64,000 bases of DNA from assembly GCA_964526695.1 (NCBI GenBank), contig CAZGJA010000089.1:52694-116693 (forward strand), given 5' to 3'. Positions 1 to 64,000 of the stretch are shown here, one piece after another. A model generated the notes under the pieces. That model ran no database searches, was not told the DNA's origin, and saw only the letters and a list, made by a program, of their open reading frames with translations. The stretch comes from an uncultured Phycisphaeraceae bacterium (GTDB lineage: Bacteria; Planctomycetota; Phycisphaerae; UBA1845). The position numbers and the translations under genes are program-made. Positions within the stretch are counted from its first letter, which is position 1; the number at the start of each line of letters is the position of its first letter.

Positions 1-844
1 CCGCCTCAAGGCGGTGGCACGAACCGCCCGGCTGAAGCCGGCCCGGGACGACTCAGCACGATGCAAGTGCAAGCTTGGGATCGGCTGCGATCGGAGACAC
101 TCATCAATGGGCGGAGGCAGAATCAGGTGAGACGTTCTGCGGTTCTACATAGCCCCAAATCAGGCGTAAAGAAATGGCCTTTCCCCGCGTCGCGACCGCC
201 GCGTCGGCGGTGCACAGCGAGAACGGAGCGACCGCGGGGTCGCGCCAGCGGCGGCACGCCGCCGCATGCGCCTCACCCCCCAGCCGCATCGCCTCCACCC
301 CTCCCACAACCCGGCCCACGCCCTCCCCACTACGCAATCGGCCGCCTCGACCATAAGACCCCGGACGCTACTGCCCTGACGGTCGCGGCTCGGATCCGCA
401 CCGCTCCCTTACGGTCACGGCTCGGATAGGCGCCGCGCTCCCTCGCGGTCGCGGCCCGGCCAAGTGTTAGCATCAAGGCGGCACCACAATAGCCGTCGCC
501 ACAGGCGCGGTCCGGGGCGGCAGGTTCGAGCCGGCGGGTCGGTTCGCGGACGGATGCCCTCGGGTTTGCTCGCGGGTGGATGAGCGGAAGACCCCGCGGG
601 CTTCCATACCCCTCTGAATCACCCGTTCCGCGCGCACCGTTGACAACGCAGCCGCCTCCATTGAAAACGTCTTTCCGCGGATCGCCGCGGACCTGTGCGG
701 TGAATCCCGCGGTGAAGGCGGATGTACAAAACCGGGGATGTGGACGATGCATATTCAGGGGCGGCCTCGAGGGCGGGCGCGATGATCGCTTTCGCGGCCT
801 GCCGCGCGTCCTGGAACGGAGCCTGATCGGAGGAAGAGCACGAC

Positions 845-2080
845 ATGAGCGCCAATCCCTACACCTTCCACACCCTCCCCAACGGGCTGCGCATCGTCAT
901 CGAGGTCATGCCCGACGTGCCCAGCGCCGCCGCCGGGTTCCTCGCGCGAACCGGCGCACGCGACGAGACGCGCGAGGTGGCCGGCGTGTCGCACTTCCTC
1001 GAGCACATGATGTTCAAGGGCACGCCCCACCGCACCTGGCACGAGATCAACAGCGCCTTCGACGCCATGGGCAGCACCTACAACGCCTTCACCAGCAACG
1101 ACCGCACGTTCTACTACGGCTGGGTTCCGCGCGACCGGCTGCGGGCGCAGCTCGAACTCCTTGCGGACATGATGCAATCGGCCATCCCGCCGCAGGAGTT
1201 CGACATGGAGAAAAACGTCATCCTCGAGGAAATCGCCCGATCGAAGGACAACCTCGTGTCCGTCGCGTTCGACTTCCTCATGGAAAAAGTGTTCGCGGGG
1301 CATCCGCTGGAGTGGCCCGTGCTCGGCTACGACGACACCGTCCGGAACCTGCAGCGCGATCAGATGGTCGCATATTTCAGGCGGCGCTATGCGCCGGACA
1401 ACCTGATCCTCATCGTCGCCGGCAACGTCGATCCGGCGCAGGTCATCGCCTGGGCGCAGGAGCTGTGCGGCGGCTGGCAGGCCGGGTGCGAGGGTCCGCC
1501 GCGCACGCCGCCGGGCCTCGGCGTGGGCAAGGGGCACCTGACGCTGACGCGGTTTCAGCAGCAGGTCGTGATGTGGTGCTTCCCCGCGCCGCCGGGCAGC
1601 GTGGACGCGTGCGAGACGGCCTCCGCGGCCTCGACGATCCTCGGCGGCGAGAACTCGCGGTTTTTCTGGAATATCGTGCAGAAGGGCATCTGCCCGCGGG
1701 CGGGCGCGTTTCACATGGACTTCTCCGACGTCGGCTCGATCATCCTCTGGGCCATGTGCGAGCCGAAGAACACGCGGGCCGCCTTCGACGCCATGCGCGC
1801 GGAGACGCAGAAGTTTCAGACGGGCGGCGTCACGCCTGAAGAGGTGGCGCGGGTGCGCAACAAGCGCCTGACCTCGCTCGCCGCGGAAGCCGAAGCGCCC
1901 TACGATCGCCTCAAGCAGATCATGGACGACGTCGATTACCGCGGACAACCCCGGACGGTCGAGCAGCGCCTCGCCGTGGTCAACGCCATCACGCCCGCCA
2001 CGCTGGCGCAGTATTCGCAAACGTATCCCCTCGCGGGAGAGGGATTCCTCATCAGCGTCGGACCCGCCGAGTGGACATGA
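845..2080 (+). CDS. M16 family (pitrilysin/insulinase-like) zinc peptidase
   Basis: 411-aa ORF. N-terminal HFLEH (HxxEH inverted zinc motif) in the context GVSHFLEHMMFKGT, typical of M16 peptidases. GC3-rich codons. Confidence 0.85.
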   Translation: MSANPYTFHTLPNGLRIVIEVMPDVPSAAAGFLARTGARDETREVAGVSHFLEHMMFKGTPHRTWHEINSAFDAMGSTYNAFTSNDRTFYYGWVPRDRLRAQLELLADMMQSAIPPQEFDMEKNVILEEIARSKDNLVSVAFDFLMEKVFAGHPLEWPVLGYDDTVRNLQRDQMVAYFRRRYAPDNLILIVAGNVDPAQVIAWAQELCGGWQAGCEGPPRTPPGLGVGKGHLTLTRFQQQVVMWCFPAPPGSVDACETASAASTILGGENSRFFWNIVQKGICPRAGAFHMDFSDVGSIILWAMCEPKNTRAAFDAMRAETQKFQTGGVTPEEVARVRNKRLTSLAAEAEAPYDRLKQIMDDVDYRGQPRTVEQRLAVVNAITPATLAQYSQTYPLAGEGFLISVGPAEWT

Positions 2081-3000
2081 GCCGCAGCCCGAGCATCATT
2101 CAGACGCGCACGGCGGTCTCGCCGAAAGTGACGGTCATCTACTCGTCAAGGGCCGTCCCCGCGCCGCTGGCCGCCCGCAAGCCCGGCGCGGTGATCCTCA
2201 GCTTGCTGATCGGCCTGCTGCATCTCCTCGTCGCGTCGGGCGTCTTCTACGCCGTCTGGTGGCCGATCGACAAGTGGATGGCTGTCACCATCATGATGAA
2301 GGTGCCGCTGCCGATCGATGCGATCGCGAAGATGGCTGACAATTCCAAGGGGGAACGAGGCTCGGGGCTTGCTTGGCTGCTACTAAGCGCTGAACTCGAG
2401 GCCCACCCTGCCGCCGACAATCCTGATGCAGGCGACGGCAATGTGGCGCCGGACTCCGCCGCGCGGTTGCGCTATCCGATGCCATACCGGGGGGAGATTG
2501 CCGGGCGCACCATGTACTATTGGCAAGCTCTGATGGCCTCAGTCGTCGGTCTCTGGTCTATGGCTGCCGGAGTACGGTTCGGCGGGACCGGAGGGCGCGG
2601 GATGCGGCGAGCCTGCGCATGGGGAGCTGTGATTGCGACGATCGTTCTCGGATCCTGGGCGGCGTTTACGTGGCAGCGATACGGTTGGCATTTTCCTATC
2701 TCCGCCGGGCAGACCGGGTTGGCGGGCGTGGGGGTTCTGTTCTTCCTCCTCGGCGCCGCGATGGGCTTCCGCGGTCGTGGCGTCGAATACGCGGCCTCGA
2801 TCTGGCTCATCCTCTCTGCGGCGGCGAGCGTGATGGCGCTCACCCTTGCGGACCGCTGCGACGCGCTGGAACCGGCGCAGGCCGCGACCGCTTTCAAGCT
2901 CCTCGTCTTCGCCGTTCAATCCGCTTACGGCTGGCTCATCCTGACTGCACTGGTTCTTCGGGCGCGAGCAGGCCGACCCGCGTTCGTGCCTGCGCGGTGA
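2077..3000 (+). CDS. hypothetical polytopic membrane protein
   Basis: ATG at 2077 overlaps the M16 stop (ATGA). Several hydrophobic helices (LLIGLLHLLVASGVFYAVWW, VLFFLLGAAMGF, LLVFAVQSAYGWLILTALVL). No family recognised. Confidence 0.5.
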   Translation: MSRSPSIIQTRTAVSPKVTVIYSSRAVPAPLAARKPGAVILSLLIGLLHLLVASGVFYAVWWPIDKWMAVTIMMKVPLPIDAIAKMADNSKGERGSGLAWLLLSAELEAHPAADNPDAGDGNVAPDSAARLRYPMPYRGEIAGRTMYYWQALMASVVGLWSMAAGVRFGGTGGRGMRRACAWGAVIATIVLGSWAAFTWQRYGWHFPISAGQTGLAGVGVLFFLLGAAMGFRGRGVEYAASIWLILSAAASVMALTLADRCDALEPAQAATAFKLLVFAVQSAYGWLILTALVLRARAGRPAFVPAR

Positions 3001-3465
3001 ACCGGCGCGACTCACCCGCGGCAACCGCAGCTCCGCCCCTCCCGCCAACGGCTGACCTCGGCAGCGGGATGCGGAGGCGGCAAGGTGGCACGGATCCGCG
3101 TCAGCGGACCCGCGAGCCGACGCGCAAGCTTCGTCAGCGGCCGTCCGAACATGGGAATCGGGGCAAGGCGCTGCAGGAGTGGTGCGCGGCACGCGTACCC
3201 CGCCCCTTCCGAGGCGCGTCAGCAGAGCGGCTCCCCTGAGGATGCCGACGACGACGTGAGCGGCTGGGGACCGGAACCCGCTTCGTCATGGGCGCGGCAT
3301 GAATGAGAGCGCTGCCTGACGGGCGCGGCTTCGACCGAAGGCACGGTCCGAGAACATCATTGAAATCCGCCCCCGGGGTGCATACCGTTCTCTGGGGCAA
3401 CGCTCGCGCGCCGATAAACCGATGATCCCGACGTTGCGAGGTCGTCCCGTGGTGGAGAATTCGAC

Positions 3466-5526
<2,061 letters not shown>

Positions 5527-5528
5527 CG

Positions 5529-6164
5529 ATGGTGGTCAAGACGCTGCATTCCGCCGACGCTACGGACGACCCGTTCCTCTCGGTCAGGTACGGCGCGACG
5601 GTCGCGGACTGGGAGGAAACTGCCGGCCCTCGACGTTTCGTGGAGCTGATCGACGGGAGGTTGATTATGCACTCACCCGCCGGGCTGGACCATCAAATCA
5701 AGTTCGGATTCCTGCATCACTTGCTGTATTCCTTCGTTGAGTCGCGCGACATGGGGCTGGTGCTCAGCGGACCATTCACCATGGATCTCGGGCTTGAACG
5801 GAAGTTCGAACCGGATTTGATCTTCGTCAGCCGACGCACCATGGAGAATCTGACCGAGGATCGGCTTCTTGGCCCCGCCGACCTCGCCATCGAGATCGCG
5901 TCCGCCAGCACCCGGTGGTACGACCGCGGCGAGAAGCGCGAGTGTTACCGCGTCGGGCGGGTGGCGGAGTACATCATGATCGATGCTTTCTGCGAACTCG
6001 TGACGCTCGACCGACCCGCAGGGCGGGAATGCCTCAGCGTCAAGGAAGGCTGGGTCGAGTCGGAGGCGTGCAAGGGCTTCGCCTTTCGCGCTGAGTGGCT
6101 GTGGAAGGATCCTCTCCCCGCGGTGGCCGCATGTCTGGCGGAGCTGGCTCAACGCGGAGGCTAG
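5529..6164 (+). CDS. Uma2 family (DUF820) putative endonuclease
   Basis: Motifs FEPDLIFVS ... PADLAIEIASAST..YDRGEKRECY...V.EYIMID match the Uma2/PD-(D/E)xK pattern. Packed between the prkA stop (5526) and the yeaH-like start (6174). Confidence 0.8.
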   Translation: MVVKTLHSADATDDPFLSVRYGATVADWEETAGPRRFVELIDGRLIMHSPAGLDHQIKFGFLHHLLYSFVESRDMGLVLSGPFTMDLGLERKFEPDLIFVSRRTMENLTEDRLLGPADLAIEIASASTRWYDRGEKRECYRVGRVAEYIMIDAFCELVTLDRPAGRECLSVKEGWVESEACKGFAFRAEWLWKDPLPAVAACLAELAQRGG

Positions 6165-6173
6165 GCGCGGGCG

Positions 6174-7274
6174 ATGCTCCTGCAAATCGACAAAGACCAT
6201 GGTCGCTTTCGACAGATCGTGCGGGGGAAGATCCGCAAGGATCTGCGCAAGTTCCTCACGCGCGGCGAGCTGCTCGGGCGCGAAGGCCGGCGCGTCGTCA
6301 GCATTCCCGTCCCCGGCATTGACACGCCGCACTTCCGCTATGGCGACAACAACGACTCCGGCGTAGGTTCCGGAGACGGCAAGAGCGGTGACAAGGTCGG
6401 TCAGGACGGCGAAGGCATCGGCCCGGGCGGGACTCAAGAAGGCCAGCACCTGCTCGAAGTGGACATCAGTCTCGATGAGCTGGCGGACATTCTCGGAGAG
6501 GAACTGAAGCTGCCGCGCATCGAGCCGAAGGGCCGGCACAACATCACCAGCGAAAAGGACCGCTACAGCTCGATCCGCCAGTCCGGTCCCGAGTCGCTGC
6601 GCCATTTCAAACGCACGTTTCGACGGGCGCTGCGCCGCCAGATCATGAGCGGCGTGTATGACCCGGATCACCCGCGCATCATCTTCGAGCGCGGCGACAA
6701 GGTGTATCGAAGCTGGAAGACGGTCAAGAAACCGCAGTCGAACGCCGTCATTTTCTACATGATGGACGTTTCCGGCTCGATGGGCGCGGAACAGAAGGAA
6801 CTGGTGCGGCTCAAGGCGTTCTGGATCGACGCCTGGCTGCGGCGCAATTATGAGGGCATCGAGAGCCGATACATTGTCCACGACGTGCGCGCGGCCGAGG
6901 TGGATCGGGAGACGTTTTACCACCTGCGCGAGGACGGGGGCACGCGGATCAGCAGCGCCTACCGGCTGGCGCGGGAGGTCATCGAGCGCGAGTATCCCGG
7001 CGCCGAGTGGAACGTGTATCTCTTCCACTTCTCCGACGGCGACAACAGCAGCGAATCCGACAGCCGCGAGTGCTGCAAGCTGCTGAAGGAATATCTGCTG
7101 CCGCTGGTTAATGAGTTCGGCTATTGCCAGGTGGCCAGCGCCTACGGCAGCGGCAATTTCATCAACGTCGTCCACGAGCAGTTCGCCCGAGACCCCAAAG
7201 TCGTCACGGCGCGGGTGAACTCGAAGGACGACATCTACGACGGGCTGAAGGCATTCTTCGCGCAAGGAAGGTAG
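6174..7274 (+). CDS. YeaH/YhbH family protein (DUF444)
   Basis: 366 aa. N-terminus IDKDHGRFRQIVRGKIRKDLRKF and a C-terminal vWA-like region (FYMMDVSGSM) typical of DUF444. Sits in the prkA/spoVR context. Confidence 0.9.
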   Translation: MLLQIDKDHGRFRQIVRGKIRKDLRKFLTRGELLGREGRRVVSIPVPGIDTPHFRYGDNNDSGVGSGDGKSGDKVGQDGEGIGPGGTQEGQHLLEVDISLDELADILGEELKLPRIEPKGRHNITSEKDRYSSIRQSGPESLRHFKRTFRRALRRQIMSGVYDPDHPRIIFERGDKVYRSWKTVKKPQSNAVIFYMMDVSGSMGAEQKELVRLKAFWIDAWLRRNYEGIESRYIVHDVRAAEVDRETFYHLREDGGTRISSAYRLAREVIEREYPGAEWNVYLFHFSDGDNSSESDSRECCKLLKEYLLPLVNEFGYCQVASAYGSGNFINVVHEQFARDPKVVTARVNSKDDIYDGLKAFFAQGR

Positions 7275-7282
7275 GGTGGAAA

Positions 7283-7352
7283 TGGTGAATGGCGAATGGC
7301 GAATGGTGAATGGTGAATGTTGAATGCCGAATGCCGAATGCTGAATGGCGAA
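7283..7352. repeat. degenerate heptanucleotide tandem array (ATGGYGA-type, 10 units)
   Basis: Read directly: atggtga atggcga atggcga atggtga atggtga atgttga atgccga atgccga atgctga atggcga. Lies in the yeaH-spoVR spacer. Confidence 0.9.
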
Positions 7353-7465
7353 TCCAAGTCGGAAGCACAAGAGAGAGGAACAAGACCCCGTGGCGAAAAC
7401 AGCGTAGAGCGGGCTATGCCCGGCCTATGGCTAATAGCCAATAGCCTGCAGCCAGCAGCTTTCTC

Positions 7466-9004
7466 ATGATCCGAACCCTTCCCAAAGAAATCGCCGAGCA
7501 GGCCGAGATCATCGCCGGGCACGCCCGCCGCGAGGGACTGGATTTCTATCCGGTCATTTATGAGATGCTCACGGCCGAGCAGATGAGCCAGGTCGCGGCC
7601 TACGGCGGCTTCCCGCAGCGCTACCCGCACTGGCGTTACGGCATGGAGTACGAGAAGCTCCGCAAGCAGCAGCGCTACGGGCTGTCCAAGATTTACGAGA
7701 TGGTGATCAACACCGACCCGTGTTACGCCTACCTGCTCGAGGACAACACCTTCACCGACCACAAGACCGTGATCGCGCATGTCTTCGGCCACTGCGACTT
7801 TTTCAAGAACAACATCTGGTTCAGCAAGACGAACCGCAAGATGATGGATGAGATGGCCAACCACGCCACCCGAATGCGGCGCTACATCGACCGCTTCGGC
7901 GTGGACAAGGTTGAGCAGTTCGTCGACGTCTGCCTCGCGCTCGACAATCTCATCGATCCGCACTCGGCCTTCATGCGCCGCCAGCCCGTGCGTCCGTCCA
8001 AGCCCGTCAATGAGGTCAAGGAGCAGGACGTCATGCGCTTCCCGGCGAAGCGCTACATGGAAACGTGGATCAACCCCCGCGAGCAGATGGCCGCGGAACG
8101 CAAGAAAGCGAAGGAAGATGCGGAGGTCCAGGAGGGGCGCTTCCCCGCTTCGCCGGTCCGCGACGTCATGCTCTTCCTGCTGGAGAACGCGCCGCTGCCG
8201 GACTGGCAGGCCGACGTCCTGGCGATGATCCGGGAGGAGGCGTATTACTTCGCGCCGCAGGGGCAGACGAAGATCATGAACGAGGGCTGGGCCAGCTACT
8301 GGCACTCGACGCTGATGACGCGTTACATCCTCCGCGACGATGAGGTTGTCACCTATTGCGATCACCATTCCGGGACGCTGGCGACCTCGCCCGGGCGGCT
8401 GAACCCCTACAAGATGGGCATTGAGCTGTTCCGCGATATTGAGCACCGCTGGAACACGGGGCGCTATGGGAAAGAGTATGACGAGTGCGACGACATGGCC
8501 CGGCGCCGCGCGTGGGGAAAGGACCGCGCGCCCAAGGAACGCATTGTGGGCAAAGCCTCGCCGGGGCGCGAGAAGATCTTCGAGGTCCGCCACGTTCACA
8601 ATGACCTGACATTCATCGACGAGTTTCTCACGCCGGAATTTGTCGAGGACCAGAAGCTCTATCAATACCGCCAGGATCCGGCCACCGGGCGCATGGTGGT
8701 GGTCAACCGCGATTTCAACAAGATCAAGCAGCAGATGCTGTTCATGCTGACCAACCACATGCAGCCGTACATCTACGTGGCCGACGGCAACCACGCCAAC
8801 CGCGGCGAGCTGCTGCTGGCGCACAAGCACAACGGCGTGGACCTGGACATCAAGTACGCGGCGGAGACGCTCAAGCAGGTTCACGTCATCTGGAAGCGCC
8901 CCGTGCACATTCAGGCGCGCATCGACGACGCCATGATGCTCTTCACCTTCGACGGCCAGCAAAGCAGCCAGCAGCGGCTGGACGAGGCGGTGTACGAAAT
9001 CTGA
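7466..9004 (+). CDS. spoVR: SpoVR family protein (YcgB-like)
   Basis: 512 aa. Family-typical N-terminus (EGLDFYPVIYEMLTAEQM) and conserved blocks (HVFGHCDFFKNN, IMNEGWASYWH). Confidence 0.9.
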   Translation: MIRTLPKEIAEQAEIIAGHARREGLDFYPVIYEMLTAEQMSQVAAYGGFPQRYPHWRYGMEYEKLRKQQRYGLSKIYEMVINTDPCYAYLLEDNTFTDHKTVIAHVFGHCDFFKNNIWFSKTNRKMMDEMANHATRMRRYIDRFGVDKVEQFVDVCLALDNLIDPHSAFMRRQPVRPSKPVNEVKEQDVMRFPAKRYMETWINPREQMAAERKKAKEDAEVQEGRFPASPVRDVMLFLLENAPLPDWQADVLAMIREEAYYFAPQGQTKIMNEGWASYWHSTLMTRYILRDDEVVTYCDHHSGTLATSPGRLNPYKMGIELFRDIEHRWNTGRYGKEYDECDDMARRRAWGKDRAPKERIVGKASPGREKIFEVRHVHNDLTFIDEFLTPEFVEDQKLYQYRQDPATGRMVVVNRDFNKIKQQMLFMLTNHMQPYIYVADGNHANRGELLLAHKHNGVDLDIKYAAETLKQVHVIWKRPVHIQARIDDAMMLFTFDGQQSSQQRLDEAVYEI

Positions 9005-9035
9005 ACGACAGATCCGAACGGCAGCGGACGGGCGC

Positions 9036-9251
9036 TCAGGCGGAAGGCGAACCCACGGCGGCGCCGCCGAGGATTTCCGCGATCGTCGAGAATCCATCGC
9101 GCACGGCCATGCAGGCCCGGAGGATGTGGAGATCGCTCATCATGGGATCGCCCGGGAACTCGGCGCGAACCTGCTCGACAAGTCGATCCAGGTCCGTCGA
9201 GTTGATCCCCGCCTCCCTGGCGATTGTTGGATAATCAAAAACCGGCATCAT
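9036..9251 (-). CDS. hypothetical small protein downstream of the PIN gene (possible TA partner)
   Basis: 71-aa ORF. Its ATG lies 10 nt after the extended PIN reading frame ends. No family recognised. Confidence 0.4.
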   Translation of the reverse strand: MMPVFDYPTIAREAGINSTDLDRLVEQVRAEFPGDPMMSDLHILRACMAVRDGFSTIAEILGGAAVGSPSA

Positions 9252-9260
9252 GGCTTCACC

Positions 9261-9713
9261 TCATAATTCCGGGGGAGCCACGATTTCGATCTCGGGCAAC
9301 CCGAGTGATGTGTTGATCTGATCAATATGCGATCGGCGCCGCCGGTTCACAAGGTGTCGGAAGTTTCAGGACAACAAAATGTCGAAACGCGACAGCACCG
9401 CAATGCTCACGTGAAGCGCGTCGTTGATGTCGGACGGAGCAAAGACTCCGGCGCGGACGTAATGGACGCCAAGTTCTTTCGCCTCGACGGACAGCGGCTC
9501 CACCTTGAACTCTCCTATAAGCTGTAGAAGCCGCTGGCGAAGGATCGGATCGCTCGTTTGCGACAGCTCCTCCCGGGCAAGCTCGGAGGTTCCCACATCG
9601 AATAGCCCAAGCCTGCGCCATACTTCCCGCGTCTGGGTCTGACGCTCCGGGAGGCGTGAATCCTCATATGCGCTGAAGACGGATGTATCCAAGTACACGC
9701 GAAGCTTGATCAT
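9261..9713 (-). pseudogene. PIN-domain (VapC-like) gene with an in-frame TGA at a conserved Trp position
   Basis: ORF 9366..9713 ends ...DILLS-TGA. The same frame continues NFRHLVNRRRRSHIDQINTSLGLPEIEIVAPPEL-stop. Related PIN proteins have SWNFKH at this position. Confidence 0.6.
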
Positions 9714-9879
9714 ACGTTACAGGCAATCCCGCAAGCTCGCCCCTTGGCGGACCCGCATATCGTCCTGCGGCGCTCGCTCCGCGCCGGTTCCTTCAAGCCC
9801 CATACACGTCAGGATCGTCCGTTCTCACTCGCAACGTCGCCCCGTCGAGCCAGGTCAGGTCGGCCTGGCGTAACGGACG

Positions 9880-11358
9880 TCACTTCCCGCCGATCGCGAA
9901 CAGCGTGTTGCGATTGTTGATATACAGCACGCCGTTGGCCGCCACGGGCGTGGTGTACACGGAGTTGTTCATGTCCATCGTGCCCTGCAACTTAAGCTCC
10001 CTGCCGTGCTGCAGGACGAAGACCTCGCCGCTCTCCGTGCCGAGCAGCACCTTGCCGTCCACGACGTAGGGCGAGCCCCAGATGGCCGCGAAGGTGTCGT
10101 GCGTCCAGAGTTTCTTGCCGGTTTTCGCGTCAATGCAGTGCAGGAAGCCGCTTAAGTCCGCGGCGTAGCACAGTCCGTCCTTCACAGCGCAGGTTGACAT
10201 GGACCGGTGAAAATCCTCGCCGCCGAGGTGCCAGACTTTGCCCGTCGCCGTGATGTCGCCGCGTTTCGTTGCGTCAATGCAATAGAAATGGCCGATGCCT
10301 TCGCCGTGCTCGGGGTCCTGCCCGACGCAGACGAAGACGTGGTCGCCGACGATGACCGGCGTGGCGATGACCTCATTGGCCGTGCCGCGCCCGCCGAGGA
10401 CGTACTTGGCGTCCGGCGGATTGAGGTTGAACTGCCACAACACATCGCCGTTCTTGGGGTCCATGGCGTAGCACCATCCGTTGCCGGCGCCGTAAACGAC
10501 CTGTGGTGCGCCGCCGATGACGCCATACGCGGGCGAAGACCATTGCCCGTGAAAGATCCTGCCGCCGGTGAGGTTCTTGCTCCAGACGACCTTGCCGCTG
10601 TCCTTGTCCACGGCGATGAAGTCCGGCGCGACCGGCTTGGGGATGTTAATGTGCCCCTCGTCCACGCCGTTCGACGTGCCGGCGAAAATGAGCTTGCCGT
10701 CGCTGACCGGCGAGGCCGTGGCGAGATTGTGGGGAAATGCGCCGAGCCCGTCGAACATATCGACGATCCAGATGAAGTCGGCGTCCATCTTGTCCTTGTA
10801 CTTCTCGCCGGTGAAGGGTCCGTCATTCTCGCCGTCCAACATGCCTTCCACGTCGCCACAGACGAGTTCACAGCGGTTGCTGACGTAGTACAGTCGATCG
10901 CCGACCACGCACGGCGAGGAGCAGATGCCCTGCTCAGGCCAGTCGTTCACCTGACCCGTGGGCATCTTGTCATGCGTGGCCTGCCAGAGGAGCTTGCCGT
11001 CGGCTTCATTGAAGCACAGGATCACGCCCTTGTCGCCGGTGATTTCCTTGCGAAACTCGCCGCCGTTGTTGCTGCCGACGTAGATCTTGCCCTTGGAGAC
11101 GACGACGTTGCCATACGTCTGCGAGCCGAGCGGCGCGGACCACTTGATGTTCTTCTTCGTCTTGATGTCCCACTCGCCGGGCAGGCCGGTCTCGTCGGAG
11201 ACCATGTTGCGATCCGGCGAGCCGCCCCACATGGGCCAGTCGCCGCGCTTGGGCGTGGGGGATTGCGCGACGGCGGCGGCCGCGAGCATCGACATCAGCA
11301 TGAGCGCGAGGGTGCAATGGCGAATGGCGAATGGCGAATGGCGAAATGGCTCGCGCAT
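9880..11358 (-). CDS. PQQ-like beta-propeller repeat protein (secreted)
   Basis: Signal-like N-terminus (CTLALMLMSMLAAAAVAQSP) and the motif WPMWGGSPDRN, with repeated propeller blades. The start at 11358 is chosen from the ATG upstream of the signal peptide. Confidence 0.8.
   Translation of the reverse strand: MREPFRHSPFAIRHCTLALMLMSMLAAAAVAQSPTPKRGDWPMWGGSPDRNMVSDETGLPGEWDIKTKKNIKWSAPLGSQTYGNVVVSKGKIYVGSNNGGEFRKEITGDKGVILCFNEADGKLLWQATHDKMPTGQVNDWPEQGICSSPCVVGDRLYYVSNRCELVCGDVEGMLDGENDGPFTGEKYKDKMDADFIWIVDMFDGLGAFPHNLATASPVSDGKLIFAGTSNGVDEGHINIPKPVAPDFIAVDKDSGKVVWSKNLTGGRIFHGQWSSPAYGVIGGAPQVVYGAGNGWCYAMDPKNGDVLWQFNLNPPDAKYVLGGRGTANEVIATPVIVGDHVFVCVGQDPEHGEGIGHFYCIDATKRGDITATGKVWHLGGEDFHRSMSTCAVKDGLCYAADLSGFLHCIDAKTGKKLWTHDTFAAIWGSPYVVDGKVLLGTESGEVFVLQHGRELKLQGTMDMNNSVYTTPVAANGVLYINNRNTLFAIGGK
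11316..11343. repeat. perfect heptanucleotide repeat (AATGGCG x4) in the 5' end of the propeller gene
   Basis: Read directly at 11316-11343. On the minus strand it encodes FRHSPFAIRH, codons 5-14 counted from ATG 11358. Confidence 0.9.
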
Positions 11359-11471
11359 TCTGAAAAAGATTCGGTTGATCGCGCATGAGCGCGTCCGGGC
11401 GGCGACTTTTCTCGGCCTGCCGGCCACTACCGACGGAGGGGTGATTTCAGCATTCATCATTCGGCATTTCC

Positions 11472-13724
11472 TCATTCGTTGTTGGTCACTTCGATGTTGT
11501 CAAAATACACTTCCGCGCCCTTGCTCTTGGGCGTCGTTCCGTTGGAGTAGGCGTAGGGACCCGGGCTGCCCTCGGTGTTGGGGTACGGGTCGGTGAACTC
11601 GATCATCCAGTCCTTCGGCTCCGGCTCGTCGGTCGCCCAGACCTTCCCGCGCAGATGCGCCTCTTGCCCGCCGCCGCTCTTGTCCGCCAGTTGCACCTGG
11701 AACTTCATGCGGTGCCAGATGCCTTCTTTCCAGTTGAGCGGCACGTCGTGCAGCACGCGCGGCATCGTGTCCCACGAGTCGATGCGCAGCAGGTTCAGCT
11801 CGCCCATCAGCAACAGGCGGTAGCGCGAGTTGATCAGGCCGATGTCCGCCTTCGTCGTCGGGGGTTTCAGCGTGCTCATCATGTCCGCGGCGATGGTGTA
11901 ACCGCCGGCGATCGGCGGGGTCATGTAGGCGCGCATGCGCATCATCGGCGCGGAGGGCTGCTCCGCCAGCTTCATCAGCACCTTCCCGCCGCCCATCTCG
12001 ACGACCTTGCTCTTGCCGCCCACGCCGATCCAGCCCGGCGGCACCGCGTCCACCGCGACGGATTCGAAGTCGAACTTGAACGGCGGCTTCGGCGAAACGC
12101 GCACGCGTGCCGTGGCGTTGCCCGCCGGACAGGCCACCGTGCCGGCGGAAAAGACGTTGTCCTTCGCGATCGTCAGCAGCCCGTCGTCGCTGATGGCCCC
12201 TTTTACGCCGGTGACCTTGAAAAGGGTCTCACCTTCCTTGGGCGCAAGCTGCAACTCCTTGACGTTCGTCTTGAATTGCAGCGTATCCCCCGGTTGAAGC
12301 GAAACCTCCGCGGGCAGCAGTCGCAGCCGCGGCGCGTCCTTCTGCGTCGGCGCGTCTTTCCCGGCGTGCCCGGCATCCACGGAACTGGTCGTCGGCTCTC
12401 GCTTGGCGCCGAGTGCATACGTGGCGTACCGCGTCATCAGGAACACATGGCCATCGACGACCGCCGGCGAGCCAAACACTTCATCCACCAGGCTGTTCAC
12501 CGGTTTGAGCTGCTCCTTGTCGAGCACGGCGCACTTGTCGCCTTCGTCTTTGAGAATCCAGACGTATCCGTTCTGCTCGCCGTAGTAGATCACGCCGTCG
12601 GCGGTGACCACGGGCGAGCCTTTCCCCACACGCCCGAGCCGCTGCTTCCATTGCTGCTCGCCCGTCTTCGCGTCCAGCGCGTAGAGCGTGGCCGAGTTGT
12701 CCACGACGTAGAGCTTCCCGTTGGCAAGCGCCGGCGAGCAATATCCCGCGTCCAGCCCGTCCGCACGCCAAACTTCGGTCGCCAGTGAAGGATCGCCTTC
12801 CTTGGCGGGGGGCGTCAGCTTCGACGCATCAAAGCAGACGGCCCGGCCCATCGTCGTCGTGTCCACGTTCTCCTCGCTGTGCGTGACGTAAACGAGGCTG
12901 CCGTCCGCCACGGGAGACGTGTTCAGCGGGCGCTTGCTGGCGCGAAACGCCCAGAGCCGCGCGCCGGTCCGCGCGTTCAGCCCGTACACAAACCCATCCG
13001 CGCCGGGGCAGATGAGCTGCCGCACGCCGCCGATCGCCGCGACCACCGGCGTGGCGTAGGTCGTGTCCAGCGGCGCGCCGCCCGGCTCGACGAACCAGAC
13101 GACCTCGCCGGTCCGCTTGTCGAAGGCGATGAAGCGATGTCCGCCCTTGGCGTAGTTGCCCCACACGGCGCAGTTCATGCCGATGATGACGCGGTCTTCA
13201 TCCACAACCGGCGAGTACAGCCGCCCGCCGTACCCGCTGATGCGCCCGAACTCCTCGGTGAGCGACCGCTTCCACAGCGGTTTGCCGTCGCGGTCGAAGG
13301 CGAACAGCTCTCCGCCGGTGGCGTGGGCATAGACGTTGCCCGTCTCCGGGTCGCCGGCCATCGCCGTCCAGCCGACGCGATTCTCGACGACGTCGGTCAG
13401 GTACACGTTGAAGCGTCGCTCCCACACGGGCTTGCCGGTGGCGGCATCGAGGCAGACGACGCGCTCCTGCGTGCTGATGCCCTCGCCCACGGGCGCGAGG
13501 AAGACCATCCGCCCGCCCATGATGATCGGCGTGGTGCGCCCGCCGATGTCGGACTTCCAAAGGATGTTCTCCCCGTCCGGCGACCACGACGTCACTACGG
13601 CCTTCTCACGCGCCGCGCCGTTGTCGTCCGGTCCGCGCCACGCAGGCCAGTCGGAGGCGGCCCGCGCCGACGACGCGATCAATCCAACGAGCAGGAGAAC
13701 ATGCAGGCGAAGTGTTCGATTCAT
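11472..13724 (-). CDS. PQQ-like beta-propeller protein with C-terminal LamG/DUF1080-like domain (secreted)
   Basis: 750 aa. Signal peptide (LLLVGLIASSARAASDWPAWRGP), propeller repeats, and a C-terminus ending ...AEVYFDNIEVTNNE as in DUF1080 / 3-keto-disaccharide hydrolase-like domains. Confidence 0.8.
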   Translation of the reverse strand: MNRTLRLHVLLLVGLIASSARAASDWPAWRGPDDNGAAREKAVVTSWSPDGENILWKSDIGGRTTPIIMGGRMVFLAPVGEGISTQERVVCLDAATGKPVWERRFNVYLTDVVENRVGWTAMAGDPETGNVYAHATGGELFAFDRDGKPLWKRSLTEEFGRISGYGGRLYSPVVDEDRVIIGMNCAVWGNYAKGGHRFIAFDKRTGEVVWFVEPGGAPLDTTYATPVVAAIGGVRQLICPGADGFVYGLNARTGARLWAFRASKRPLNTSPVADGSLVYVTHSEENVDTTTMGRAVCFDASKLTPPAKEGDPSLATEVWRADGLDAGYCSPALANGKLYVVDNSATLYALDAKTGEQQWKQRLGRVGKGSPVVTADGVIYYGEQNGYVWILKDEGDKCAVLDKEQLKPVNSLVDEVFGSPAVVDGHVFLMTRYATYALGAKREPTTSSVDAGHAGKDAPTQKDAPRLRLLPAEVSLQPGDTLQFKTNVKELQLAPKEGETLFKVTGVKGAISDDGLLTIAKDNVFSAGTVACPAGNATARVRVSPKPPFKFDFESVAVDAVPPGWIGVGGKSKVVEMGGGKVLMKLAEQPSAPMMRMRAYMTPPIAGGYTIAADMMSTLKPPTTKADIGLINSRYRLLLMGELNLLRIDSWDTMPRVLHDVPLNWKEGIWHRMKFQVQLADKSGGGQEAHLRGKVWATDEPEPKDWMIEFTDPYPNTEGSPGPYAYSNGTTPKSKGAEVYFDNIEVTNNE

Positions 13725-13860
13725 GGCTGATTTCCAGTGGGTTTCGACTTGCTTTGAAGCATATCAGCATCTCCTGAATATGCCAGACGATTCATCGCAG
13801 GCTCGCTGAACGGCTCAGCAGGGTTTCCGTCATTGGGGACCGCCACAGACGTCCATGATC

Positions 13861-14218
13861 GGCTTCAGCCGATCGGCTCTTGCCACCGACTTGAGTCGGT
13901 GGAGCTGCGGATCGTTGCCTCGATTCAGCCGGCTTCAGCCGGACTTGCCCAAGCGCTCAAAGCCCGGCTGAAGCCGGCTGGTCAGATTCGCAATCGCCTT
14001 CACCCCCCCGCTGAAGCGGGGGGCAAGAACCGGTCGGCTGAAGCCGACCCAGGAAGCGCGGCTCGACCCTCCAGTTGTTAACGCGCTGTGGCAGAACTCG
14101 AAGCTGGGTCTTGGGACCGTCACCCCCGCGCAGGCGGGGGTCCAGTCCGCCCTGCCAAACTGCTGAATCCTAGCCTCCTCGCAAGCCACAGACTGGATTC
14201 CCGCCTGCGCGGGAATGA
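13861..14218. repeat. cluster of short GC-rich hairpin repeats (GGCTKMAGCC type plus a GTCACCCCCGCGCAGGCGGGGG / GGATTCCCGCCTGCGCGGGAATGAC pair)
   Basis: At least seven palindromic units read directly. No credible ORF. The same units recur at 1-50, 47808-47982 and 54136-54162. Confidence 0.8.
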
Positions 14219-14302
14219 CGCGCGTCGCCGTGCGCCACGAGCTCTTAAGCCAGCGGCACCTTAGGTCGCAGCACGTGTCGCGCATCCCATCGAACACCCT
14301 CT

Positions 14303-15586
14303 CTATCCGTCATGCTCCACGCGCCGCGCCTTCATCTCGAATCGCGGCAGCGTCCCAAAAGCGACGATCCGCACCAGCGGACGGAAACTGAGCCTGTCGC
14401 GCACGCGCGCCGTCACGCGCGCCGCCAGCCCGGCCTCGTCCGCATGGGCAGCCGGCTCCACGTCGATCGCCAGCTCCGTCATCGCGCCCTGCGAAATCGG
14501 GCGCAGCCGGAACTCCACGACTTCCGGAAACTCCCGCAAAATCCCCTCAACCGCCGACGGGAACACGTTATTCCCGCGAATCACCAGCATGTCGTCGATG
14601 CGCCCCAGAATCCCACCCTCCACTCGCGCGAATGACCGCCCGCACGCGCACAGGCCTCGCGTCAGAATCGCCTGATCGCCCGTGCGGTATCGGATGAGGG
14701 GGCTGCCGACGCGCCCCAGGTTCGTCAGCACCAGCTCGCCCGGCTCGCCGTCGGGCACGGGCGCCTGCGTCCGTGGATCGAGAATCTCCGGGATGAATTG
14801 CGATTCGATCACGTGCATCCCGCCCGGCGATTCCTCGCACTCGAAGCCCCACGCGCCAATCTCCGTCATGCCCGCGTGATCGAAGACCCGCGCCCCCCAC
14901 GACTCCTCGATGCGACGCCGCACGGCCGGGATGTTCCCGCCCGGCTCGCCCGCCACGATCAGCTTCCGCGCGGTTGAGGCCGCCAGGTCGATGCCCTCAG
15001 CCGCCGCGACTTCCGCCATGTGCAGCGCATACGTCGGCGTGCAGCAGACGATTGTGATGGCGTGATCGCGGAGGAGCCTCAGCCGCGCGGAGGTCGTCAT
15101 GCCTCCTGCGGCCAGGTGGAAGTTGCCGAGGTCGCCCGCCGCCTCGAACGCCAGCCAAAACCCCAGAAACGGCCCGAAGGCGAAGGGAAACACGATCCGG
15201 TCCGCGGCCTCGACGCCCGCGGCGCGGTACACGATCGCCCAGCATTGCCGGCACCATTCCCATGTTTCGCGCGTGTCGAGCCAGCGCATGGGCCGACCCG
15301 TGCTGCCGGAGGTCTGGTGCATCCGCGTGTACTGCCCGATCGGGAAGGAGAGGTCGGTTCCGTACGGAGGGTGCTGGGACTGGTCGCACTCAAGCTCCGC
15401 GCGCGTCGTCAGCGGCAGACCGTTGAGCGCCTCAACCGTGGAATCAAACCCCGGCCCGCCGAGTTTTCGCTGGTAGAACGGGTTGGAGGCGCTGACCCGC
15501 GTCAGCAGCCGCGCCAGTTTTGCGCGTTGCAGCTCGACCAGCCCATGCCGGTCGAGGGTCTCTTCATGGGCGACGTGGAACGCCAT
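14303..15586 (-). CDS. phenylacetate-CoA ligase family (PaaK / F390 synthetase-like) adenylating enzyme
   Basis: 427 aa. N-terminus ...NPFYQRKL...LPLTTRAEL... and the motif HQTSGSTGRPMRW, typical of the PaaK-like ANL subfamily. Confidence 0.85.
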   Translation of the reverse strand: MAFHVAHEETLDRHGLVELQRAKLARLLTRVSASNPFYQRKLGGPGFDSTVEALNGLPLTTRAELECDQSQHPPYGTDLSFPIGQYTRMHQTSGSTGRPMRWLDTRETWEWCRQCWAIVYRAAGVEAADRIVFPFAFGPFLGFWLAFEAAGDLGNFHLAAGGMTTSARLRLLRDHAITIVCCTPTYALHMAEVAAAEGIDLAASTARKLIVAGEPGGNIPAVRRRIEESWGARVFDHAGMTEIGAWGFECEESPGGMHVIESQFIPEILDPRTQAPVPDGEPGELVLTNLGRVGSPLIRYRTGDQAILTRGLCACGRSFARVEGGILGRIDDMLVIRGNNVFPSAVEGILREFPEVVEFRLRPISQGAMTELAIDVEPAAHADEAGLAARVTARVRDRLSFRPLVRIVAFGTLPRFEMKARRVEHDG

Positions 15587-15750
15587 ACGTCGTCGAAGCT
15601 TAACGCGCGGGGCGACGGGCCGAAATGTAAGAAGTTCCCCCGCTCTTGGCGAAGGCTGCGCGGGGGAGGTAGGATGCTCGGACGTTCGGGCGTGGCGGAG
15701 GACGTCCGCTGGGGTTCTCGGATTTCCATTTCAAGTCAGGGAGATTGTTC

Positions 15751-16599
15751 ATGCATCGGTTCAGCGGAAAGTCGATCGTCGGGGCGGGTCTGGCATGTCT
15801 GGTGGCGGTGGGCGCGGTTCGCGCGGATTCGCGGCTCCTGTCGGCGCGGAACGATCCTCACGCGCCCAATTACTTCTCCGTCGAGTTTCCGCCGGAGTTC
15901 GGCGGCACCACGACGGCGGACATCGTCAACACCCACTTCGCCATCGAAGTGGATGAGAACTCGGGCACGGCCTCGATCGTAAGCTGGTTCCAGCACGTCA
16001 ATCCGCTGCTGATCGGCGGACAGAGCACGGGCGACATCACCGTGGTGCTCGAAGGCGCCTCGCACGGCGCGTACACCGAGGAGCGCATCGAGAGCGAGAC
16101 CCTCGTAGGCCAGTTCAGCACGGAGGAGAGCTACGCCGTGCACTTCACGGGCGACCTCAGCGGGTTCGGCATCGAATCGCCGTTCGTGCTGCCCGGCTCA
16201 TCGACCGGTCGCCTGAAGTTCGACGAGGGCGATCGCACCGGCCGCGTCAGCATGAACTGGAGCGGCGAGGGGAGCCTGGGCGGCATCCCGTTCACCTACA
16301 TCTGCGCGGTCAACGCCGTGTTCGACACGGGCGCCGAGTGCGACGGCGTCAGCAGCGCCCGCGCCTCCTGCCGTGGAAGCGACCTGCGCGTCATCGTCCA
16401 CATGACGGACGATTCGCATAACGGGGAGTCGCTGGTGATCGAAGTGGGCGACGGCGTCTATGGCGGCGATCCGGTTTCCGCTCGCATCATCGGCAGCCGC
16501 GCCAAGGTCCGGCTCGCGGGCCGCAGCGGCGAGCAGACCGTCCGCGTCCTCGGCGTCGGCGGCGACTGCGTGACGGCGACGAGCACGACCTGCCCGTAG
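15751..16599 (+). CDS. hypothetical secreted protein
   Basis: AGGGAG RBS 7 nt upstream of ATG 15751. Signal peptide (AGLACLVAVGAVRADS). GC3-rich. Followed by an intrinsic terminator. Confidence 0.6.
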   Translation: MHRFSGKSIVGAGLACLVAVGAVRADSRLLSARNDPHAPNYFSVEFPPEFGGTTTADIVNTHFAIEVDENSGTASIVSWFQHVNPLLIGGQSTGDITVVLEGASHGAYTEERIESETLVGQFSTEESYAVHFTGDLSGFGIESPFVLPGSSTGRLKFDEGDRTGRVSMNWSGEGSLGGIPFTYICAVNAVFDTGAECDGVSSARASCRGSDLRVIVHMTDDSHNGESLVIEVGDGVYGGDPVSARIIGSRAKVRLAGRSGEQTVRVLGVGGDCVTATSTTCP

Positions 16600-16648
16600 G
16601 GATCCGCCCCGCGCGGACTGCGAACCGTCAAATCTTGAACGACCTGTC

Positions 16649-16675
16649 AGGCGGGCATCAGGCCCGCCTTTTTCA
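16649..16675 (+). terminator. Rho-independent terminator
   Basis: aggcgggc-atcag-gcccgcct stem-loop followed by TTTTT, about 50 nt after the stop at 16599. Confidence 0.7.
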
Positions 16676-16775
16676 TTGCATCGGATCGCCCGCGCCGCGT
16701 CGCGCACTTTCTTGCCCGCCGCGCCGCTCGTAATATGTTGGAGGACTTCGTGTTCAGAGCGCCTGCGCTCCTCGC

Positions 16776-17636
16776 ATGAGGAGTGCCCGGGAACGTCGAA
16801 TGAGGCAGCATGGGCAACAGCGCGCCGCTCCTTCAACCAGCGACCTGCGTCACGCTGCCCCCGGCGAGGCGCAACGGATTTCGTCTTCTCATTCGCAGAA
16901 CGCTTCAGACGTCGAGGTACATCGAGCCTCGTCCAGCGAGGCGCAGCAGGCCTCCTCCGGGCAGCAGGACTGCCCTTACCTGCCGGACCGCCGCGCGACC
17001 CTGCCGGGTCATGCCTTCGTCCAGCCCGGCTCGCTGCCGCCGGCGGAATACGATCAACTGCTTTCCGAAAACTTCCGCCGCGCCGGCGTCGTGGTGTATC
17101 GGCCCCAGTGCCGCGGCTGCAGCGCCTGCCGATCCCTGCGCGTCCCCGCCGCGACGTTCGCGCCCACCAGGTCCATGCGCCGCGTCCTGCGGCGCAACAC
17201 CGACGTCAGCGTCCGCGTCGCTCCTCCGGATCCCTCGATGGAATCCTACGACGTGTATCGCCGCTACCTCGAGCAGCGCCACGACCGCACCATGTCCGAC
17301 GACTTTGTTTCCTTCGCGTCATTCCTCTACGTGTCGCCCACGCTGACGCAGGAGATCACCTATCGCCTCGGCGATCGGCTCCTCGCCGTCAGCATCGTCG
17401 ATCGCGTCCCGTCAGGCCTGAGCAGCGTGTACGTGTACTTCGACCCTGACTTCTCCGATCACAGTCCGGGCACGTTCACCGCGCTGTGGGAGATCGACTA
17501 CTGCCGCCGCGAGGGACTGCCGTACTACTACCTTGGATATCACGTGGCCGGGGCGCAAGCGATGGAGTACAAGGCGCGGTTCCGCCCGAACGAGATCCTC
17601 GATGAGACCGGCAAATGGACGCCCTTTCGGACCTGA
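16776..17636 (+). CDS. bpt: arginyl/leucyl-tRNA-protein transferase (Bpt/Ate family)
   Basis: Motifs CPYLPDR...YDQLLSENFRRAGVVVYRPQCRGCSAC and the C-terminal block YYYLGYHV...MEYKARFRP match the family. The N-terminal extension and start codon are uncertain (alternative ATG at 16800). Confidence 0.8.
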   Translation: MRSARERRMRQHGQQRAAPSTSDLRHAAPGEAQRISSSHSQNASDVEVHRASSSEAQQASSGQQDCPYLPDRRATLPGHAFVQPGSLPPAEYDQLLSENFRRAGVVVYRPQCRGCSACRSLRVPAATFAPTRSMRRVLRRNTDVSVRVAPPDPSMESYDVYRRYLEQRHDRTMSDDFVSFASFLYVSPTLTQEITYRLGDRLLAVSIVDRVPSGLSSVYVYFDPDFSDHSPGTFTALWEIDYCRREGLPYYYLGYHVAGAQAMEYKARFRPNEILDETGKWTPFRT

Positions 17637-17689
17637 GGACGCTAAGCGGACACATCGGGTGTCGCCCAGCAGCCGCATCGGGCGGCACG

Positions 17690-18016
17690 CTCTGGCGTAT
17701 CCGCGGTGGGTGGCATGGTCTGCGGGTGGCTTACTCTGCGGGTGGCATGCTCTCGACGTACTCGGCGTGAGCATGCGAACCCCATGTGCGAATGGGTGGC
17801 ATGCTCTGCGGGTGGCATGCTCTCGCCGTACTCGGCGTGAGCATGTGAACCCCCCCAGAACCCCCAGGGCATGCAAACCCTCAGGTGCGGGCCGACTCCT
17901 CGCCCGTGGGTCAGCATGGCTACCCGCTTTGCGTGAAGCCATGCCACCCGGGCACTGGAGCGCCGGGGTGCATCCCACGCTGAGTGGCATGGTCTGGCGC
18001 ACTCGCCAAGCCGTGG
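17690..18016. repeat. cluster of GGGTGGCAYG-type hairpin repeats (GCATGCTCTCG..CGTACTCGGCGTGAGCATG subfamily x2, plus partial units and one canonical unit at 17984-18016)
   Basis: Read directly. Repeated GGGTGGCATG(C/G)TCT motifs at 17708, 17723, 17740, 17794 and 17809. No credible ORF. Confidence 0.8.
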
Positions 18017-18296
18017 CCGAGGTGGCAGAAAGCAGAGCGCGCCATCCCCGGCGTCGTCGGAAATCGTATAAGCTTCGCCCGACGCAAGATTTGCGGCCTT
18101 CCAGCGTTGATCCCAGTCAAGGCGGGTGAATCCCGGGGACGATACGTACTGCGTTCCACCATGGCGCGGTCGGGCGAAATTCCCCGGCGTTGCGGTCATC
18201 CGACGAAAGACTACGATATCCTGATGGATTACCGGAACTTCACCGGGCGGCGTGTGCCCGCCTTTCCGGATTTGCGTTAGCGAAAGGAGACTCTCG

Positions 18297-18722
18297 ATGT
18301 TGCGTTCGAAGTGGTTCGTGCGTTCGATGATGGCGCTGGGCCTGGTTGTCGCGGTCGCCATTCCGGTTTATGCCCATTGCGGTCACTGCGCGGCCGACTG
18401 CAAGACCATGGTCGCCAAGATGGACGAGGCCAAGACCACCCTCGCCAAGGCGATCGAGTCCGCTGAAGCCGCGACGAAGGGCCGCGCGGTCAACGCCTCC
18501 TGCCATCTGGCCGATGGCAAGCTCAGCTACACCGTGTACTGCTCCGTCGGCGACAAGCTCTCCGAAGTCGCGGTGGATGCCGCGGGCAAGGCCGGCGCGC
18601 CGAAGGACGTGAAGGAATTCCCGGTCGCCGCCGACGACCACGGCAAGGGCGACAAGGAGAAGGGCGAGAAGGGCGAGAAGGAAAAGGGCGACAAGAAGGG
18701 CGACAAGAAGAACGGCGGCTGA
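18297..18722 (+). CDS. small secreted PepSY-like protein with a Cys cluster and a K/E/G-rich tail
   Basis: AAGGAG RBS at 18284-18289. Signal peptide. HCGHCAADC motif. Central KGRAVNASCHLADGKLSYTVY resembles PepSY. Tail is GKGDKEKGEKGEKEKGDKKGDKK. Confidence 0.6.
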   Translation: MLRSKWFVRSMMALGLVVAVAIPVYAHCGHCAADCKTMVAKMDEAKTTLAKAIESAEAATKGRAVNASCHLADGKLSYTVYCSVGDKLSEVAVDAAGKAGAPKDVKEFPVAADDHGKGDKEKGEKGEKEKGDKKGDKKNGG

Positions 18723-19034
18723 TCCGCCGGAACGGACGCTGATCCGATCCCGCGCGTGGATGGACGGGCCGTTGTGCGCGGCACGCGCGGATGTTTGGGC
18801 GAAACGCGGTTCGGCCGCCCAACCGCTGCTGCGATTTCGGAGCCGCAGGCGCCGCGCCTGCGGCTCATTTTGTTTGCGCAAGAAAGGGTGTGGGCTACAC
18901 TCCGCATGGTCGAGAAGTCGTACCCGCAGTGCGGGCTACGCGCGTCTTGTCCAAAGCTGGAGTGTGCGTAGGGCGGGCCATGCCCGCCTCGTCACGAATC
19001 GGAGCAGGCGGCGGGATCAGCCCACGCCACGAGC

Positions 19035-19322
19035 ATGAGTGAAGTTTGGAATCATCTCGAGATGGAGGCTCCCGCGGCGCTGTACGCGCCGGCCCGACGG
19101 CTGGAGGAGTGCCTCGACGACTTCTACCGCTGGGACGATCAAGCGATCGCCCCCGCCGCGGCCGAGCCGGACAACGCCTCCGAGGGCGACATCCTCAAGA
19201 AGCTCGGACCTTCGCCGTTCGAGCGCGGCGGCTTTCCGCTCGTCGGGTTCCTCGCCACCGTGTACGAGAAAGTCGGCCGCGACGCCCGCGCCAGGCTCCA
19301 GCCTGATCGCCCGCTCGACTGA
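19035..19322 (+). CDS. hypothetical protein
   Basis: 95-aa ORF with GC3-rich codon pattern. No recognised family. Confidence 0.4.
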   Translation: MSEVWNHLEMEAPAALYAPARRLEECLDDFYRWDDQAIAPAAAEPDNASEGDILKKLGPSPFERGGFPLVGFLATVYEKVGRDARARLQPDRPLD

Positions 19323-19413
19323 CCTGCGGGCCGCAGTGACCTTTCCGTGCGCCGGGCATCCAAGTTCAGGAACCGCAAGTGATACGAGCGAATGGCGCGC
19401 CGAGTGGCACGGC

Positions 19414-19448
19414 GGGTGGCACGGTCTGGCGTACTCGCCAGGCCGTGG
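19414..19448 (+). repeat. GGGTGGCACGGTCTGGCGTACTCGCCAGGCCGTGG hairpin unit (solo)
   Basis: Exact 35-nt consensus unit. A 10-bp stem (one G-T pair) with TACT loop. Confidence 0.85.
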
Positions 19449-19581
19449 AGACCGATCCCTTAATCCGACGTCGCGATCAGCGCTTGAACCGTGCCGCTCC
19501 ATGTTGACCGACCGCATGAGCGCACTACACTCCGTTGCAGGAACGAACACGGTCGGAGATTGACGCAAGGTGGAGCACAAC

Positions 19582-19917
19582 ATGGCTGGCGCAGCAACGC
19601 TGGAGTTCAACGAGAGCAACTTTGAGAGCGACGTGGTTCAGTCCGACCAGCCGGTCCTGGTGGACTTCTGGGCGGAATGGTGCATGCCCTGCCGGGCGCT
19701 GGGTCCGGTGATGGACGAGCTGGCGACGCAGTACACGGGCAAGGCCAAGGTCGGCAAGCTCAACGTGGACCAAAGCCCGAACCTGTCGGCGAAGTACCAG
19801 GTCAGCAGCATCCCGACGGTGATCGTCTTCCACAAAGGCGACGTGATGCAGAAGTTCGTCGGCCTGCGCAACAAGCGCGACTACGAAACGGCGCTGAACG
19901 GGCTGACCAGCGCTTGA
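19582..19917 (+). CDS. trxA: thioredoxin
   Basis: AGGTGGAG RBS before ATG 19582. Thioredoxin fold sequence VLVDFWAEWCMPCRALGP...IPTVIVF. The active site reads CMPC rather than CGPC. Confidence 0.9.
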   Translation: MAGAATLEFNESNFESDVVQSDQPVLVDFWAEWCMPCRALGPVMDELATQYTGKAKVGKLNVDQSPNLSAKYQVSSIPTVIVFHKGDVMQKFVGLRNKRDYETALNGLTSA

Positions 19918-20160
19918 CGAGTTTGGCGTCGGATGTCACCAAGCACGCAAGGTACGTTCCGTCAAAACCGAAACCACCGGTCCCGCGCCCGAGCTGCCAT
20001 TCGGGTGGCATGCCACCCCGCCTCGAGAGCATGCCACCCCGCCGCCGCTTCGATGCCCCCGAGGCCGCAAACCACCCTGCGTTGGGCTATTGAATGAGCT
20101 TGGGTGCGGCCCTTGACCGGAGGTCTTGCCTCCGGTCGTCGGGCGGATCAAGCTTGTCCC

Positions 20161-20493
20161 ATGAAACTGCCGAATGGCGACCGAGCTTTCATCGACCCTC
20201 GGAAGCTGTCCGAGTATTCCCTCAATGCCGACCACGATGAGGGCAAGCACAAGGCGGAGCTGTTCCGAGACTTGCTGGGTTTCACGGTCGATAACATGGA
20301 TCTGCTCATCGAGGCCGTCGCGCGGGCGGCTGCGAGCAACGACGCCGAGGCGGGCAAGAAAGACCGGTACGGCCAACGGTTTCAGCTCGACTTCCTCTGT
20401 CAGGGGCCTGACGGTTCCGCGACCGTCCGCTCCGCGTGGGTCATCCGCCCTGACGAGGATTTCCCCCGGCTGGTCACGTGCTATATACTGTAA
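20161..20493 (+). CDS. DUF6883-like protein
   Basis: MKLPNGDRAFIDPRKLSEYSLNADHDEGKHKAELF ... FPRLVTCY matches my recollection of the DUF6883 pattern. Start chosen at ATG 20161. Confidence 0.6.
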   Translation: MKLPNGDRAFIDPRKLSEYSLNADHDEGKHKAELFRDLLGFTVDNMDLLIEAVARAAASNDAEAGKKDRYGQRFQLDFLCQGPDGSATVRSAWVIRPDEDFPRLVTCYIL

Positions 20494-20504
20494 AGGGTGA
20501 TCCG

Positions 20505-20729
20505 ATGAATCAAACTCGACAGCCCAATCTGTTCGATCTGATCGCGGTTCTCAGCGCCCCGGGCGAGGCCGACGTTCAAACCGGCGACGTCGGAACCGTC
20601 GTCGAAATCCTGCCCCCCGATGCCGTCGAGGTCGAGTTCCTGGATCGAAGCGGTCGAACGCGATGCGTGGCCACGATCGCGCTCACGGATGTGCTCGTGC
20701 TGAACCGTCAACGCACGCCTGTGGGTTGA
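20505..20729 (+). CDS. DUF4926-like small protein
   Basis: 74 aa. FDLIAVL...GDVGTVVEIL.PDAVEVEFLDRSGRT is the SH3-like DUF4926 pattern. Starts 12 nt after the upstream stop. Confidence 0.6.
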   Translation: MNQTRQPNLFDLIAVLSAPGEADVQTGDVGTVVEILPPDAVEVEFLDRSGRTRCVATIALTDVLVLNRQRTPVG

Positions 20730-21382
20730 CGGCAGCGGAAAGCGAATCCCCCAACTCGCGGCGAGAATCTTCGCCGACATCCACGTCTCGGGGGCCGGTG
20801 TGAGTTCAGCCCAGCGTCTTAGCGCATGGGGCGGCTGCGTCGCGCGTACTCCTTAGAACGCGAGTTCGTCGGGGCGTCTCCTTCGCCCCTGCCGGGGCGA
20901 GGGGCAATGGATTCGCGACAACCCCAGGTTCCGCGTCGGGCGGCCGCGTCGCCGCGCCGCTCCACCCGTGGCTACAACCGGCGACCCCTTCGGGGTCAAG
21001 ATCCTCACCGGCGGGAGGAGCAAGTTCTTCACCGTCGCGGTGATACCCAAGTGTCCGGTTTTCACCCCTCACTCCGCCCCGAGGGGGCGAAGGCGTGTAG
21101 CCACGGGCGCAGCGATTGCCGCCACATGCGACCGCAGCGGAACCTGTGGAGTTCGCGGCGCGCATTTTGACGCGGCCCTGAAGGCAGAGATCCCGGCGGG
21201 TCGGGTGCCGCAGAGCTGTCGAGAGAATAGACGGAGGGAGGGTTAGGCGGGGATGGTGGATCGGATCTGGACATGAACCGGTCGTCCATTCGTCACCAGC
21301 AGTTCGACAGGCCAAGCTTGACGACGGGGCTACGACATTGTGCTATTTACCAGCAGTGTGGCTATCATGACGAGGGACAACC

Positions 21383-22084
21383 ATGGGCAAGCGCTGCGTT
21401 TATTGCGGAGTGAAAGGGCGTACTTCCAGTGATCACATTCCCCCGCGTTCTCTTTATTCCCAACCCTATCCGCCAAACTTGATCACGGTTCCCGCTTGCT
21501 CGGCTTGCAACCAGCAAGCCTCCAGGGACGATGAGTATTTCCGCACCGTTATTTCACTGAAAGATTCCACATACTCACATCCTGACGTACAGGCGAATCT
21601 CCCCTCGATCTTCCGGGGACTTCAGAGGCCTGAAAACAAGAATTTCACTCGTTCGTTTCTCAACGGCATCCGCCAATTCAACCTCCGTAGCCCCGGGGGA
21701 ATTCAGTTAGGACACAAGTGGGGCTTTGACGTGGACCTGAGAAGGCTCGATCGCGTAGCCGAGCGGATAGTCAGAGGACTCTTCTTCCACGAGACGCGCA
21801 GGGCACTGCAATACTCCGCCGGGGTGAAGGCATGGTCGGAGGATGGTCTGCGGGACATCCCCATTCCTATTCTTCGCGAATACCAGGAAACAGTCATACG
21901 GCCGCTCTTGGTGTCTCCATCAACATCCATAGGTAACGGGACATTCGAATATCGGTTTCAAGTCTGTGAGGACGAGCCCAACGCCTCGGCTTGGTTGTTG
22001 ACAATGTACCAAGACGTTCGGTTTCTTTGCTTGACGGTACCCAAAGGCCAGACTGCTAATGATTCCTTGTTGCGGAGCGTGTGA
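21383..22084 (+). CDS. HNH-motif (beta-beta-alpha-Me-like) protein with an uncharacterised C-terminal domain
   Basis: N-terminus CVYCG...SSDHIPPRSL...PPNLITVPACSACNQ (CxxC..DH..N..CxxCN). Located in low-GC DNA (48% in the line at 21421). Confidence 0.6.
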   Translation: MGKRCVYCGVKGRTSSDHIPPRSLYSQPYPPNLITVPACSACNQQASRDDEYFRTVISLKDSTYSHPDVQANLPSIFRGLQRPENKNFTRSFLNGIRQFNLRSPGGIQLGHKWGFDVDLRRLDRVAERIVRGLFFHETRRALQYSAGVKAWSEDGLRDIPIPILREYQETVIRPLLVSPSTSIGNGTFEYRFQVCEDEPNASAWLLTMYQDVRFLCLTVPKGQTANDSLLRSV

Positions 22085-22237
22085 TTAGACGCCGCATCCC
22101 AGTCGCAGGTGGATGGTGGATTCCAAGACCAGCGAAGTGGCCGACCGGCCAAGAGCGCCTGGGGATCGTTCAATGGTGTGCCCTTGTATAGCGGGGCACG
22201 CCTCTCGAAACGATGCCTGGTTGCAGACCCATGAGGG

Positions 22238-22867
22238 TCACGGCATGAAGTAAATGCTCTTGATCAACATGGTTGCCAGTGACAAGAGGTCGGCGGCCTC
22301 GTCGTCCGTAGCCATTCGGATTTCATGATTCTCCATGTTTCCAGACTTCCTGATCCTGTCCAGAATACCATGTTGCGGCTTACCAACGACTCCTGCGGAC
22401 TTAAGTTGTTCACAATATTGCTCGAATCTCAATCCCTCTTTTGCTCCTTGCTCAACAGCAATGTGCATAAGTAGCTTTCGGAGCATCAAGACTGTACAAC
22501 TCGCCGCCCCCGTGCTGAAAGCCGATCTTGCCTCGTCGTACAACGAGACCACTAACGAGATTTCCGGAGATTTTCCTCTTGCGTCGAAACGCTCACCAGT
22601 GAGAGGCCTAGGAAGCTGTTTGCCGTTGACAAACGTTGTAGCGACGCTACACGCCGGACAGACTCTAATGTCTCGCGAATGGCTCGCTCCCAATAGTGAA
22701 CCGCCGCTCTGGCGTAGTCCAAGCTCCGAGGCGACGACGACGCCACAATAGCCACACTTGAACTTTTCGTGGTCGGGCGCAGGATGCCAATGTAGTTTTT
22801 CTAGCAATCGCGCAAACTCGTGATTGTCCAACGTGCTGTCCTCCCAATCCGTCATTTCTTCCCTCAA
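22238..22867 (-). CDS. zinc-ribbon plus DUF4145 domain protein
   Basis: CGYCG...CPACS zinc-ribbon-like N-terminus. The C-terminus (AASCTVLMLRKLLMHIAVEQG...LDRIRKSGNMENHE) fits the DUF4145 helical pattern. Low GC (45% in the line at 22321). Confidence 0.65.
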   Translation of the reverse strand: MREEMTDWEDSTLDNHEFARLLEKLHWHPAPDHEKFKCGYCGVVVASELGLRQSGGSLLGASHSRDIRVCPACSVATTFVNGKQLPRPLTGERFDARGKSPEISLVVSLYDEARSAFSTGAASCTVLMLRKLLMHIAVEQGAKEGLRFEQYCEQLKSAGVVGKPQHGILDRIRKSGNMENHEIRMATDDEAADLLSLATMLIKSIYFMP

Positions 22868-22913
22868 GCGAGTGTGGTTCGCATGATGATCTCAAATTGC
22901 TTCCATATCCCGT

Positions 22914-22997
22914 TCACCTCGCCAACCGCCGCACCACCGTCTGCAGGATACCCCCGTTGCGGAGAGGGTCAACGTCGGCGTTCGGGTCCACTCGCCA
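22914..22997 (-). pseudogene. diverged remnant of an aconitase 3' end
   Basis: The minus strand translates to [27 protein letters not shown]-stop, against the acnA C-terminus [27 protein letters not shown]-stop. The terminal 46 nt are 38/46 identical by hand alignment. Confidence 0.55.
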
Positions 22998-23044
22998 ACT
23001 TCCCCTCCGCGCTTGCAAGCGACGCCTCGCGTATTGTTGGAGCA

Positions 23045-23722
23045 TCACGGTTGCGTAGCGCGGACGAAGGGGAACCCATCATAGGCAACGACGAAGGGAT
23101 GCGCCTGGCGCGGCAAGCCCTCGCGATCGGGGTTTTGCTCGATGTACTCCACAACGCGCCGGGCGTCTTCGGGGTTGTACAGGAACACCTTGTACGGTCG
23201 TGCCGACCAGACGGGGTGCTGCGCGTGGACATCCGCGTGGGAACGAACGGCGTCGGCGGTGGCGGCGGCGAACGAGTTCCACATCTTCAGCGCGTCGTCG
23301 CGATGACGGCGGATGCACAGGTGGACGTGATTGCGCAGGACCGCGCACGCCCTCACGGTGTAGCGGTTTTCCGCAGTGAGCTTCCCACAGGCATCCGCAA
23401 CGGCTTGCCTCTTCGCGGCATCGAACCAGAGCGTGGGGAAATCGAGGCGCGGTTCCGCGCGGCGGTAGAACTGCTTCAACGCCGCGCGCGGCGGTTGCAC
23501 GCTTCGGCGACCGTAATGGAGTTCCCCCAGGTCGCTGAGTTTTTTCTCCCGGATATCCCGCGAACCGCTCCCGCGCGGGTCGTTGGGCAACCAGTGCCCG
23601 TACGCGTGGAGGATGAGATGATGACCGATGACGACGCGGCGGTGCGTGCGCGGTGAGGGGTGGCGCGCGCTCTCGCGAAGAGGCAAGCCACTTGGGTCGT
23701 TCTCCGGAATCGACGAAGTCAT
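23045..23722 (-). CDS. REP-associated tyrosine transposase-like protein (RAYT; IS200/IS605 Y1 transposase fold)
   Basis: 225 aa. HLILHAYGHWLPNDPRGS, an HUH-type motif (NHVHLCI) and a catalytic-Tyr motif (VVEYIEQNP). Starts 19 nt downstream of the acnA stop. Confidence 0.8.
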   Translation of the reverse strand: MTSSIPENDPSGLPLRESARHPSPRTHRRVVIGHHLILHAYGHWLPNDPRGSGSRDIREKKLSDLGELHYGRRSVQPPRAALKQFYRRAEPRLDFPTLWFDAAKRQAVADACGKLTAENRYTVRACAVLRNHVHLCIRRHRDDALKMWNSFAAATADAVRSHADVHAQHPVWSARPYKVFLYNPEDARRVVEYIEQNPDREGLPRQAHPFVVAYDGFPFVRATQP

Positions 23723-23741
23723 GGGACTACGGAACTCCCCC

Positions 23742-26663
23742 CTACTTCGCCAACTGCCTAAGCACTGTCTGGAGGATGCCCCCGTTGCGGTAGTAATCCA
23801 CCTCCACCGCCGTGTCCACGCGGCAGATTGCGGTGAACGTTTTCGATTTCCCCGTCTGCGGGTTTGTGGCGACGACCTTTAGCTCCTGGCGCGGTTTGAG
23901 GGTGTCGCCCAGGTCGGGGAGGTCGAAGACTTCGTGGCCGGTGAGGCCGAGGGTCTCGCGCGTCTCGCCCTGCTTGTATTGCAACGGGAGGACGCCCATG
24001 CCGACGAGGTTGCTGCGGTGGATGCGCTCGTAGCTTTCGGCGAGCACGAAGCGGACGCCGAGGAGGAACGTGCCCTTGGCGGCCCAGTCTCGGGAGGAGC
24101 CGGTGCCGTATTCCTTGCCCGCAAGGATGACGGTGGGCGTCCCGGATTCCTTGTATTGCATGGCGGCGTCGAAGATGGGTAGTTCGTCGCTCCGCGACGA
24201 ATGCTCGCAGCGGAGCTGCGAACTACCCGTATCGCAGCGGAGCTGCGAACTACCCTGCGGAGCAGCGCCGAGGAAGATCGTCACGCCGCCTTCGGTGCCC
24301 GGGGCGAGGAGGTTCTTGATGCGCGTGTTGGCGAACGTGCCGCGGGTCATGACGCGGTCATTGCCGCGGCGGGCGCCGTAGCTGTTGAAGTCCGACGGCT
24401 GCACGCCCTTGGAGATCAGGTACTTGCCCGCGGGCGAGTCCTTCTTGATCGAGCCGGCCGGCGAGATGTGATCGGTCGTGACCGAGTCGCCGAGCATGAC
24501 GAGGACGCGGGCGCCGCGGATGGGCTGGATGGGGGATGGGTCGCGTGAGAGGGAGGCGATTTCCGAACGCGGAAGCCCGCCCCCTGCCCCCTCCAGCGGG
24601 GAGGAGTGAAAAGCGGGCGACGACTCCCCGTTGAAGAACGGCGGGTTCTGGATGTAGGTGTTGTCGTCGTCCCAGCGGTAGGTGGGGTCGCTGCCCGCGG
24701 TGATCCTCCGCCACGGCTCGCTGCCTTGGAAGACGTCGGCGTACTGCTCGCGGAACTTGTCGGGGGAGATGCAGGAGGCCAGCGTGTCGCTGATTTCGCG
24801 CGAGCCGGGCCAGAGGTCGCGCAGGAACACGTCGCGCCCGTCGCTGCCTTTGCCCAGCGGCTGCGTGGCGAGGTCAATGTCCACCGTCCCCGCCAGCGCA
24901 TACGCGACGACCAGCGGCGGCGAGGCCAGGTAGTTGGCTTTCACGTGCGAGTGGATGCGGCCTTCGAAGTTGCGGTTCCCGGAGAGGACGGCCGCGGCGA
25001 CGACGTCATGTTCGGTGATGGCCTTCTCGACGGACTCGGGCAGCGGACCGCTGTTGCCGATGCAGGTCGTGCATCCGTAGCCGACGGTGTGGAAGCCGAG
25101 CTTCTCCAGGTACACCGTCAGGCCAGCGTCATTCAGATAGCGCGTCACGACCGTCGAGCCAGGCGCGAGGCTTGTCTTCACGTGCGCGGGGACGGACAGG
25201 CCTCGCTTGACGGCGTTGCGCGCGAGGATCCCCGCGCCGACCATGACCGACGGGTTGGACGTGTTGGTGCAGCTTGTTATTGCGGCGATGACGACGCTGC
25301 CGTCGCGGAGTTTCGACCGGCGGCCGCTCACCTCCACTTCGACTTCGGCGGGCGAGTCGAGGAGGGCCGTGCCGCCGGATGAAGCCGCGGTTGAAGCGGA
25401 TGCGGAAGCGGCTGGCGCAGGTGACGCGCTCGTGGCACTGCGGCCGTAGTTCTTCACCAGCGCCGTGTGCCAGGCGCGTTTCATGTTCGAGAGCGCGACG
25501 CGGTCCTGCGGGCGTCGCGGACCGGCGAGTGACGGCTCGACGGTCGAGAGGTCCAGATCGAGCGAGTCGGTAAAGAGCGGGTCCGGCGCGGCGTCGGTGC
25601 GGAACAGCCCCTGCTCCTTGCAGTAGCGCTCGACGAGGTCGATCAGCTCGTCCGGGCGCGCGGTGAGGCGCAGGTAGCGAAGCGTCTCGTCATCGACGGG
25701 GAAGAAGCCGACGGTCGCACCGTATTCCGGGGCCATATTGGCGATGGTGGCGCGATCCGCCAGCGAGAGCTTGCCTAACCCCTTGCCGTAGAACTCGACG
25801 AACTGCCCGACGACGCCTTTCGCGCGGAGCATCTCGGTCACGCGAAGCACAAGGTCCGTTGCCGTCGCGCCCTCGGGCAGATCGCCGTGCAACCGGAAGC
25901 CCACCACGTCGGGCATGAGCATGTAATTCGGTTGCCCGAGCATCGTGGCCTCGGCTTCGATCCCGCCCACGCCCCAGCCGACCACGCCCAGCCCGTTGAT
26001 CATCGTCGTGTGGCTGTCCGTGCCGACCAAGCTGTCGGGCATGGCGACCACCTTCCCGTCGATCTTCCGCGCGATGACGACTTGCGCGAGGTATTCGAGG
26101 TTGACCTGGTGCACGATGCCCGTGGCCGGCGGGACGACGCGGAAGTTAGCGAAGGCGTTCTGGCCCCAGCGCAGGAATTCGTAGCGCTGCCGGTTGCGCG
26201 AGAACTCGAGATCGGCATTGATGCCGAGGGCGGCGGCGCTGCCGAAGGCGTCCACCTGAACGGAGTGGTCGATGACAAGGTCGATCGGGATGAGCGGGTT
26301 GATCTTCCGCGGATCGCCGCCGAGGCACTGCATGGCGTCGCGCATCGCGGCCAGATCAACGACGCAGGGCACGCCAGTGAAGTCCTGCATGAGGACGCGC
26401 GCGGGCTTGAAGGGGATGTCTTCGCGTACAGCGGCCTTGGGCGCCCACGAGGCCAGCGCCTTCACGTCCTTCTCTGTGACGGAGAATCCGTCACAACTCC
26501 GCAGCGCGCTTTCCAGCAGCACTTTCATCGAGAAAGGGAGACGCGAAACGTTCAGGAAGCCGGCTCGCTCCAGCTTTTGCAGGCTGACGTAAGAAACGTC
26601 GCCTTTGCGGGACGAAAGCTGGGACCAGACGCCGAAGGGATCCGTTTGTGCAGCGGTATTCAT
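23742..26663 (-). CDS. acnA: aconitate hydratase A
   Basis: 973 aa with family blocks throughout ([62 protein letters not shown]). Carries two repeat-derived in-frame insertions. Confidence 0.95.
24177..24255. repeat. GGGTAGTTCG..CGAACTACCC hairpin-repeat units (three) inside the acnA reading frame
   Basis: gggtagttcgtcgctccgcgacgaa / tgctcgcagcggagctgcgaactaccc / gtatcgcagcggagctgcgaactaccc. Encodes [24 protein letters not shown]. Confidence 0.85.
24530..24625. repeat. CCCCTGCCCCCTCC...GGGGAGG-type repeat unit inside the acnA reading frame
   Basis: Encodes [31 protein letters not shown]. The same DNA family occurs as a tandem pair at 43124-43202. Confidence 0.75.
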
Positions 26664-26909
26664 GGTGATCTCTGTATGTGTGGGTGGGCGGAGTTTCGGG
26701 CTTGGCCACCTGAGCCGCTGCCCGAATCCGCCCCTTGTGCTGTAGATCGGCGATTATGCGGCGTCCGGCGCAGGGGGCAACTGCGCGGGAGGCGGACGGG
26801 CGGCGAATCGCGTCGAAACAGGGTCGGAAGGGGCGTTGCTTGGGATTGGGGGGCAGCTATAATGGCTCGACTTGTCGGATCGTGTGAACCGGGAGCGAGT
26901 GGAATCGTC

Positions 26910-27140
26910 ATGCCGAAGGTCGCGGAAGAGCTGATGAAGATCCTGGTCTGTCCGCAGACCAAGGCGGCGCTCGTTCAGGACGGGGACTGGTTGTATTCAA
27001 CCGACCCGGCCACCCGGCGGCGCTATCCGATCATCGACGGCATCCCGATCATGCTCATCGACCAGTCGCAGGTGGTGGAGCCGGCGGAGTTTCGGCGCGT
27101 GATGGGGCAGGCCGGCGTCGTGGTCGGCCAGCCGGCATAG
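26910..27140 (+). CDS. Trm112 family protein
   Basis: LMKILVCPQTKAALVQDG...RRRYPIIDGIPIMLIDQ is the Trm112/UPF0434 pattern. Only the 3' end of track ORF 25887..27140 is credible. Confidence 0.75.
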   Translation: MPKVAEELMKILVCPQTKAALVQDGDWLYSTDPATRRRYPIIDGIPIMLIDQSQVVEPAEFRRVMGQAGVVVGQPA

Positions 27141-27194
27141 GCAAAGCATCTTGAACCGGACCGCGCTTGCGGCGGTCCTGCGGAGTGGAGCGGA

Positions 27195-27458
27195 ATGGCG
27201 GAGTATCAGCAGAACCAGCAGCAGCAGGGTGAACGGGTGGACCGGGCGCAGGCGCTGATCGCGCGGGCGAAGGATCCCAACTGGCAGGGTCCGTACGTGG
27301 ACTACAAGGAGCTGGACATCCTGCGCAAGTTCCTGACGACCAGCCACAAGCTCATGTCGCGCAAGCGCGGCGGCACGTCAGCGCAGCAGCAGAAGGCGCT
27401 GAAGATCGCGGTGAAGCGCGCCCGCTTCCTGGCGCTGGTTCCGTACTCCGGAACGTGA
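27195..27458 (+). CDS. rpsR: 30S ribosomal protein S18
   Basis: YVDYKELDILRKFLTTSHKLMSRKRGGTSAQQQKALKIAVKRARFLALVPY is the S18 signature region. Confidence 0.9.
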   Translation: MAEYQQNQQQQGERVDRAQALIARAKDPNWQGPYVDYKELDILRKFLTTSHKLMSRKRGGTSAQQQKALKIAVKRARFLALVPYSGT

Positions 27459-27613
27459 TCGCGCTTCCTGATGCCCCACGCGAAAGCGCTCGCCCCTGCA
27501 ACACGCGATAAGGAACCGGATGCCAGCGCCGCATTGCGTGTTTCTTGGGGCGACGGCCGTGGGCAGCGCGCGGGCAGCCTCCGTGGCAGCGGCGCAGCGC
27601 GGCTGCACTCCCT

Positions 27614-28768
27614 TCAAAAAACACGATCCCCTCGGCACAACATCTCGTAGTAGCTCTGATATCGCTGCGCCATGGCGCCGAGCGAGTACGCCTCGGCCTG
27701 ATGTCTTGCGTTGCGCGCCAGGGCCTGGCGCAGCGGTTCGTCGCTGAGGAACCGGATCATCGCGGTCGCCAGTTCGGCGGGGGCAGCGGGGGCGACGAGG
27801 AGACCTGCGGGAGCGGCAAACGGAAGCGCGTGCGCGTCTTGCAGGAGCAGCGGATTGTCGCCGACGCGAGTGGCGACGATGGCCAGCCCGGCGGCCATCG
27901 CTTCGAGCACCGCGTGGCTCATGCCTTCTGAACGGCTGCTGCAAACGTAGGCGTCGCTGCTGCCCAGCAGCGTCGGAACATCCTCGCGCCGGCCGGTGAT
28001 GGCGACGCGGCGCTGCCAGCCGTGGTGTCGAACGCACCGCTCGATCTCCTCGCGCAGGGGTCCGTCGCCGACGAGCAGCAGGCGCGCGTTCGGGTTGAAA
28101 GCCAGCGTCCGGCCAAACGCCTCCAGCAACGAACCGTGATCCTTGACCTCGGTCAGCGAAGCGACGCAGGCGAAGACGAAATCCTCATCGGCGAAGCCCA
28201 GCTCAGCGCGATGCCGTCGCCGCAGGGCCGGGTCGAGCGGCGCGAAGCGCGCGAGGTCCACGCCGTTGGGCAGCACGTCAATTCGATCGGCCGGCGCGCG
28301 GGCTTCCGACATCAGCTTGTCGCGCCCGGCGAATGAAACGCAGCACAGCCGCGCGCCGAGACGAAGCCCCCAGCGCACGCGGCGGAGTTGCGAAGCGGCG
28401 AACGGCCCGTCGTGCTCCAGACCGTGAAACCCGAGCACCAGCCGGCAGTGCGGCATCAGCGCTTTGGCCAGCATCGCGTCCGCCCAGGCGCCCAGCCCCC
28501 GTGCGTGAAGCACGCGCACACGGCGGGCGCGGCAATGCGCGGCGAGCGTCCACCCCAGCCTGGCGGCGCGCCGGCGAGTGTCAAACGCGCGGCACGCCAC
28601 ATGGGCCGGAAGCGCCCGCGCCCCTTCACCCGCCCGGCGAAGCGTGACCACCTCATGCCCGGCGCGCTCCGACTGCATCGCGCCAAGCAGCCGGACGAGA
28701 CCCCGCTCCGTCCCGCCGCCTTCGAGCGAGTCCAGCAGATGGGCCACGCGCAGGGTCGGCTCAGGCAT
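27614..28768 (-). CDS. glycosyltransferase family 4 (GT-B, RfaG-like)
   Basis: 384 aa. N-terminal GGTERG-type motif. C-terminal block SRSEGMSHAVLEAMAAGLAIVATRVG typical of GT4. Confidence 0.85.
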   Translation of the reverse strand: MPEPTLRVAHLLDSLEGGGTERGLVRLLGAMQSERAGHEVVTLRRAGEGARALPAHVACRAFDTRRRAARLGWTLAAHCRARRVRVLHARGLGAWADAMLAKALMPHCRLVLGFHGLEHDGPFAASQLRRVRWGLRLGARLCCVSFAGRDKLMSEARAPADRIDVLPNGVDLARFAPLDPALRRRHRAELGFADEDFVFACVASLTEVKDHGSLLEAFGRTLAFNPNARLLLVGDGPLREEIERCVRHHGWQRRVAITGRREDVPTLLGSSDAYVCSSRSEGMSHAVLEAMAAGLAIVATRVGDNPLLLQDAHALPFAAPAGLLVAPAAPAELATAMIRFLSDEPLRQALARNARHQAEAYSLGAMAQRYQSYYEMLCRGDRVF

Positions 28769-30110
28769 ACGCGGGCCTTCCCGTCAGAGGCGAGCCGTGC
28801 TCCAACTCGGGCGGAGGCATGGACATGGCGGCGAGCTGCGCCTGCGCCAGCTCGTTCTCGATCGTCCGCTGGATGCAGAGGGGCAGCGTCAGCACCCACC
28901 AGAAGGACTCCGTGTAAAACCGCTCGGTGAAAAACCCGGCGACCACGTAGGTCACCATTGACACGAACGCGCCGTACCCGATGTAGCGAATCTCCAGGAA
29001 ACCGGGGATCCCCTCGGCCTCACGCATGGCGCGATGGAGCCGCAGGAAACTGCTCGTGAGCATGGTGAGGAAGATGATGCCGGCGGGGATGCCCAGCTCG
29101 GCGATGCAGTTGAGGAACGTGTTGTGCGCGGCGCGCCGTTCGTGGTAATAGGCGCGGGTCATCTGCTCGAAGTTCCCCGCGCCCACGCCCAGTGGGTAGT
29201 CGCGGATCATCCTCAACCCCACCTGCCAGACGTCCAGTCGCGTCACGATGGCCGTGTCGGTGGCGCGCGTCACCGGGTCCGTGATGGTCAACATGCGCTG
29301 CCAGAACCCCGGGTCGGTCAGGGTCGAGCCGAACACGCCGCAGATGACCAGCAGCACGATGATGCGATAGCGCCGCTGCTTCGGCGCCACCAGCGCCGCC
29401 ACGGCCGCACCGGCGGCAAGCGCGACGATCGCCGATCGCGTGCGGCAGAGAATCATGGCGTTGAAACCGAAGGCGCCGGCGGCCAGGGCGAGGATTCGGC
29501 CATACCATGATTTGGCGATCAACAGCGCGGCGCCGACGAGCGGCAGCACGGCGCCGAGATGCACCGCGAATCCCGACGAAAACTGAAAGTCCGGACCGCC
29601 GATGTCGTTGAGTCGACCGAGGTGGAAGCGGCTGGGACCGGCGATGAACGCCTCGCGTCCCAGGTAGAGCGTGCCGATGACGATGGTCCAGAGGAAGCGA
29701 CGCAGGGTCTCCCGCGTCGTCAGCAGCCGCCCCATGATGAGCACGAAGAGCAGCATCTTCCAGAACTTGTCCAGACGAGCCGCGGACTCGCCCGTGTAGC
29801 CGACGCCGGTAAAGATGCCCAGGAACCCGACGAGCACGAGCAGGAAGACGCCCAGCTCCCAGAGTCGACCGGACAGCGCCGCGCGAGAGGGCGTCCGCCG
29901 GCCGACGAGCATCCCGACCAACATGCACGCGGCCGCGTACATCGAGAAGCGGATTCCCATGTCGCGCAGCGGAATGCCCCACCAGGCGCTCTGGGGGTCC
30001 ACCTGATAAACGAGGACGTAGTTGAGCACGCCGAAGGAGGGATCCATCAGCGAACCCAGGCACAGGGCCGAGTAGAGGATCGCGAACAGGATGGTCTTGA
30101 TCGGCCACAT
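28761..30110 (-). CDS. O-antigen ligase (Wzy_C) family membrane protein
   Basis: 449 aa, polytopic. Conserved loop ...GVGAGNFEQMTRAYYHERRAAHNTFLNCIAELGI typical of the WaaL/Wzy_C domain. 8-nt overlap with the GT4 gene. Confidence 0.8.
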   Translation of the reverse strand: MWPIKTILFAILYSALCLGSLMDPSFGVLNYVLVYQVDPQSAWWGIPLRDMGIRFSMYAAACMLVGMLVGRRTPSRAALSGRLWELGVFLLVLVGFLGIFTGVGYTGESAARLDKFWKMLLFVLIMGRLLTTRETLRRFLWTIVIGTLYLGREAFIAGPSRFHLGRLNDIGGPDFQFSSGFAVHLGAVLPLVGAALLIAKSWYGRILALAAGAFGFNAMILCRTRSAIVALAAGAAVAALVAPKQRRYRIIVLLVICGVFGSTLTDPGFWQRMLTITDPVTRATDTAIVTRLDVWQVGLRMIRDYPLGVGAGNFEQMTRAYYHERRAAHNTFLNCIAELGIPAGIIFLTMLTSSFLRLHRAMREAEGIPGFLEIRYIGYGAFVSMVTYVVAGFFTERFYTESFWWVLTLPLCIQRTIENELAQAQLAAMSMPPPELEHGSPLTGRPAYA

Positions 30111-30261
30111 GCGCTAAGAACCCGCTCTGCTTATCGGACGGGACGGAGGCGGATGCCTTCCCCCCGAATCAGACTTCGGCAACGGGAGCATCGGGGTGTA
30201 GTTTTCTCGGGCGTTGCCTGTGTGCTGGCTCAATGAAATCACTTCGCATCAACCGGTTGGC

Positions 30262-30364
30262 GAGTGGCACGGGTCCGCAGCAGCGGACCCGTGTGGTGCA
30301 TGAACGTGAGTGAGTAGGCAGCTCACTTCCGACGGCTTGGCGAGTACGCCAGACCGTGCCACCC
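30262..30364 (-). repeat. REPIN/MITE-like doublet, about 100 bp (GGGTGGCACGG...CCGTGCCACT termini)
   Basis: Contains both hairpin 1 (…GGCGAGTACGCCAGACCGTGCCACCC) and hairpin 2 (CACGGGTCCGCAGCAGCGGACCCGTG). Sits in the waaL-hldE divergent spacer. Confidence 0.8.
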
Positions 30365-30709
30365 AGCCGCCTACGCGGGAATGGCGGTGTACGACAGACC
30401 CTGCCGACCCTGCCGCCAGACGGTGCCTCCCGCGCCCGGAGCCGCAATGAGACCGCCCGGGGCGCGCCGGCGAGAGGTTGGACGTTTCCTTGCCCGCTGG
30501 GGCCGGGCGTTTTAGCATCCACGCCATCGCGGGTTGGCGTCAGGTACCACTGACTGGCAGCCCGCTTGGGCGGCCATGAGGTTGCGCGGTTGCATGGCGA
30601 GACATAACGTCTTGCAAAATATCATGTTAAACTCCTGCCGCTCGGAACTCCCCGTTGCGGCAGGCGCGGGTTTCTCGTCCGTCGGGCTTTGCCCCGGGAC
30701 AGGGTGCGC

Positions 30710-32200
30710 ATGAGCCAGGAAATAGCCCATTGGGTCCGCGCCTGTGCGGGTCGGCGCGTGTTGCTGCTCGGAGATCTGATTCTGGATCGGTACGTCTATG
30801 GCGATGCCGAGCGGGTCAGTCCGGAGGCGCCCGTGCCGGTTTTGCGCGTCGTAGAGCGACGTGACGCCGTGGGCGGGGCGGCGAACGTGGGGGCTTGCCT
30901 GCGCGCGCTGGGGTGCGAAGTCGCGTGCTGTGGCGTGATTGGCGAGGACCGCAACGGTCGCCTGCTGCGGCAGATGCTCGACGAGCTGGGCGTGGATGCG
31001 TCCTCGCTGGTGACGTTGATGGACCGCCCCACGACGACCAAGACGCGCATGGTCGGGCTGGCGCAGCATCGGCATCGCCAGCAGCTTCTGCGCGTCGACG
31101 AGGAAGACGCCGGCGCGCTGACCGACGCCGACGCGCATCGCGTGCTGGCCGCCTGCGCCAATCGCATCAAGGACGTGGACGTGGTCTGCATCGAGGACTA
31201 CGACAAGGGACTGGTGACCGACAACCTCGTCCGCAACATCACCGCGCAGGCGCGGCGGCTGGGCAAGCCCGTGCTGGTCGATCCGGCCAAGCTGCGGGAT
31301 TACGCGAGGTACCATGGGGCGACGCTGATCACGCCGAACCGTGAAGAGCTGTCCCGTGCGGTCGGTCGGAAACTGGAGTCGATTGACGCGGTGGGCGAGG
31401 CCTCGCGCGAGTTGATCGAGCGGCACGGTTTCGACGCCGTCGTGGCGACGGTGGATCGCGACGGCGCCGTGCTGGTGGAGAAAGGCAAGCCCGCGATGCA
31501 CGTGCCGACGCGCCCCCGCGCCGTGTATGACAACACCGGCGCGGGCGACGCAGTGCTGGCGATGCTCGCCGCGGCCGTGGCGGCGGGCGCGGGGCTGCCC
31601 GAAGCGGTGGCGCTGGCCAACATCGCCGGCGGGCTGGAGGTCGAGAAGTTCGGCTGCGTGCCGATCACGGCCGAAGAAGTGCTGGCGGACCTTCGACTTT
31701 CCGGTCGGCGCGGATCGGGCAAGATCCGCAGCGCGGACGACCTCGTGGCCGAGCTGACGCTGCGGCGCGATCGTGGGGAAACCGTCGCGTTCACCAACGG
31801 CTGCTTCGATATTCTCCACGCGGGGCACGTCGATTTTCTGGAGCGTTGCCGCGAGCTGGCGTCGGTCCTCGTCGTCGGCGTCAACACCGATGCCTCGGTG
31901 CGCTCGCTGGGCAAGGGCGATGGCGACCGGCCCATCAACCGCTTCGAGGACCGCTGTGCCGTGCTCGCGGGGCTGGCCTCCGTGGATTATGTCGTCGGCT
32001 TCAACGACGCCGATCCGGAAAGACTGGTCCGCCGCGTCCGCCCGGACGTACTGGTGAAGGGCGCGGACTGGGCGCAGAAGGGCGTGGTGGGGCGAGAGTA
32101 CGTCGAGTCGTACGGCGGGAAGGTGACGCTGCTGCCGCTGGTGGACGGGCTGAGCACGACGCGGCTGGTGGAGCGGATTCGCGGAGGAGTTGCGGTTTGA
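30710..32200 (+). CDS. hldE: bifunctional D-beta-D-heptose 7-phosphate kinase / heptose 1-phosphate adenylyltransferase
   Basis: N-terminal PfkB-type kinase (VLLLGDLILDRYVYG) and C-terminal cytidylyltransferase (AFTNGCFDILHAGHVDFL). Confidence 0.9.
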   Translation: MSQEIAHWVRACAGRRVLLLGDLILDRYVYGDAERVSPEAPVPVLRVVERRDAVGGAANVGACLRALGCEVACCGVIGEDRNGRLLRQMLDELGVDASSLVTLMDRPTTTKTRMVGLAQHRHRQQLLRVDEEDAGALTDADAHRVLAACANRIKDVDVVCIEDYDKGLVTDNLVRNITAQARRLGKPVLVDPAKLRDYARYHGATLITPNREELSRAVGRKLESIDAVGEASRELIERHGFDAVVATVDRDGAVLVEKGKPAMHVPTRPRAVYDNTGAGDAVLAMLAAAVAAGAGLPEAVALANIAGGLEVEKFGCVPITAEEVLADLRLSGRRGSGKIRSADDLVAELTLRRDRGETVAFTNGCFDILHAGHVDFLERCRELASVLVVGVNTDASVRSLGKGDGDRPINRFEDRCAVLAGLASVDYVVGFNDADPERLVRRVRPDVLVKGADWAQKGVVGREYVESYGGKVTLLPLVDGLSTTRLVERIRGGVAV

Positions 32201-32763
32201 ATTCGACGTTCGCCGATCAGATCGCCGAGCACGTTCGCTGCGCCCAGGCGCTGGTGCGGCAGGCGCCGACGCTTGCGGCGGTGATCGACCGGTTGATTCA
32301 GTGTTTCGACGCGGGCGGGCGCGTGTATCTGCTGGGCAACGGCGGCAGCGCCGCGGATGCGCAGCACATCGCGGCGGAACTGGTCGGGCGCTTCAAGCAG
32401 GATCGACGCCCCCTGCCCGCGGTGGCGCTGACGACGGACACATCGATCCTCACGGCGATCGCAAATGACCTCGGCGCGGAGACGTGCTTCTCGCGGCAGG
32501 TGGAGGCGCTGGTTCGCGCCGGCGACGTCGTCTGGGCGCTGAGCGTGTCAGGGAAGTCGCCGAACGTGATTCGCGCTTTGCGGAGCGCCAAGGCGCTCGG
32601 CGCGTGCGTCATCGGGTTCACCGGGCGCGGCGGCGGAGACTTCCCTTCAATCTGCGACGTCTGTCTGCGGGCCGAGCACGACGCCAGCGACCGGGTTCAG
32701 GAGACGCACCAGCTCGCGTATCATCTGATCTGCGAGGCCGTCGAACGGCGGTACGCCTCGTAA
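32197..32763 (+). CDS. gmhA: phosphoheptose isomerase (SIS domain)
   Basis: GGRVYLLGNGGSAADAQHIAAELVGRF and SVSGKSPNV SIS motifs. The only in-frame start near the N-terminus is TTG 32197, overlapping the hldE stop (TTGA); this start is uncertain. Confidence 0.85.
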   Translation: MNSTFADQIAEHVRCAQALVRQAPTLAAVIDRLIQCFDAGGRVYLLGNGGSAADAQHIAAELVGRFKQDRRPLPAVALTTDTSILTAIANDLGAETCFSRQVEALVRAGDVVWALSVSGKSPNVIRALRSAKALGACVIGFTGRGGGDFPSICDVCLRAEHDASDRVQETHQLAYHLICEAVERRYAS

Positions 32764-32809
32764 CGCGGCACACACACGAGAGGGACGTTGCCCCGCGCGA
32801 CGACGACTC

Positions 32810-33733
32810 ATGAACATCCTCATCACCGGATCGAGCGGACAGATCGGCACGAACCTCGCCCTGGCGCTGCTCGAGGGCGGGCACCGCGTGCTGGGCATCG
32901 ACAAACGCCCCAACACCTGGACGCCGCGCGTCGAGACCCTCCTGCTTGATCTGACCGCCGACGGGGAAGGGCGCTGGCCGAAGGGCCCGTTTGACGCCGT
33001 CGTCCACCTGGCGGCCAACGCCAAGGTGTTCGAGCTGGTCGAGCATCCGCGCCGGGCGCTGGACAACGTGCTGATGTTGTTCAACGTGCTGGATTACTGC
33101 CGGCGGGAGCGCTGCCCGATCATCTTCGGCAGCTCGCGCGAGGTGTACGGCGACATCCACCAGCACGTCACCGAGGAGGACTCCGCGGATTTCGTCGTGG
33201 CGGAAAGCCCGTACAGCGCGAGCAAGATTTCGGGCGAGGCCTTCATCTACTCGTATGCGCAATGCTACGAGCTGCCGTACCTGGTGTTTCGCTTCAGCAA
33301 CGTGTACGGGCGATACGACAACGACCTGGCGCGGATGGAGCGCGTGATCCCGCTGTTTCTTAAGCGCATCGCCGCGGGCGAGCCGATCGTGGTGTTCGGG
33401 CGGGAGAAGGTGTTCGACTTCACCTACATCGACGACTGCGTGGACGGCATTCTCGCGGGGATCGAGGCGCTGCGTGCCGGGCGCGTTTCGATGCAGACGA
33501 TCAACCTCGCGTGCGGGCAGGGGTCCACGCTGGTGGACCTCGTGAACATCCTGGCGCTGGCGCTGGGCAAGCCGGCGTTGGTCACTTATGAGCCGGCCCG
33601 CGTCGGCGAGGTGACGCGGTATGTGGCCGACATCAGCAAGGCGCGCGATCTGCTGGGCTACGCGCCAAAGTTTCCGCTGACGGCGGGGCTGCCGCGCTAC
33701 GTGGAATGGTCGCGGCAGACGGGCGCGATCTGA
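32810..33733 (+). CDS. NAD-dependent epimerase/dehydratase (extended SDR)
   Basis: MNILITGSSGQIGTNL Rossmann motif and a YSASK catalytic motif. Confidence 0.85.
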   Translation: MNILITGSSGQIGTNLALALLEGGHRVLGIDKRPNTWTPRVETLLLDLTADGEGRWPKGPFDAVVHLAANAKVFELVEHPRRALDNVLMLFNVLDYCRRERCPIIFGSSREVYGDIHQHVTEEDSADFVVAESPYSASKISGEAFIYSYAQCYELPYLVFRFSNVYGRYDNDLARMERVIPLFLKRIAAGEPIVVFGREKVFDFTYIDDCVDGILAGIEALRAGRVSMQTINLACGQGSTLVDLVNILALALGKPALVTYEPARVGEVTRYVADISKARDLLGYAPKFPLTAGLPRYVEWSRQTGAI

Positions 33734-33809
33734 GATGCCGCGCAAGGGATGCGCCCCTGCAGGGTGAGGCAGGTCTCCGACCTGCACATCATCATTGCTC
33801 TGACCCGGC

Positions 33810-33908
33810 GGGTGGCACGGTCTGGCGTACTCGCCAGGCCGTGGCGGATGAGGAATAGACGTTCATGCGCGCACGGCACGGGTCCGCTGCTGCGGACCCA
33901 TGCCACCC
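33810..33908 (+). repeat. REPIN/MITE-like doublet, 99 bp
   Basis: gggtggcacggtctggcgtactcgccaggccgtgg - 32-nt spacer - cacgggtccgctgctgcggacccatgccaccc. The ends are inverted repeats. Confidence 0.85.
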
Positions 33909-34141
33909 GGCGGCGCCGGCTAACGGAGGTGTTATCTCCGTGCGGCGTCGCCGCAAGGTGGCTCGGTGAAAAACAGCGTGCTTCCGGTTCCTGGCGTTGA
34001 AATGAGCAATGCAGCCGCGCTTGACGAGGGCCGACAGTGTTTCATATACTGCTGTCAGTGCCGCATGGGAGTTCTGTGCGGCAAACCGTCCTGGTCCCGT
34101 GGAAGCGAATTGGGAACCGGCGGAGTCTTTTCGGTGGCGTC

Positions 34142-34216
34142 ATGAGTTTTACCGGACACGCGCATCTTTTGGGTTGGTGGTGGTCCTGCTCGGACGGGCG
34201 GGGATCCTGCGCGTAG
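34142..34216 (+). CDS. trpL: candidate trp leader peptide (24 codons, three consecutive Trp codons)
   Basis: ATG 34142 ... TGG TGG TGG (34175-34183) ... TAG 34214-34216. Translates to MSFTGHAHLLGWWWSCSDGRGSCA. Lies directly upstream of a terminator and trpE. Confidence 0.55.
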   Translation: MSFTGHAHLLGWWWSCSDGRGSCA

Positions 34217-34244
34217 CGTAAGCGTGCCGGAATTGAAAACCCTG

Positions 34245-34280
34245 ACCCGTCGCAAATCGTGCGACGGGTTTTTTGTTTTT
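34245..34280 (+). terminator. intrinsic terminator / attenuator upstream of trpE
   Basis: A 10-bp perfect stem (acccgtcgca / tgcgacgggt), loop aatcg, then TTTTTGTTTTT. Ends 11 nt before the trpE ATG at 34292. Confidence 0.8.
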
Positions 34281-34291
34281 ATGGGCGGCGG

Positions 34292-35890
34292 ATGAACGAA
34301 ACGGCGGACAAGGTGCGATTCCTCGCGATTCGGCGCACGCTTTCCGGAGCGGCCGATGCGCAACGTCTTTTCGCGGCGTTGACGGACCACGGGCGCGCGC
34401 GAGGGGCCGTGCTACTGCAGTCGTCGGACAACATCCCCAAATATGGGGAGCGCAGCCTGGCTGCGGTGAGATCGAGCCTGATGCTGACCGGGCGGGAAGA
34501 AGCTCTGAGGTTGGTGGCGCTGGACGGGCGGGGGCGATGCCTGCTGCCGGTTCTTGAGAAGCGACTCGCGGGCGTTGTGGAAGGGCTGCGCCGCGAGGTG
34601 GATCGGGACGGCGCGCCGATGCTCACGGGCCGGATCACGCCCGATCTTCGGTCGGTGAGCGGGCGAGAGCGACCGTTTCGCCGAAACGCGATGGACGTCA
34701 TTCGAGCGCTCGCCTTCTGCTCTTCGCCGGAAGAGGACGCCGTCGTGCCAAGTCATGGTTTGTTCGGTGCGTTCGGCTACACGTTCGTTCACCAATATGA
34801 GTCCTTTGAGCGCAACCCCAGAGACGTGCTCGGCGATCCGGATTATTGTTTCTTTCTGGCGACGCGGATGTTCATCATTGACCATGCCGTGGGATCGACC
34901 CACGTGGTTTCCAGTGTTCCCATTGTTTCCGGCGCGGACCTGGCGCCGCTTCTTGTCGAGGCGGAGGAGGATGTGCGGCGTATGGCAGCGCTCGCCGAGC
35001 ATCCGTTGCAGGTGAATCGCGGTGTTTGGAGCGCGGGGGCGATTCAATCCGACACGCCTCGAAGCACGTATGTATCCAACGTGGAACGCATTCAGCGCGA
35101 CATCTATGCCGGGCGCGCGTTTCAGGTTGTGTATGGACGCATGCTCTCCGCGGATTTCATGGGATCGCCGTTTGACGTTTATGGCAGACTTAGTGAGATC
35201 AACCCGTCGCCCTACATGTTCTACTTCAATGACGGCGACGGCGTCCTGCTGGCCGCCTCCCCGGAGATGGCCGTCCGCGTCAGCCATGAGCCGGCGGGTC
35301 GCCGCGTGGAGTTGCGGCCGATCGCCGGAACCAAACCAAGGGGACGCATTCAGGGGAACATCCATCCGCTCACCGATGCGAAGTACGAGACGGCGCTGAA
35401 GATCGACCCAAAGGAGCTTGCCGAGCATACAATGCTCGTCGATCTGGCGCGCAACGACCTCGCCAGCATTTGCAAGCCGGGGACCACGCAGGTCGATGAG
35501 CCGTTTGTCGTCGAGAAGTACTCCCATGTGCAGCATCTGGTAAGCAATGTCAGCGGAATTCTGGCCGATGATCTTGATGCACTTCACGCTTATCTGGCGA
35601 CGATGAACATGGGGACGGTGACGGGCGCTCCGAAGCTCGAGGCCATGAAGATGATCAACGGATTGGAGGCGTCCAGTCGCGGCTATTTCGCAGGCGGCGT
35701 AGGATATGTTTTCCCTGACGGGCGCATGGACACGGCACTGGTGATCCGTGCGATCCGCTTCAAGCCAGGCAAGGCCCACATCCGCGCCGCGGCGGGCATT
35801 GTGGCGGACAGCATACCGGAGGCCGAATGGGAGGAGACGGAGAGCAAGGCGGCGGCATCTCTGCGTGTTCTGGGAGGCGATCTCGGGTAA
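34292..35890 (+). CDS. trpE: anthranilate synthase component I
   Basis: Chorismate-binding domain blocks (SPYMFYF, LAASPEMAVRV, IAGTKPRG, GAPKLEAMKMI, GYFAGGVGY). Confidence 0.92.
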   Translation: MNETADKVRFLAIRRTLSGAADAQRLFAALTDHGRARGAVLLQSSDNIPKYGERSLAAVRSSLMLTGREEALRLVALDGRGRCLLPVLEKRLAGVVEGLRREVDRDGAPMLTGRITPDLRSVSGRERPFRRNAMDVIRALAFCSSPEEDAVVPSHGLFGAFGYTFVHQYESFERNPRDVLGDPDYCFFLATRMFIIDHAVGSTHVVSSVPIVSGADLAPLLVEAEEDVRRMAALAEHPLQVNRGVWSAGAIQSDTPRSTYVSNVERIQRDIYAGRAFQVVYGRMLSADFMGSPFDVYGRLSEINPSPYMFYFNDGDGVLLAASPEMAVRVSHEPAGRRVELRPIAGTKPRGRIQGNIHPLTDAKYETALKIDPKELAEHTMLVDLARNDLASICKPGTTQVDEPFVVEKYSHVQHLVSNVSGILADDLDALHAYLATMNMGTVTGAPKLEAMKMINGLEASSRGYFAGGVGYVFPDGRMDTALVIRAIRFKPGKAHIRAAAGIVADSIPEAEWEETESKAAASLRVLGGDLG

Positions 35891-35896
35891 CCATTG

Positions 35897-36484
35897 ATGG
35901 GTGCAAGCTCACGCATTCTGTTCATTGATAACGAGGATTCCTTTGTTTACAACCTCGTGGACGCCTGCCGAAGTCTTGGGCATGAGGTGGACGTATTTCG
36001 ATGCGACTGGCCTGCGGCCGATGCGCAGCAGTACATACGGCAGTGCGGACCGCGTTTGCTGGTGCTTTCGCCCGGCCCTTGCGGGCCGCGCGATGCGCGG
36101 CTGTGCATGCAACTGCTGGCGTCCGCGCCGGTTGAGTTGCCGATCTTTGGCGTGTGCCTTGGGCATCAGTGCATTGTGGAGCATTTCGGGGGGCGCGTCG
36201 AGGCCACGGGAAAGCCCGCACATGGCAAGGCGGCGCTCATTCGTCACACTGGCGGACCGCTGTGGCGCGGAATTGAGAACCCGTTTCAGGCGGGGCGGTA
36301 TCATTCGCTGGCGGCATCGGTCGTGCCCGATGTATTGGAAGTGACGTCTTGGCTGGGCGAGATGCCGATGGCGGTGCAGCACAAGAGCCGGCCCGTGATT
36401 GGCGTGCAGTTTCACCCGGAGAGCGTTTTGACTCCGGCGGGGAACCAACTGTTGAGCAATGCGCTTGAAGTGTTGGGAGCCTGA
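35897..36484 (+). CDS. trpG: anthranilate synthase component II (glutamine amidotransferase)
   Basis: ILFIDNEDSFVYNL, GVCLGHQ (catalytic Cys) and GVQFHPES motifs. Confidence 0.92.
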   Translation: MGASSRILFIDNEDSFVYNLVDACRSLGHEVDVFRCDWPAADAQQYIRQCGPRLLVLSPGPCGPRDARLCMQLLASAPVELPIFGVCLGHQCIVEHFGGRVEATGKPAHGKAALIRHTGGPLWRGIENPFQAGRYHSLAASVVPDVLEVTSWLGEMPMAVQHKSRPVIGVQFHPESVLTPAGNQLLSNALEVLGA

Positions 36485-36562
36485 CGGAGAGGGCGCGACT
36501 TCGGGCACTGCGTTGTTGCCGGGTCGCGTCGAGTTGGCGCTGATGGAATTCAGGTACAGTGA

Positions 36563-37615
36563 GTGATTGATGTCATGGACGAGGCACTGGATCAACTTAT
36601 CAGCACGCTTGACCGAGGGCGCATCCTGCCCATCGCCGATGCCGCGCGGGCGATGATCGCCATTGCCGATGGGGAGGCGGACACGCCGACGATTGTGAGG
36701 TTCCTGCGCGCGTACAATCGCCGCCCGCCTGTGGTGCATGAGATGTCGGCGTTTGTGGAAGTGCTGCGCGAGCGGATGGTCGCGGTGCAAGCGCCGGCGG
36801 CGAACACCATCTGCAACTGCGGCACGGGCGGGGACGGGCGCGGCACCATCAATGTTTCCACGATCGCGGCGTTTGTCATTGCCGCGGCCGGGGTGCCTGT
36901 GGCCAAGCACGGCAACCGTTCCGTGTCGAGCCAATGCGGAAGCACGGACTGCCTTGCGGGCATGGGTGTGGCCGTCAGTCGTGAGCCGCAAACCGCGCAG
37001 CGCCTCCTGGAGGATCACCAATTGTGTTTCCTCAATGCGCCGGATTTTCATCCAGCCTTGCGCCATGCGTCCGCGGCGCGGCGCGAGCTGGCGGCCACAG
37101 GCGAAAGGAGTGTTTTCAATCTACTGGGACCGGTGCTCAATCCGGCTTCGGTCACGCGACAGACGATGGGCGTGTTTCATGCGGACATGCTTTTGACCAT
37201 CGCGCAGGTGCTTCTTCAGAGCGGCTCGCAAAGGGCGTATGTCGTGCATGGCGACGGGTATGATGAACTCAGCGTGACCGGAGCGTCGCGCATGGCCTTG
37301 GTGGATGGCGGCGGCATTTCCCTGCGAACCATCGTTCCTGAGGACTTCCGGATCCGCCGCGCGGACGCCGGCGAGCTGGTCGGCGGCGATGCCGCGACCA
37401 ACGCTCGTCTGGCGGAGGGCATCCTGCGGGGAAGCCAGGATGGGGCGATGGCGGATGTCGTTCTGCTGAACGCGGCGGCGGGCATCAGCGCGGGCGCCCT
37501 GGACGAGTTGGACCTTCAGGATGCGCTGGAGGTGGCGCGGGAGGCGCTGGCGTCGGGGCGTGCATACCGGAAACTTGAAGATATGAGAAAGGCGGCGCCG
37601 GTTCATGCTTCATGA
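36563..37615 (+). CDS. trpD: anthranilate phosphoribosyltransferase
   Basis: CGTGGDGRGTINVST, VAKHGNRSVSS and NLLGPVLNPA motifs. Alternative start at ATG 36575. Confidence 0.9.
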   Translation: MIDVMDEALDQLISTLDRGRILPIADAARAMIAIADGEADTPTIVRFLRAYNRRPPVVHEMSAFVEVLRERMVAVQAPAANTICNCGTGGDGRGTINVSTIAAFVIAAAGVPVAKHGNRSVSSQCGSTDCLAGMGVAVSREPQTAQRLLEDHQLCFLNAPDFHPALRHASAARRELAATGERSVFNLLGPVLNPASVTRQTMGVFHADMLLTIAQVLLQSGSQRAYVVHGDGYDELSVTGASRMALVDGGGISLRTIVPEDFRIRRADAGELVGGDAATNARLAEGILRGSQDGAMADVVLLNAAAGISAGALDELDLQDALEVAREALASGRAYRKLEDMRKAAPVHAS

Positions 37616-38393
37616 GATTCTCGCCAACAAGCGCCGCGAGATCGAGTGTCTGGTCGGGGCAAATCCACTGGAGCCGTTGGTCAGTTGCCGCGATTTCCGC
37701 GAGGCCATCTCCCGCCCGCCGTTGTCCTTTATTGCCGAGGTCAAACGTCGCTCGCCTTCCGCCGGTGTTCTGGCTGCTTCGCTGAGTCCGGTAGCCCAGG
37801 CGCTGAAGTATGTGGAAGGAGGCGCGGCCGCCATTTCGGTCTTGACGGACGCTGCTTATTTTGGAGGAAGCTTCGAGGATTTGGACACGGTGGCGCGGCA
37901 GGTGAGCGTTCCGGTCCTCTGCAAGGATTTCATTATTGATGAGCGGCAAGTGCGGCGGGCGAGAGCGGCCGGTGCGGATGCCTGCCTGCTCATTGTGGCG
38001 GTATTGTCTGACAGCGTGTTGCGCGGGTTGATGGAGCACTGCCGGCGATATGGTATGTCCCCTCTGGTTGAGGTGCATAATGAGCGAGAATTGGAATCCG
38101 CGGTGCACTGCGGCGCTGAGGTGATCGGCGTCAACAACCGAGATCTGACTTCGATGAAAATCGACTTAAGCACAGTGAAGCGCCTGGCGCCGCGGGTGCC
38201 GGACTCGTGTGTGCTGGTGGCGGAATCGGGTTACACAAGCGCGGCGGACATTGCAGACCTTCCGCCGCGAGTCAATGCGGTGTTGGCGGGCACCGCGCTG
38301 ATGCGGCAGGCCGATCCCGCGGCGACGCTGGTGGAATGGGGGCGGATGGCCCGGAGCGTGAGAGAGGGAGATGGAAGGAGCCGTGCGTCATGA
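37605..38393 (+). CDS. trpC: indole-3-glycerol phosphate synthase
   Basis: [25 protein letters not shown] and GVNNRDL motifs. 11-nt overlap with trpD. Confidence 0.9.
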
Positions 38394-39586
38394 TGATGCC
38401 TGTCCCGTCGGACTACGAGCGTGGGTTGGGTCGCTTCGGCGGGCAATACGTGCCGGAGCCGCTGGTGGCGCCGCTGACGGAGATTCGGCGCGCATTCCTG
38501 CGGTTCCGCGACGACGCGGGATTCAACGAGAAACTCGGGCATCTGCTGCGTCACTATGCAGGCCGCCCGACGCCCTTGTATTTTTCGCCGAAGCTTTCGG
38601 CGCGCACGGGTTGCCGCGTTTATCTCAAAAGGGAGGACTTGCTGCACCTGGGGGCGCACAAGACCAACAACACCATTGGTCAGGGCTTGCTCGCGCATAG
38701 GATGGGCAAGACGCGCCTCATCGCGGAAACGGGCGCGGGGCAGCACGGAGTCGCCACGGCCATGGCAGGGGCGCTGTTCGGCATACCCACGGAAGTGTTC
38801 ATGGGCAGCGTCGATATCGAGCGGCAGGCCATGAACGTGTTTCGCATGAAGCTGATGGGGGCGACGGTCCGTCCGGTGAACAGCGGCAGCGCGACGCTGA
38901 AGGACGCGATCAACGAGGCCCTGCGGGACTGGATCGCCCGGGCGGCGGACACCTATTATTTGTTCGGCACGGCGGCGGGCCCGGAGCCGTTTCCGGAAAT
39001 GGTCACGCATTTTCAATCCGTGATCGGGCGCGAGGCGCGAGCGCAGATATTGGAAGCGGAGGGGCGACTGCCGCACACCGTGATCGCGTGCGTCGGCGGC
39101 GGGAGCAACGCCATTGGCGTATTTCACGCATTTCTCAAGGATGCCGAGGTGCAACTGATCGGGGCCGAGGCCGGCGGCGACGGTGCAAAGCACGGCGCGT
39201 CGCTGTCCGCCGGATCGCCGGGCGTCTTTCATGGAATGCACTCGTACTTCCTGCAAGATGGAGACGGGCAGATCGCGGAGGCGCACAGCGTGGCCGCGGG
39301 CCTGGACTACCCCGGCGTGGGTCCGCTGCACAGCGCGCTGCACGAATCGGGTCGGGCGAGGTACGTGCCCGTGCGCGACGCCGAGGCGTTGGAGGCGTTT
39401 CATTGGCTCGCCCGGGAAGAGGGCATTCTGCCGGCATTGGAATCCGCGCACGCGATCGCGCTGACAGTGCGGATGGCGCAGGAGTTTCCGCCCAATGCCA
39501 TCGTAATCGTCAATCTATCAGGGCGGGGAGATAAGGACTTGCACACGGTTATGAAGTCGCAGAAGCCGAACGGGGCGGGCGTATGA
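38390..39586 (+). CDS. trpB: tryptophan synthase beta chain
   Basis: [26 protein letters not shown] and [10 protein letters not shown] motifs. ATG 38390 overlaps the trpC stop (ATGA). The upstream part of track ORF 38207 was rejected. Confidence 0.95.
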
Positions 39587-40449
39587 CCTCAAGACCCGAT
39601 GCAATAACCGACCCGGCTGCAAAGGGAGGGATCGAAACGACAATGCGGTTCCACCGACTGTGGAATAAAGGTGAGTCGAAGGTCGGCGCGTTCATGCCGT
39701 TTTTCATGCTCGGGGATCCGACGCCGGCGCGGAGCCTGGAGTTGATCCGCGGCGCGCTGGATGAGGGCGCGGACGCGCTGGAGCTGGGCATCCCGTTTTC
39801 GGATCCGATTGCCGACGGGCCCGTGATTCATGCATCCGCGCAGCGTGCCGCCCGGGCCGGCGCGGATGTTCGAACGTGCCTGGACCTGATCGCCGACATT
39901 CGTAAGTTCAGCGACGCGCCGATCGGGCTGCTGGTGTATTACAACCTGATTCACCGCCGGGGCGTGGAGGCGTTCTGCAAGGACGCGGGCGCGGCGGGGG
40001 CGGATGCGCTGCTGGCGGCGGATGTGCCGTTTGATCGCGCGGGCGATCTGCCGGCGGCGATGGAAACGCACGGGCTGGGCAGCGTCTATCTGTGCAGCCA
40101 GAACACACCGGAGGATCGTGCGGCGCGTATTCTGCAAGCCTCGACGGCCTACACCTATGCGGTCGGCGTGATGGGGACGACGGGCGCGCGAGAGGACCTC
40201 GCGCCGGCCACGCGCGAGTTCGTCTTGCGTCTTCGAAAGCTGTCGCAGCGGCCTTTTGTGGTGGGTTTCGGCGTCAGCCGGCCGGAACATGCAGTGGAGA
40301 TTCTGCGGCTCGGCGCGGACGGGGTGATCGTGGGCAGCGCGCTGATCCGCATGATCGAGCGGCACGGCGAGGACCATGCCGCCGCGGTGCGCGACATCCG
40401 GGCGTTTGTCCGCGAGGTCAAGACGGCCAGGGCGGTCTGCTACGGCTGA
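39583..40449 (+). CDS. trpA: tryptophan synthase alpha chain
   Basis: [21 protein letters not shown] motif. ATG overlaps the trpB stop (ATGA). An alternative internal start at 39643 is possible. Confidence 0.9.
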
Positions 40450-40554
40450 GAGGGCGGGCTTGTCGGGCGGTGCATGCCGCTCCACGAGCGAAGGAGAACG
40501 GCGGGCATAGCCCGCCCTACGGGTGGCGGGGAAAGCGAGAGGGGGTCATAGACC

Positions 40555-41565
40555 ATGCTGGTAGTCATGAACGTGGACGCGACGGCGGCGCAGATCGAAG
40601 CCGTCTCGCGCGCCATCCGCGAACTGGGCTTCACGCCGCACGCCATGCCGGGAGCGCAGCGGACGGCCGTGTGCGTGACGGGCAACAAAGGCCCGGTGCA
40701 TCGCGACGCGCTGGCGCAACTGCCGGGCGTGTCGGAAGTGATCTCCGTCTCCAAGCCTTACAAGCTCGTCTCGCGCGAGGCGCAGCCGGAATCGACGGTG
40801 GTGGCCGTGGACGGACACGCCATCGGCGCCGCGGCGATTCAGTTCATCGCCGGTCCATGCAGCGTGGAGACGGAAGACCGCATGTTCAGCATCGCCGAGC
40901 GGCTGGTGGCGATGAACATCCCTTTCCTGCGGGCGGGCGCGTACAAGCCGCGGACCAGCCCCTACGCGTTTCAGGGTCTGGAGAAAGAAGGCCTGCGAAT
41001 TCTGGACCGCGTGCGCGAGCGCTTCGGGCTGCGGATCGTCACGGAGGTGCTCTCGGAGGAAACGGTCGAAGAGGTCACGGCCGCGGCGGACATTCTGCAG
41101 ATCGGAGCTCGCAACATGCAGAACTTCGCGCTGCTGAAAAAGGTCGCCCGCTGCACGAAGCCCGTGCTGCTGAAGCGCGGCGCCTCGGCGACCGTGGAGG
41201 AATGGCTCATGGCCGCGGAGTACCTGCTGTCCGGCGGCAACCGCCAGGTGATTCTCTGCGAGCGCGGCATCCGCACGTTCTCGGATCACACGCGGAACAC
41301 GCTGGATGTCAGCGCGATCGCCGTGGTGAAGTCGCTGTCGCACCTGCCGGTGCTGGCCGATCCCTCGCACGCGGCGGGCCGGCGGGAGTTCGTCGCGCCG
41401 CTGGGCAAAGCGGCGGTGGCGGCGGGCGCTGACGGCTTGATCATCGAGGCGCATGTGGACCCCAACTCCGCGTGGAGCGACGGCGCGCAGACGCTGGGGA
41501 TGGAGGAGCTGGCGCGGCTCGTCGAGGATGTTCGCCGGTATGACGCGGTGTTTCGGCCGAGGTAA
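40555..41565 (+). CDS. aroF: 3-deoxy-7-phosphoheptulonate (DAHP) synthase, type I-beta with N-terminal regulatory domain
   Basis: N-terminal ferredoxin-like domain (VVMNVDATAAQIEAVSRAIRELGF), then AGPCSVE...LRAGAYKPRTSPYAFQGL...DPSH catalytic blocks. Confidence 0.9.
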   Translation: MLVVMNVDATAAQIEAVSRAIRELGFTPHAMPGAQRTAVCVTGNKGPVHRDALAQLPGVSEVISVSKPYKLVSREAQPESTVVAVDGHAIGAAAIQFIAGPCSVETEDRMFSIAERLVAMNIPFLRAGAYKPRTSPYAFQGLEKEGLRILDRVRERFGLRIVTEVLSEETVEEVTAAADILQIGARNMQNFALLKKVARCTKPVLLKRGASATVEEWLMAAEYLLSGGNRQVILCERGIRTFSDHTRNTLDVSAIAVVKSLSHLPVLADPSHAAGRREFVAPLGKAAVAAGADGLIIEAHVDPNSAWSDGAQTLGMEELARLVEDVRRYDAVFRPR

Positions 41566-41729
41566 TGGGCGCGAAACTCGGGCAGCAGGAACGGGCCGCG
41601 CCGGTGGACCACCAGATGGGCCAAGCGTGATGGGCATCCTCCGCATCGATCCGCGCCCCGGGCACAGCGTCGATTGCGGATCCTGGTGCCCACCGCTGTC
41701 GTGCGTCGTCCTGCGGCGACGCAAAGCGC

Positions 41730-42260
41730 TTACTCGACGCCTACCGACTCGATCGCCTCGCAGTCGCAGTAGGCGCCCTTGTGGATCAGCGCGAGGCACA
41801 ATTCCTGCGCCTGTTTTGTCGCTACCTTCAAGGTCTTCGCAGCTTTCATCAAGAGTGCGAAGTCGCCGCCGCACGCCTTGGCCGGGTCGTTGCCGAGCGC
41901 CCTTTCGAGCTTCTTGAAGACGCCCTTCCCTGCGGCTTGCCGGATGATCTCCTCCGCGCGGCCTGCGACATCCTCCGAGCGCGGCATCTTCAGGTAGTCG
42001 TCGATCTGCTCGGCGGGCGTCAGCTCGAACCAGATCAGCCCGTGCAACTCGCGCTCAAGCGTTTCGGTGGGGATGCGCTGCATGACCCGGCGGAAGCGCT
42101 GCTCGGCGAGCAGGCCCGCAAAGCCGTCCCAGCGGACCACCACCACCGGCTTCCTCCATCGCGACGGCGGCTGCACCTCGACGCCGGCGCCGGGCATCGC
42201 GGGCGCCAGCAGCTCCTTGAGGACGCGCTCGACATGATCCAGTTTCAGCGCGGCAGGCAT
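41730..42260 (-). CDS. hypothetical protein (C-terminal CDCE motif, DUF2695-like)
   Basis: GC3-rich ORF. C-terminus ...ALIHKGAYCDCEAIESV. The family assignment is tentative. Confidence 0.5.
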   Translation of the reverse strand: MPAALKLDHVERVLKELLAPAMPGAGVEVQPPSRWRKPVVVVRWDGFAGLLAEQRFRRVMQRIPTETLERELHGLIWFELTPAEQIDDYLKMPRSEDVAGRAEEIIRQAAGKGVFKKLERALGNDPAKACGGDFALLMKAAKTLKVATKQAQELCLALIHKGAYCDCEAIESVGVE

Positions 42261-42349
42261 TTGCGGGAACTGTGCCCGATCCGCGGGACAAGTCAAGGGA
42301 GTTCAAGAGCACGAACGGGGACAGTGCGCCGCATTCTGGCCTCAAGTCA

Positions 42350-42440
42350 GGGTGGCACGGTCTGGCGTACTCGCCAGGCCGTGGGGAGTGAGCAACCCAA
42401 GCGAGTCCCGGTAGCACGGCTCCGCAGCAGCGGACCCGTG
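42350..42440 (+). repeat. REPIN/MITE-like doublet (variant; hairpin 2 loop inverted, right terminus degenerate)
   Basis: gggtggcacggtctggcgtactcgccaggccgtgg ... cacggctccgcagcagcggacccgtg. Confidence 0.75.
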
Positions 42441-42538
42441 GAGCGAGCCAAGTGACGTTCGCAGATGGTGGGGCTGCTCTCCGAGCAGCCACGGTCCACC
42501 GGCTCTCCGAGCCGGTGCCCGACGCGAGCGCGGCGCCA

Positions 42539-43537
42539 TCACCGGATCAACTTCACCTTCGGCGCAACCGCGTCTGCCCTTGCCACGTATCGCTCGATCA
42601 ACCCGTCGGCCAGCTTCTCGTGCAGCTCGACGACGTGCCGCGGATGAAAGTCCCTTCGCCGGTACACGCGCGGGCGTGCCACGGACCACTGCGGCACCGC
42701 GCGCAGCCGCCCTTCGGCAAGCTCCTTTGCCGCCTGTCGCAGTTTCTCCAGCCCCGCGAGGATCGCCTTGCAACCGATCGTGTGCGGGCCATCGCCGATG
42801 ACGATGTCGGGACGGGCATGATGAACAATCGGCCCGCTGTCGATGCCCGCGTCGATCAGGTGGATCGTTGCGCCGACATACTCCGGCTCGTCGTTGAGCA
42901 GCGGATAGAAGTTCGTGGCCGTGCCGCGGTAATACGGCGACAGGCCCAGGTGCAGATTGATGATCCGTCCGTCGAAGCGATCCAGCAGCGGCGACTTGAT
43001 GAGATTCGTCCCGAACACCAGCACCGCCTCGACGCCGCGCGCCTCGAGAAACCGCAGCGTGCCGACGGTGTTGAGTTCCCCCGGCTGAATGTGCAGCACG
43101 CCGCAGGATCGCTCTTATTCCGCCTTCCCCCCTCCCCTTGTGAGGGGGCAGGGGGAGGGCGAGCTTCCCCCTCCCCTTGGGAGGGGGCAGGGGGAGGGCC
43201 TGTCTGGGCAAGGGGTGGACCACCGCATTCCTGCTTGCTGCCCCACCAGACCCGCCCCTTCAACCTCATCCGTCTCGTGCTCGCCTCGGATGAACGCCGC
43301 ATCATGCCCGAGGAACCGCTCCTCCTGCCGGGCGCGCTCGGCGTAGTGCTCGCGGACGATGCGGAGTTGATCGGCGGTAAGCTCGGCGCTCGCGTCCACG
43401 TCCGCGGGAGAATAACCCGTCCGCTCGTATCCCACGGCGACGACGTTCAGCGCGCGGTGCAGGAACCGGGCCGCGAAGCGGTGGCGCGTCTCCACGCTGG
43501 TGAGCACTGCGAAGCGGGTTGAAGAAGCGCGACTCAT
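42539..43537 (-). pseudogene. formyltransferase-family gene interrupted by a tandem repeat insertion carrying an in-frame TAA
   Basis: Track ORFs 43115..43537 and 42539..43099 are in the same frame (438 nt apart). They are separated by TAA at 43115-43117, inside repeat-encoded sequence. The C-terminal part has NLHLGLSPYYRGTATNFYPL, a formyl transferase core motif. Confidence 0.6.
43124..43202. repeat. tandem pair of CCCCTCCCCTTG.GAGGGGGCAGGGGGAGGGC units, about 40 bp each
   Basis: Read directly: cttccccccctccccttgtgagggggcagggggagggcgag / cttccccctccccttgggagggggcagggggagggcctg. Confidence 0.9.
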
Positions 43538-43736
43538 GCCGATTCATCGGCACAAGCGGAGGCGCACGAACAGCCGCACAGGGGCGGCGGCAGCGCTGGA
43601 CGGCGGGAAGGGTCTACTCGGCGGGCCTTGCGGCAGGTCACAGACCTGCCGGACCTTCGGCAGCTCAGAGAGCTGCCCCACCCGGCAGCTCGGAGAGCTG
43701 CACCACCTTGGCGGCTTGCGGAACTGACGGACCCGT

Positions 43737-44876
43737 TCAATGCCTTCCCGGCTGGGGCCAGGCGTTCTTCACGAAGCGGCCGTCGCGCAGGATGACCTTG
43801 CCGTCGGCCTTGATGACCCCGCCCTTGCGCAGCTCGCAGACCATGTCCCAGTGCAGCGCACTGACGTTCTTGCCCCCCGTCTCCGGGTACGCGGCGCCCA
43901 GCGCCATGTGAAACGTGCCGCCGATCTTCTCGTCGAAGAGCGTGTTCTTCGTGAACTTCTGAATTGAGTAGTTCGTCCCGATCGCCAGCTCACCGAGGAT
44001 CCGACCGCCCTTGTCCTGGTCCATCATCTGATAGAGGTAATCCTCGCCCTTGGAAGCCGTCGCCTCGACGACCTTGCCGCCCTTGAACTTCAGGCGCACG
44101 TCACACACCTCGCGCCCGCCGTACACGGCCGGGAAGCCGAAACACACGTTCCCCTCGGTGGCGTTTTCGATCGGGCCGGTGAAGACCTCGCCGTCGGGAA
44201 AGTTGTTCAGCCCGTCGCAGTTGATCCACTTGCGCCCGCGCACGCCAAAGCGGATGTCCGTTCCGCCCGGCGCGGTGATGTGGATTTCGCTCGCCTTGTT
44301 GAGGTGATCAGCCAGCCGCTGCTGCGCGACGCTGACTTGCTTCCAAGCGGCCACGGGGTCCGGAAGGTGGAGCAGCCCGGCGCCAAACACGAAATCCGCG
44401 TATTCGGACAGCGACATCTCCGCGTCCTGCGCGCTGGCGGGGCAGGGGTATTGCGTGCCCACCCAGCGCAGCGGGTTCTTCTTCGCGGCCGCGCGCGTCA
44501 GCAGCGTTTTGAGAATGGGCTGCGCGGCTTTCTTCACCGTCGCCTGGCGCTTGGGATCGACGTTGGACAGCGCCCGCGTGTTGGTCGAGGCCCAGACCGC
44601 CAGGTAGCAGTTCGCCTCCTCCATCTCGCGCAGGTCGAAGGTGTTGAGCCACTCGAGCTGGTGCGGCTTGCCTTCCTTGAGCAGGACTTCGTCGCACGTT
44701 TCGCTGAGCAGGCGCGGCAGCGGATGCCCGCCCGCGGCGAGCACTTCACGATAGAGCGAAGTCAGCAGCGGCTCGGCCGTGACGGGGACTTTCAGCCGCA
44801 CGACGTCGCCTTTTTTCACGTTCAGCGAATAGCGCACGAGCACCTGCGCCAACCGATCAAGCCGCGGATCAACCAT
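43737..44876 (-). CDS. aminopeptidase, M29 family (AmpS/PepS-like)
   Basis: MVDPRLDRLAQVLVRYSLNVKKGDVV N-terminus and a C-terminal HMALGAAY block, typical of M29 thermophilic aminopeptidases. Confidence 0.88.
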   Translation of the reverse strand: MVDPRLDRLAQVLVRYSLNVKKGDVVRLKVPVTAEPLLTSLYREVLAAGGHPLPRLLSETCDEVLLKEGKPHQLEWLNTFDLREMEEANCYLAVWASTNTRALSNVDPKRQATVKKAAQPILKTLLTRAAAKKNPLRWVGTQYPCPASAQDAEMSLSEYADFVFGAGLLHLPDPVAAWKQVSVAQQRLADHLNKASEIHITAPGGTDIRFGVRGRKWINCDGLNNFPDGEVFTGPIENATEGNVCFGFPAVYGGREVCDVRLKFKGGKVVEATASKGEDYLYQMMDQDKGGRILGELAIGTNYSIQKFTKNTLFDEKIGGTFHMALGAAYPETGGKNVSALHWDMVCELRKGGVIKADGKVILRDGRFVKNAWPQPGRH

Positions 44877-45068
44877 GCCGCACCTCCCGTTTCGACCGTT
44901 TGCACACGCTTGCGCACGCTTCCATCGCACCACGCATCGCACTGTAGGTGAAATCGCGGATGGCTCCAAGCGAGGAGGAGGCGGAACGCGGAAGCGGCTG
45001 TTCTTGGCGTGCCAACGAGCCGCTGACTTGCGGCGTCACTGGGCGAGACCTCGCCAGATAGCACGGCT

Positions 45069-45172
45069 GGGTGGCACGGTCTGGCGTACTCGCCAGGCCG
45101 TGGCGGATGAGGATGGTGTCGAACGTCGCTTCGCCGACGCCACGGGTCCGCTGCTGCCGACCCGCGCCACCC
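45069..45172 (+). repeat. REPIN/MITE-like doublet, 104 bp
   Basis: gggtggcacggtctggcgtactcgccaggccgtggcggatgagg ... cacgggtccgctgctgccgacccgcgccaccc. Confidence 0.85.
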
Positions 45173-45274
45173 AACGCACATCCGAGCCGCCCAACACACA
45201 TCCACAGCATCGGACGCGGATTGAAGCCGCATCGAAATACGGAGAAGATGGCCGAGGGCCATAAGGAGTCCTCG

Positions 45275-47773
45275 ATGCTTGAACTGAGTTGGGTCGTTGG
45301 CGTAATCATCACCGCACTCGGCGCCTGGCAGGCGCCGGCACAGGCGCCGATCGCGGCATCGGATTGGGTGACGACGGGCTGGGACTGCGAGCTGTTCGCC
45401 GCCGGTGATGTCAACGGCGACGGATTCGCGGACGTCGTGACGATCAGCGGGCGGGACAAGCTCTGCGTGTCGCTGAGCCTGGACGGCTGGAAGGCCACGC
45501 CGTGGACGATGGCGACCGATCGGCTCAAGGCCGAGGGGGCGCTGCGGATGTTTGTGACGGATGCGGACCCCGCGCGGCCGGGCAGCGAGGTCGTCGTCGC
45601 GATGCCGGACCATGCGCTGGTCTTCGGTGCGTGGAAAGAAGGCAAGTTCGAGTACGAGGAGCGGCTCACCCCCGCGCCTGCCACGCCGGCTGATGGGCCA
45701 GGTTCCGCCGCCAGCCCCTCGCCCATCGGGGAAACAACATCCACTACGGGTAGTGCTCCAGTCACCGCGCCGCCCTATGAGCCAACGGCGACGGTGCTTA
45801 GTCGAATGCTGGCGGACTTCAACGCGGACGGCGTCGCGGATGAAGCGACCGTCTTCACCTGCCGCAGGCCGCACGAGCATCGCCTCGTCCGCGTCGCGCT
45901 GACGCCGAATCCGAAATCCGCGGATCAGGACAGCGACGGGCTGACCGACGAGGAGGAGCGCCAGCTTGCGACCGACCCGCTCAACCGCGACACCGACTTC
46001 GACGGGCTGCTCGACGGATGGGAGGTGAAGGGCCTGCCGCGCGGCATCGCCGGACCGGAGACTCCGCTGAATCCGCGTCAGCAGGATGTCATCGTCGTCA
46101 TCGGTCCGTATGAAGGGCTGGACCTGCTGGCCGCGCGCGTCAGCCTTGAGGACGCCAAGAAAATCTACCTGCGCATCCCGTCCGTGAATCCCGACGGCAC
46201 GACCGGCATCCACCTGCAATATCGCTTCGACGCGCCCATCGCCCCCAAGGACCAGGGCAACTGGCCCGACGTGGGTGCGAAGTTCTTCGACACGCGGCAG
46301 CGCGGGCTGATGCACTGGATGATGGTCACCGGGCTGGGTGGCGGCGGGCAGTCGTCGCAGTTGGGCGATCTCGGCGCGGCGGGGGCGAACTGGGCGGCGT
46401 TCGCGCATGAGCTGGGGCATCAACTCGCGCTCAGCCACACCGGCGATTCCGCGCCGCCGTGGTGCCCGCTGTACCCGTCGCTGATGAACTACGCCTTCAA
46501 CTACAGCCTCGGCGACGACGGCAGCAAGGTGCAGTTCTCCACCGGCAAGTTCCGCGATTTGGAATTGCGCGAGTCGGCGCTGTCGGAGCGCCTGCCCTAC
46601 GCCTTCGACGACCTCAAGTACCTCGCGGCCGGCCCCTTCCACTTCACGCTCAAGGACGACGGCGCGGGCGGGACGCTGATCGACTGGAACCAGAACGGAC
46701 AGTTCGACGAGGGCACGGTCGCCGCCGACATCAACTACGGCAGCTCGACGAACTGCGGCGAGCGCGTGCGCTTCGACCTGATCGGTTCCGCGCCGGCGCT
46801 GTGCCGCGTCGGCGACACGTTGCACATGGCTTTTCTCACGCAGGACCAGGGTGAAATCCGCCTGCGCACCTACAAAGGTGACGGGCAGTGGACCGATCCG
46901 CGGCCGGTGGCCAACAGCAGCTCCACGTTTGACCCCGTTCTCGTGGGGACGAAAGACGCGGGATATCTGCTGTTCCGCAGGCCCGAAGGCTGGTGGATCG
47001 CGCGGTTCGACGCGGGCACGGTGGACGAGCCGCGCTACTTCGCCGAGCTGCCTTCGATCGAGTTGAGCGCGGGGCGCATCGGCGACCGCGTGCTGCTCGT
47101 CGGTCGGCGCGACGACGACTCGCTCCCGACGTGGTGGCTCGACGCCCCGCGCGATGACAAAGGCGCGATGCAGTACAAGGTGATGCCCGGTCCGCCGCTG
47201 GACTTCACGTCGCAGGTTCCGGTGGACTTCTGCGTCCAGCCGAGGGACGGGCGCGTGGTCGTCGTGGGGTCGGCCTCGCCGGAGCCGGCGCGGAAGCTGT
47301 GGATGCACGCGGCGTGGTTCGAGATGGAATCCGAGACCAACTGGCGGAAGGTGGAGCAGCGGTGGATCGGCGGCGAGGGGGGGGGCGTGACGTGCTCGAC
47401 GCGCCCGACGGTGCGCTGCACGGACGCCGGCGAGCTGCTCATCTTCCACACGGGGTACGCGCACGCCAACGGCTGGATGCTGATGTACCGCACGAAGATG
47501 ATCGGCAATCGCGCGCTGCGCGACGGCTGGCTGGTCAACATGCTCTACGACGAGTGGACGCTGACGCGCCGCCCGATCGCGTTCGAGCTGTCGCCGCAGG
47601 GGGCGGTCTTCGCCTTCCGTTGGGACGCGGGCAAGCACGCCTACGAGGTCAACCACCTGCTCGTGGGACACAACGGGCTGGGCATCGACCCGGAGCCGAT
47701 GCGCGACTACGACGACGGCGCGCTCATCAGCCAGTGGGGCATCCGCCATTCGATCCTGTACATGCAGCCGTAA
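45275..47773 (+). CDS. large secreted protein with an HExxHxxxxxH (metzincin-like) motif, FG-GAP/VCBS-like and Asp-rich Ca-binding-type motifs
   Basis: AAGGAG RBS 7 nt before ATG 45275. Signal-like N-terminus. GDVNGDGFADV, DQDSDGLTDEEE / DTDFDGLLDGWE, and FAHELGHQLALSH. The antisense 1239-aa ORF was rejected. Confidence 0.7.
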   Translation: MLELSWVVGVIITALGAWQAPAQAPIAASDWVTTGWDCELFAAGDVNGDGFADVVTISGRDKLCVSLSLDGWKATPWTMATDRLKAEGALRMFVTDADPARPGSEVVVAMPDHALVFGAWKEGKFEYEERLTPAPATPADGPGSAASPSPIGETTSTTGSAPVTAPPYEPTATVLSRMLADFNADGVADEATVFTCRRPHEHRLVRVALTPNPKSADQDSDGLTDEEERQLATDPLNRDTDFDGLLDGWEVKGLPRGIAGPETPLNPRQQDVIVVIGPYEGLDLLAARVSLEDAKKIYLRIPSVNPDGTTGIHLQYRFDAPIAPKDQGNWPDVGAKFFDTRQRGLMHWMMVTGLGGGGQSSQLGDLGAAGANWAAFAHELGHQLALSHTGDSAPPWCPLYPSLMNYAFNYSLGDDGSKVQFSTGKFRDLELRESALSERLPYAFDDLKYLAAGPFHFTLKDDGAGGTLIDWNQNGQFDEGTVAADINYGSSTNCGERVRFDLIGSAPALCRVGDTLHMAFLTQDQGEIRLRTYKGDGQWTDPRPVANSSSTFDPVLVGTKDAGYLLFRRPEGWWIARFDAGTVDEPRYFAELPSIELSAGRIGDRVLLVGRRDDDSLPTWWLDAPRDDKGAMQYKVMPGPPLDFTSQVPVDFCVQPRDGRVVVVGSASPEPARKLWMHAAWFEMESETNWRKVEQRWIGGEGGGVTCSTRPTVRCTDAGELLIFHTGYAHANGWMLMYRTKMIGNRALRDGWLVNMLYDEWTLTRRPIAFELSPQGAVFAFRWDAGKHAYEVNHLLVGHNGLGIDPEPMRDYDDGALISQWGIRHSILYMQP

Positions 47774-47807
47774 CGGCGGGGGTGCAATTCGAAACTGGGC
47801 ATGGGGG

Positions 47808-47982
47808 CCGTCACCCCCGCGCCGACGGGGGCAGTCACTCTCGCACAGGCGGGAGCCGTCACCCCCGCGCAGGCGGCGGCCCAGGGCGCACCGCCAGTCC
47901 GCTGGATTCCCGCCTGCGCGGGAAGGGCACGGGTAGTTCGTCGCTCCGCGACGAGACTGGATTCCCGCCTGCGCGAGAATGA
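47808..47982. repeat. cluster of GTCACCCCCGCGC..., GGATTCCCGCCTGCGCGGGAA and GGGTAGTTCGTCGCTCCGCGACGA hairpin units
   Basis: Read directly. Two units of each of the first two types and one of the third, between the metalloprotease-like gene and the HAD gene. Confidence 0.8.
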
Positions 47983-48010
47983 CAGGCTTCGCCTTGCACC
48001 ACGGGATGTC

Positions 48011-48586
48011 ATGCGTCGATCCGCCATCATCTTTGATCTGGACGGCACGATCACGAGGCCCGTGCTGGACTTCGACCTGATGCGCCGGGAAATCGGCATC
48101 GCTTCCGGGCCGATTCTCGAAGCGCTGGATCGGATGACGCCGGGCGACCGCGCGCAGGCCGAGCAGGTGCTGGAGCGGCACGAGCGCGAAGCGGCGGAGA
48201 ACTCGGTCCTGTACGAAGGAGCGGTCGAGGTCGTGGCGTGGCTGCGCGATCGCGGCTGCCCCGTGGCGATTCTGACGCGCAATGCGCGGCGCTGGGTGGA
48301 CGTCGTGCTCACGAAGCATGCCATCGAGGTGGATGCCATCCGCACGCGCGAGGACGGGGCGATCAAGCCGTCGGCCGCTCCCGTGCTCGCCCTCTGCGCG
48401 CAGCTCGGCGCCGCGCCCGCGGAGAGCTGGATGATCGGCGACTACCTTTTCGACCTTCAGTCCGGTCGCCAGGCCGGGACGCGCACGGTGCTGATGATCG
48501 GCGACAGCCCGGCGCCGGCGTTCGCGGGGGAGGCGGATCATGTGATTCGCAACTTGCGGGAGCTGCTGGAACTGCTTCGGCGATGA
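48011..48586 (+). CDS. HAD family hydrolase
   Basis: IIFDLDGTIT motif I, ILTRN motif II, and a C-terminal GDYLFDLQSGRQAG motif. Start trimmed to ATG 48011. Confidence 0.85.
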   Translation: MRRSAIIFDLDGTITRPVLDFDLMRREIGIASGPILEALDRMTPGDRAQAEQVLERHEREAAENSVLYEGAVEVVAWLRDRGCPVAILTRNARRWVDVVLTKHAIEVDAIRTREDGAIKPSAAPVLALCAQLGAAPAESWMIGDYLFDLQSGRQAGTRTVLMIGDSPAPAFAGEADHVIRNLRELLELLRR

Positions 48587-48894
48587 ATAGCGCGCCGCGC
48601 GGTCGACAGCCGGCGGCGGCGAGAGTCGTCGCGGCGCTGGCGTCCATCGGCGATGGCCCTATCGTTGCGGTGGCGGCTGTGGACCTTGCGGACTACGCGG
48701 CTCGAAAACGCTGGCCTGGCGAGAGGGGGATGGGCGTCCTTTCGATCCTGCTCGGCCCTTCCAGCAGGAACGCGCAGCCGCCACTGGACAACGCCCTTTC
48801 CACCTGCCTCGCTCCCGAGGCGCATCCTCCACCTTACGGGAGCGAGCGTTCTGCGATAGCCTTTGGACGGTTTGCAACGGAAAGGCTGCCGGGC

Positions 48895-50325
48895 ATGACG
48901 AATGTGGACGTTTATCAGTCGCCGCTGGTGGCGCGGAATGCTTCGCGCGAGATGGCGGAGATGTTCGGCGCTCGGCGGCGGATTCTGACGTGGCGGCGGC
49001 TTTGGCTGGCGATCGCGGTCGCGCAGCGGCGGCTGGGACTGGCCGTCAGCGACGCGCAGATTCGTCAGCTCGAATCGACGCTGGAGCAGATCGACTTTGA
49101 CGCGGCGGCGCGGCATGAGAAAAAGCTGCGGCACGACGTGATGGCCCATCTGCACGCCTGGGGCGATGTCGCGCCCGACGCGCGCGGCATTCTCCACGTC
49201 GGCTGCACCAGCGCGACGATCGTGGACAACGCCGACCTCGTGCTGATGCGCGACGCGATGATCCACCTGGCCGGGTGGCTGGCGAACGGGGTGGACGCGC
49301 TGGGCGGCTTTGCGGTGGAGCATCGCTCGCTGCCCACGCTGGGCTACACGCATTACCAGGCGGCGCAGGTCACGACCGTCGGCAAGCGCGCGGCCACGTG
49401 GTGCTGGGATTTCGCGCGGGATTTGAGCGAAATCGAGCATCGGCTGGCGTCGCTGCGGTTTCGCGGGATCAAGGGCACCACGGGGACGCAGGCGAGCTTC
49501 CTGACGCTCTTCGGCGGCGACGATGCCAAGGTTCTGGCACTGGAGCGCGAGGTGGCCGGCGCGTTCGGATTTGACCAGATCGAACCGGTCACCGGTCAGA
49601 CGTATTCTCGCAAGGTGGACGCCGAGGTCATCTCGACGCTGGCGGGGATCGCGGCGAGCGTGCACAAGTTCGCCAATGACGTCCGGCTGCTGGCGAACCT
49701 CAAGGAGATCGAGGAGCCGTTCGAGACGTCGCAGGTCGGCAGCAGTGCGATGGCGTATAAGCGCAACCCCATGCGCTGCGAGCGGGCGACGGGCCTGGCG
49801 CGGTTCGTCATCTCGCTGGCGCAGTCGCCGCTCGCCACCGCGGCCGAGCAGTGGCTGGAGCGCACGCTGGACGATTCGTCCAACAAGCGGCTGAGCATTC
49901 CCGAGGCGTTTCTGGCGACGGACGGGATGCTGCGCATCGTCACCAACGTGGCGCGGGGGCTGGTGGTGTATCCGCGCGTGATCGAGACGCATCTCCGCGC
50001 GGAGCTGCCGTTCATGGCGACGGAGGAGATTCTGATGGCCGGCGTGCAGGCGGGCGGGGACCGGCAGGCGCTCCACGAGCGGATTCGCGTGCACTCGCAC
50101 GAGGCCGCCCGGCGCGTGAAGCTCGAAGGTCGGGAGAACGACTTGTTGGATCGCCTGCGGGGCGATGCGGCGTTTGCGAAGTGCGACATCGACGACGCGC
50201 TCGACCCGGCGCGCTACGTCGGAAGAGCGCCGCGGCAGGTCGAGGAGTTCGTCGCGGAATTCGTCGAGCCTGTGCGAAGGCAATACGCGTCCGTGCTGGG
50301 CCGAGCGGCTGATCTGGATGTGTGA
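48895..50325 (+). CDS. purB: adenylosuccinate lyase
   Basis: Fumarate-lyase family blocks (GYTHYQAAQVTTVGKR, GSSAMAYKRNPMRCE). Start trimmed to ATG 48895 (MTNVDVYQSPL). Confidence 0.92.
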   Translation: MTNVDVYQSPLVARNASREMAEMFGARRRILTWRRLWLAIAVAQRRLGLAVSDAQIRQLESTLEQIDFDAAARHEKKLRHDVMAHLHAWGDVAPDARGILHVGCTSATIVDNADLVLMRDAMIHLAGWLANGVDALGGFAVEHRSLPTLGYTHYQAAQVTTVGKRAATWCWDFARDLSEIEHRLASLRFRGIKGTTGTQASFLTLFGGDDAKVLALEREVAGAFGFDQIEPVTGQTYSRKVDAEVISTLAGIAASVHKFANDVRLLANLKEIEEPFETSQVGSSAMAYKRNPMRCERATGLARFVISLAQSPLATAAEQWLERTLDDSSNKRLSIPEAFLATDGMLRIVTNVARGLVVYPRVIETHLRAELPFMATEEILMAGVQAGGDRQALHERIRVHSHEAARRVKLEGRENDLLDRLRGDAAFAKCDIDDALDPARYVGRAPRQVEEFVAEFVEPVRRQYASVLGRAADLDV

Positions 50326-50333
50326 CAGGAGTT

Positions 50334-50530
50334 ATCCGCAGATTACGCAGATTTCGCAGATTGGGTTTTTGGGAAGTTGTGGAGCTTGCTGAGAGCGGAT
50401 GCAGACGGCGGTGCAGATGCTGGTTGAAACCCCAGGCCACATTTCGTGTTTCCGGGCCGGCGTCGGACAAGGGCTTTCTGCAACCCGGGTTTCTTTGCAT
50501 TCATCTGCGCAATCTGCGTAATCTGTGGAT
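50334..50530. mobile_element. MITE-like element, 197 bp, with 28-bp terminal inverted repeats
   Basis: Left end is atccgcagattacgcagatttcgcagat. The reverse complement of the right end is atccacagattacgcagattgcgcagat (26/28 identical). No ORF inside. Lies in the purB-pyrE spacer. Confidence 0.45.
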
Positions 50531-50573
50531 GACATTCTTCTTTTTATGAGTTTCCCGGAGCGGGGATTATTTC

Positions 50574-51098
50574 ATGACTCGGACTGAACTGGCCTCGCGG
50601 ATCAAGGAGGCGGCGTATCTGGAGGGTGATTTCACGCTGCGCTCCGGGCGCAAGAGCAAGTATTACCTCGACAAGTATTTGTTCGAGACACAGCCGGACA
50701 TTCTTGCGGCGCTGGGGGAGCTATTCGCCGGGCACGTCGCGGCTACGACGACGCTGATCGCGGGCGCGGAGCTGGGGGGCGTGGCGCTGGCGGCGTCCGC
50801 GGCGATGGCGGCGGCCAAGCCGTTCGTCATCATCCGCAACGCGAAGAAGGACTACGGGACGCAGAAGATGTTCGAGGGCCGGCTCGTGGCGGGAGATCGC
50901 GTGCTGCTGGTCGAGGACATCGCCACCACCGGCGGACAGGTGCTCGAAGCGGCGAAGGTCATCGCCGGCGTCGGCGCGAAGGTGGAGCGCATCGTCGCGG
51001 TGATTGATCGCCGTGAAGGCGCTCGGGAGAACATCGAAGGCGCGGGCTTCGTGTTCGAGTCGCTGTTTACGACGGCGGATTTGGGAATCGGTTCGTAG
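50574..51098 (+). CDS. pyrE: orotate phosphoribosyltransferase
   Basis: GDFTLRSGRKSKYYLD and the PRPP-binding loop VLLVEDIATTGGQ. Confidence 0.92.
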   Translation: MTRTELASRIKEAAYLEGDFTLRSGRKSKYYLDKYLFETQPDILAALGELFAGHVAATTTLIAGAELGGVALAASAAMAAAKPFVIIRNAKKDYGTQKMFEGRLVAGDRVLLVEDIATTGGQVLEAAKVIAGVGAKVERIVAVIDRREGARENIEGAGFVFESLFTTADLGIGS

Positions 51099-51220
51099 GC
51101 GCAGAGTTGTGGTTCTCACCCTGAAGCGGCGGGCGAAGCCCGCGCGACGGAGATTCTCCGTGCCCATGACGTTTCGCCGGACCCGCCCGGCGCCTCGGAC
51201 CCGCGACCTCTCGCCCGCCT

Positions 51221-52336
51221 CTACAGATTCTCTCCGGCAAAGAACGCCAGCGCCATGCGGTCGGCCATGGCGGGGTTGGAGAAGATCATCGGCAGCAGGT
51301 AGTGCATGTCGGTATTGGGCGGCGAGAGATAAGCGGCCATTTCGGCTCTCCATCGCGTTTCATACGTCATCAGCACGTCCTGCGGGCGCGGGGCGGCGGA
51401 CGCTTCCAGCAGCACGTCCGCGGCGATGCGCGCCGACCACATCGCCGGGTACAACCCCTCGTGGCTCAGCGCCGCCACGAAGCCGCCCGCGTCGCCGGCG
51501 ACCAGCGCGTTCTTGCTGACGTGCGTGTCCATCTCCAACGCGAACGAGGCGGGGGAAAAGGTGATCTCCGCGGAGGCGGCCGGCGCGGACAGGTCCACGG
51601 GAAAGAGCTGCTTCTCAAAGAGCTTGCGGCAGAGCTGAACGAACATCGGGCGGACCTGCGGCTTGTCGCCGGACCAGTTGAGCGTCACGCCGCACCCCGC
51701 GGGCGAGCGCACCAGCAGCGCGAAGCTGCCCTCGCGGTCCAGCCCAAGCACCACGCCGACGCTGCCTTCATCGGCCGCGCCGTCCACGGTAAACGCCGTG
51801 CCCAGCCACACCGGTCGCGTGGCCGGCGAGCGCGAGAACTTGAGCCGATCGAGCCACGGCGTGCCGCGCCCGGCCGCCAGCAGCAGGAACCTGCCGACCA
51901 CCGCCTCCGCCGCGCCGCGATGCACAACGACCCGATCCTCCAGCGGCTCGATCGCGCTGATCTCATGTCCGACGTGCAGAGCAGCGCCGGCCTGCGTCGC
52001 CGCATCGACAAGCGCATTGTCGAATCGCGTGCGATCGACGAGGAAACCGATGGAGTCCTTCAGCCGCGGCGAGGACGATTTCGTCAGGTCGGCGTTATGG
52101 AACGTCACCTGCTGGAAGGGATGGGCGAGCACGTCGTCCAGCGGGGCTTTCAGCTCGTCCAGGAGCGGGCGGGCTTTGAGGTTAAGCCAACCGGCGCCGG
52201 TGGCCGCGCGCGGAAAGCCGGCGCGATCCACGAGCGCCACGCGCTTCCCCGCTCGCGCGAGCTTGATTGCTGCGGCCGCCCCTGCCGGACCAGCCCCGGC
52301 GATCACCATGTCAAATTCGCGCGCGTTCATGGGCAT
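51221..52336 (-). CDS. FAD-dependent oxidoreductase (geranylgeranyl reductase-like)
   Basis: FDMVIAGAGPAGAAAAIKLARAGKRVALVDR dinucleotide-binding motif. Confidence 0.8.
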   Translation of the reverse strand: MPMNAREFDMVIAGAGPAGAAAAIKLARAGKRVALVDRAGFPRAATGAGWLNLKARPLLDELKAPLDDVLAHPFQQVTFHNADLTKSSSPRLKDSIGFLVDRTRFDNALVDAATQAGAALHVGHEISAIEPLEDRVVVHRGAAEAVVGRFLLLAAGRGTPWLDRLKFSRSPATRPVWLGTAFTVDGAADEGSVGVVLGLDREGSFALLVRSPAGCGVTLNWSGDKPQVRPMFVQLCRKLFEKQLFPVDLSAPAASAEITFSPASFALEMDTHVSKNALVAGDAGGFVAALSHEGLYPAMWSARIAADVLLEASAAPRPQDVLMTYETRWRAEMAAYLSPPNTDMHYLLPMIFSNPAMADRMALAFFAGENL

Positions 52337-52598
52337 ATCATACCCTGACGGGGCAAGTCATGCGTGGGACCGGTTCTCCACAGAATCGGATCATCGGCGG
52401 GCATAGCCCGCCCTGCGTGCGAATGGGCTCGTCGATGGTGTCCTAACGTACTGCCTCTTTGAAACTGCAACGAATTCGAAACGGAGGGGGGCGGGCCTCT
52501 GGCCCGCCGGCGGGCGAGGACGCCCGCCCCCCCAAGCTCGCCGCCCCCAAGACTGAACGCCGTGATACTTGAGAGGCACTACCCTGGCTCGCTGCTGC

Positions 52599-53936
52599 TC
52601 ATTCCTTACTGAGTCGATCCCACAGCGCGCTCCGCGTGGCGCCCAGTTGATCGTAGGCCTTCTGCAATTCCTGCCGCAAGGCCTGCATCACCGGGTCGTC
52701 CGGCATGACCGCCGTCGCGCCGGCCTCGACCAGTCCCTCCACGCGGGCGAGCGCGTCGTTGATCCTCCCGGACGCCTCCGCGAACTCGCGCGAGGCGTCG
52801 AAGATGAAGCTCTCCTTCTCGGCCTGCGGCGAGGGCCGGTAGAGCAGGCGCCAGGGGTTGCGCTTCAGGTCCTTGCCGGTCTGGGCCAGGTGGTCGCTCA
52901 TGATGCGGAGGTTGTTCAGCGTGGCGTCGATGTTGGGCTTGTTGAGCACGACGCGCTCGCGCATGGCGTCGGCGAGAACCTCGACGTCCGCCATCGCGGC
53001 GTTGAGCTTGCCGGCCAGTTGATGCACCTCCGCCAGCAGGCTCATGCCGTCGTCGCGATTCAGCTCTCCGGCAATCGGTTCGAGCACGCGCAGCGCGAGC
53101 GTTTCCGAGGACTGGCGCACATGCCCCATCGTCGCGCGCACGTCCGGGCGGTTTTCCTGCAGAATGCCCGTGACTTCCGACAGCGCGAGGTTCAACTCGT
53201 CGATGCCCAGGCCCAGCCGCGCCGCCAGCGAGGCGTCGTTCGTCGTCTCCGTCTGCTCGCGGATGTTGGCGGCGATGGCGGTGACGTGCTCGACGGTGAC
53301 CTGCAGGCGGGCCATCAGGGCGTCGCGCTGCTGCGTGTCGGTCTGCTCACGGACGTTGCGCATGGCAAGCGCCAGGTCGAAGACGGTCTGACGCAGCGCG
53401 GAGATCAGCGAATCCGCCCGGGTCTCGTCGAACTGCGTCTTGATCCGCGCCAGCAGGCTGTCGGGGACGCCGGCATCCAGCTCGCCGGCCAACCTGGAGA
53501 ACTGCGCCGTCAGCCCGCCCACGTCTCCGGTAAGCGGCGTGCTCGTCGTGGCCTTCTCAGGGGAGGTGCCGCGCGTGCGAATCTCCAGCGTGCCCGGTCC
53601 GCCCAGCAACGGACCGACGGCCACGACTTTGCAATCCCGCCGGACATCCAGCGATTTCTCGACCTGCACGCGCACGGCCGTGACCGGCGCGCGATTCACC
53701 GCCGCGTCCCCTTCGACGATTCCGACGGAGGAGATGCGCCCCACGTCGCGTCCGCCGTAACGCACCGCGGAGCCGGGCTTCAGCAACGGCAGCGGCGAAT
53801 CGGCCGGGAAGTGAACCACCAGATCCTCGCCGCCGCGAAGGGCGCCCTTGCCGATAAAGACAGTGAACGCCACGGCCAGCGCCAGCATGACGATGACCGT
53901 CAATCCCAGTTTGAAGTGTTCACGCTCTTTGGCCAT
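52599..53936 (-). CDS. MlaD/MCE family protein with a long helical C-terminal extension
   Basis: N-terminal TM helix plus an MCE domain (LKPGSAVRYGGRDVGRISSV). Lies downstream of the mlaE and mlaF homologues. Confidence 0.8.
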   Translation of the reverse strand: MAKEREHFKLGLTVIVMLALAVAFTVFIGKGALRGGEDLVVHFPADSPLPLLKPGSAVRYGGRDVGRISSVGIVEGDAAVNRAPVTAVRVQVEKSLDVRRDCKVVAVGPLLGGPGTLEIRTRGTSPEKATTSTPLTGDVGGLTAQFSRLAGELDAGVPDSLLARIKTQFDETRADSLISALRQTVFDLALAMRNVREQTDTQQRDALMARLQVTVEHVTAIAANIREQTETTNDASLAARLGLGIDELNLALSEVTGILQENRPDVRATMGHVRQSSETLALRVLEPIAGELNRDDGMSLLAEVHQLAGKLNAAMADVEVLADAMRERVVLNKPNIDATLNNLRIMSDHLAQTGKDLKRNPWRLLYRPSPQAEKESFIFDASREFAEASGRINDALARVEGLVEAGATAVMPDDPVMQALRQELQKAYDQLGATRSALWDRLSKE

Positions 53937-53949
53937 GGTCCGTTCATCT

Positions 53950-54162
53950 AACTCCCCTCCCTCGCAGGGAGGGGCTGGGGGAGCGTCACGATACCCGAAT
54001 CAGGCCGGGCCGTGTTGAGTCCCGCTTCTTCGACTCCGCCTCTTCGACTCTACCTCACGTGGTCGGGTGGCACGGGTCCGCAGCAGCGGACCCGTGTTGC
54101 CTCCGGGCAAACTCCCGCTTCCGATACTCCACGGCCTGTTCCCGCCTGCGCGGGAATGACGG
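53950..54162. repeat. three different hairpin-repeat types in the mlaF-mlaD spacer
   Basis: ctcccctccctcgcagggaggggctggggga; gggtggcacgggtccgcagcagcggacccgtg (54065-54096); ctgttcccgcctgcgcgggaatgacgg (54136-54162). Confidence 0.8.
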
Positions 54163-54210
54163 AATACGCCATACCGTGCCACCCGTGCGCCGTTCGCCGC
54201 GCCTGCATGT

Positions 54211-55077
54211 CTATCCCTGAATGATCAACTTCTCAAACATACTCAATCCGTCGCGATCCGTCAGCGGGCCAGTGCTGGCGCCGTTGAGGAACTGGTGCAG
54301 GAGCTGGTCCGCGTCGTCGCGGAGCGTGGCCGGATCGGCGTCGCGGAGCTGCTCGAAATCCTCGCGCTTTCCGATCCGCAGGACCCGCCCTTTCTCCAGC
54401 ATCACCATCCGGTCGGCGATGCGAAAAGCCGAGTCCATCTCGTGCGTCACCACCACGCTGGTGACGTGGAGCTTCTTGGAAAAGTCCATCATCAGCTCGT
54501 CGATGGCGGCCGAGGTGACCGGGTCCAGCCCGGCGCTGGGCTCGTCGTAAAAGAGGATTTCCGGATCGAGCGCTGTGGCCCGCGCCAGCCCGGCGCGTTT
54601 CTTCTGTCCGCCGGAAAGCTGGGAGGGCATCTTGTCGCGGTGGGGCAGCATCTTCACCTGCTGAAGCTTGAGCGTCACGATGATGTCGATCACGGCGGGA
54701 TCGACGGAGGTGTGCTCGCGCAGCGGCAAGGCCACGTTCTGCGCCACGGTGAGCGAATTGAACAGCGCCCCGCTCTGGAACAGGATGCCGAAGCGCTGGC
54801 GGATGCGGTCCAGCTCGACCTCGTCCACGGCGGCAAGATCGCGCGCATGGTCCATGTCGCTGGTGTGGTAGGCGATGGAGCCGCCGTCGATGCGGTATTC
54901 GCCGATGAGGCAGTTCAGCAGCGTGCTCTTGCCGCAGCCGCTGCCGCCCATGATGACCAGCGTCTCGCCGCGGAAGATGTCAAACGACACGCCGTCGAGC
55001 ACGCGCACGTCCTCGCCGTCGCGGTCGGGGAACGACTTGACGACGTCGCGGATCGAGATGACGACGGTGGAATCCAT
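54211..55077 (-). CDS. mlaF: ABC transporter ATP-binding protein (MlaF-like)
   Basis: Walker A GGSGCGKST, signature LSGGQKKRAGLARA, Walker B ILFYDEP. Confidence 0.9.
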   Translation of the reverse strand: MDSTVVISIRDVVKSFPDRDGEDVRVLDGVSFDIFRGETLVIMGGSGCGKSTLLNCLIGEYRIDGGSIAYHTSDMDHARDLAAVDEVELDRIRQRFGILFQSGALFNSLTVAQNVALPLREHTSVDPAVIDIIVTLKLQQVKMLPHRDKMPSQLSGGQKKRAGLARATALDPEILFYDEPSAGLDPVTSAAIDELMMDFSKKLHVTSVVVTHEMDSAFRIADRMVMLEKGRVLRIGKREDFEQLRDADPATLRDDADQLLHQFLNGASTGPLTDRDGLSMFEKLIIQG

Positions 55078-55165
55078 GAAGAAGCTGCTGGCTGCTAGCT
55101 CTTAGCTGCTCGCCAGAACGGTGGGCAAGCACACTTCCGGGCGATGCTGACGGTAAATCCGCGCA

Positions 55166-56020
55166 TCATATCTTGAACACGTAGAACACGATGGTGAACA
55201 CGACATCGACGGCGATCAGCGACACGATGCTCTTGACGACCGTCGCGGTGGTGGCGCGGCCCACGCCTTCGGCGCCGCCCCGGACGTTGAAGCCCTCGTA
55301 GCACGCGATCATGGAGATGGTCACGCCGAAGACGGCGGCCTTGGCAAGCCCGCCGTAAAAGTCCGACAGCTTCAGCGCCTGCCGCGTGAACTCGACGTAC
55401 ACCTCGGCGCCGAGATCGAGCACGAAGACGGCCGTAATCATCCCGCCGAGCACGCCGACGAGGTCGGCGATGACCGACAGCCCCGTGAGCATGACGACGG
55501 TGGCGACGAAGCGCGGGACGACGAGGAAGCGGACAGGGTTCATGGCGTGGGCGCGGAGGGCCTTGATTTCCTCGCCCTCGACCATCGAGCCGATTTCCGC
55601 GGCGATCGACGCCCCCGCGAAGCCGCTGAGCACGATCGCCGTGATGAGCGGACCCAGCTCGCGCACGACGGCGATGCCCACGACGTCGGCGACGCGCTCG
55701 AGCTGCCCGTACTGCTGGAGCGTGGGCGCCATCTGCAGGGCGATGATGATGCCGATGAAGATCTGCACGAGGACGACGATGCCGATGCTGCGCACGCCGA
55801 CGCGGACCATCTGTTGTAGGAGCGTGGCCCGTCCCAGCCGGCCGCGCGGGCGGATGACGCCTTCGACGCACCAGTGCAGCGTCTCGCGCAGGAGGTCCAC
55901 CAGCCCGCCGAACGTGGTGATGGAATCGCGCGCGAAGCGCCACTGCGCGTCCGCGAACCGACCGACGGAAGACACCGCGCGATGCAGCGCGGATCGACCT
56001 TCGTGCGGCGTGTCGGTCAT
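55166..56020 (-). CDS. mlaE: MlaE family ABC transporter permease
   Basis: 284-aa polytopic protein with family blocks (LGPLITAIVLSGFAGASIAAEIGSM, GGAEGVGRATTATVV). Confidence 0.9.
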   Translation of the reverse strand: MTDTPHEGRSALHRAVSSVGRFADAQWRFARDSITTFGGLVDLLRETLHWCVEGVIRPRGRLGRATLLQQMVRVGVRSIGIVVLVQIFIGIIIALQMAPTLQQYGQLERVADVVGIAVVRELGPLITAIVLSGFAGASIAAEIGSMVEGEEIKALRAHAMNPVRFLVVPRFVATVVMLTGLSVIADLVGVLGGMITAVFVLDLGAEVYVEFTRQALKLSDFYGGLAKAAVFGVTISMIACYEGFNVRGGAEGVGRATTATVVKSIVSLIAVDVVFTIVFYVFKI

Positions 56021-56355
56021 GGAGCGGGAGCCTCCTCTTCGCCGTCCACAATGGTGAAGAAGCGATCGAGCCGTGTGACCTCAAAGACGCCGCGGACTCG
56101 CGCATTGGGGCCCATGAGCGTAAGCTTGCCGGAATACGACTTCACGCGCCGCGCGATTTCAACCAGTGTGCCGACGCCGGACGAGTCGAGGTACGACACC
56201 GCGGCGAGCTGGAGCACCATGTGCACGGGCTTTTCGTTGCACAGCTCGATCATTGACTTGTGAAAGTCGGGGGAGCGGGACATGTCGATCTTGCCCGCCA
56301 GCCGGACAACGACCGTGTCGCCCTGGCGGTCAATGGATGTAATGACTTTGCTCAT
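56017..56355 (-). CDS. STAS domain protein (MlaB / anti-sigma antagonist-like)
   Basis: 112 aa. VSYLDSSGVGTLVEIARR, a typical STAS motif. 4-nt overlap with mlaE. Confidence 0.8.
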   Translation of the reverse strand: MSKVITSIDRQGDTVVVRLAGKIDMSRSPDFHKSMIELCNEKPVHMVLQLAAVSYLDSSGVGTLVEIARRVKSYSGKLTLMGPNARVRGVFEVTRLDRFFTIVDGEEEAPAP

Positions 56356-56692
56356 CGTCTGTTGAAGCCGATTCCGCCAGCCGCCGTCGCCATTGATCCG
56401 CCACCGCGGCGCGCCTCGTCGCCGGCCAGTCCGCTTCGAACTCGATCGCCTGCCCGGTCAGCCGCCGCAGCCCCTCGGCCGCGAGCATGCGCACGGCCGG
56501 GTCTTCATCCTCCAGCCGATCCACCAGCAGCGGGGCAAGCGAAACGTCGCCCTGCCGCACGACAGCGGTGACGGCCTTGCCTCGCTGAATCGGATCCACA
56601 TCCTCCAGCGCCGGCGTGCCCCGCACCGGCTGCGTTGAGGCGCACCCTGCGGCGCCTGCCATGCCGAGCGCGATGGCGCCAAGCCGGAGCAT
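56330..56692 (-). CDS. HEAT-repeat lipoprotein (putative)
   Basis: Lipobox-like MLRLGAIALGMAGAAGC. HEAT-like motif LAPLLVDRLEDEDPAVRMLAAEGLRRL. The start choice is tentative. Confidence 0.55.
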   Translation of the reverse strand: MLRLGAIALGMAGAAGCASTQPVRGTPALEDVDPIQRGKAVTAVVRQGDVSLAPLLVDRLEDEDPAVRMLAAEGLRRLTGQAIEFEADWPATRRAAVADQWRRRLAESASTDDEQSHYIH

Positions 56693-56907
56693 CGCCGCTT
56701 CGTACGATCCACGTCGTCGATTGGCAGAGCGGCTGCAGACTGTCATACTGCGTCACCGAGCCTGCCCAGCCGTCCCTGTCGCGGTCTGCGGCACGGGCAG
56801 ATTATAAAGACCCGGCGTGGTACGCGAAAGCCTCTTTGTGGTCTGAGCCAAAGCAGCGGGGGCGGGCGGTATCGTGTCCCCGGTCCGGCAGCATGGCGGC
56901 ACCGGTC

Positions 56908-57004
56908 GGGTGGCACGGTCTGGCGTACTCGCCAGGCCGTGGGAGTATGGGAATCAGCGTGCTCCACTTGCCGCACGGGTCCGCTGCTGCGGATCCGTGC
57001 CACT
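56908..57004 (+). repeat. REPIN/MITE-like doublet, 97 bp
   Basis: gggtggcacggtctggcgtactcgccaggccgtggg ... cacgggtccgctgctgcggatccgtgccact. Confidence 0.85.
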
Positions 57005-57059
57005 CGACGCGAACGCGACCCGGCAGAGGTGGCGCCGTGACGCGCTCCGCTTGAACGGA

Positions 57060-57995
57060 ATGACGCAAGGGATGCAGATCTGCGATGTGACCTCTGCCGA
57101 CCCGCGGTACCTGCCCACGATGGGCAGGTTGCTGGCGGCGTTGGGGACGCTGATCGACGACCCGACTCGGCTCCGCGAATGGCTGGAGTCCCAGCGTCGC
57201 TTGCGCGTCGACACGGATCTGCTCGTAGCAGCGTGCGAGGGCGACCGGGTGGTTGCGTCGGCCGCAGCGCTGGGCTTGCCCGGTCGTGCCGCATTGCTTC
57301 TGCTGCCGCCCCGCTTGCCAGCGCGAACCGCGCCGCAGCTTGCCCATGCTCTCGTGCAACGTGTCAAGGGACGTTGCGCGGACGCCGGCTTTCGAGTGAT
57401 CCAGGGGCTGACGGAAATCGAGGACCGAACCTGGCCCGCCGTCTTGCGCGATTGCGGATTCCGTTTCGTCACGCGTCTGCTGCACCTGCGGCGCGGCGTG
57501 ACCGCTGACGACGCCCGCGCCGGAAACCACAGCGACCTGAGGTGGATTCCGTACAGAGAGGCAGAGCGATTGCGGTTCATCGCCATGCTGGCACGAACGT
57601 ACGAGGGCACGACAGACTTTCCGGAGCTGTCGGCCGCGCGCTCCGCTGAGGAGGCGTTGGAGTCGCACAGCGCGGCCGGCGAGAGCGGCACCCAGATGTG
57701 GGGGCTGGGGTTGCGGGATGACCAACCCGTGGCGGTGCTGCTGGCAGCGCTGCATCCAAGCCTGTCGATGCTCGAAGTGGCGTACCTCGGCGTGGCGCGG
57801 GAGGCGCGGGGCCGGGGAATCGGGGGCCAAGTCCTTGCCAGAGCAAGGGATGTCGCTGTGCGCGCGAGTGCCACAGTGTTGGCACTCTCCGTCGATCGGC
57901 GCAACGCGCCGGCGCGACGGCTCTACGATCGCTGGGGATTCCGCCCCAGTGGCGAGCGGGACGCCTGGATTCACGTCGTCTCCGACGACGTATGA
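57060..57995 (+). CDS. GNAT family N-acetyltransferase
   Basis: C-terminal acetyl-CoA motif VAREARGRGIGGQVL ... NAPARRLYDRWGF. Start trimmed to ATG 57060, past the repeat element. Confidence 0.75.
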   Translation: MTQGMQICDVTSADPRYLPTMGRLLAALGTLIDDPTRLREWLESQRRLRVDTDLLVAACEGDRVVASAAALGLPGRAALLLLPPRLPARTAPQLAHALVQRVKGRCADAGFRVIQGLTEIEDRTWPAVLRDCGFRFVTRLLHLRRGVTADDARAGNHSDLRWIPYREAERLRFIAMLARTYEGTTDFPELSAARSAEEALESHSAAGESGTQMWGLGLRDDQPVAVLLAALHPSLSMLEVAYLGVAREARGRGIGGQVLARARDVAVRASATVLALSVDRRNAPARRLYDRWGFRPSGERDAWIHVVSDDV

Positions 57996-58333
57996 GGCTT
58001 CGCGCGTCGTCTCCCGCGGTTGTCCACAGCATGTGACACCCGTCCGCGCGGGCGTGTGGAATGCGCCAAAAAAAATTTGCGAAATCTAAACCGTTGTCCG
58101 AGCGAAAGCCCCGCGCCGCGCGAGTCCCGCGCGAAAAAAAAGATCGTTGACTCGATGAAGAACGTGTTATACTTCACCCGTCGCCACAACAGGCGGCAAA
58201 GGCGAAGTTCGTGGTCGTCGTGGCTGCCCGCGACACAAGCGAAGTATCAAGAGTCAGGTTCGTTCAGGCCTTCTTTCTTTCGGCGTTGATCATCTCGTCC
58301 GTCGGGTCGGCTCATCCAGGAGGAGGAGCAACG
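57996..58333. other. candidate oriC / dnaA upstream region
   Basis: Immediately 5' of dnaA. A-tracts (ccaaaaaaaatttgcgaaatctaaa at 58066-58090; gaaaaaaaaga at 58133-58143) stand out in a high-GC genome. TTGTCCACA (58020-58028) matches TTATCCACA at 8/9. Weaker boxes at 58055 and 58094. Confidence 0.4.
58147..58173 (+). promoter_or_regulatory. possible sigma70-type dnaA promoter
   Basis: TTGACT (58147-58152), a 15-nt spacer, then an extended -10 TGtTATACT (58165-58173). The spacer is short and the consensus for this lineage is unknown. Confidence 0.3.
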
Positions 58334-59836
58334 GTGAATGTACGCGCATCGGATGTCGTGTCCTCGCTCGCCTCAGTGCTCACCGAGAAGATCGGTCCCC
58401 AGCGATTCAGCCTGTGGTTTAAGAACGTGACGCGGTTCGAAGTCACCGGCGACTACCTCCGTGTGTGGGTCGCCAACCCGTTCATTGGAGAATGGGTCGA
58501 GCGCCATTTCACCGAGGCGCTGCTTGAATCCGCGCGGGAGGTCACCGGGCAGGTTTTGCGCCTCAGCTTCACCATCGATCCGGCGCTGGCCGCTGCCGCG
58601 GGGCGCAAGCAGCCTGACCGTCAGGCGGAGTTCATCGCCACCAACCCCGAACGCGAGGCTCGGCATCCGCGTGGCACGAACGGATCCGTCCCGCCGCAGC
58701 GCCTTCCCGGTCGGCTCGACGACTTCATCGTCGGCCCGTCGAACCTCATGGCCTACACCGCGACGCAGCAGGTCATCGAGCATCCGGCGGGGATGTATAA
58801 CCCGCTGTTCATCCACGGCGGTTGCGGGTTGGGCAAGACGCACCTGCTCCAGGCCGTGTGCAACGGCATTCGCGAGCGGCAGCCTTCCCTCCAGTGGCGC
58901 TACGTCAGCGGCGAGCAGTTCACCAACGACTACATCTACGCGATCAAGAACCGCGACCTCGACGCCTTCCGCCACCGGTATCGCAACGTGGACGTGCTCG
59001 TCATCGACGACGTGCACTTCTTCGCGTCCAAGAAGGCCACGCAGGAGGAGTTCCTCCACACGTTCAACACCGTCTTCACCCTGGGCAAGCAGGTTGTGCT
59101 CTCCTCCGACGCGCACCCGAAGATGATCGGGCACCTGTCGGAGCACCTGGTCAGCCGGCTGGTGTCGGGCATGGTGGTGCGCATCGACTCGCCGGATTCG
59201 CAGGTGCGCATGGGCGTGCTGTCGGCCGCGGCGAAGCGCATGGGCGTGGAGGTTCCGGAGGCGGTGAAGCACTGCATCGCGGACAGCTTCCGCGCCAACA
59301 TCCGCGAGCTGGAAGGCGCGCTGCTGAAGGTGGTGGCGATGGCGGGCTTAAGCGGTCAGCCGCTGACGTTGTCGCTGGCGGAGCGGGCGCTGTCGGAGCT
59401 GGTGCGTCACACGGCGCCGGTGATCCGGCTTTCGGATATCGAGACGACTTCGGCGCTGTTCTTCGGGCTGACGGCCGGCGACCTGCACACGTCGCGGAAG
59501 ACGCGCACTATCGCGCTGGCGCGGTCCATCGCCATGTACCTGGCCCGCAAGCATACGAAACTGAGCTTCCCCGAAATCGGGCGGTTCATGGGCAACAAGA
59601 ATCACTCGACCGTCATCCTTGCGGCGCGGCGCGTGTCGAAGATGCTGCAGGGCGATGAGGAAGTCGCCTGGTGCACGCCGGCGGGTCAGAAGCAGATGAA
59701 CCTTGCAGTTCTGATCCAGGAGCTGGAAGATCAACTGGGTCATCGGCAACCCGTGCTCGCCCCGGTGCTGGCGTCGGCATCGGCGCCGGCAGCGCGGAAG
59801 GTTGAGACTCCCGAGCTTGCGGAGTGTGTCGCATGA
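58334..59836 (+). CDS. dnaA: chromosomal replication initiator protein DnaA
   Basis: GGAGGAGGAG RBS then GTG 58334. AAA+ motifs (NPLFIHGGCGLGKTHLL, VLVIDDVHF) and a C-terminal DNA-binding block (IALARSIAMYLARKHT..SFPEIGRFMGNKNHSTV). Confidence 0.93.
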   Translation: MNVRASDVVSSLASVLTEKIGPQRFSLWFKNVTRFEVTGDYLRVWVANPFIGEWVERHFTEALLESAREVTGQVLRLSFTIDPALAAAAGRKQPDRQAEFIATNPEREARHPRGTNGSVPPQRLPGRLDDFIVGPSNLMAYTATQQVIEHPAGMYNPLFIHGGCGLGKTHLLQAVCNGIRERQPSLQWRYVSGEQFTNDYIYAIKNRDLDAFRHRYRNVDVLVIDDVHFFASKKATQEEFLHTFNTVFTLGKQVVLSSDAHPKMIGHLSEHLVSRLVSGMVVRIDSPDSQVRMGVLSAAAKRMGVEVPEAVKHCIADSFRANIRELEGALLKVVAMAGLSGQPLTLSLAERALSELVRHTAPVIRLSDIETTSALFFGLTAGDLHTSRKTRTIALARSIAMYLARKHTKLSFPEIGRFMGNKNHSTVILAARRVSKMLQGDEEVAWCTPAGQKQMNLAVLIQELEDQLGHRQPVLAPVLASASAPAARKVETPELAECVA

Positions 59837-59850
59837 CGTGGCAGGGCTGA

Positions 59851-61287
59851 ATGACGTTGATGATGGGAGTGTCCGGGATCCGCGGCATCGTCGGGCAGAC
59901 GATGACGCCGGAGCTGGTGCGCCGGGCGGCGTCGGGGTTTGTCGCGTTTCTCGGGGGCGCGTCAGCGAAGGGCGCTGCGTCAACGAAGGGCGGGGTGCGG
60001 CTGGTGGTGGCGCGCGACTCCCGCCCCAGCGGCGCGGAGCTGGCGTCGCACCTTCTGGATGAGCTGGCCGCGCGCGGCTGCCCTGCCGTTGACTTGGGCA
60101 TCGTCTCGACGCCTTGCGCGGGGCGCGCCGTTCGACGGCTGGCCTGCGACGGCGGAATCCTCCTCACCGCGAGCCACAATCCCGCGCAGTACAACGGCAT
60201 CAAGTTCCTCACGCGCGAAGGCGGCGCCCCCAATGCGAAAGCCGCGGCCGCGATACTCGAGCAGATTCACGCGATTCCCACGGTTCCCCAGCACGCCGTG
60301 CCCGCCTCGTTTCGCGCTGCTGCTTCCCCATCGCCCGGCATCCGCGGCGGTGCGTTGGGGACCACGCCGGAAGGCGCGGAAGCGCTCCGCGAACACGTCG
60401 AGGCCGTGCTCGATACGGTCGTCGTCGAGCGCATCCGCGCCGCGCGGTTTCACGTCGTGCTGGACAGCGTGTGCGGCGCCGGGGGGGGGGAAGGGCTTGC
60501 GCTGCTTGCGGCGCTGGGGTGCCGCGTGACGCACATGGGCGCCGAGCCGAGCGGTGTTTTTCCCCACGCGCCGGAGCCGGTGGAGGAGAACCTGACGGAG
60601 CTGGCGGAGACGGTGCGTCGCGTCGGGGCGGACGCCGGCCTCGCGCAGGATCCCGACGCCGATCGGCTGGCGATCGTGGACGAGACGGGTCGCTACATCG
60701 GCGAGGAGTACACGCTGGCGCTGTCGGCGATGAACGTGCTGGGCATGAGGCCCGGCACGGCCGTGGCGAATCTTTCGACTTCGCGCATGATCGACGACGT
60801 GGCGGCCGCGATCCCCGGATGCCGGGTCGAGCGCAGCGCCGTCGGCGAGGCGAACGTCGTCGAGCGGATGCGCGCGACGGGCGCGGTGATCGGCGGCGAG
60901 GGCAACGGCGGAGTCATTGATCCGCGCATCGGCTGGATTCGAGACAGCCTCGTGGCGATGGCGCAGGTCTTGGAACTGCGGGCGCGGCGCGGTCAACCGC
61001 TGTCGCGCATCGTCGCCTCCATGCCGCGCTACGAGATCGTCAAGGCCAAGCTCGACCTGCCCGCGGACGGCGTGCGCCCGATCCTCGACCGAGTTCTGGC
61101 CGCCTACGCGAAGGAGCGGATCAGCGGCGTGGATGGCGTCCGCGTGGATCGCGCGGACGGCTGGTTCCACGTCCGCGGGTCCAACACCGAGCCGATCATG
61201 CGCATCATCGCGGAAGCCAAAGATCGCGCCGCAGCCGAGCGCATGATCGACGAGGTGCGCAGCCTCGTGGCGCAGCATCAGGATTGA
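59851..61287 (+). CDS. glmM: phosphoglucosamine mutase / phosphohexomutase family
   Basis: GVSGIRG, the phosphoserine loop LTASHNPAQYNGIKF, a Mg loop (QDPDADRL) and GGEGNGG. Substrate specificity is not resolvable from sequence alone. Confidence 0.85.
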   Translation: MTLMMGVSGIRGIVGQTMTPELVRRAASGFVAFLGGASAKGAASTKGGVRLVVARDSRPSGAELASHLLDELAARGCPAVDLGIVSTPCAGRAVRRLACDGGILLTASHNPAQYNGIKFLTREGGAPNAKAAAAILEQIHAIPTVPQHAVPASFRAAASPSPGIRGGALGTTPEGAEALREHVEAVLDTVVVERIRAARFHVVLDSVCGAGGGEGLALLAALGCRVTHMGAEPSGVFPHAPEPVEENLTELAETVRRVGADAGLAQDPDADRLAIVDETGRYIGEEYTLALSAMNVLGMRPGTAVANLSTSRMIDDVAAAIPGCRVERSAVGEANVVERMRATGAVIGGEGNGGVIDPRIGWIRDSLVAMAQVLELRARRGQPLSRIVASMPRYEIVKAKLDLPADGVRPILDRVLAAYAKERISGVDGVRVDRADGWFHVRGSNTEPIMRIIAEAKDRAAAERMIDEVRSLVAQHQD

Positions 61288-61410
61288 CGCCGCGACTGAA
61301 ACGTCGAAACGCCGAAATCAGAACACCTTACGCGAGTGAGGAGCGTTCCGACCCACCATTGAAGCGCGGAGGCGCCGACTTATCAAGAACTCGACGCATG
61401 AATTGCGTAT

Positions 61411-61451
61411 GGGTGGCATGCTCTCGCGGTACTCCGCGTGAGCATGTGCCC
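61411..61451 (+). repeat. GGGTGGCATGCTCTCG..GTACTC..CGTGAGCATG hairpin unit (subfamily)
   Basis: gggtggcatgctctcgcggtactccgcgtgagcatgtgccc. Same subfamily as 17740-17780 and 17809-17850. Confidence 0.8.
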
Positions 61452-61516
61452 TAAGCCGCGCGCCCAGGCGCAATTCGCGCCGCGTTCGACCGCGCTCGGG
61501 TGAATTCGGCGCTGCC

Positions 61517-61951
61517 TCACGGCATGTCGCAGCAGCAGATGTCGCCGCTTTCGGTGACGACGTCGCAGACGCCCTCCGGGATGCCCACATCGCAGGGGAT
61601 GTCCGGCGCCGAACAGCACAATTCATCAGCCCAGTCCGTTGACTTCTTCGCGCGAGCGCGGGTGGTCCGGCCCTGCGGTGCTGACACTGTGGCGCGCGGC
61701 GCGTCGGTGAGCGCGGCGGGAGGGCGGAAGTCGGACATCTGCAATGACGCGTAGGCCTGGCGGCAGCGGCGGAACTGAGTGCGTGCCAGCGGGATGGCGC
61801 GCCACACGCCCTCGCGGATCAGGTCCGCGCGGATCACGTTCGAGCACGAAGGTCCGCCGGTGACGGCGCGGTAGGCGCAGCGGAAGCCTTTCATCGGAGA
61901 AATCCAGCGCTGGTAGAAGGTGATCAGCAAGGCGAGGACGTGCCGCATCAT
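61517..61951 (-). CDS. YidD-like (DUF37) protein with a C-terminal Cys-rich extension
   Basis: LLITFYQRWISPMKGFRCAY....PSCS...I...G resembles YidD. The extra ~65 aa end in CCSAPDIPCDVGIPEGVCDVVTESGDICCCDMP. The minus strand has the GC3-rich codon pattern. Confidence 0.5.
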   Translation of the reverse strand: MMRHVLALLITFYQRWISPMKGFRCAYRAVTGGPSCSNVIRADLIREGVWRAIPLARTQFRRCRQAYASLQMSDFRPPAALTDAPRATVSAPQGRTTRARAKKSTDWADELCCSAPDIPCDVGIPEGVCDVVTESGDICCCDMP

Positions 61952-62124
61952 GGTGCATGATCCGCGAATCGCTCGACGTCGGTATCGACGCGCCGGTGAG
62001 CGCAGGCCCGATGGCATGAGCATAACAGGTTCGCGGGCGCTGTCGCTTATAATCCCGAGCGTTTTGTGGATGGGTGAGCGGAGCCGGCCAGCCCGGCGCG
62101 GGGCGGCGAAGCGATCCTTGATCG

Positions 62125-62266
62125 CCACGGCCTGGCGAGTACGCCAGATCGTGCCACCCAGCCGAGCGTCTTGAGCATTGGCGAGCGGACCCGGCTGGAC
62201 TGGCGCGAGCCGGCGGTGCAGTCCTTGATCGCCACGGCCTGGCGAGTACGCCAGACCGTGCCACCC
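62125..62266 (-). repeat. two direct copies of the 35-nt GGGTGGCACGGTCTGGCGTACTCGCCAGGCCGTGG unit, 107 bp apart, with shared flank TCCTTGATCG
   Basis: Units at 62125-62159 and 62232-62266 (reverse orientation). An extra GTGCCACCC half-site at 62271-62279. Confidence 0.85.
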
Positions 62267-62443
62267 GGCCGTGCCACCCGGCGCGGGGGTGACGAGGGGA
62301 AGGCCTCCTCGCGAATCCTGCCACAGCCCATCAGGGAAGAACCCTCGCGGGTCGCGCATCCAATGTCGGTCGGGCGCGGTTGGGCCGGTTCGCTGTTGGA
62401 CGCGGCTCCCCGCGCGGATTTGAAACAGGAAGGTGAACGGATA

Positions 62444-63124
62444 ATGACATCGCTCAAGATGCGGATCCTAAGTGCTTGTTTGATAGCAGGTTGTGCTCTT
62501 GTTGGGACGGCGGCAGCGCAGGAAGACGGGACGAAGAAGCCCACCGCTCAGCCGCCGGCTGCGGGAAAGGCGCCCGCCGCGACGCAGGCCCCAGTCGCGG
62601 CGCTGCCCAAGTGCCCGGTCATGGGCGAGGAGATCGACTTCTCGGTTCGCACGGACACGCCCGACGGTCCGGTTTACTTCTGCTGCGCGATGTGCATCAG
62701 CAAGTTTGAGAAGGAACCCGCCAAGTTCGCGGACGCGGTCAAGGCGCAGCGCGAGACGCTCGCCAAGCGGGCGCGCGTGCAGACCAAGTGCCCGGTCAGC
62801 GGCAAGCCGGTGGACGGCAAGACCTCGGCCGAGGTGGGCGGGCAGAAGGTTTCCTTCTGTTGCGCGCAGTGCGTGGACAAGTACAAGGCCGAGCCGGCGA
62901 AGTACAAAGGCGCGCTGGAGGGCAGCTACACGTATCAGACGAAGTGCCCGGTCAGCGGCGAGGACATCAACCCGACCGTCGCTTCGGATCTGTCCACGGG
63001 GCAGCGCATCTACTTCTGCTGCAAGGACTGCATCGAGAAGTTCAACAAGGACGCCGCCAAGTATGCGCCAAAGCTGGCTGAGCAAGGCGTACACGTGGAC
63101 GTCAAGAAACTCCAGGGTAAGTAG
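62444..63124 (+). CDS. secreted protein with three tandem YHS/TRASH-like domains
   Basis: Signal peptide (ILSACLIAGCALVGTAAAQ). Three repeats of KCPV(M/S)G...(Y/S)FCC..C..K(F/Y)...P.K(F/Y). Confidence 0.75.
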   Translation: MTSLKMRILSACLIAGCALVGTAAAQEDGTKKPTAQPPAAGKAPAATQAPVAALPKCPVMGEEIDFSVRTDTPDGPVYFCCAMCISKFEKEPAKFADAVKAQRETLAKRARVQTKCPVSGKPVDGKTSAEVGGQKVSFCCAQCVDKYKAEPAKYKGALEGSYTYQTKCPVSGEDINPTVASDLSTGQRIYFCCKDCIEKFNKDAAKYAPKLAEQGVHVDVKKLQGK

Positions 63125-63140
63125 AGGCGTTCGCAGCATC

Positions 63141-63288
63141 GAGTAGTTCGCGCCGCGCGGGGAGTGGGTAGTTCGCCGCTCCGCGGCGAGAACGCGTCGG
63201 GTGGTCCGCCGCAACGCGACGAGAACGCGGTGGTAATCCGCCGCAACGCGACGAGAGCGCGGTGGGTAGTTCGCCGCTCCGCGGCGAG
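63141..63288. repeat. tandem array (5 units, period 32-33 bp) of GGGTAGTTCGCCGCTCCGCGGCGA-type hairpins
   Basis: Units read directly. Units 3-4 are variants (GGTCCGCCGCAACGCGACGAG). The units are contiguous, with no unique spacers. Confidence 0.85.
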
Positions 63289-63413
63289 CGTGCGCCCTAG
63301 ACTCGCGCGACTGGCGGCTCCTTTGCGCCTGATACTCAGGGGCTAGCAAGGAGTAATCGTTCTCCTTGGAGCGGGGGTGGTGCGCGCTGCGGGGCGGAAG
63401 AACCCTCCCCCGG

Positions 63414-63508
63414 CCCCTCCCTGAAAGGGAGGAGAGTTTCCCAATGGCCCTCCCTGAGAGGGAGGGGAGTTCCCAAGCTGCCTTCCTTCAAGGGGAGGGG
63501 AGTTTGCC
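63414..63508. repeat. three tandem CCCTCCCTGAGAGGGAGGGGAGTT-type hairpins
   Basis: cccctccctgaaagggaggagagtttcc / ccctccctgagagggaggggagttcc / ccttccttcaaggggaggggagtttgcc. Confidence 0.85.
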
Positions 63509-63572
63509 TTTGGCCCGCCCTCACGTAGAGGGCGCAGGCTGAGCGACCCTCGGTACGCAGATGGGCGCGGGC

Positions 63573-64000
63573 ATGAGTCGATTCCGTATGACACACAGAG
63601 TCCGTGTTTCGCGAAGGCCGGGACGCGTGTGGATTGTTGTCGCCGTGGTGGCGTTCGTCCTGCTGGCGAGCGTCACGGCGCTGCTCACGTTCGCGCCCGA
63701 AGCGCTATGGCGAAAACTCGCCGATCGAGCCGCGGCCGGATCGGGCGGCTCGGTCGAGAGCGCTCCCGGCGTCGGCGGCGCTGAAGCAGGCACAAAACAA
63801 GACGCGAACAAGGAAGGCGAGGGCAAGGCCGCGGCGCCGCAGCTCTACACCTGCGGCATGCATCCCAACGTCATCCAGTCCACGCCCGGCGACTGTCCCA
63901 TCTGCCACATGAAGCTGACGCCCATGAAGACCGGGCAGGAGGAGAAACTTGATGAGCGCGAGCGCAAAGTTCTGTACTGGCGCTCGCCGATGGTCGCGGG
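63573..64000 (+). CDS. efflux RND periplasmic adaptor (CusB-like), 5' partial
   Basis: Own translation: MSRFRMTHRVRVSRRPGRVWIVVAVVAFVLLAS...LYTCGMHPNVIQSTPGDCPICHMKLTP, i.e. a TM anchor plus the heavy-metal-binding YTCPMHP..PG.CP.C.M.L motif. Runs off the window end. Alternative starts at 63561 and 63588. Confidence 0.75.
   Translation, partial: MSRFRMTHRVRVSRRPGRVWIVVAVVAFVLLASVTALLTFAPEALWRKLADRAAAGSGGSVESAPGVGGAEAGTKQDANKEGEGKAAAPQLYTCGMHPNVIQSTPGDCPICHMKLTPMKTGQEEKLDERERKVLYWRSPMVA

Follow-up and report, generated by a model that had tools for sequence, protein, structure and literature searches.

The doublet at positions 33810-33908 is real and is a member of a family of small hairpin repeats that carry a tag and are specific to one lineage. 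The stretch of DNA that we analysed (64 kb, hereafter the window) contains 19 full hairpin units, which fall into three related types (A, B and C), together with at least seven partial heads. The hairpins recur within the window and in related genomes, are restricted to one lineage, lie between genes and share a conserved tag and stem base. We consider them to be probably REP-class elements of the GTAG-tagged superfamily that are arranged in BIME-like intergenic mosaics.

The element at 33810-33908 lies on the plus strand and is a tail-to-tail heterodimer of one type A and one type B hairpin. Its sequence opens with GGGTGG, and the stem of hairpin A (33810-33844) has 12 bp, among them a fixed T.G pair, with TACT as the loop. 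A spacer of 32 nt separates this hairpin from hairpin B (33877-33908, minus strand), which has 11 bp and a loop of 4 nt, and the element ends in CCACCC. The heterodimer scores 108 bits against a covariance model of the doublet, folds at -76 kcal/mol (z -7.3) and starts 77 nt past the stop codon of an epimerase gene (32810-33733). An earlier note on this DNA had described a doublet of about 100 bp at this place, with inverted GGGTGGCACGG/CCGTGCCACCC termini and the appearance of two inverted REP-type units. The sequence matches this description, and the units are indeed of REP type and often occur as inverted doublets. The TACT loop of the first hairpin was also described correctly, but its stem has 12 bp including the fixed T.G pair, not 10 bp.

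Type A units have the form GGGTGG-CACGGTCTGGCG-TACT-CGCCAGGCCGTG and occur nine times in the window, in addition to one disrupted copy. Type B (GGGTGG-CACGGGTCCGC-AGCA-GCGGACCCGTG) is present in seven copies and type C (GGGTGG-CATGCTCTCGCCG-TACT-CGGCGTGAGCATG) in three. All are 32-36 nt long, with GC-rich stems of 11-13 bp and 4-nt loops. Across the window and the Phycisphaerales loci described below, nearly all of 45 units are headed by the unpaired GGGTGG tag, while the unit at 42409 carries GGTAG. The arms of A and B have only the tag and the first five stem pairs in common. The GGGTGG tag appears to be GTGG in place of GTAG, carried by at least three stem variants (A, B and C, plus a variant A').

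Units were enumerated by an ungapped mismatch scan, a fuzzy regular expression having missed known copies. A generic screen for GGT[AG]G followed by a hairpin was dropped as too noisy (58 matches versus about 20 in shuffles). The commonest combination is the A/B tail-to-tail heterodimer. One such heterodimer, at 30262-30364 (minus strand, 93.6 bits in the covariance model), lies between the divergent genes of a Wzy_C ligase (28761-30110, minus) and an HldE-like protein (30689-32200, plus). Another, at 45069-45172 (plus, 95.4 bits), is preceded by the partial head ATAGCACGGCT and sits between the divergent genes of an M29 peptidase (minus) and an FG-GAP protein (plus, from about 45248), and a third, at 56908-57005 (plus, 98.7 bits), is found about 55 nt upstream of the start of a GNAT gene (about 57060). 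At 54065-54184 (minus, 69.4 bits), hairpin A (54137-54184, minus) is interrupted: a 23-nt CGTC-tagged hairpin (CGTCATTCCCGCGCAGGCGGGAA) is nested in its 3' arm at 54137-54160. The solo hairpin 2 that had been proposed at 54065-54096 is really one arm of this doublet. The variant copy at 42350-42440 (plus, 61.6 bits) is present as described, except that hairpin A is followed by a hairpin B in direct rather than inverted orientation and with a canonical GGTAG head.

The remaining copies are more heterogeneous. Repeat finding and the mismatch scan delineated a mosaic cluster at 17680-18016 (plus) with arrays of period 16 and period 70. It consists of a degenerate A unit at 17680, 16-nt partial units at 17708, 17724 and 17794, type C units at 17740-17775 and 17810-17845, a variant A unit at 17982-18016 and, on the minus strand, another GGGTGG-headed hairpin at 17909-17949. 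At 19402-19448 (plus), the partial head GAGTGGCACGGC directly precedes a full hairpin A (19414-19448). A head-to-head "double-foot" palindrome, GGGTGGCA/TGCCACCC, with nothing inside occupies 20003-20018, beside the 5' half of a type C unit on the minus strand (within 19992-20040). A solo type C unit at 61411-61446 (plus; fold z -4.8) lies between convergent genes. Upstream of a YHS lipoprotein gene (start 62444), a minus-strand array at 62055-62279 comprises a tandem duplication of a 107-nt unit (62055-62268), both copies of which end in hairpin A (62125-62159 and 62232-62266, both minus), and a partial head (62269-62279). The repeat finding and mismatch scan also recovered a degenerate solo hairpin B with five mismatches at 3083-3114 (plus). 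Together, these two approaches retrieved every entry of the earlier copy list, which was nevertheless incomplete: it had overlooked the degenerate hairpin B, the partial heads at 17708, 17724, 17794, 19402 and 62269, and the palindrome.

The repeats are far more frequent than base composition predicts. Allowing at most one mismatch, GGGTGGCACGG occurs 19 times in the window versus 2.71 expected, and none of 100 dinucleotide shuffles of the window reached this number; an explanation by composition, which had been named as a possible refutation, thus failed in the window. When one genome per species was scanned, the 35-mer of hairpin A gave exact matches at no fewer than 13 loci. The MAG "Phycisphaerales bacterium SJ659" accounts for at least 11 of these, spread over at least 10 contigs, and among the matches listed there are also a second Phycisphaerae MAG (locus L007) and a 2.4-kb contig binned as Chloroflexi. 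The latter (L004, JACRBR010000331.1) shares both its A/A' composite and a conserved 25-nt 5' extension with L007 and probably comes from a Phycisphaerae genome and was mis-binned. Types A, B and C as well as the A/B doublet recur in the Phycisphaerales 35-mer loci (98 kb), which represent independent copies because the window does not overlap them.

As a negative control, we used 80 unrelated loci (975 kb) from a metagenome scan with the HldE-like protein, which yielded no orthologous loci but only relatives that were at most 58-67% identical. We counted 21 occurrences of the motif GGGTGGCAYG in the window and 27 in the Phycisphaerales loci (98 kb), versus one in the 975 kb of control; it is absent from the 205 kb of control loci with a GC content of at least 0.62. 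A search with the covariance model, which the earlier note had suggested, was performed over 1.14 Mb (window, Phycisphaerales loci and control loci). Its matches proved lineage-restricted, since those with E <= 0.1 fell only in the window and the Phycisphaerales loci and the best control match had an E value of 0.36. Rfam gave no match at the gathering threshold over the 64 kb (best sub-threshold match, 15 bits, E > 1), and the repeats had no match in a plasmid collection or in viral contig collections. With the Rfam and plasmid searches empty, the copies are neither a known ncRNA family nor part of a longer annotated element. Moreover, two independent short-read assemblies of the window's organism stop at 33833, 24 nt into hairpin A, the kind of break that multi-copy repeats cause in assemblies.

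Predicted folding energies of the doublets range from -64 to -76 kcal/mol (z -6 to -8 versus shuffles); the folds are stable on both strands and take the form of a multi-branch junction. For pair counts across types, 22 distinct units were anchored by hand at the stem base, because the gaps that MAFFT placed were asymmetric across types and no single structure was carried. Canonical pairs amounted to 91.4% in these 22 units, versus 66% when arms were swapped between types. Virtually no variation was seen in the GGGTGG tag or in pairs 1, 2 and 4, while stem positions 3 and 5-9 show two or three different canonical pairs each. In variant A', found in loci L004, L007, L002 and L010, five upper-stem pairs are replaced on both sides, and the tag, stem base, T.G pair and loop are kept. 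The stems of the subfamilies thus differ yet stay paired; these differences could also reflect separate palindromic origins. No covariation was seen within eight A/B doublets, in which most pairs are invariant and the changes in hairpin B merely break pairs, so that structural support comes from the comparison of subfamilies only. Hairpin A is 98.6% identical among these eight doublets, in agreement with the earlier statement that it is nearly invariant, and hairpin B is 90.8% identical.

We next consider what is copied. The earlier note had treated the doublet as a REPIN- or MITE-like unit. A REPIN proper would be a doublet of about 100 bp that, spacer included, folds as one hairpin and is copied by a single-copy RAYT. 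In line with this explanation, nine A/B doublets share a constant spacer length of 30-37 nt, the inverted termini could close an 11-bp helix according to the fold prediction, and spacer identity in eight A/B doublets slightly exceeds that of shuffled spacers (59.4% versus 54.2%, z 4.2), the 8 nt adjoining hairpin A accounting for most of this excess. Furthermore, two loci share a composite of hairpins A and G with 92% identity over 106 nt including the spacer, which implies that some composites were copied whole. However, the single long hairpin does not form because the arms of the doublet differ in the upper stem, the spacers are only 59% identical versus 98.6% for hairpin A, and changes in the closing helix are one-sided only. 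Hairpin A also occurs alone, in direct repeats such as the 107-nt tandem duplication, next to A' at a spacing of 14 nt, and with CGTC-tagged hairpins or partial heads as partners, and no RAYT flanked by doublets was found in 162 kb. A REPIN in the strict sense is therefore unlikely. What stood of the earlier proposal are the inverted units of REP type, while the doublet as the unit found no support, its arms being different, its spacers near random and hairpin A swapping partners.

Our comparisons instead suggest that the spreading module is the hairpin and not the doublet, as in BIMEs and in the tail-to-tail heterodimers of PMC3733652. The units appear to join in changing partnerships and orientations and as partial copies, giving BIME-like mosaics. 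Such mosaics are seen here as A/B, A/A' and A/G dimers and as the clusters at 17.7-18.0 and 62.1-62.3 kb; partners are modular, and one insertion is nested. The A/A' composite is found at non-orthologous sites in two MAGs (L004 and L007). Moreover, 7 of the 45 units have a partial head (GTRGCAYGG) within 20 nt upstream, versus 0.5% of background windows. A check for target preference at the borders of the 45 units, also suggested earlier, yielded two preferences only, G at -3 (30/45) and C or T at -1 (35/45).

The genomic location of the units bears on a second explanation. Because the window has a GC content of 66%, genes were called by third-position GC and then checked with Pfam. Three stop-to-stop ORFs overlap units, but their real starts, placed by signal peptides or the first conserved domain, follow the units at a distance of 55-165 nt. 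In the window, every A, B and C unit is thus intergenic, and the earlier claim holds for them. They lie between divergent genes at 30.3, 45.1 and 62.2 kb, between co-directional genes at 17.7-20.0, 33.8, 42.4 and 54.1 kb, and between convergent genes at 61.4 kb. The hairpins might be host cis elements under selection that are not currently mobile, namely terminators, stabilisers of mRNA 3' ends or protein-binding sites such as have been reported for the BIMEs of E. coli. This would account for hairpins that are far more conserved than the intervening spacers, for the identity of hairpin A across different MAGs and for folds that are stable on both strands. On the other hand, 3 of about 12 sites are located between divergent genes, where transcripts do not end, and the terminator scan detected no T-tract after the hairpins; none of 14 terminator-like sites at 29.8-46 kb coincides with a doublet. 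We rejected terminator function as the main explanation because of the sites in divergent promoters and the absent T-tracts. Partial heads, a nested insertion and tandem duplications would also be unexpected of a selected site, and a role for the host is in any case compatible with a mobile origin. We regard host cis elements as quite unlikely to be the explanation.

IS200/IS605 elements are associated with the Y1 enzyme family. It is very improbable that the repeats are deletion derivatives of such elements (PATE-type MITEs) in which the two hairpins stem from the subterminal regions, left and right, of a parent IS, since the different hairpin at each end and the implication of the Y1 family are outweighed by the absence of a tnpA/tnpB parent with these ends from the window and loci, by tags that are mutually inverted and not on one strand, by single hairpins dispersed alone and by plasmid and viral collections without a match.

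The assignment to GTAG-tagged REPs is consistent with what has been described for this superfamily. These REPs are found in more than 80 species of eight phyla, including the PVC superphylum (R. baltica, O. terrae); their tags can be mutated to GTGG, as in O. terrae GTAG-20, and several families can occur per genome (PMC3733652). They form head-to-head and tail-to-tail homo- and heterodimers as well as hybrid dimers, and the spacers of tail-to-tail dimers are variable as a rule (PMC3733652). The repeats studied here share with the superfamily (Opitutus terrae GTAG-20, Rhodopirellula baltica) the 32-36-nt unit with an unpaired GT[AG]G tag and a GC-rich palindrome, the GTGG variant of the tag, several families in one genome, interfamily hybrid dimers and head-out (tail-to-tail) heterodimers with variable spacers of 20-100 bp. 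Occasional in-frame intragenic insertions are likewise shared, here in an aconitase gene, and every testable feature of the superfamily is present. In contrast to the described families, the stem sequences are specific to the Phycisphaerales lineage, the stems are, with 11-13 bp, near the upper limit of the range, 6-9 bp being the length in most described families, and the cognate RAYT was not located in 162 kb.

The E. coli BIMEs, mosaics of the REP variants Y and Z (Ton-Hoang et al. 2012, PMC3333891), are similar in that related but non-identical REP variants alternate in inverted orientation and make up mosaic clusters between genes, in which units can be partial or reiterated in tandem. 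They differ in that their linkers are conserved motifs, whereas spacer length alone is conserved here, and they have IHF, DNA gyrase and Pol I as protein partners and a REP-flanked tnpA-REP (PMC3333891). Like the Pseudomonas REPIN/RAYT system (Bertels and Rainey 2011, PMC3116915), our repeats include inverted REP doublets that are dispersed, intergenic and lineage-specific, in a genome with a RAYT-class gene. However, the arms of the Pseudomonas REPINs are near-identical and form one long hairpin, their spacer is part of the copied unit, and the RAYT-like gene in our window is unflanked by repeats; here the arms differ and the A/B spacers are nearly random. REPs enriched in GTGG and genomes with REPs but without tnpA-REP are known, and an inverted dimer that loses its centre by deletion has been put forward as the possible source of "double-foot" REPs (Quentin et al. 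2018, PMC6006769). The palindrome at 20003-20018 resembles the double-foot REPs of TnpA-Y1 subclass 2.4 (PMC6006769) in its 5' GT[AG]G tag with the complement at the 3' end, but it is a single minimal palindrome, and a REP-flanked subclass 2.4 gene was not found. Each feature of the repeats seen here has a precedent, and because such selfish or semi-domesticated intergenic DNA is already well described in other bacteria, they are a new example rather than a new kind and leave the current understanding of REPs unchanged.

From the anatomy of the units and established knowledge of REPs (PMC3333891, PMC3479197, PMC8266576), we infer mobilisation by a RAYT, and with it the acting enzyme, a single-stranded DNA mechanism and current activity. 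The folded single-stranded hairpin with its 5' tag would be the recognition site of a HUH-Y1 enzyme of the RAYT/TnpA-REP type. Such an enzyme would nick beside the tag and copy or re-join units, preferentially near existing units, and this preference would give rise to dimers, nested insertions and reiterated heads.

The window does encode a RAYT-like HUH-Y1 protein, which the earlier note had mentioned, but a linkage to the hairpins was not borne out. The gene (23045-23722, minus) specifies the motifs NHVH and YIEQNP. Its product scores 22.2 bits against Pfam Y1_Tnp, below the cut-off of 23, and 43.8 bits (E 2e-11) against NCBIfam REP_Tyr_transpos, below the cut-off of 80, and aligns weakly to E. 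coli TnpA-REP 4er8. In 15 homologs, neither HUH nor Y-I-x-x-N-P shows any variation, and HUH together with a Y---NP tyrosine motif is the signature of class 2 TnpA-Y1 (Quentin et al. 2018, PMC6006769). The family, which has an YGHWLPNDPRGSGS N-terminus and was named RayT by JGI, is widespread in Planctomycetota at 55-65% identity. The gene sits 3 kb from the nearest hairpin unit, with no GGGTGG hairpin within 3 kb, and its homologs occupy tight, non-syntenic contexts without GGGTGG hairpins. No other HUH-Y1 ORF was found in the window or in the 98 kb of repeat-bearing loci (162 kb), nor was any Y1 gene flanked by GGGTGG hairpins within these 162 kb. The lone Y1 gene is a candidate for the cognate enzyme, but because it is unflanked by hairpins, the cognate enzyme was not located.

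The RAYT-like gene contains an exact 15-nt inverted repeat of its own, GCTTGCCTCTTCGCG, at 23403-23417 (plus) and 23674-23688 (minus), which is unrelated to the GGGTGG hairpins and is also present in L016, L018 and L019/L020. Depending on the homolog, one arm at the 5' end of the gene falls in the 5'-UTR or in an "LPLR" N-terminal extension; the other arm lies about 260 nt into the coding sequence and encodes AAKRQA. Nucleotide-level conservation of the two arms extends to homologs with only 55-65% protein identity, and L016 shows a matching compensatory change in both. This pattern suggests a selected long-range pairing between the 5' end and the coding sequence, which may serve RNA regulation or be a single-stranded DNA site of the enzyme. 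This conserved inverted repeat is the most interesting loose end, more so than the doublet. The gene is bracketed by an 82-nt direct repeat (71% identity; 22916-22997 and 23744-23825), one copy of which constitutes the last ~27 codons of the aconitase gene, and the adjacent stretch of lower GC content (0.60), in an island at about 20100-23740, encodes a DUF6883 protein, an HNH-like protein and a DUF4145 protein. The RAYT-like gene appears to have arrived with an insertion into the 3' end of the aconitase gene that duplicated the end of that gene. One could speculate that the GGGTGG hairpins are serviced in trans by this unflanked, planctomycete-wide family, whose gene would be controlled by its own hairpin. 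We consider this improbable; if true, it would describe a REP system with enzyme and repeats unlinked and would extend the REPtron concept beyond Proteobacteria.

Several other repeats were noted in the window. The aconitase gene (23742-26663, minus) harbors three GTAG-headed hairpin units (GGGTAGTTCG.CGCTCCGCG.CGA.) in frame at 24178-24255. This insert of 78 nt (26 codons) lies in the C-terminal domain, where the Pfam match spans 152 residues over 128 profile positions, and represents the type of intragenic REP insertion that has been reported in O. terrae and R. conorii. CGTC-tagged hairpins (CGTCATTCCCGCGCAGGCGGGAAT), found at 14195-14219, 47959-47983 and 54137-54160, constitute a second REP superfamily and are also present in L001, L006, L008-L010 and L012; those within 14094-14250 and 47856-48014 belong to a longer repeat of about 150 nt. 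Just downstream of the YHS-domain lipoprotein gene, tandem 32-33-nt units at 63166-63288, found also at 47932-47955, each form a GGT[AG][GA]-headed hairpin of the canonical GTAG REP family. Another GTGG-headed family, composed of (C/G)GGTGGCAAGAACCG and the hairpin GTCGGCTGAAGCCGAC, occurs at 12-59, 13841-13888 (minus) and 14018-14065 as well as in L005 and L008. Tandems of the heptanucleotide AATGGCG at 7281-7353 (10.4 copies) and 11316-11350 (4.9 copies) sit at two gene borders 4 kb apart, and a 33-nt tandem repeat at 63415-63521 (3.2 copies) has the internal palindrome CCCTCCCTGAAAGGGAGGG.

Our data reveal a dense, multi-family REP/BIME population in the Phycisphaerae, a class known almost only from metagenomes, and lend further weight to the view that tagged REPs are of ancient origin and occur widely outside the Proteobacteria. 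The repeats also explain contig ends of this lineage, because they break short-read assemblies. Finally, near-invariant hairpins set against randomised spacers make these repeats a clean system for the question whether selection, homogenisation or continuing transposition lets REPs persist.

Follow-up and report, generated by a model that had tools for sequence, protein, structure and literature searches.

We found that the trp operon of an uncultured Phycisphaeraceae bacterium is very probably preceded by a ribosome-mediated (leader-peptide) transcription attenuator, which would set trpEGDCBA expression by the supply of charged tRNA-Trp. In the window, i.e. the whole 64,000-nucleotide stretch of DNA that was analysed, and in 17 further leaders we observed the sequence elements of this device, how they are conserved and covary, the two folds that exclude each other and the geometry of the parts. 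The genes downstream of the leader make the amino acid that would be sensed. NCBIfam matches define an operon trpE-G-D-C-B-A at 34292-40449 on the plus strand, with trpE at 34292-35890 (also matching Pfam Chorismate_bind), trpG at 35894-36484, trpD at 36563-37615, trpC at 37605-38393, trpB in a long frame at 38207-39586 and trpA at 39583-40449. The cluster does not include trpF. The long trpB frame overlaps trpC, and since only its residues 69-451 match TrpB, the true trpB start probably lies near 38400. No clear Shine-Dalgarno sequence precedes trpE.

The leader peptide ORF (trpL-like; 34142-34216, plus strand) has 24 codons, encodes MSFTGHAHLLGWWWSCSDGRGSCA and ends in the stop codon TAG at 34214-34216. 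Its codons 12-14 (34175-34183, plus strand) are three consecutive Trp codons, TGG TGG TGG, and are the candidate regulatory codons. The string TGGTGGTGG alone occurs four times in the 64-kb window, so the triplet run by itself proves little. We therefore considered the run in its context, by scanning both strands of the 64 kb for short ORFs that contain WW, or longer runs of ten other amino acids, and are followed by a terminator. The combination of a short ORF, a single-amino-acid run and a terminator was unique to the locus upstream of trpE. A weak Shine-Dalgarno-like GGTGG lies upstream of the leader ATG. The leader frame is open from 34037 onward, and long open frames are common in high-GC DNA. 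In the closest relative, a Phycisphaerales MAG (L001), the orthologous leader ORF reads MSFTGHAHRLGWWWSCSGGRGLCA.

A second short ORF of 26 codons, MGVLCGKPSWSRGSELGTGGVFSVAS, lies out of frame at 34065-34145. It starts 14 nt past the -10 box; through its terminal ATGA it overlaps the leader ATG at 34142. We rejected it as the true leader because L001 preserves neither this frame nor the single Trp codon in it; there, the GTG that corresponds to the start of this ORF is in frame with the leader instead. Such an ORF might bring ribosomes to the leader, unless its presence is due to chance.

Upstream of the leader we identified a sigma-70-like promoter at 34021-34050 on the plus strand, consisting of TTGACG (34021-34026), an 18-nt spacer and TATACT (34045-34050). 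It matches the consensus at 10/12 positions, is the sole promoter-like match within 32500-36500 and predicts a transcription start at about 34057. The preceding gene, which encodes a sugar epimerase/dehydratase, ends at 33733, about 290 nt upstream of the promoter. The promoter arrangement in L001 is identical to that in the window. Reading by eye, we saw the pattern TTGAC(N)-17/18-TA(N)(N)(N)T ahead of the leader ORF in 12 relatives as well as in the window. The window and L001 have about 85 nt of untranslated sequence before the leader ORF. Folding of 34055-34295 placed a 5'-proximal hairpin at 34059-34083 (plus strand) in this stretch; its stem is kept in L001, and among the leaders it is present only in these two. 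Most relatives have only 6-10 nt between the end of the -10 box and the leader start codon (L002 at ~840-875, L003 at ~2795-2832, L004 at ~1100-1136, and L161, L163, L165 and L170). Given this short distance, the leader ORF of most relatives is probably translated from a leaderless or near-leaderless mRNA.

The terminator directly precedes trpE. Its stem pairs ACCCGTCGCA (34245-34254) with TGCGACGGGT (34260-34269) over a perfect 10 bp around the loop AATCG, which the terminator scan extended to 11 bp, of which 7 are G-C, by counting G34244-U34270. The 3' arm is followed by the T-run TTTTTGTTTTT (34270-34280), which ends 11 nt before the trpE ATG at 34292. Together, the 3' arm and the T-run form region 4 (34260-34280, plus strand). 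Region 3 (34240-34254, plus strand) contains the terminator 5' arm (34245-34254) as well as the bases that pair with region 2 (34240-34251). The hairpin alone folds at -19.1 kcal/mol. An earlier note on this DNA, made from the letters alone, had reported the 24-codon ORF with its three TGG codons and stop, the 28 nt between that stop and the stem, the stem itself, the T-run and the 11 nt to the trpE ATG; on re-reading 33700-34500, all of these coordinates and distances were correct. The terminator is one of three strong intrinsic terminators in the whole window. The other two, at 16649-16669 and 18840-18866, are also on the plus strand, and the terminator scan found no strong canonical intrinsic terminator on the minus strand of the 64 kb. 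Canonical terminators seem to be rare in the source genome. A 4-codon ORF (ATG GGC GGC GGA TGA, 34281-34295) starts directly past the T-run, and the ATGA at its end includes the trpE ATG (34292). L001 has the identical ORF.

We then asked whether the terminator 5' arm has another partner upstream. For this, nascent RNA was folded up to just before the terminator 3' arm, with a ribosome-sized stretch forced to be single-stranded. These folds revealed region 2, the antiterminator 5' strand GACGGGCGGGG (34193-34203, plus strand), which lies at an offset of 18 nt, counted from the first base of the Trp run, and pairs with CCCUG-A-CCCGUC (34240-34251) over 11 bp with one bulge. The earlier note had proposed that CGGACGGG at 34191-34198 can pair with the left arm of the terminator. 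Such an alternative pairing does exist there, although the helix is longer than the note had stated and spans 34193-34203. The note had also suggested folding the region for mutually exclusive structures and had taken the lack of any alternative antiterminator as grounds for refutation; the ribosome-masked nascent folds yielded a mutually exclusive antiterminator and terminator, the former being the 11-bp alternative helix. With a ribosome on the first UGG (A site), the antiterminator of the window ties up 7 bases of the 11-nt 5' arm (34244-34254). Once the ribosome is placed at the stop codon, the region-2 helix no longer forms. When the ribosome was masked on the first Trp codon (W1), 6-12 bases of the terminator 5' arm were paired upstream in 18/18 leaders. 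The antiterminator encloses an inner hairpin, which in the window lies at 34205-34231 (plus strand) and includes the leader stop codon. Folding predicts such an enclosed hairpin for every leader, and its sequence is not conserved. It could conceivably serve as an RNA polymerase pause hairpin.

Full-length equilibrium folds of the window leader contain the terminator only, with modest z-scores of -1.7 and -2.2. The terminator fold stays the MFE structure when a stalled ribosome is included (-36.3 versus -30.7 kcal/mol). Since the terminator fold is more stable at equilibrium, antitermination would have to be kinetic. In E. coli trp, the terminator is likewise more stable than the antiterminator and the choice is kinetic. 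The nascent fold of the window without a ribosome already contains the antiterminator, and an untranslated leader is therefore predicted to read through rather than to super-attenuate. The stop codon of the window and L001 lies 11 nt beyond region 2, where a terminating ribosome would cover only part of that region (in the window, about its 3' half). The stop codons of L002-L004 lie inside region 2, and a ribosome at the stop covers it fully. A conserved hairpin between regions 1 and 2 was looked for across the leader alignment with RNAalifold and was not found, as the consensus consists of the terminator only. A weak UCCUGCUC/GGGCGGGG pairing that the window could form is not conserved.

To place the window leader in a family, we used its TrpE. 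The protein is 88% identical to that of the Phycisphaerales MAG (L001), 64-69% identical to several proteins from Phycisphaerae MAGs or Logan assemblies and 47-57% identical to further Planctomycetota MAG proteins. The comparative set comprises 18 leaders (the window, L001, L002, L003, L004, L009a, L009b, L161, L163, L164, L165, L167, L168a, L168b, L169a, L169b, L170 and L095), taken from the DNA upstream of related trpE genes (47-88% TrpE identity), mostly in Phycisphaerae/Planctomycetota MAGs. Extra loci were obtained by protein search and contig look-up. A metagenome scan with TrpE gave no new close relative with an intact upstream region, and L086, L100 and L119 are N-terminally truncated. 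Pairwise leader DNA identity is only 50-65%, apart from three close pairs or trios, among them window/L001 and L167/L095/L168a. At this level of divergence, features shared by the leaders reflect selection and not recent common descent.

Each of the 18 leaders combines a short, Trp-containing ORF with a terminator downstream of it. The Trp codons occur as WW, WWW, W-x-W or a single W. Measured from the start codon, the Trp run begins at exactly 33 nt in 10/18 leaders and at 30 or 36 nt in five more, and the key Trp codons occupy codons 11-13 in 15/18. The spacing between stop codon and terminator is 23-35 nt in 17/18. The peptides are 16-26 aa long, except for two longer frames (34 and 74 aa) in second tandem units. 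Examples are MMHLVANPVRRWWRFGPGG, MTVAVCKSLFRWWWCNPSGG, MMHLPDMSARRWWQPDSCG, MTLNGTNNSYFWWCVLPGRSPAG, MRILGNTAWRGWWGPGRTPGGGSASR, (V)CVGFDIHNSGWWWYCCRRWRLRA and MRIIHRRAWYWWYSRNGGPPVW, as well as MFGYNLATDHGWRLTFAVGRGRRA, which has a single Trp at codon 12. Conservation of the peptides is confined to the Trp codons and a Gly-rich end, the latter dictated by region 2. At the RNA level, the alignment shows conserved sequence only in the Trp codons, region 2 and the terminator. The earlier note had called for an alignment of relatives, and the 17 further leaders do conserve the mini-ORF with its frame and Trp codons, together with both hairpins.

Several relatives show variations on this layout. 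Three of them, L009 (2487-2612 and 2646-2931), L169 (947-1073 and 1142-1306) and L168 (640-771 and 1076-1185), carry tandem units of Trp leader and terminator before trpE. The ORF between the tandem units of L168 (called at 722-1000) has no Pfam match. The TrpE start called for L169 (1201) lies within the second leader, which probably gives the annotated protein P0023 an N-terminus that extends too far. In a subfamily of leaders (L167 54-122, L095 73-141, L168 ~649-717 and L169 947-1018), Trp is the last sense codon in addition to an internal WW(W), with endings such as ...GGPPVW*, ...GGLSVW* and ...SPAW*. A Pro-Pro-x-Trp-stop ending might slow termination of translation. In L002, the 5' end of a 23S rRNA gene (positions 1-296, minus strand; Rfam LSU_rRNA_bacteria, 233.6 bits) lies about 570 nt from the trp leader.

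We next determined how well the antiterminator is supported across the family. With RNAduplex, the terminator 5' arm was compared with the upstream stretch, against 300 dinucleotide shuffles. The best complement of the 5' arm is a G-rich segment whose offset from the first base of W1 is 14-23 nt (median 17) in 18/18 leaders, just beyond the expected leading edge of a ribosome stalled at W1. In the window alone, the complementarity of regions 2 and 3 is not significant against the shuffles (p = 0.21), because this stretch is G+C-rich. The case for the antiterminator therefore rests on the family, in which the complementarity reaches a Fisher p of 2.6e-8 for all 18 leaders and 1.7e-6 for the 15 non-redundant ones. 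Trp leaders from Colwellia and Corynebacterium served as controls from the Gammaproteobacteria and Actinobacteria, groups in which the leader-peptide mechanism is established. In the same pipeline these gave region-2 offsets of 17-21 nt, the same geometry as the 18 leaders.

Covariation was counted on a MAFFT alignment of the 18 leaders (A1). In the terminator, 97.5% of cells are paired and four pairs show double changes, a covariation score reached by 0/500 shuffles. The antiterminator, held in one fixed register, is 77% paired, compared to 32-49% when slid by 1-3 columns, and contains 11 double-change cells, a number reached by 16/500 shuffles. Two of its positions are compensatory, and its position is fixed: columns 62:135 exchange GC (9), AU (4) and GU (3), and columns 67:130 exchange CG (6) and UA (6). 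As several leaders use slightly shifted registers, the fixed-register count is conservative.

From these features we infer the stalling of the ribosome, its coupling in time to transcription and a response to Trp in vivo, which would proceed as follows. Transcription would start at the promoter at 34021-34050, and a ribosome would translate the 24-codon leader with RNA polymerase ahead of it. When Trp is scarce, the ribosome would stall with one UGG of 34175-34183 in its A site. Its leading edge would then lie about 13 nt downstream, just short of region 2 (34193-34203), leaving region 2 to pair with region 3 (34240-34251) once the latter is made. This pairing would sequester the terminator 5' arm and the polymerase would read into trpE. 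When Trp is plentiful, the ribosome would run toward the stop codon at 34214 and cover or disrupt region 2. Region 3 would then pair with region 4 (34260-34269), and the hairpin with its U-run would terminate transcription 11 nt before trpE.

The conservation pattern also bears on whether the leader acts mainly in trans. The terminated RNA of about 220 nt could work as an sRNA, and/or the 24-aa peptide could be functional, with cis control of trpE secondary. Two studies document trans functions of both RNA and peptide for an alphaproteobacterial trp attenuator (PMC6614838, PMC7298713), and the extra structured 5' stretch of the window and L001, with its hairpin at 34059-34083, is unneeded by the attenuation model. 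However, the peptides are not conserved outside the Trp codons and the Gly-rich end that region 2 dictates, and neither is the RNA outside the Trp codons, region 2 and the terminator. Moreover, a trans role would add to cis attenuation and not replace it. We thus regard a primarily trans-acting leader as very unlikely.

Slightly less likely still is a two-signal form of attenuation in the Phycisphaerae family, in which stalling at hungry UGG codons would be combined with a ribosome at the leader end that promotes termination and is held there, in the manner of TnaC, by free Trp. As there is no 1:2 'protector' hairpin, the dwell of the ribosome on region 2 would in that case be the sole permitter of termination; the read-through predicted as the default for an untranslated leader agrees with this. 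If true, the element would read both tRNA-Trp charging and free Trp.

A purely TnaC-like device, in which the nascent peptide senses free Trp and arrest at the leader stop at high Trp holds the ribosome over region 2 and so enforces termination, appears more improbable again. The Trp codons would then matter as peptide residues and not as hungry codons. E. coli TnaC has 24 residues with Trp at position 12. The window peptide likewise has 24 residues with Trp at position 12, four leaders (L167, L095, L168a and L169a) end in ...PPVW-stop or ...SPAW-stop, and arrest at the stop gives the correct regulatory sign. An arrest peptide of the TnaC type has a conserved Trp at a fixed spacing from a C-terminal Pro-stop. 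In our leaders, however, the stop follows the first Trp codon at a variable distance of 6 to 15 codons, and neither TnaC-like Asp or Pro positions nor a Pro-stop is conserved. The distance that is conserved is that from the Trp codons to region 2, as stalling on the codons predicts.

Finally, a chance juxtaposition, with the terminator serving an upstream transcript and the WWW ORF being one of the open frames that arise at random where G+C is high, could draw on the four copies of TGGTGGTGG, the frame open from 34037 and the antiterminator of the window that is not individually significant, but it is scarcely credible given that the upstream gene already ends at 33733 with a promoter-like site between it and the leader, that the layout of ORF, Trp codons, region 2 and terminator is the sole such combination in 64 kb and recurs in 17 other leaders despite 50-65% DNA identity, and that the related loci, with 47-88% TrpE identity and different flanking genes, are not assembly duplicates.

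Returning to leader-peptide attenuation, we compared the window element with known systems. A scan of the whole 64-kb window at Rfam gathering thresholds returned no family, T-box included. In a permissive scan, the Trp_leader family (RF00513) matched 34169-34277 over model positions 1-100 (25.2 bits, E = 0.009), below its gathering threshold of 41 bits, and the only other matches within 33700-34400 were weak and at chance level. Full-length Trp_leader matches below threshold were also found in L170 (36.4 bits), L163 (28.1), L001 (26.9) and L009b (26.5). The window element therefore has the layout of an enterobacterial leader and is not a member of Trp_leader by the Rfam criterion. As in E. 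coli and enterobacterial trpL, a short ORF has consecutive Trp codons at about codons 10-14, a segment about 17-20 nt past them pairs with the terminator 5' arm, and the terminator lies immediately before trpE. In contrast to E. coli trpL, which has two Trp codons in a 14-aa peptide, the window leader has three Trp codons in a 24-aa peptide. Its stop codon lies downstream of region 2 and not before it, its antiterminator encloses an inner hairpin, about 85 nt of extra 5' sequence precede its leader ORF, and the predicted read-through of the untranslated leader is the opposite of 'superattenuation'. The leaders also differ from E. coli trpL by having no conserved 1:2 hairpin. The earlier note's description of an E. 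coli-type attenuator architecture thus holds for the ORF, antiterminator, terminator and geometry but not for this hairpin. The 1:2 'protector' hairpin is a feature of the enterobacterial model and is not known to be one of the mechanism class as a whole.

The closest parallels in other high-GC genomes are the trp leaders of Actinobacteria, known from a comparative analysis that covers Corynebacterium glutamicum and Streptomyces venezuelae (PMC1262725). These share WWW leader peptides with the window. The Corynebacterium leaders among our collected loci encode MKKLSTVNLWWWRA and MKQNTLNAQWWWLA and have a region-2 offset of 20-21 nt. Leaderless leader ORFs have been reported for Corynebacterium, and the near-leaderless ORFs suggested for most Phycisphaerae relatives resemble these, whereas the window itself is not near-leaderless. 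The actinobacterial and Phycisphaerae leaders differ in that they have no sequence similarity and the peptides of the Phycisphaerae set are longer (16-26 aa). The Sinorhizobium meliloti trpL likewise combines a WWW leader peptide with an attenuator before trpE(G). It differs in that trans functions of the attenuator RNA (rnTrpL) and peptide (peTrpL) have been shown there (PMC6614838, PMC7298713). T-box and TRAP attenuation of trp genes in Firmicutes is similar in that a Trp-dependent choice between terminator and antiterminator is made before trp genes, whereas sensing in the window would occur via a translated ORF. Inspection by eye revealed no (G/U)AG triplet repeats of the TRAP-site type.

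No Trp leader was found upstream of Planctomycetota loci with other TrpE types (L012, L057, L060, L061, L067 and L071); a seventh such locus, L062, has too little upstream sequence to judge. Outside the Phycisphaerae, the closest full-length relatives of the window TrpE (41-45% identity) come from Neomarinimicrobiota/Fidelibacterota and from MAGs labelled as archaeal (Woesearchaeota, Nanoarchaeota, Iainarchaeum and 'Methanosarcinales'), and other Planctomycetota are absent from them. This suggests horizontal transfer of the window TrpE type. Trp leaders with terminators that look independent precede trpE in Ignavibacteriales, Zixibacteria, Fidelibacterota, Neomarinimicrobiota and Bacteroidota-like metagenome contigs. 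Like the window, these have a promoter, a WW(W) ORF, a terminator and trpE in this order, and some accompany the same TrpE subfamily (43-45% identity). Unlike the Phycisphaerae leaders, they are AT-rich, and the sequences are unrelated. Evidently, leader-peptide attenuation is a widespread class. Surveys after 2010 have widened the known range of leader-peptide systems. Until then, according to Naville and Gautheret 2010 (PMC2965389), such systems had been shown only in Proteobacteria and Actinobacteria. A non-exhaustive literature search turned up no trp attenuator or leader peptide from Planctomycetes or Phycisphaerae, in agreement with the earlier note, whose author was not aware of such attenuators having been described for high-GC Planctomycetota-like lineages.

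Our results would extend classical leader-peptide attenuation to the Planctomycetota (class Phycisphaerae), with minor architectural differences. To our knowledge, gene regulation in this phylum is almost unstudied. As a mechanism the attenuator offers nothing new, unless a distinct function emerges for the tandem units or for the lack of region 1. For annotation, the gain consists of 18 leader ORFs and attenuators that gene callers miss or that push trpE starts too far upstream, as in P0023 of L169, whose called start lies inside the second leader. Trp leaders also accompany trpE in several other little-studied phyla. For the biology of these bacteria, an attenuator of this kind would imply that transcription and translation are coupled, and that canonical intrinsic terminators work in them, even though they are as rare as three in 64 kb.
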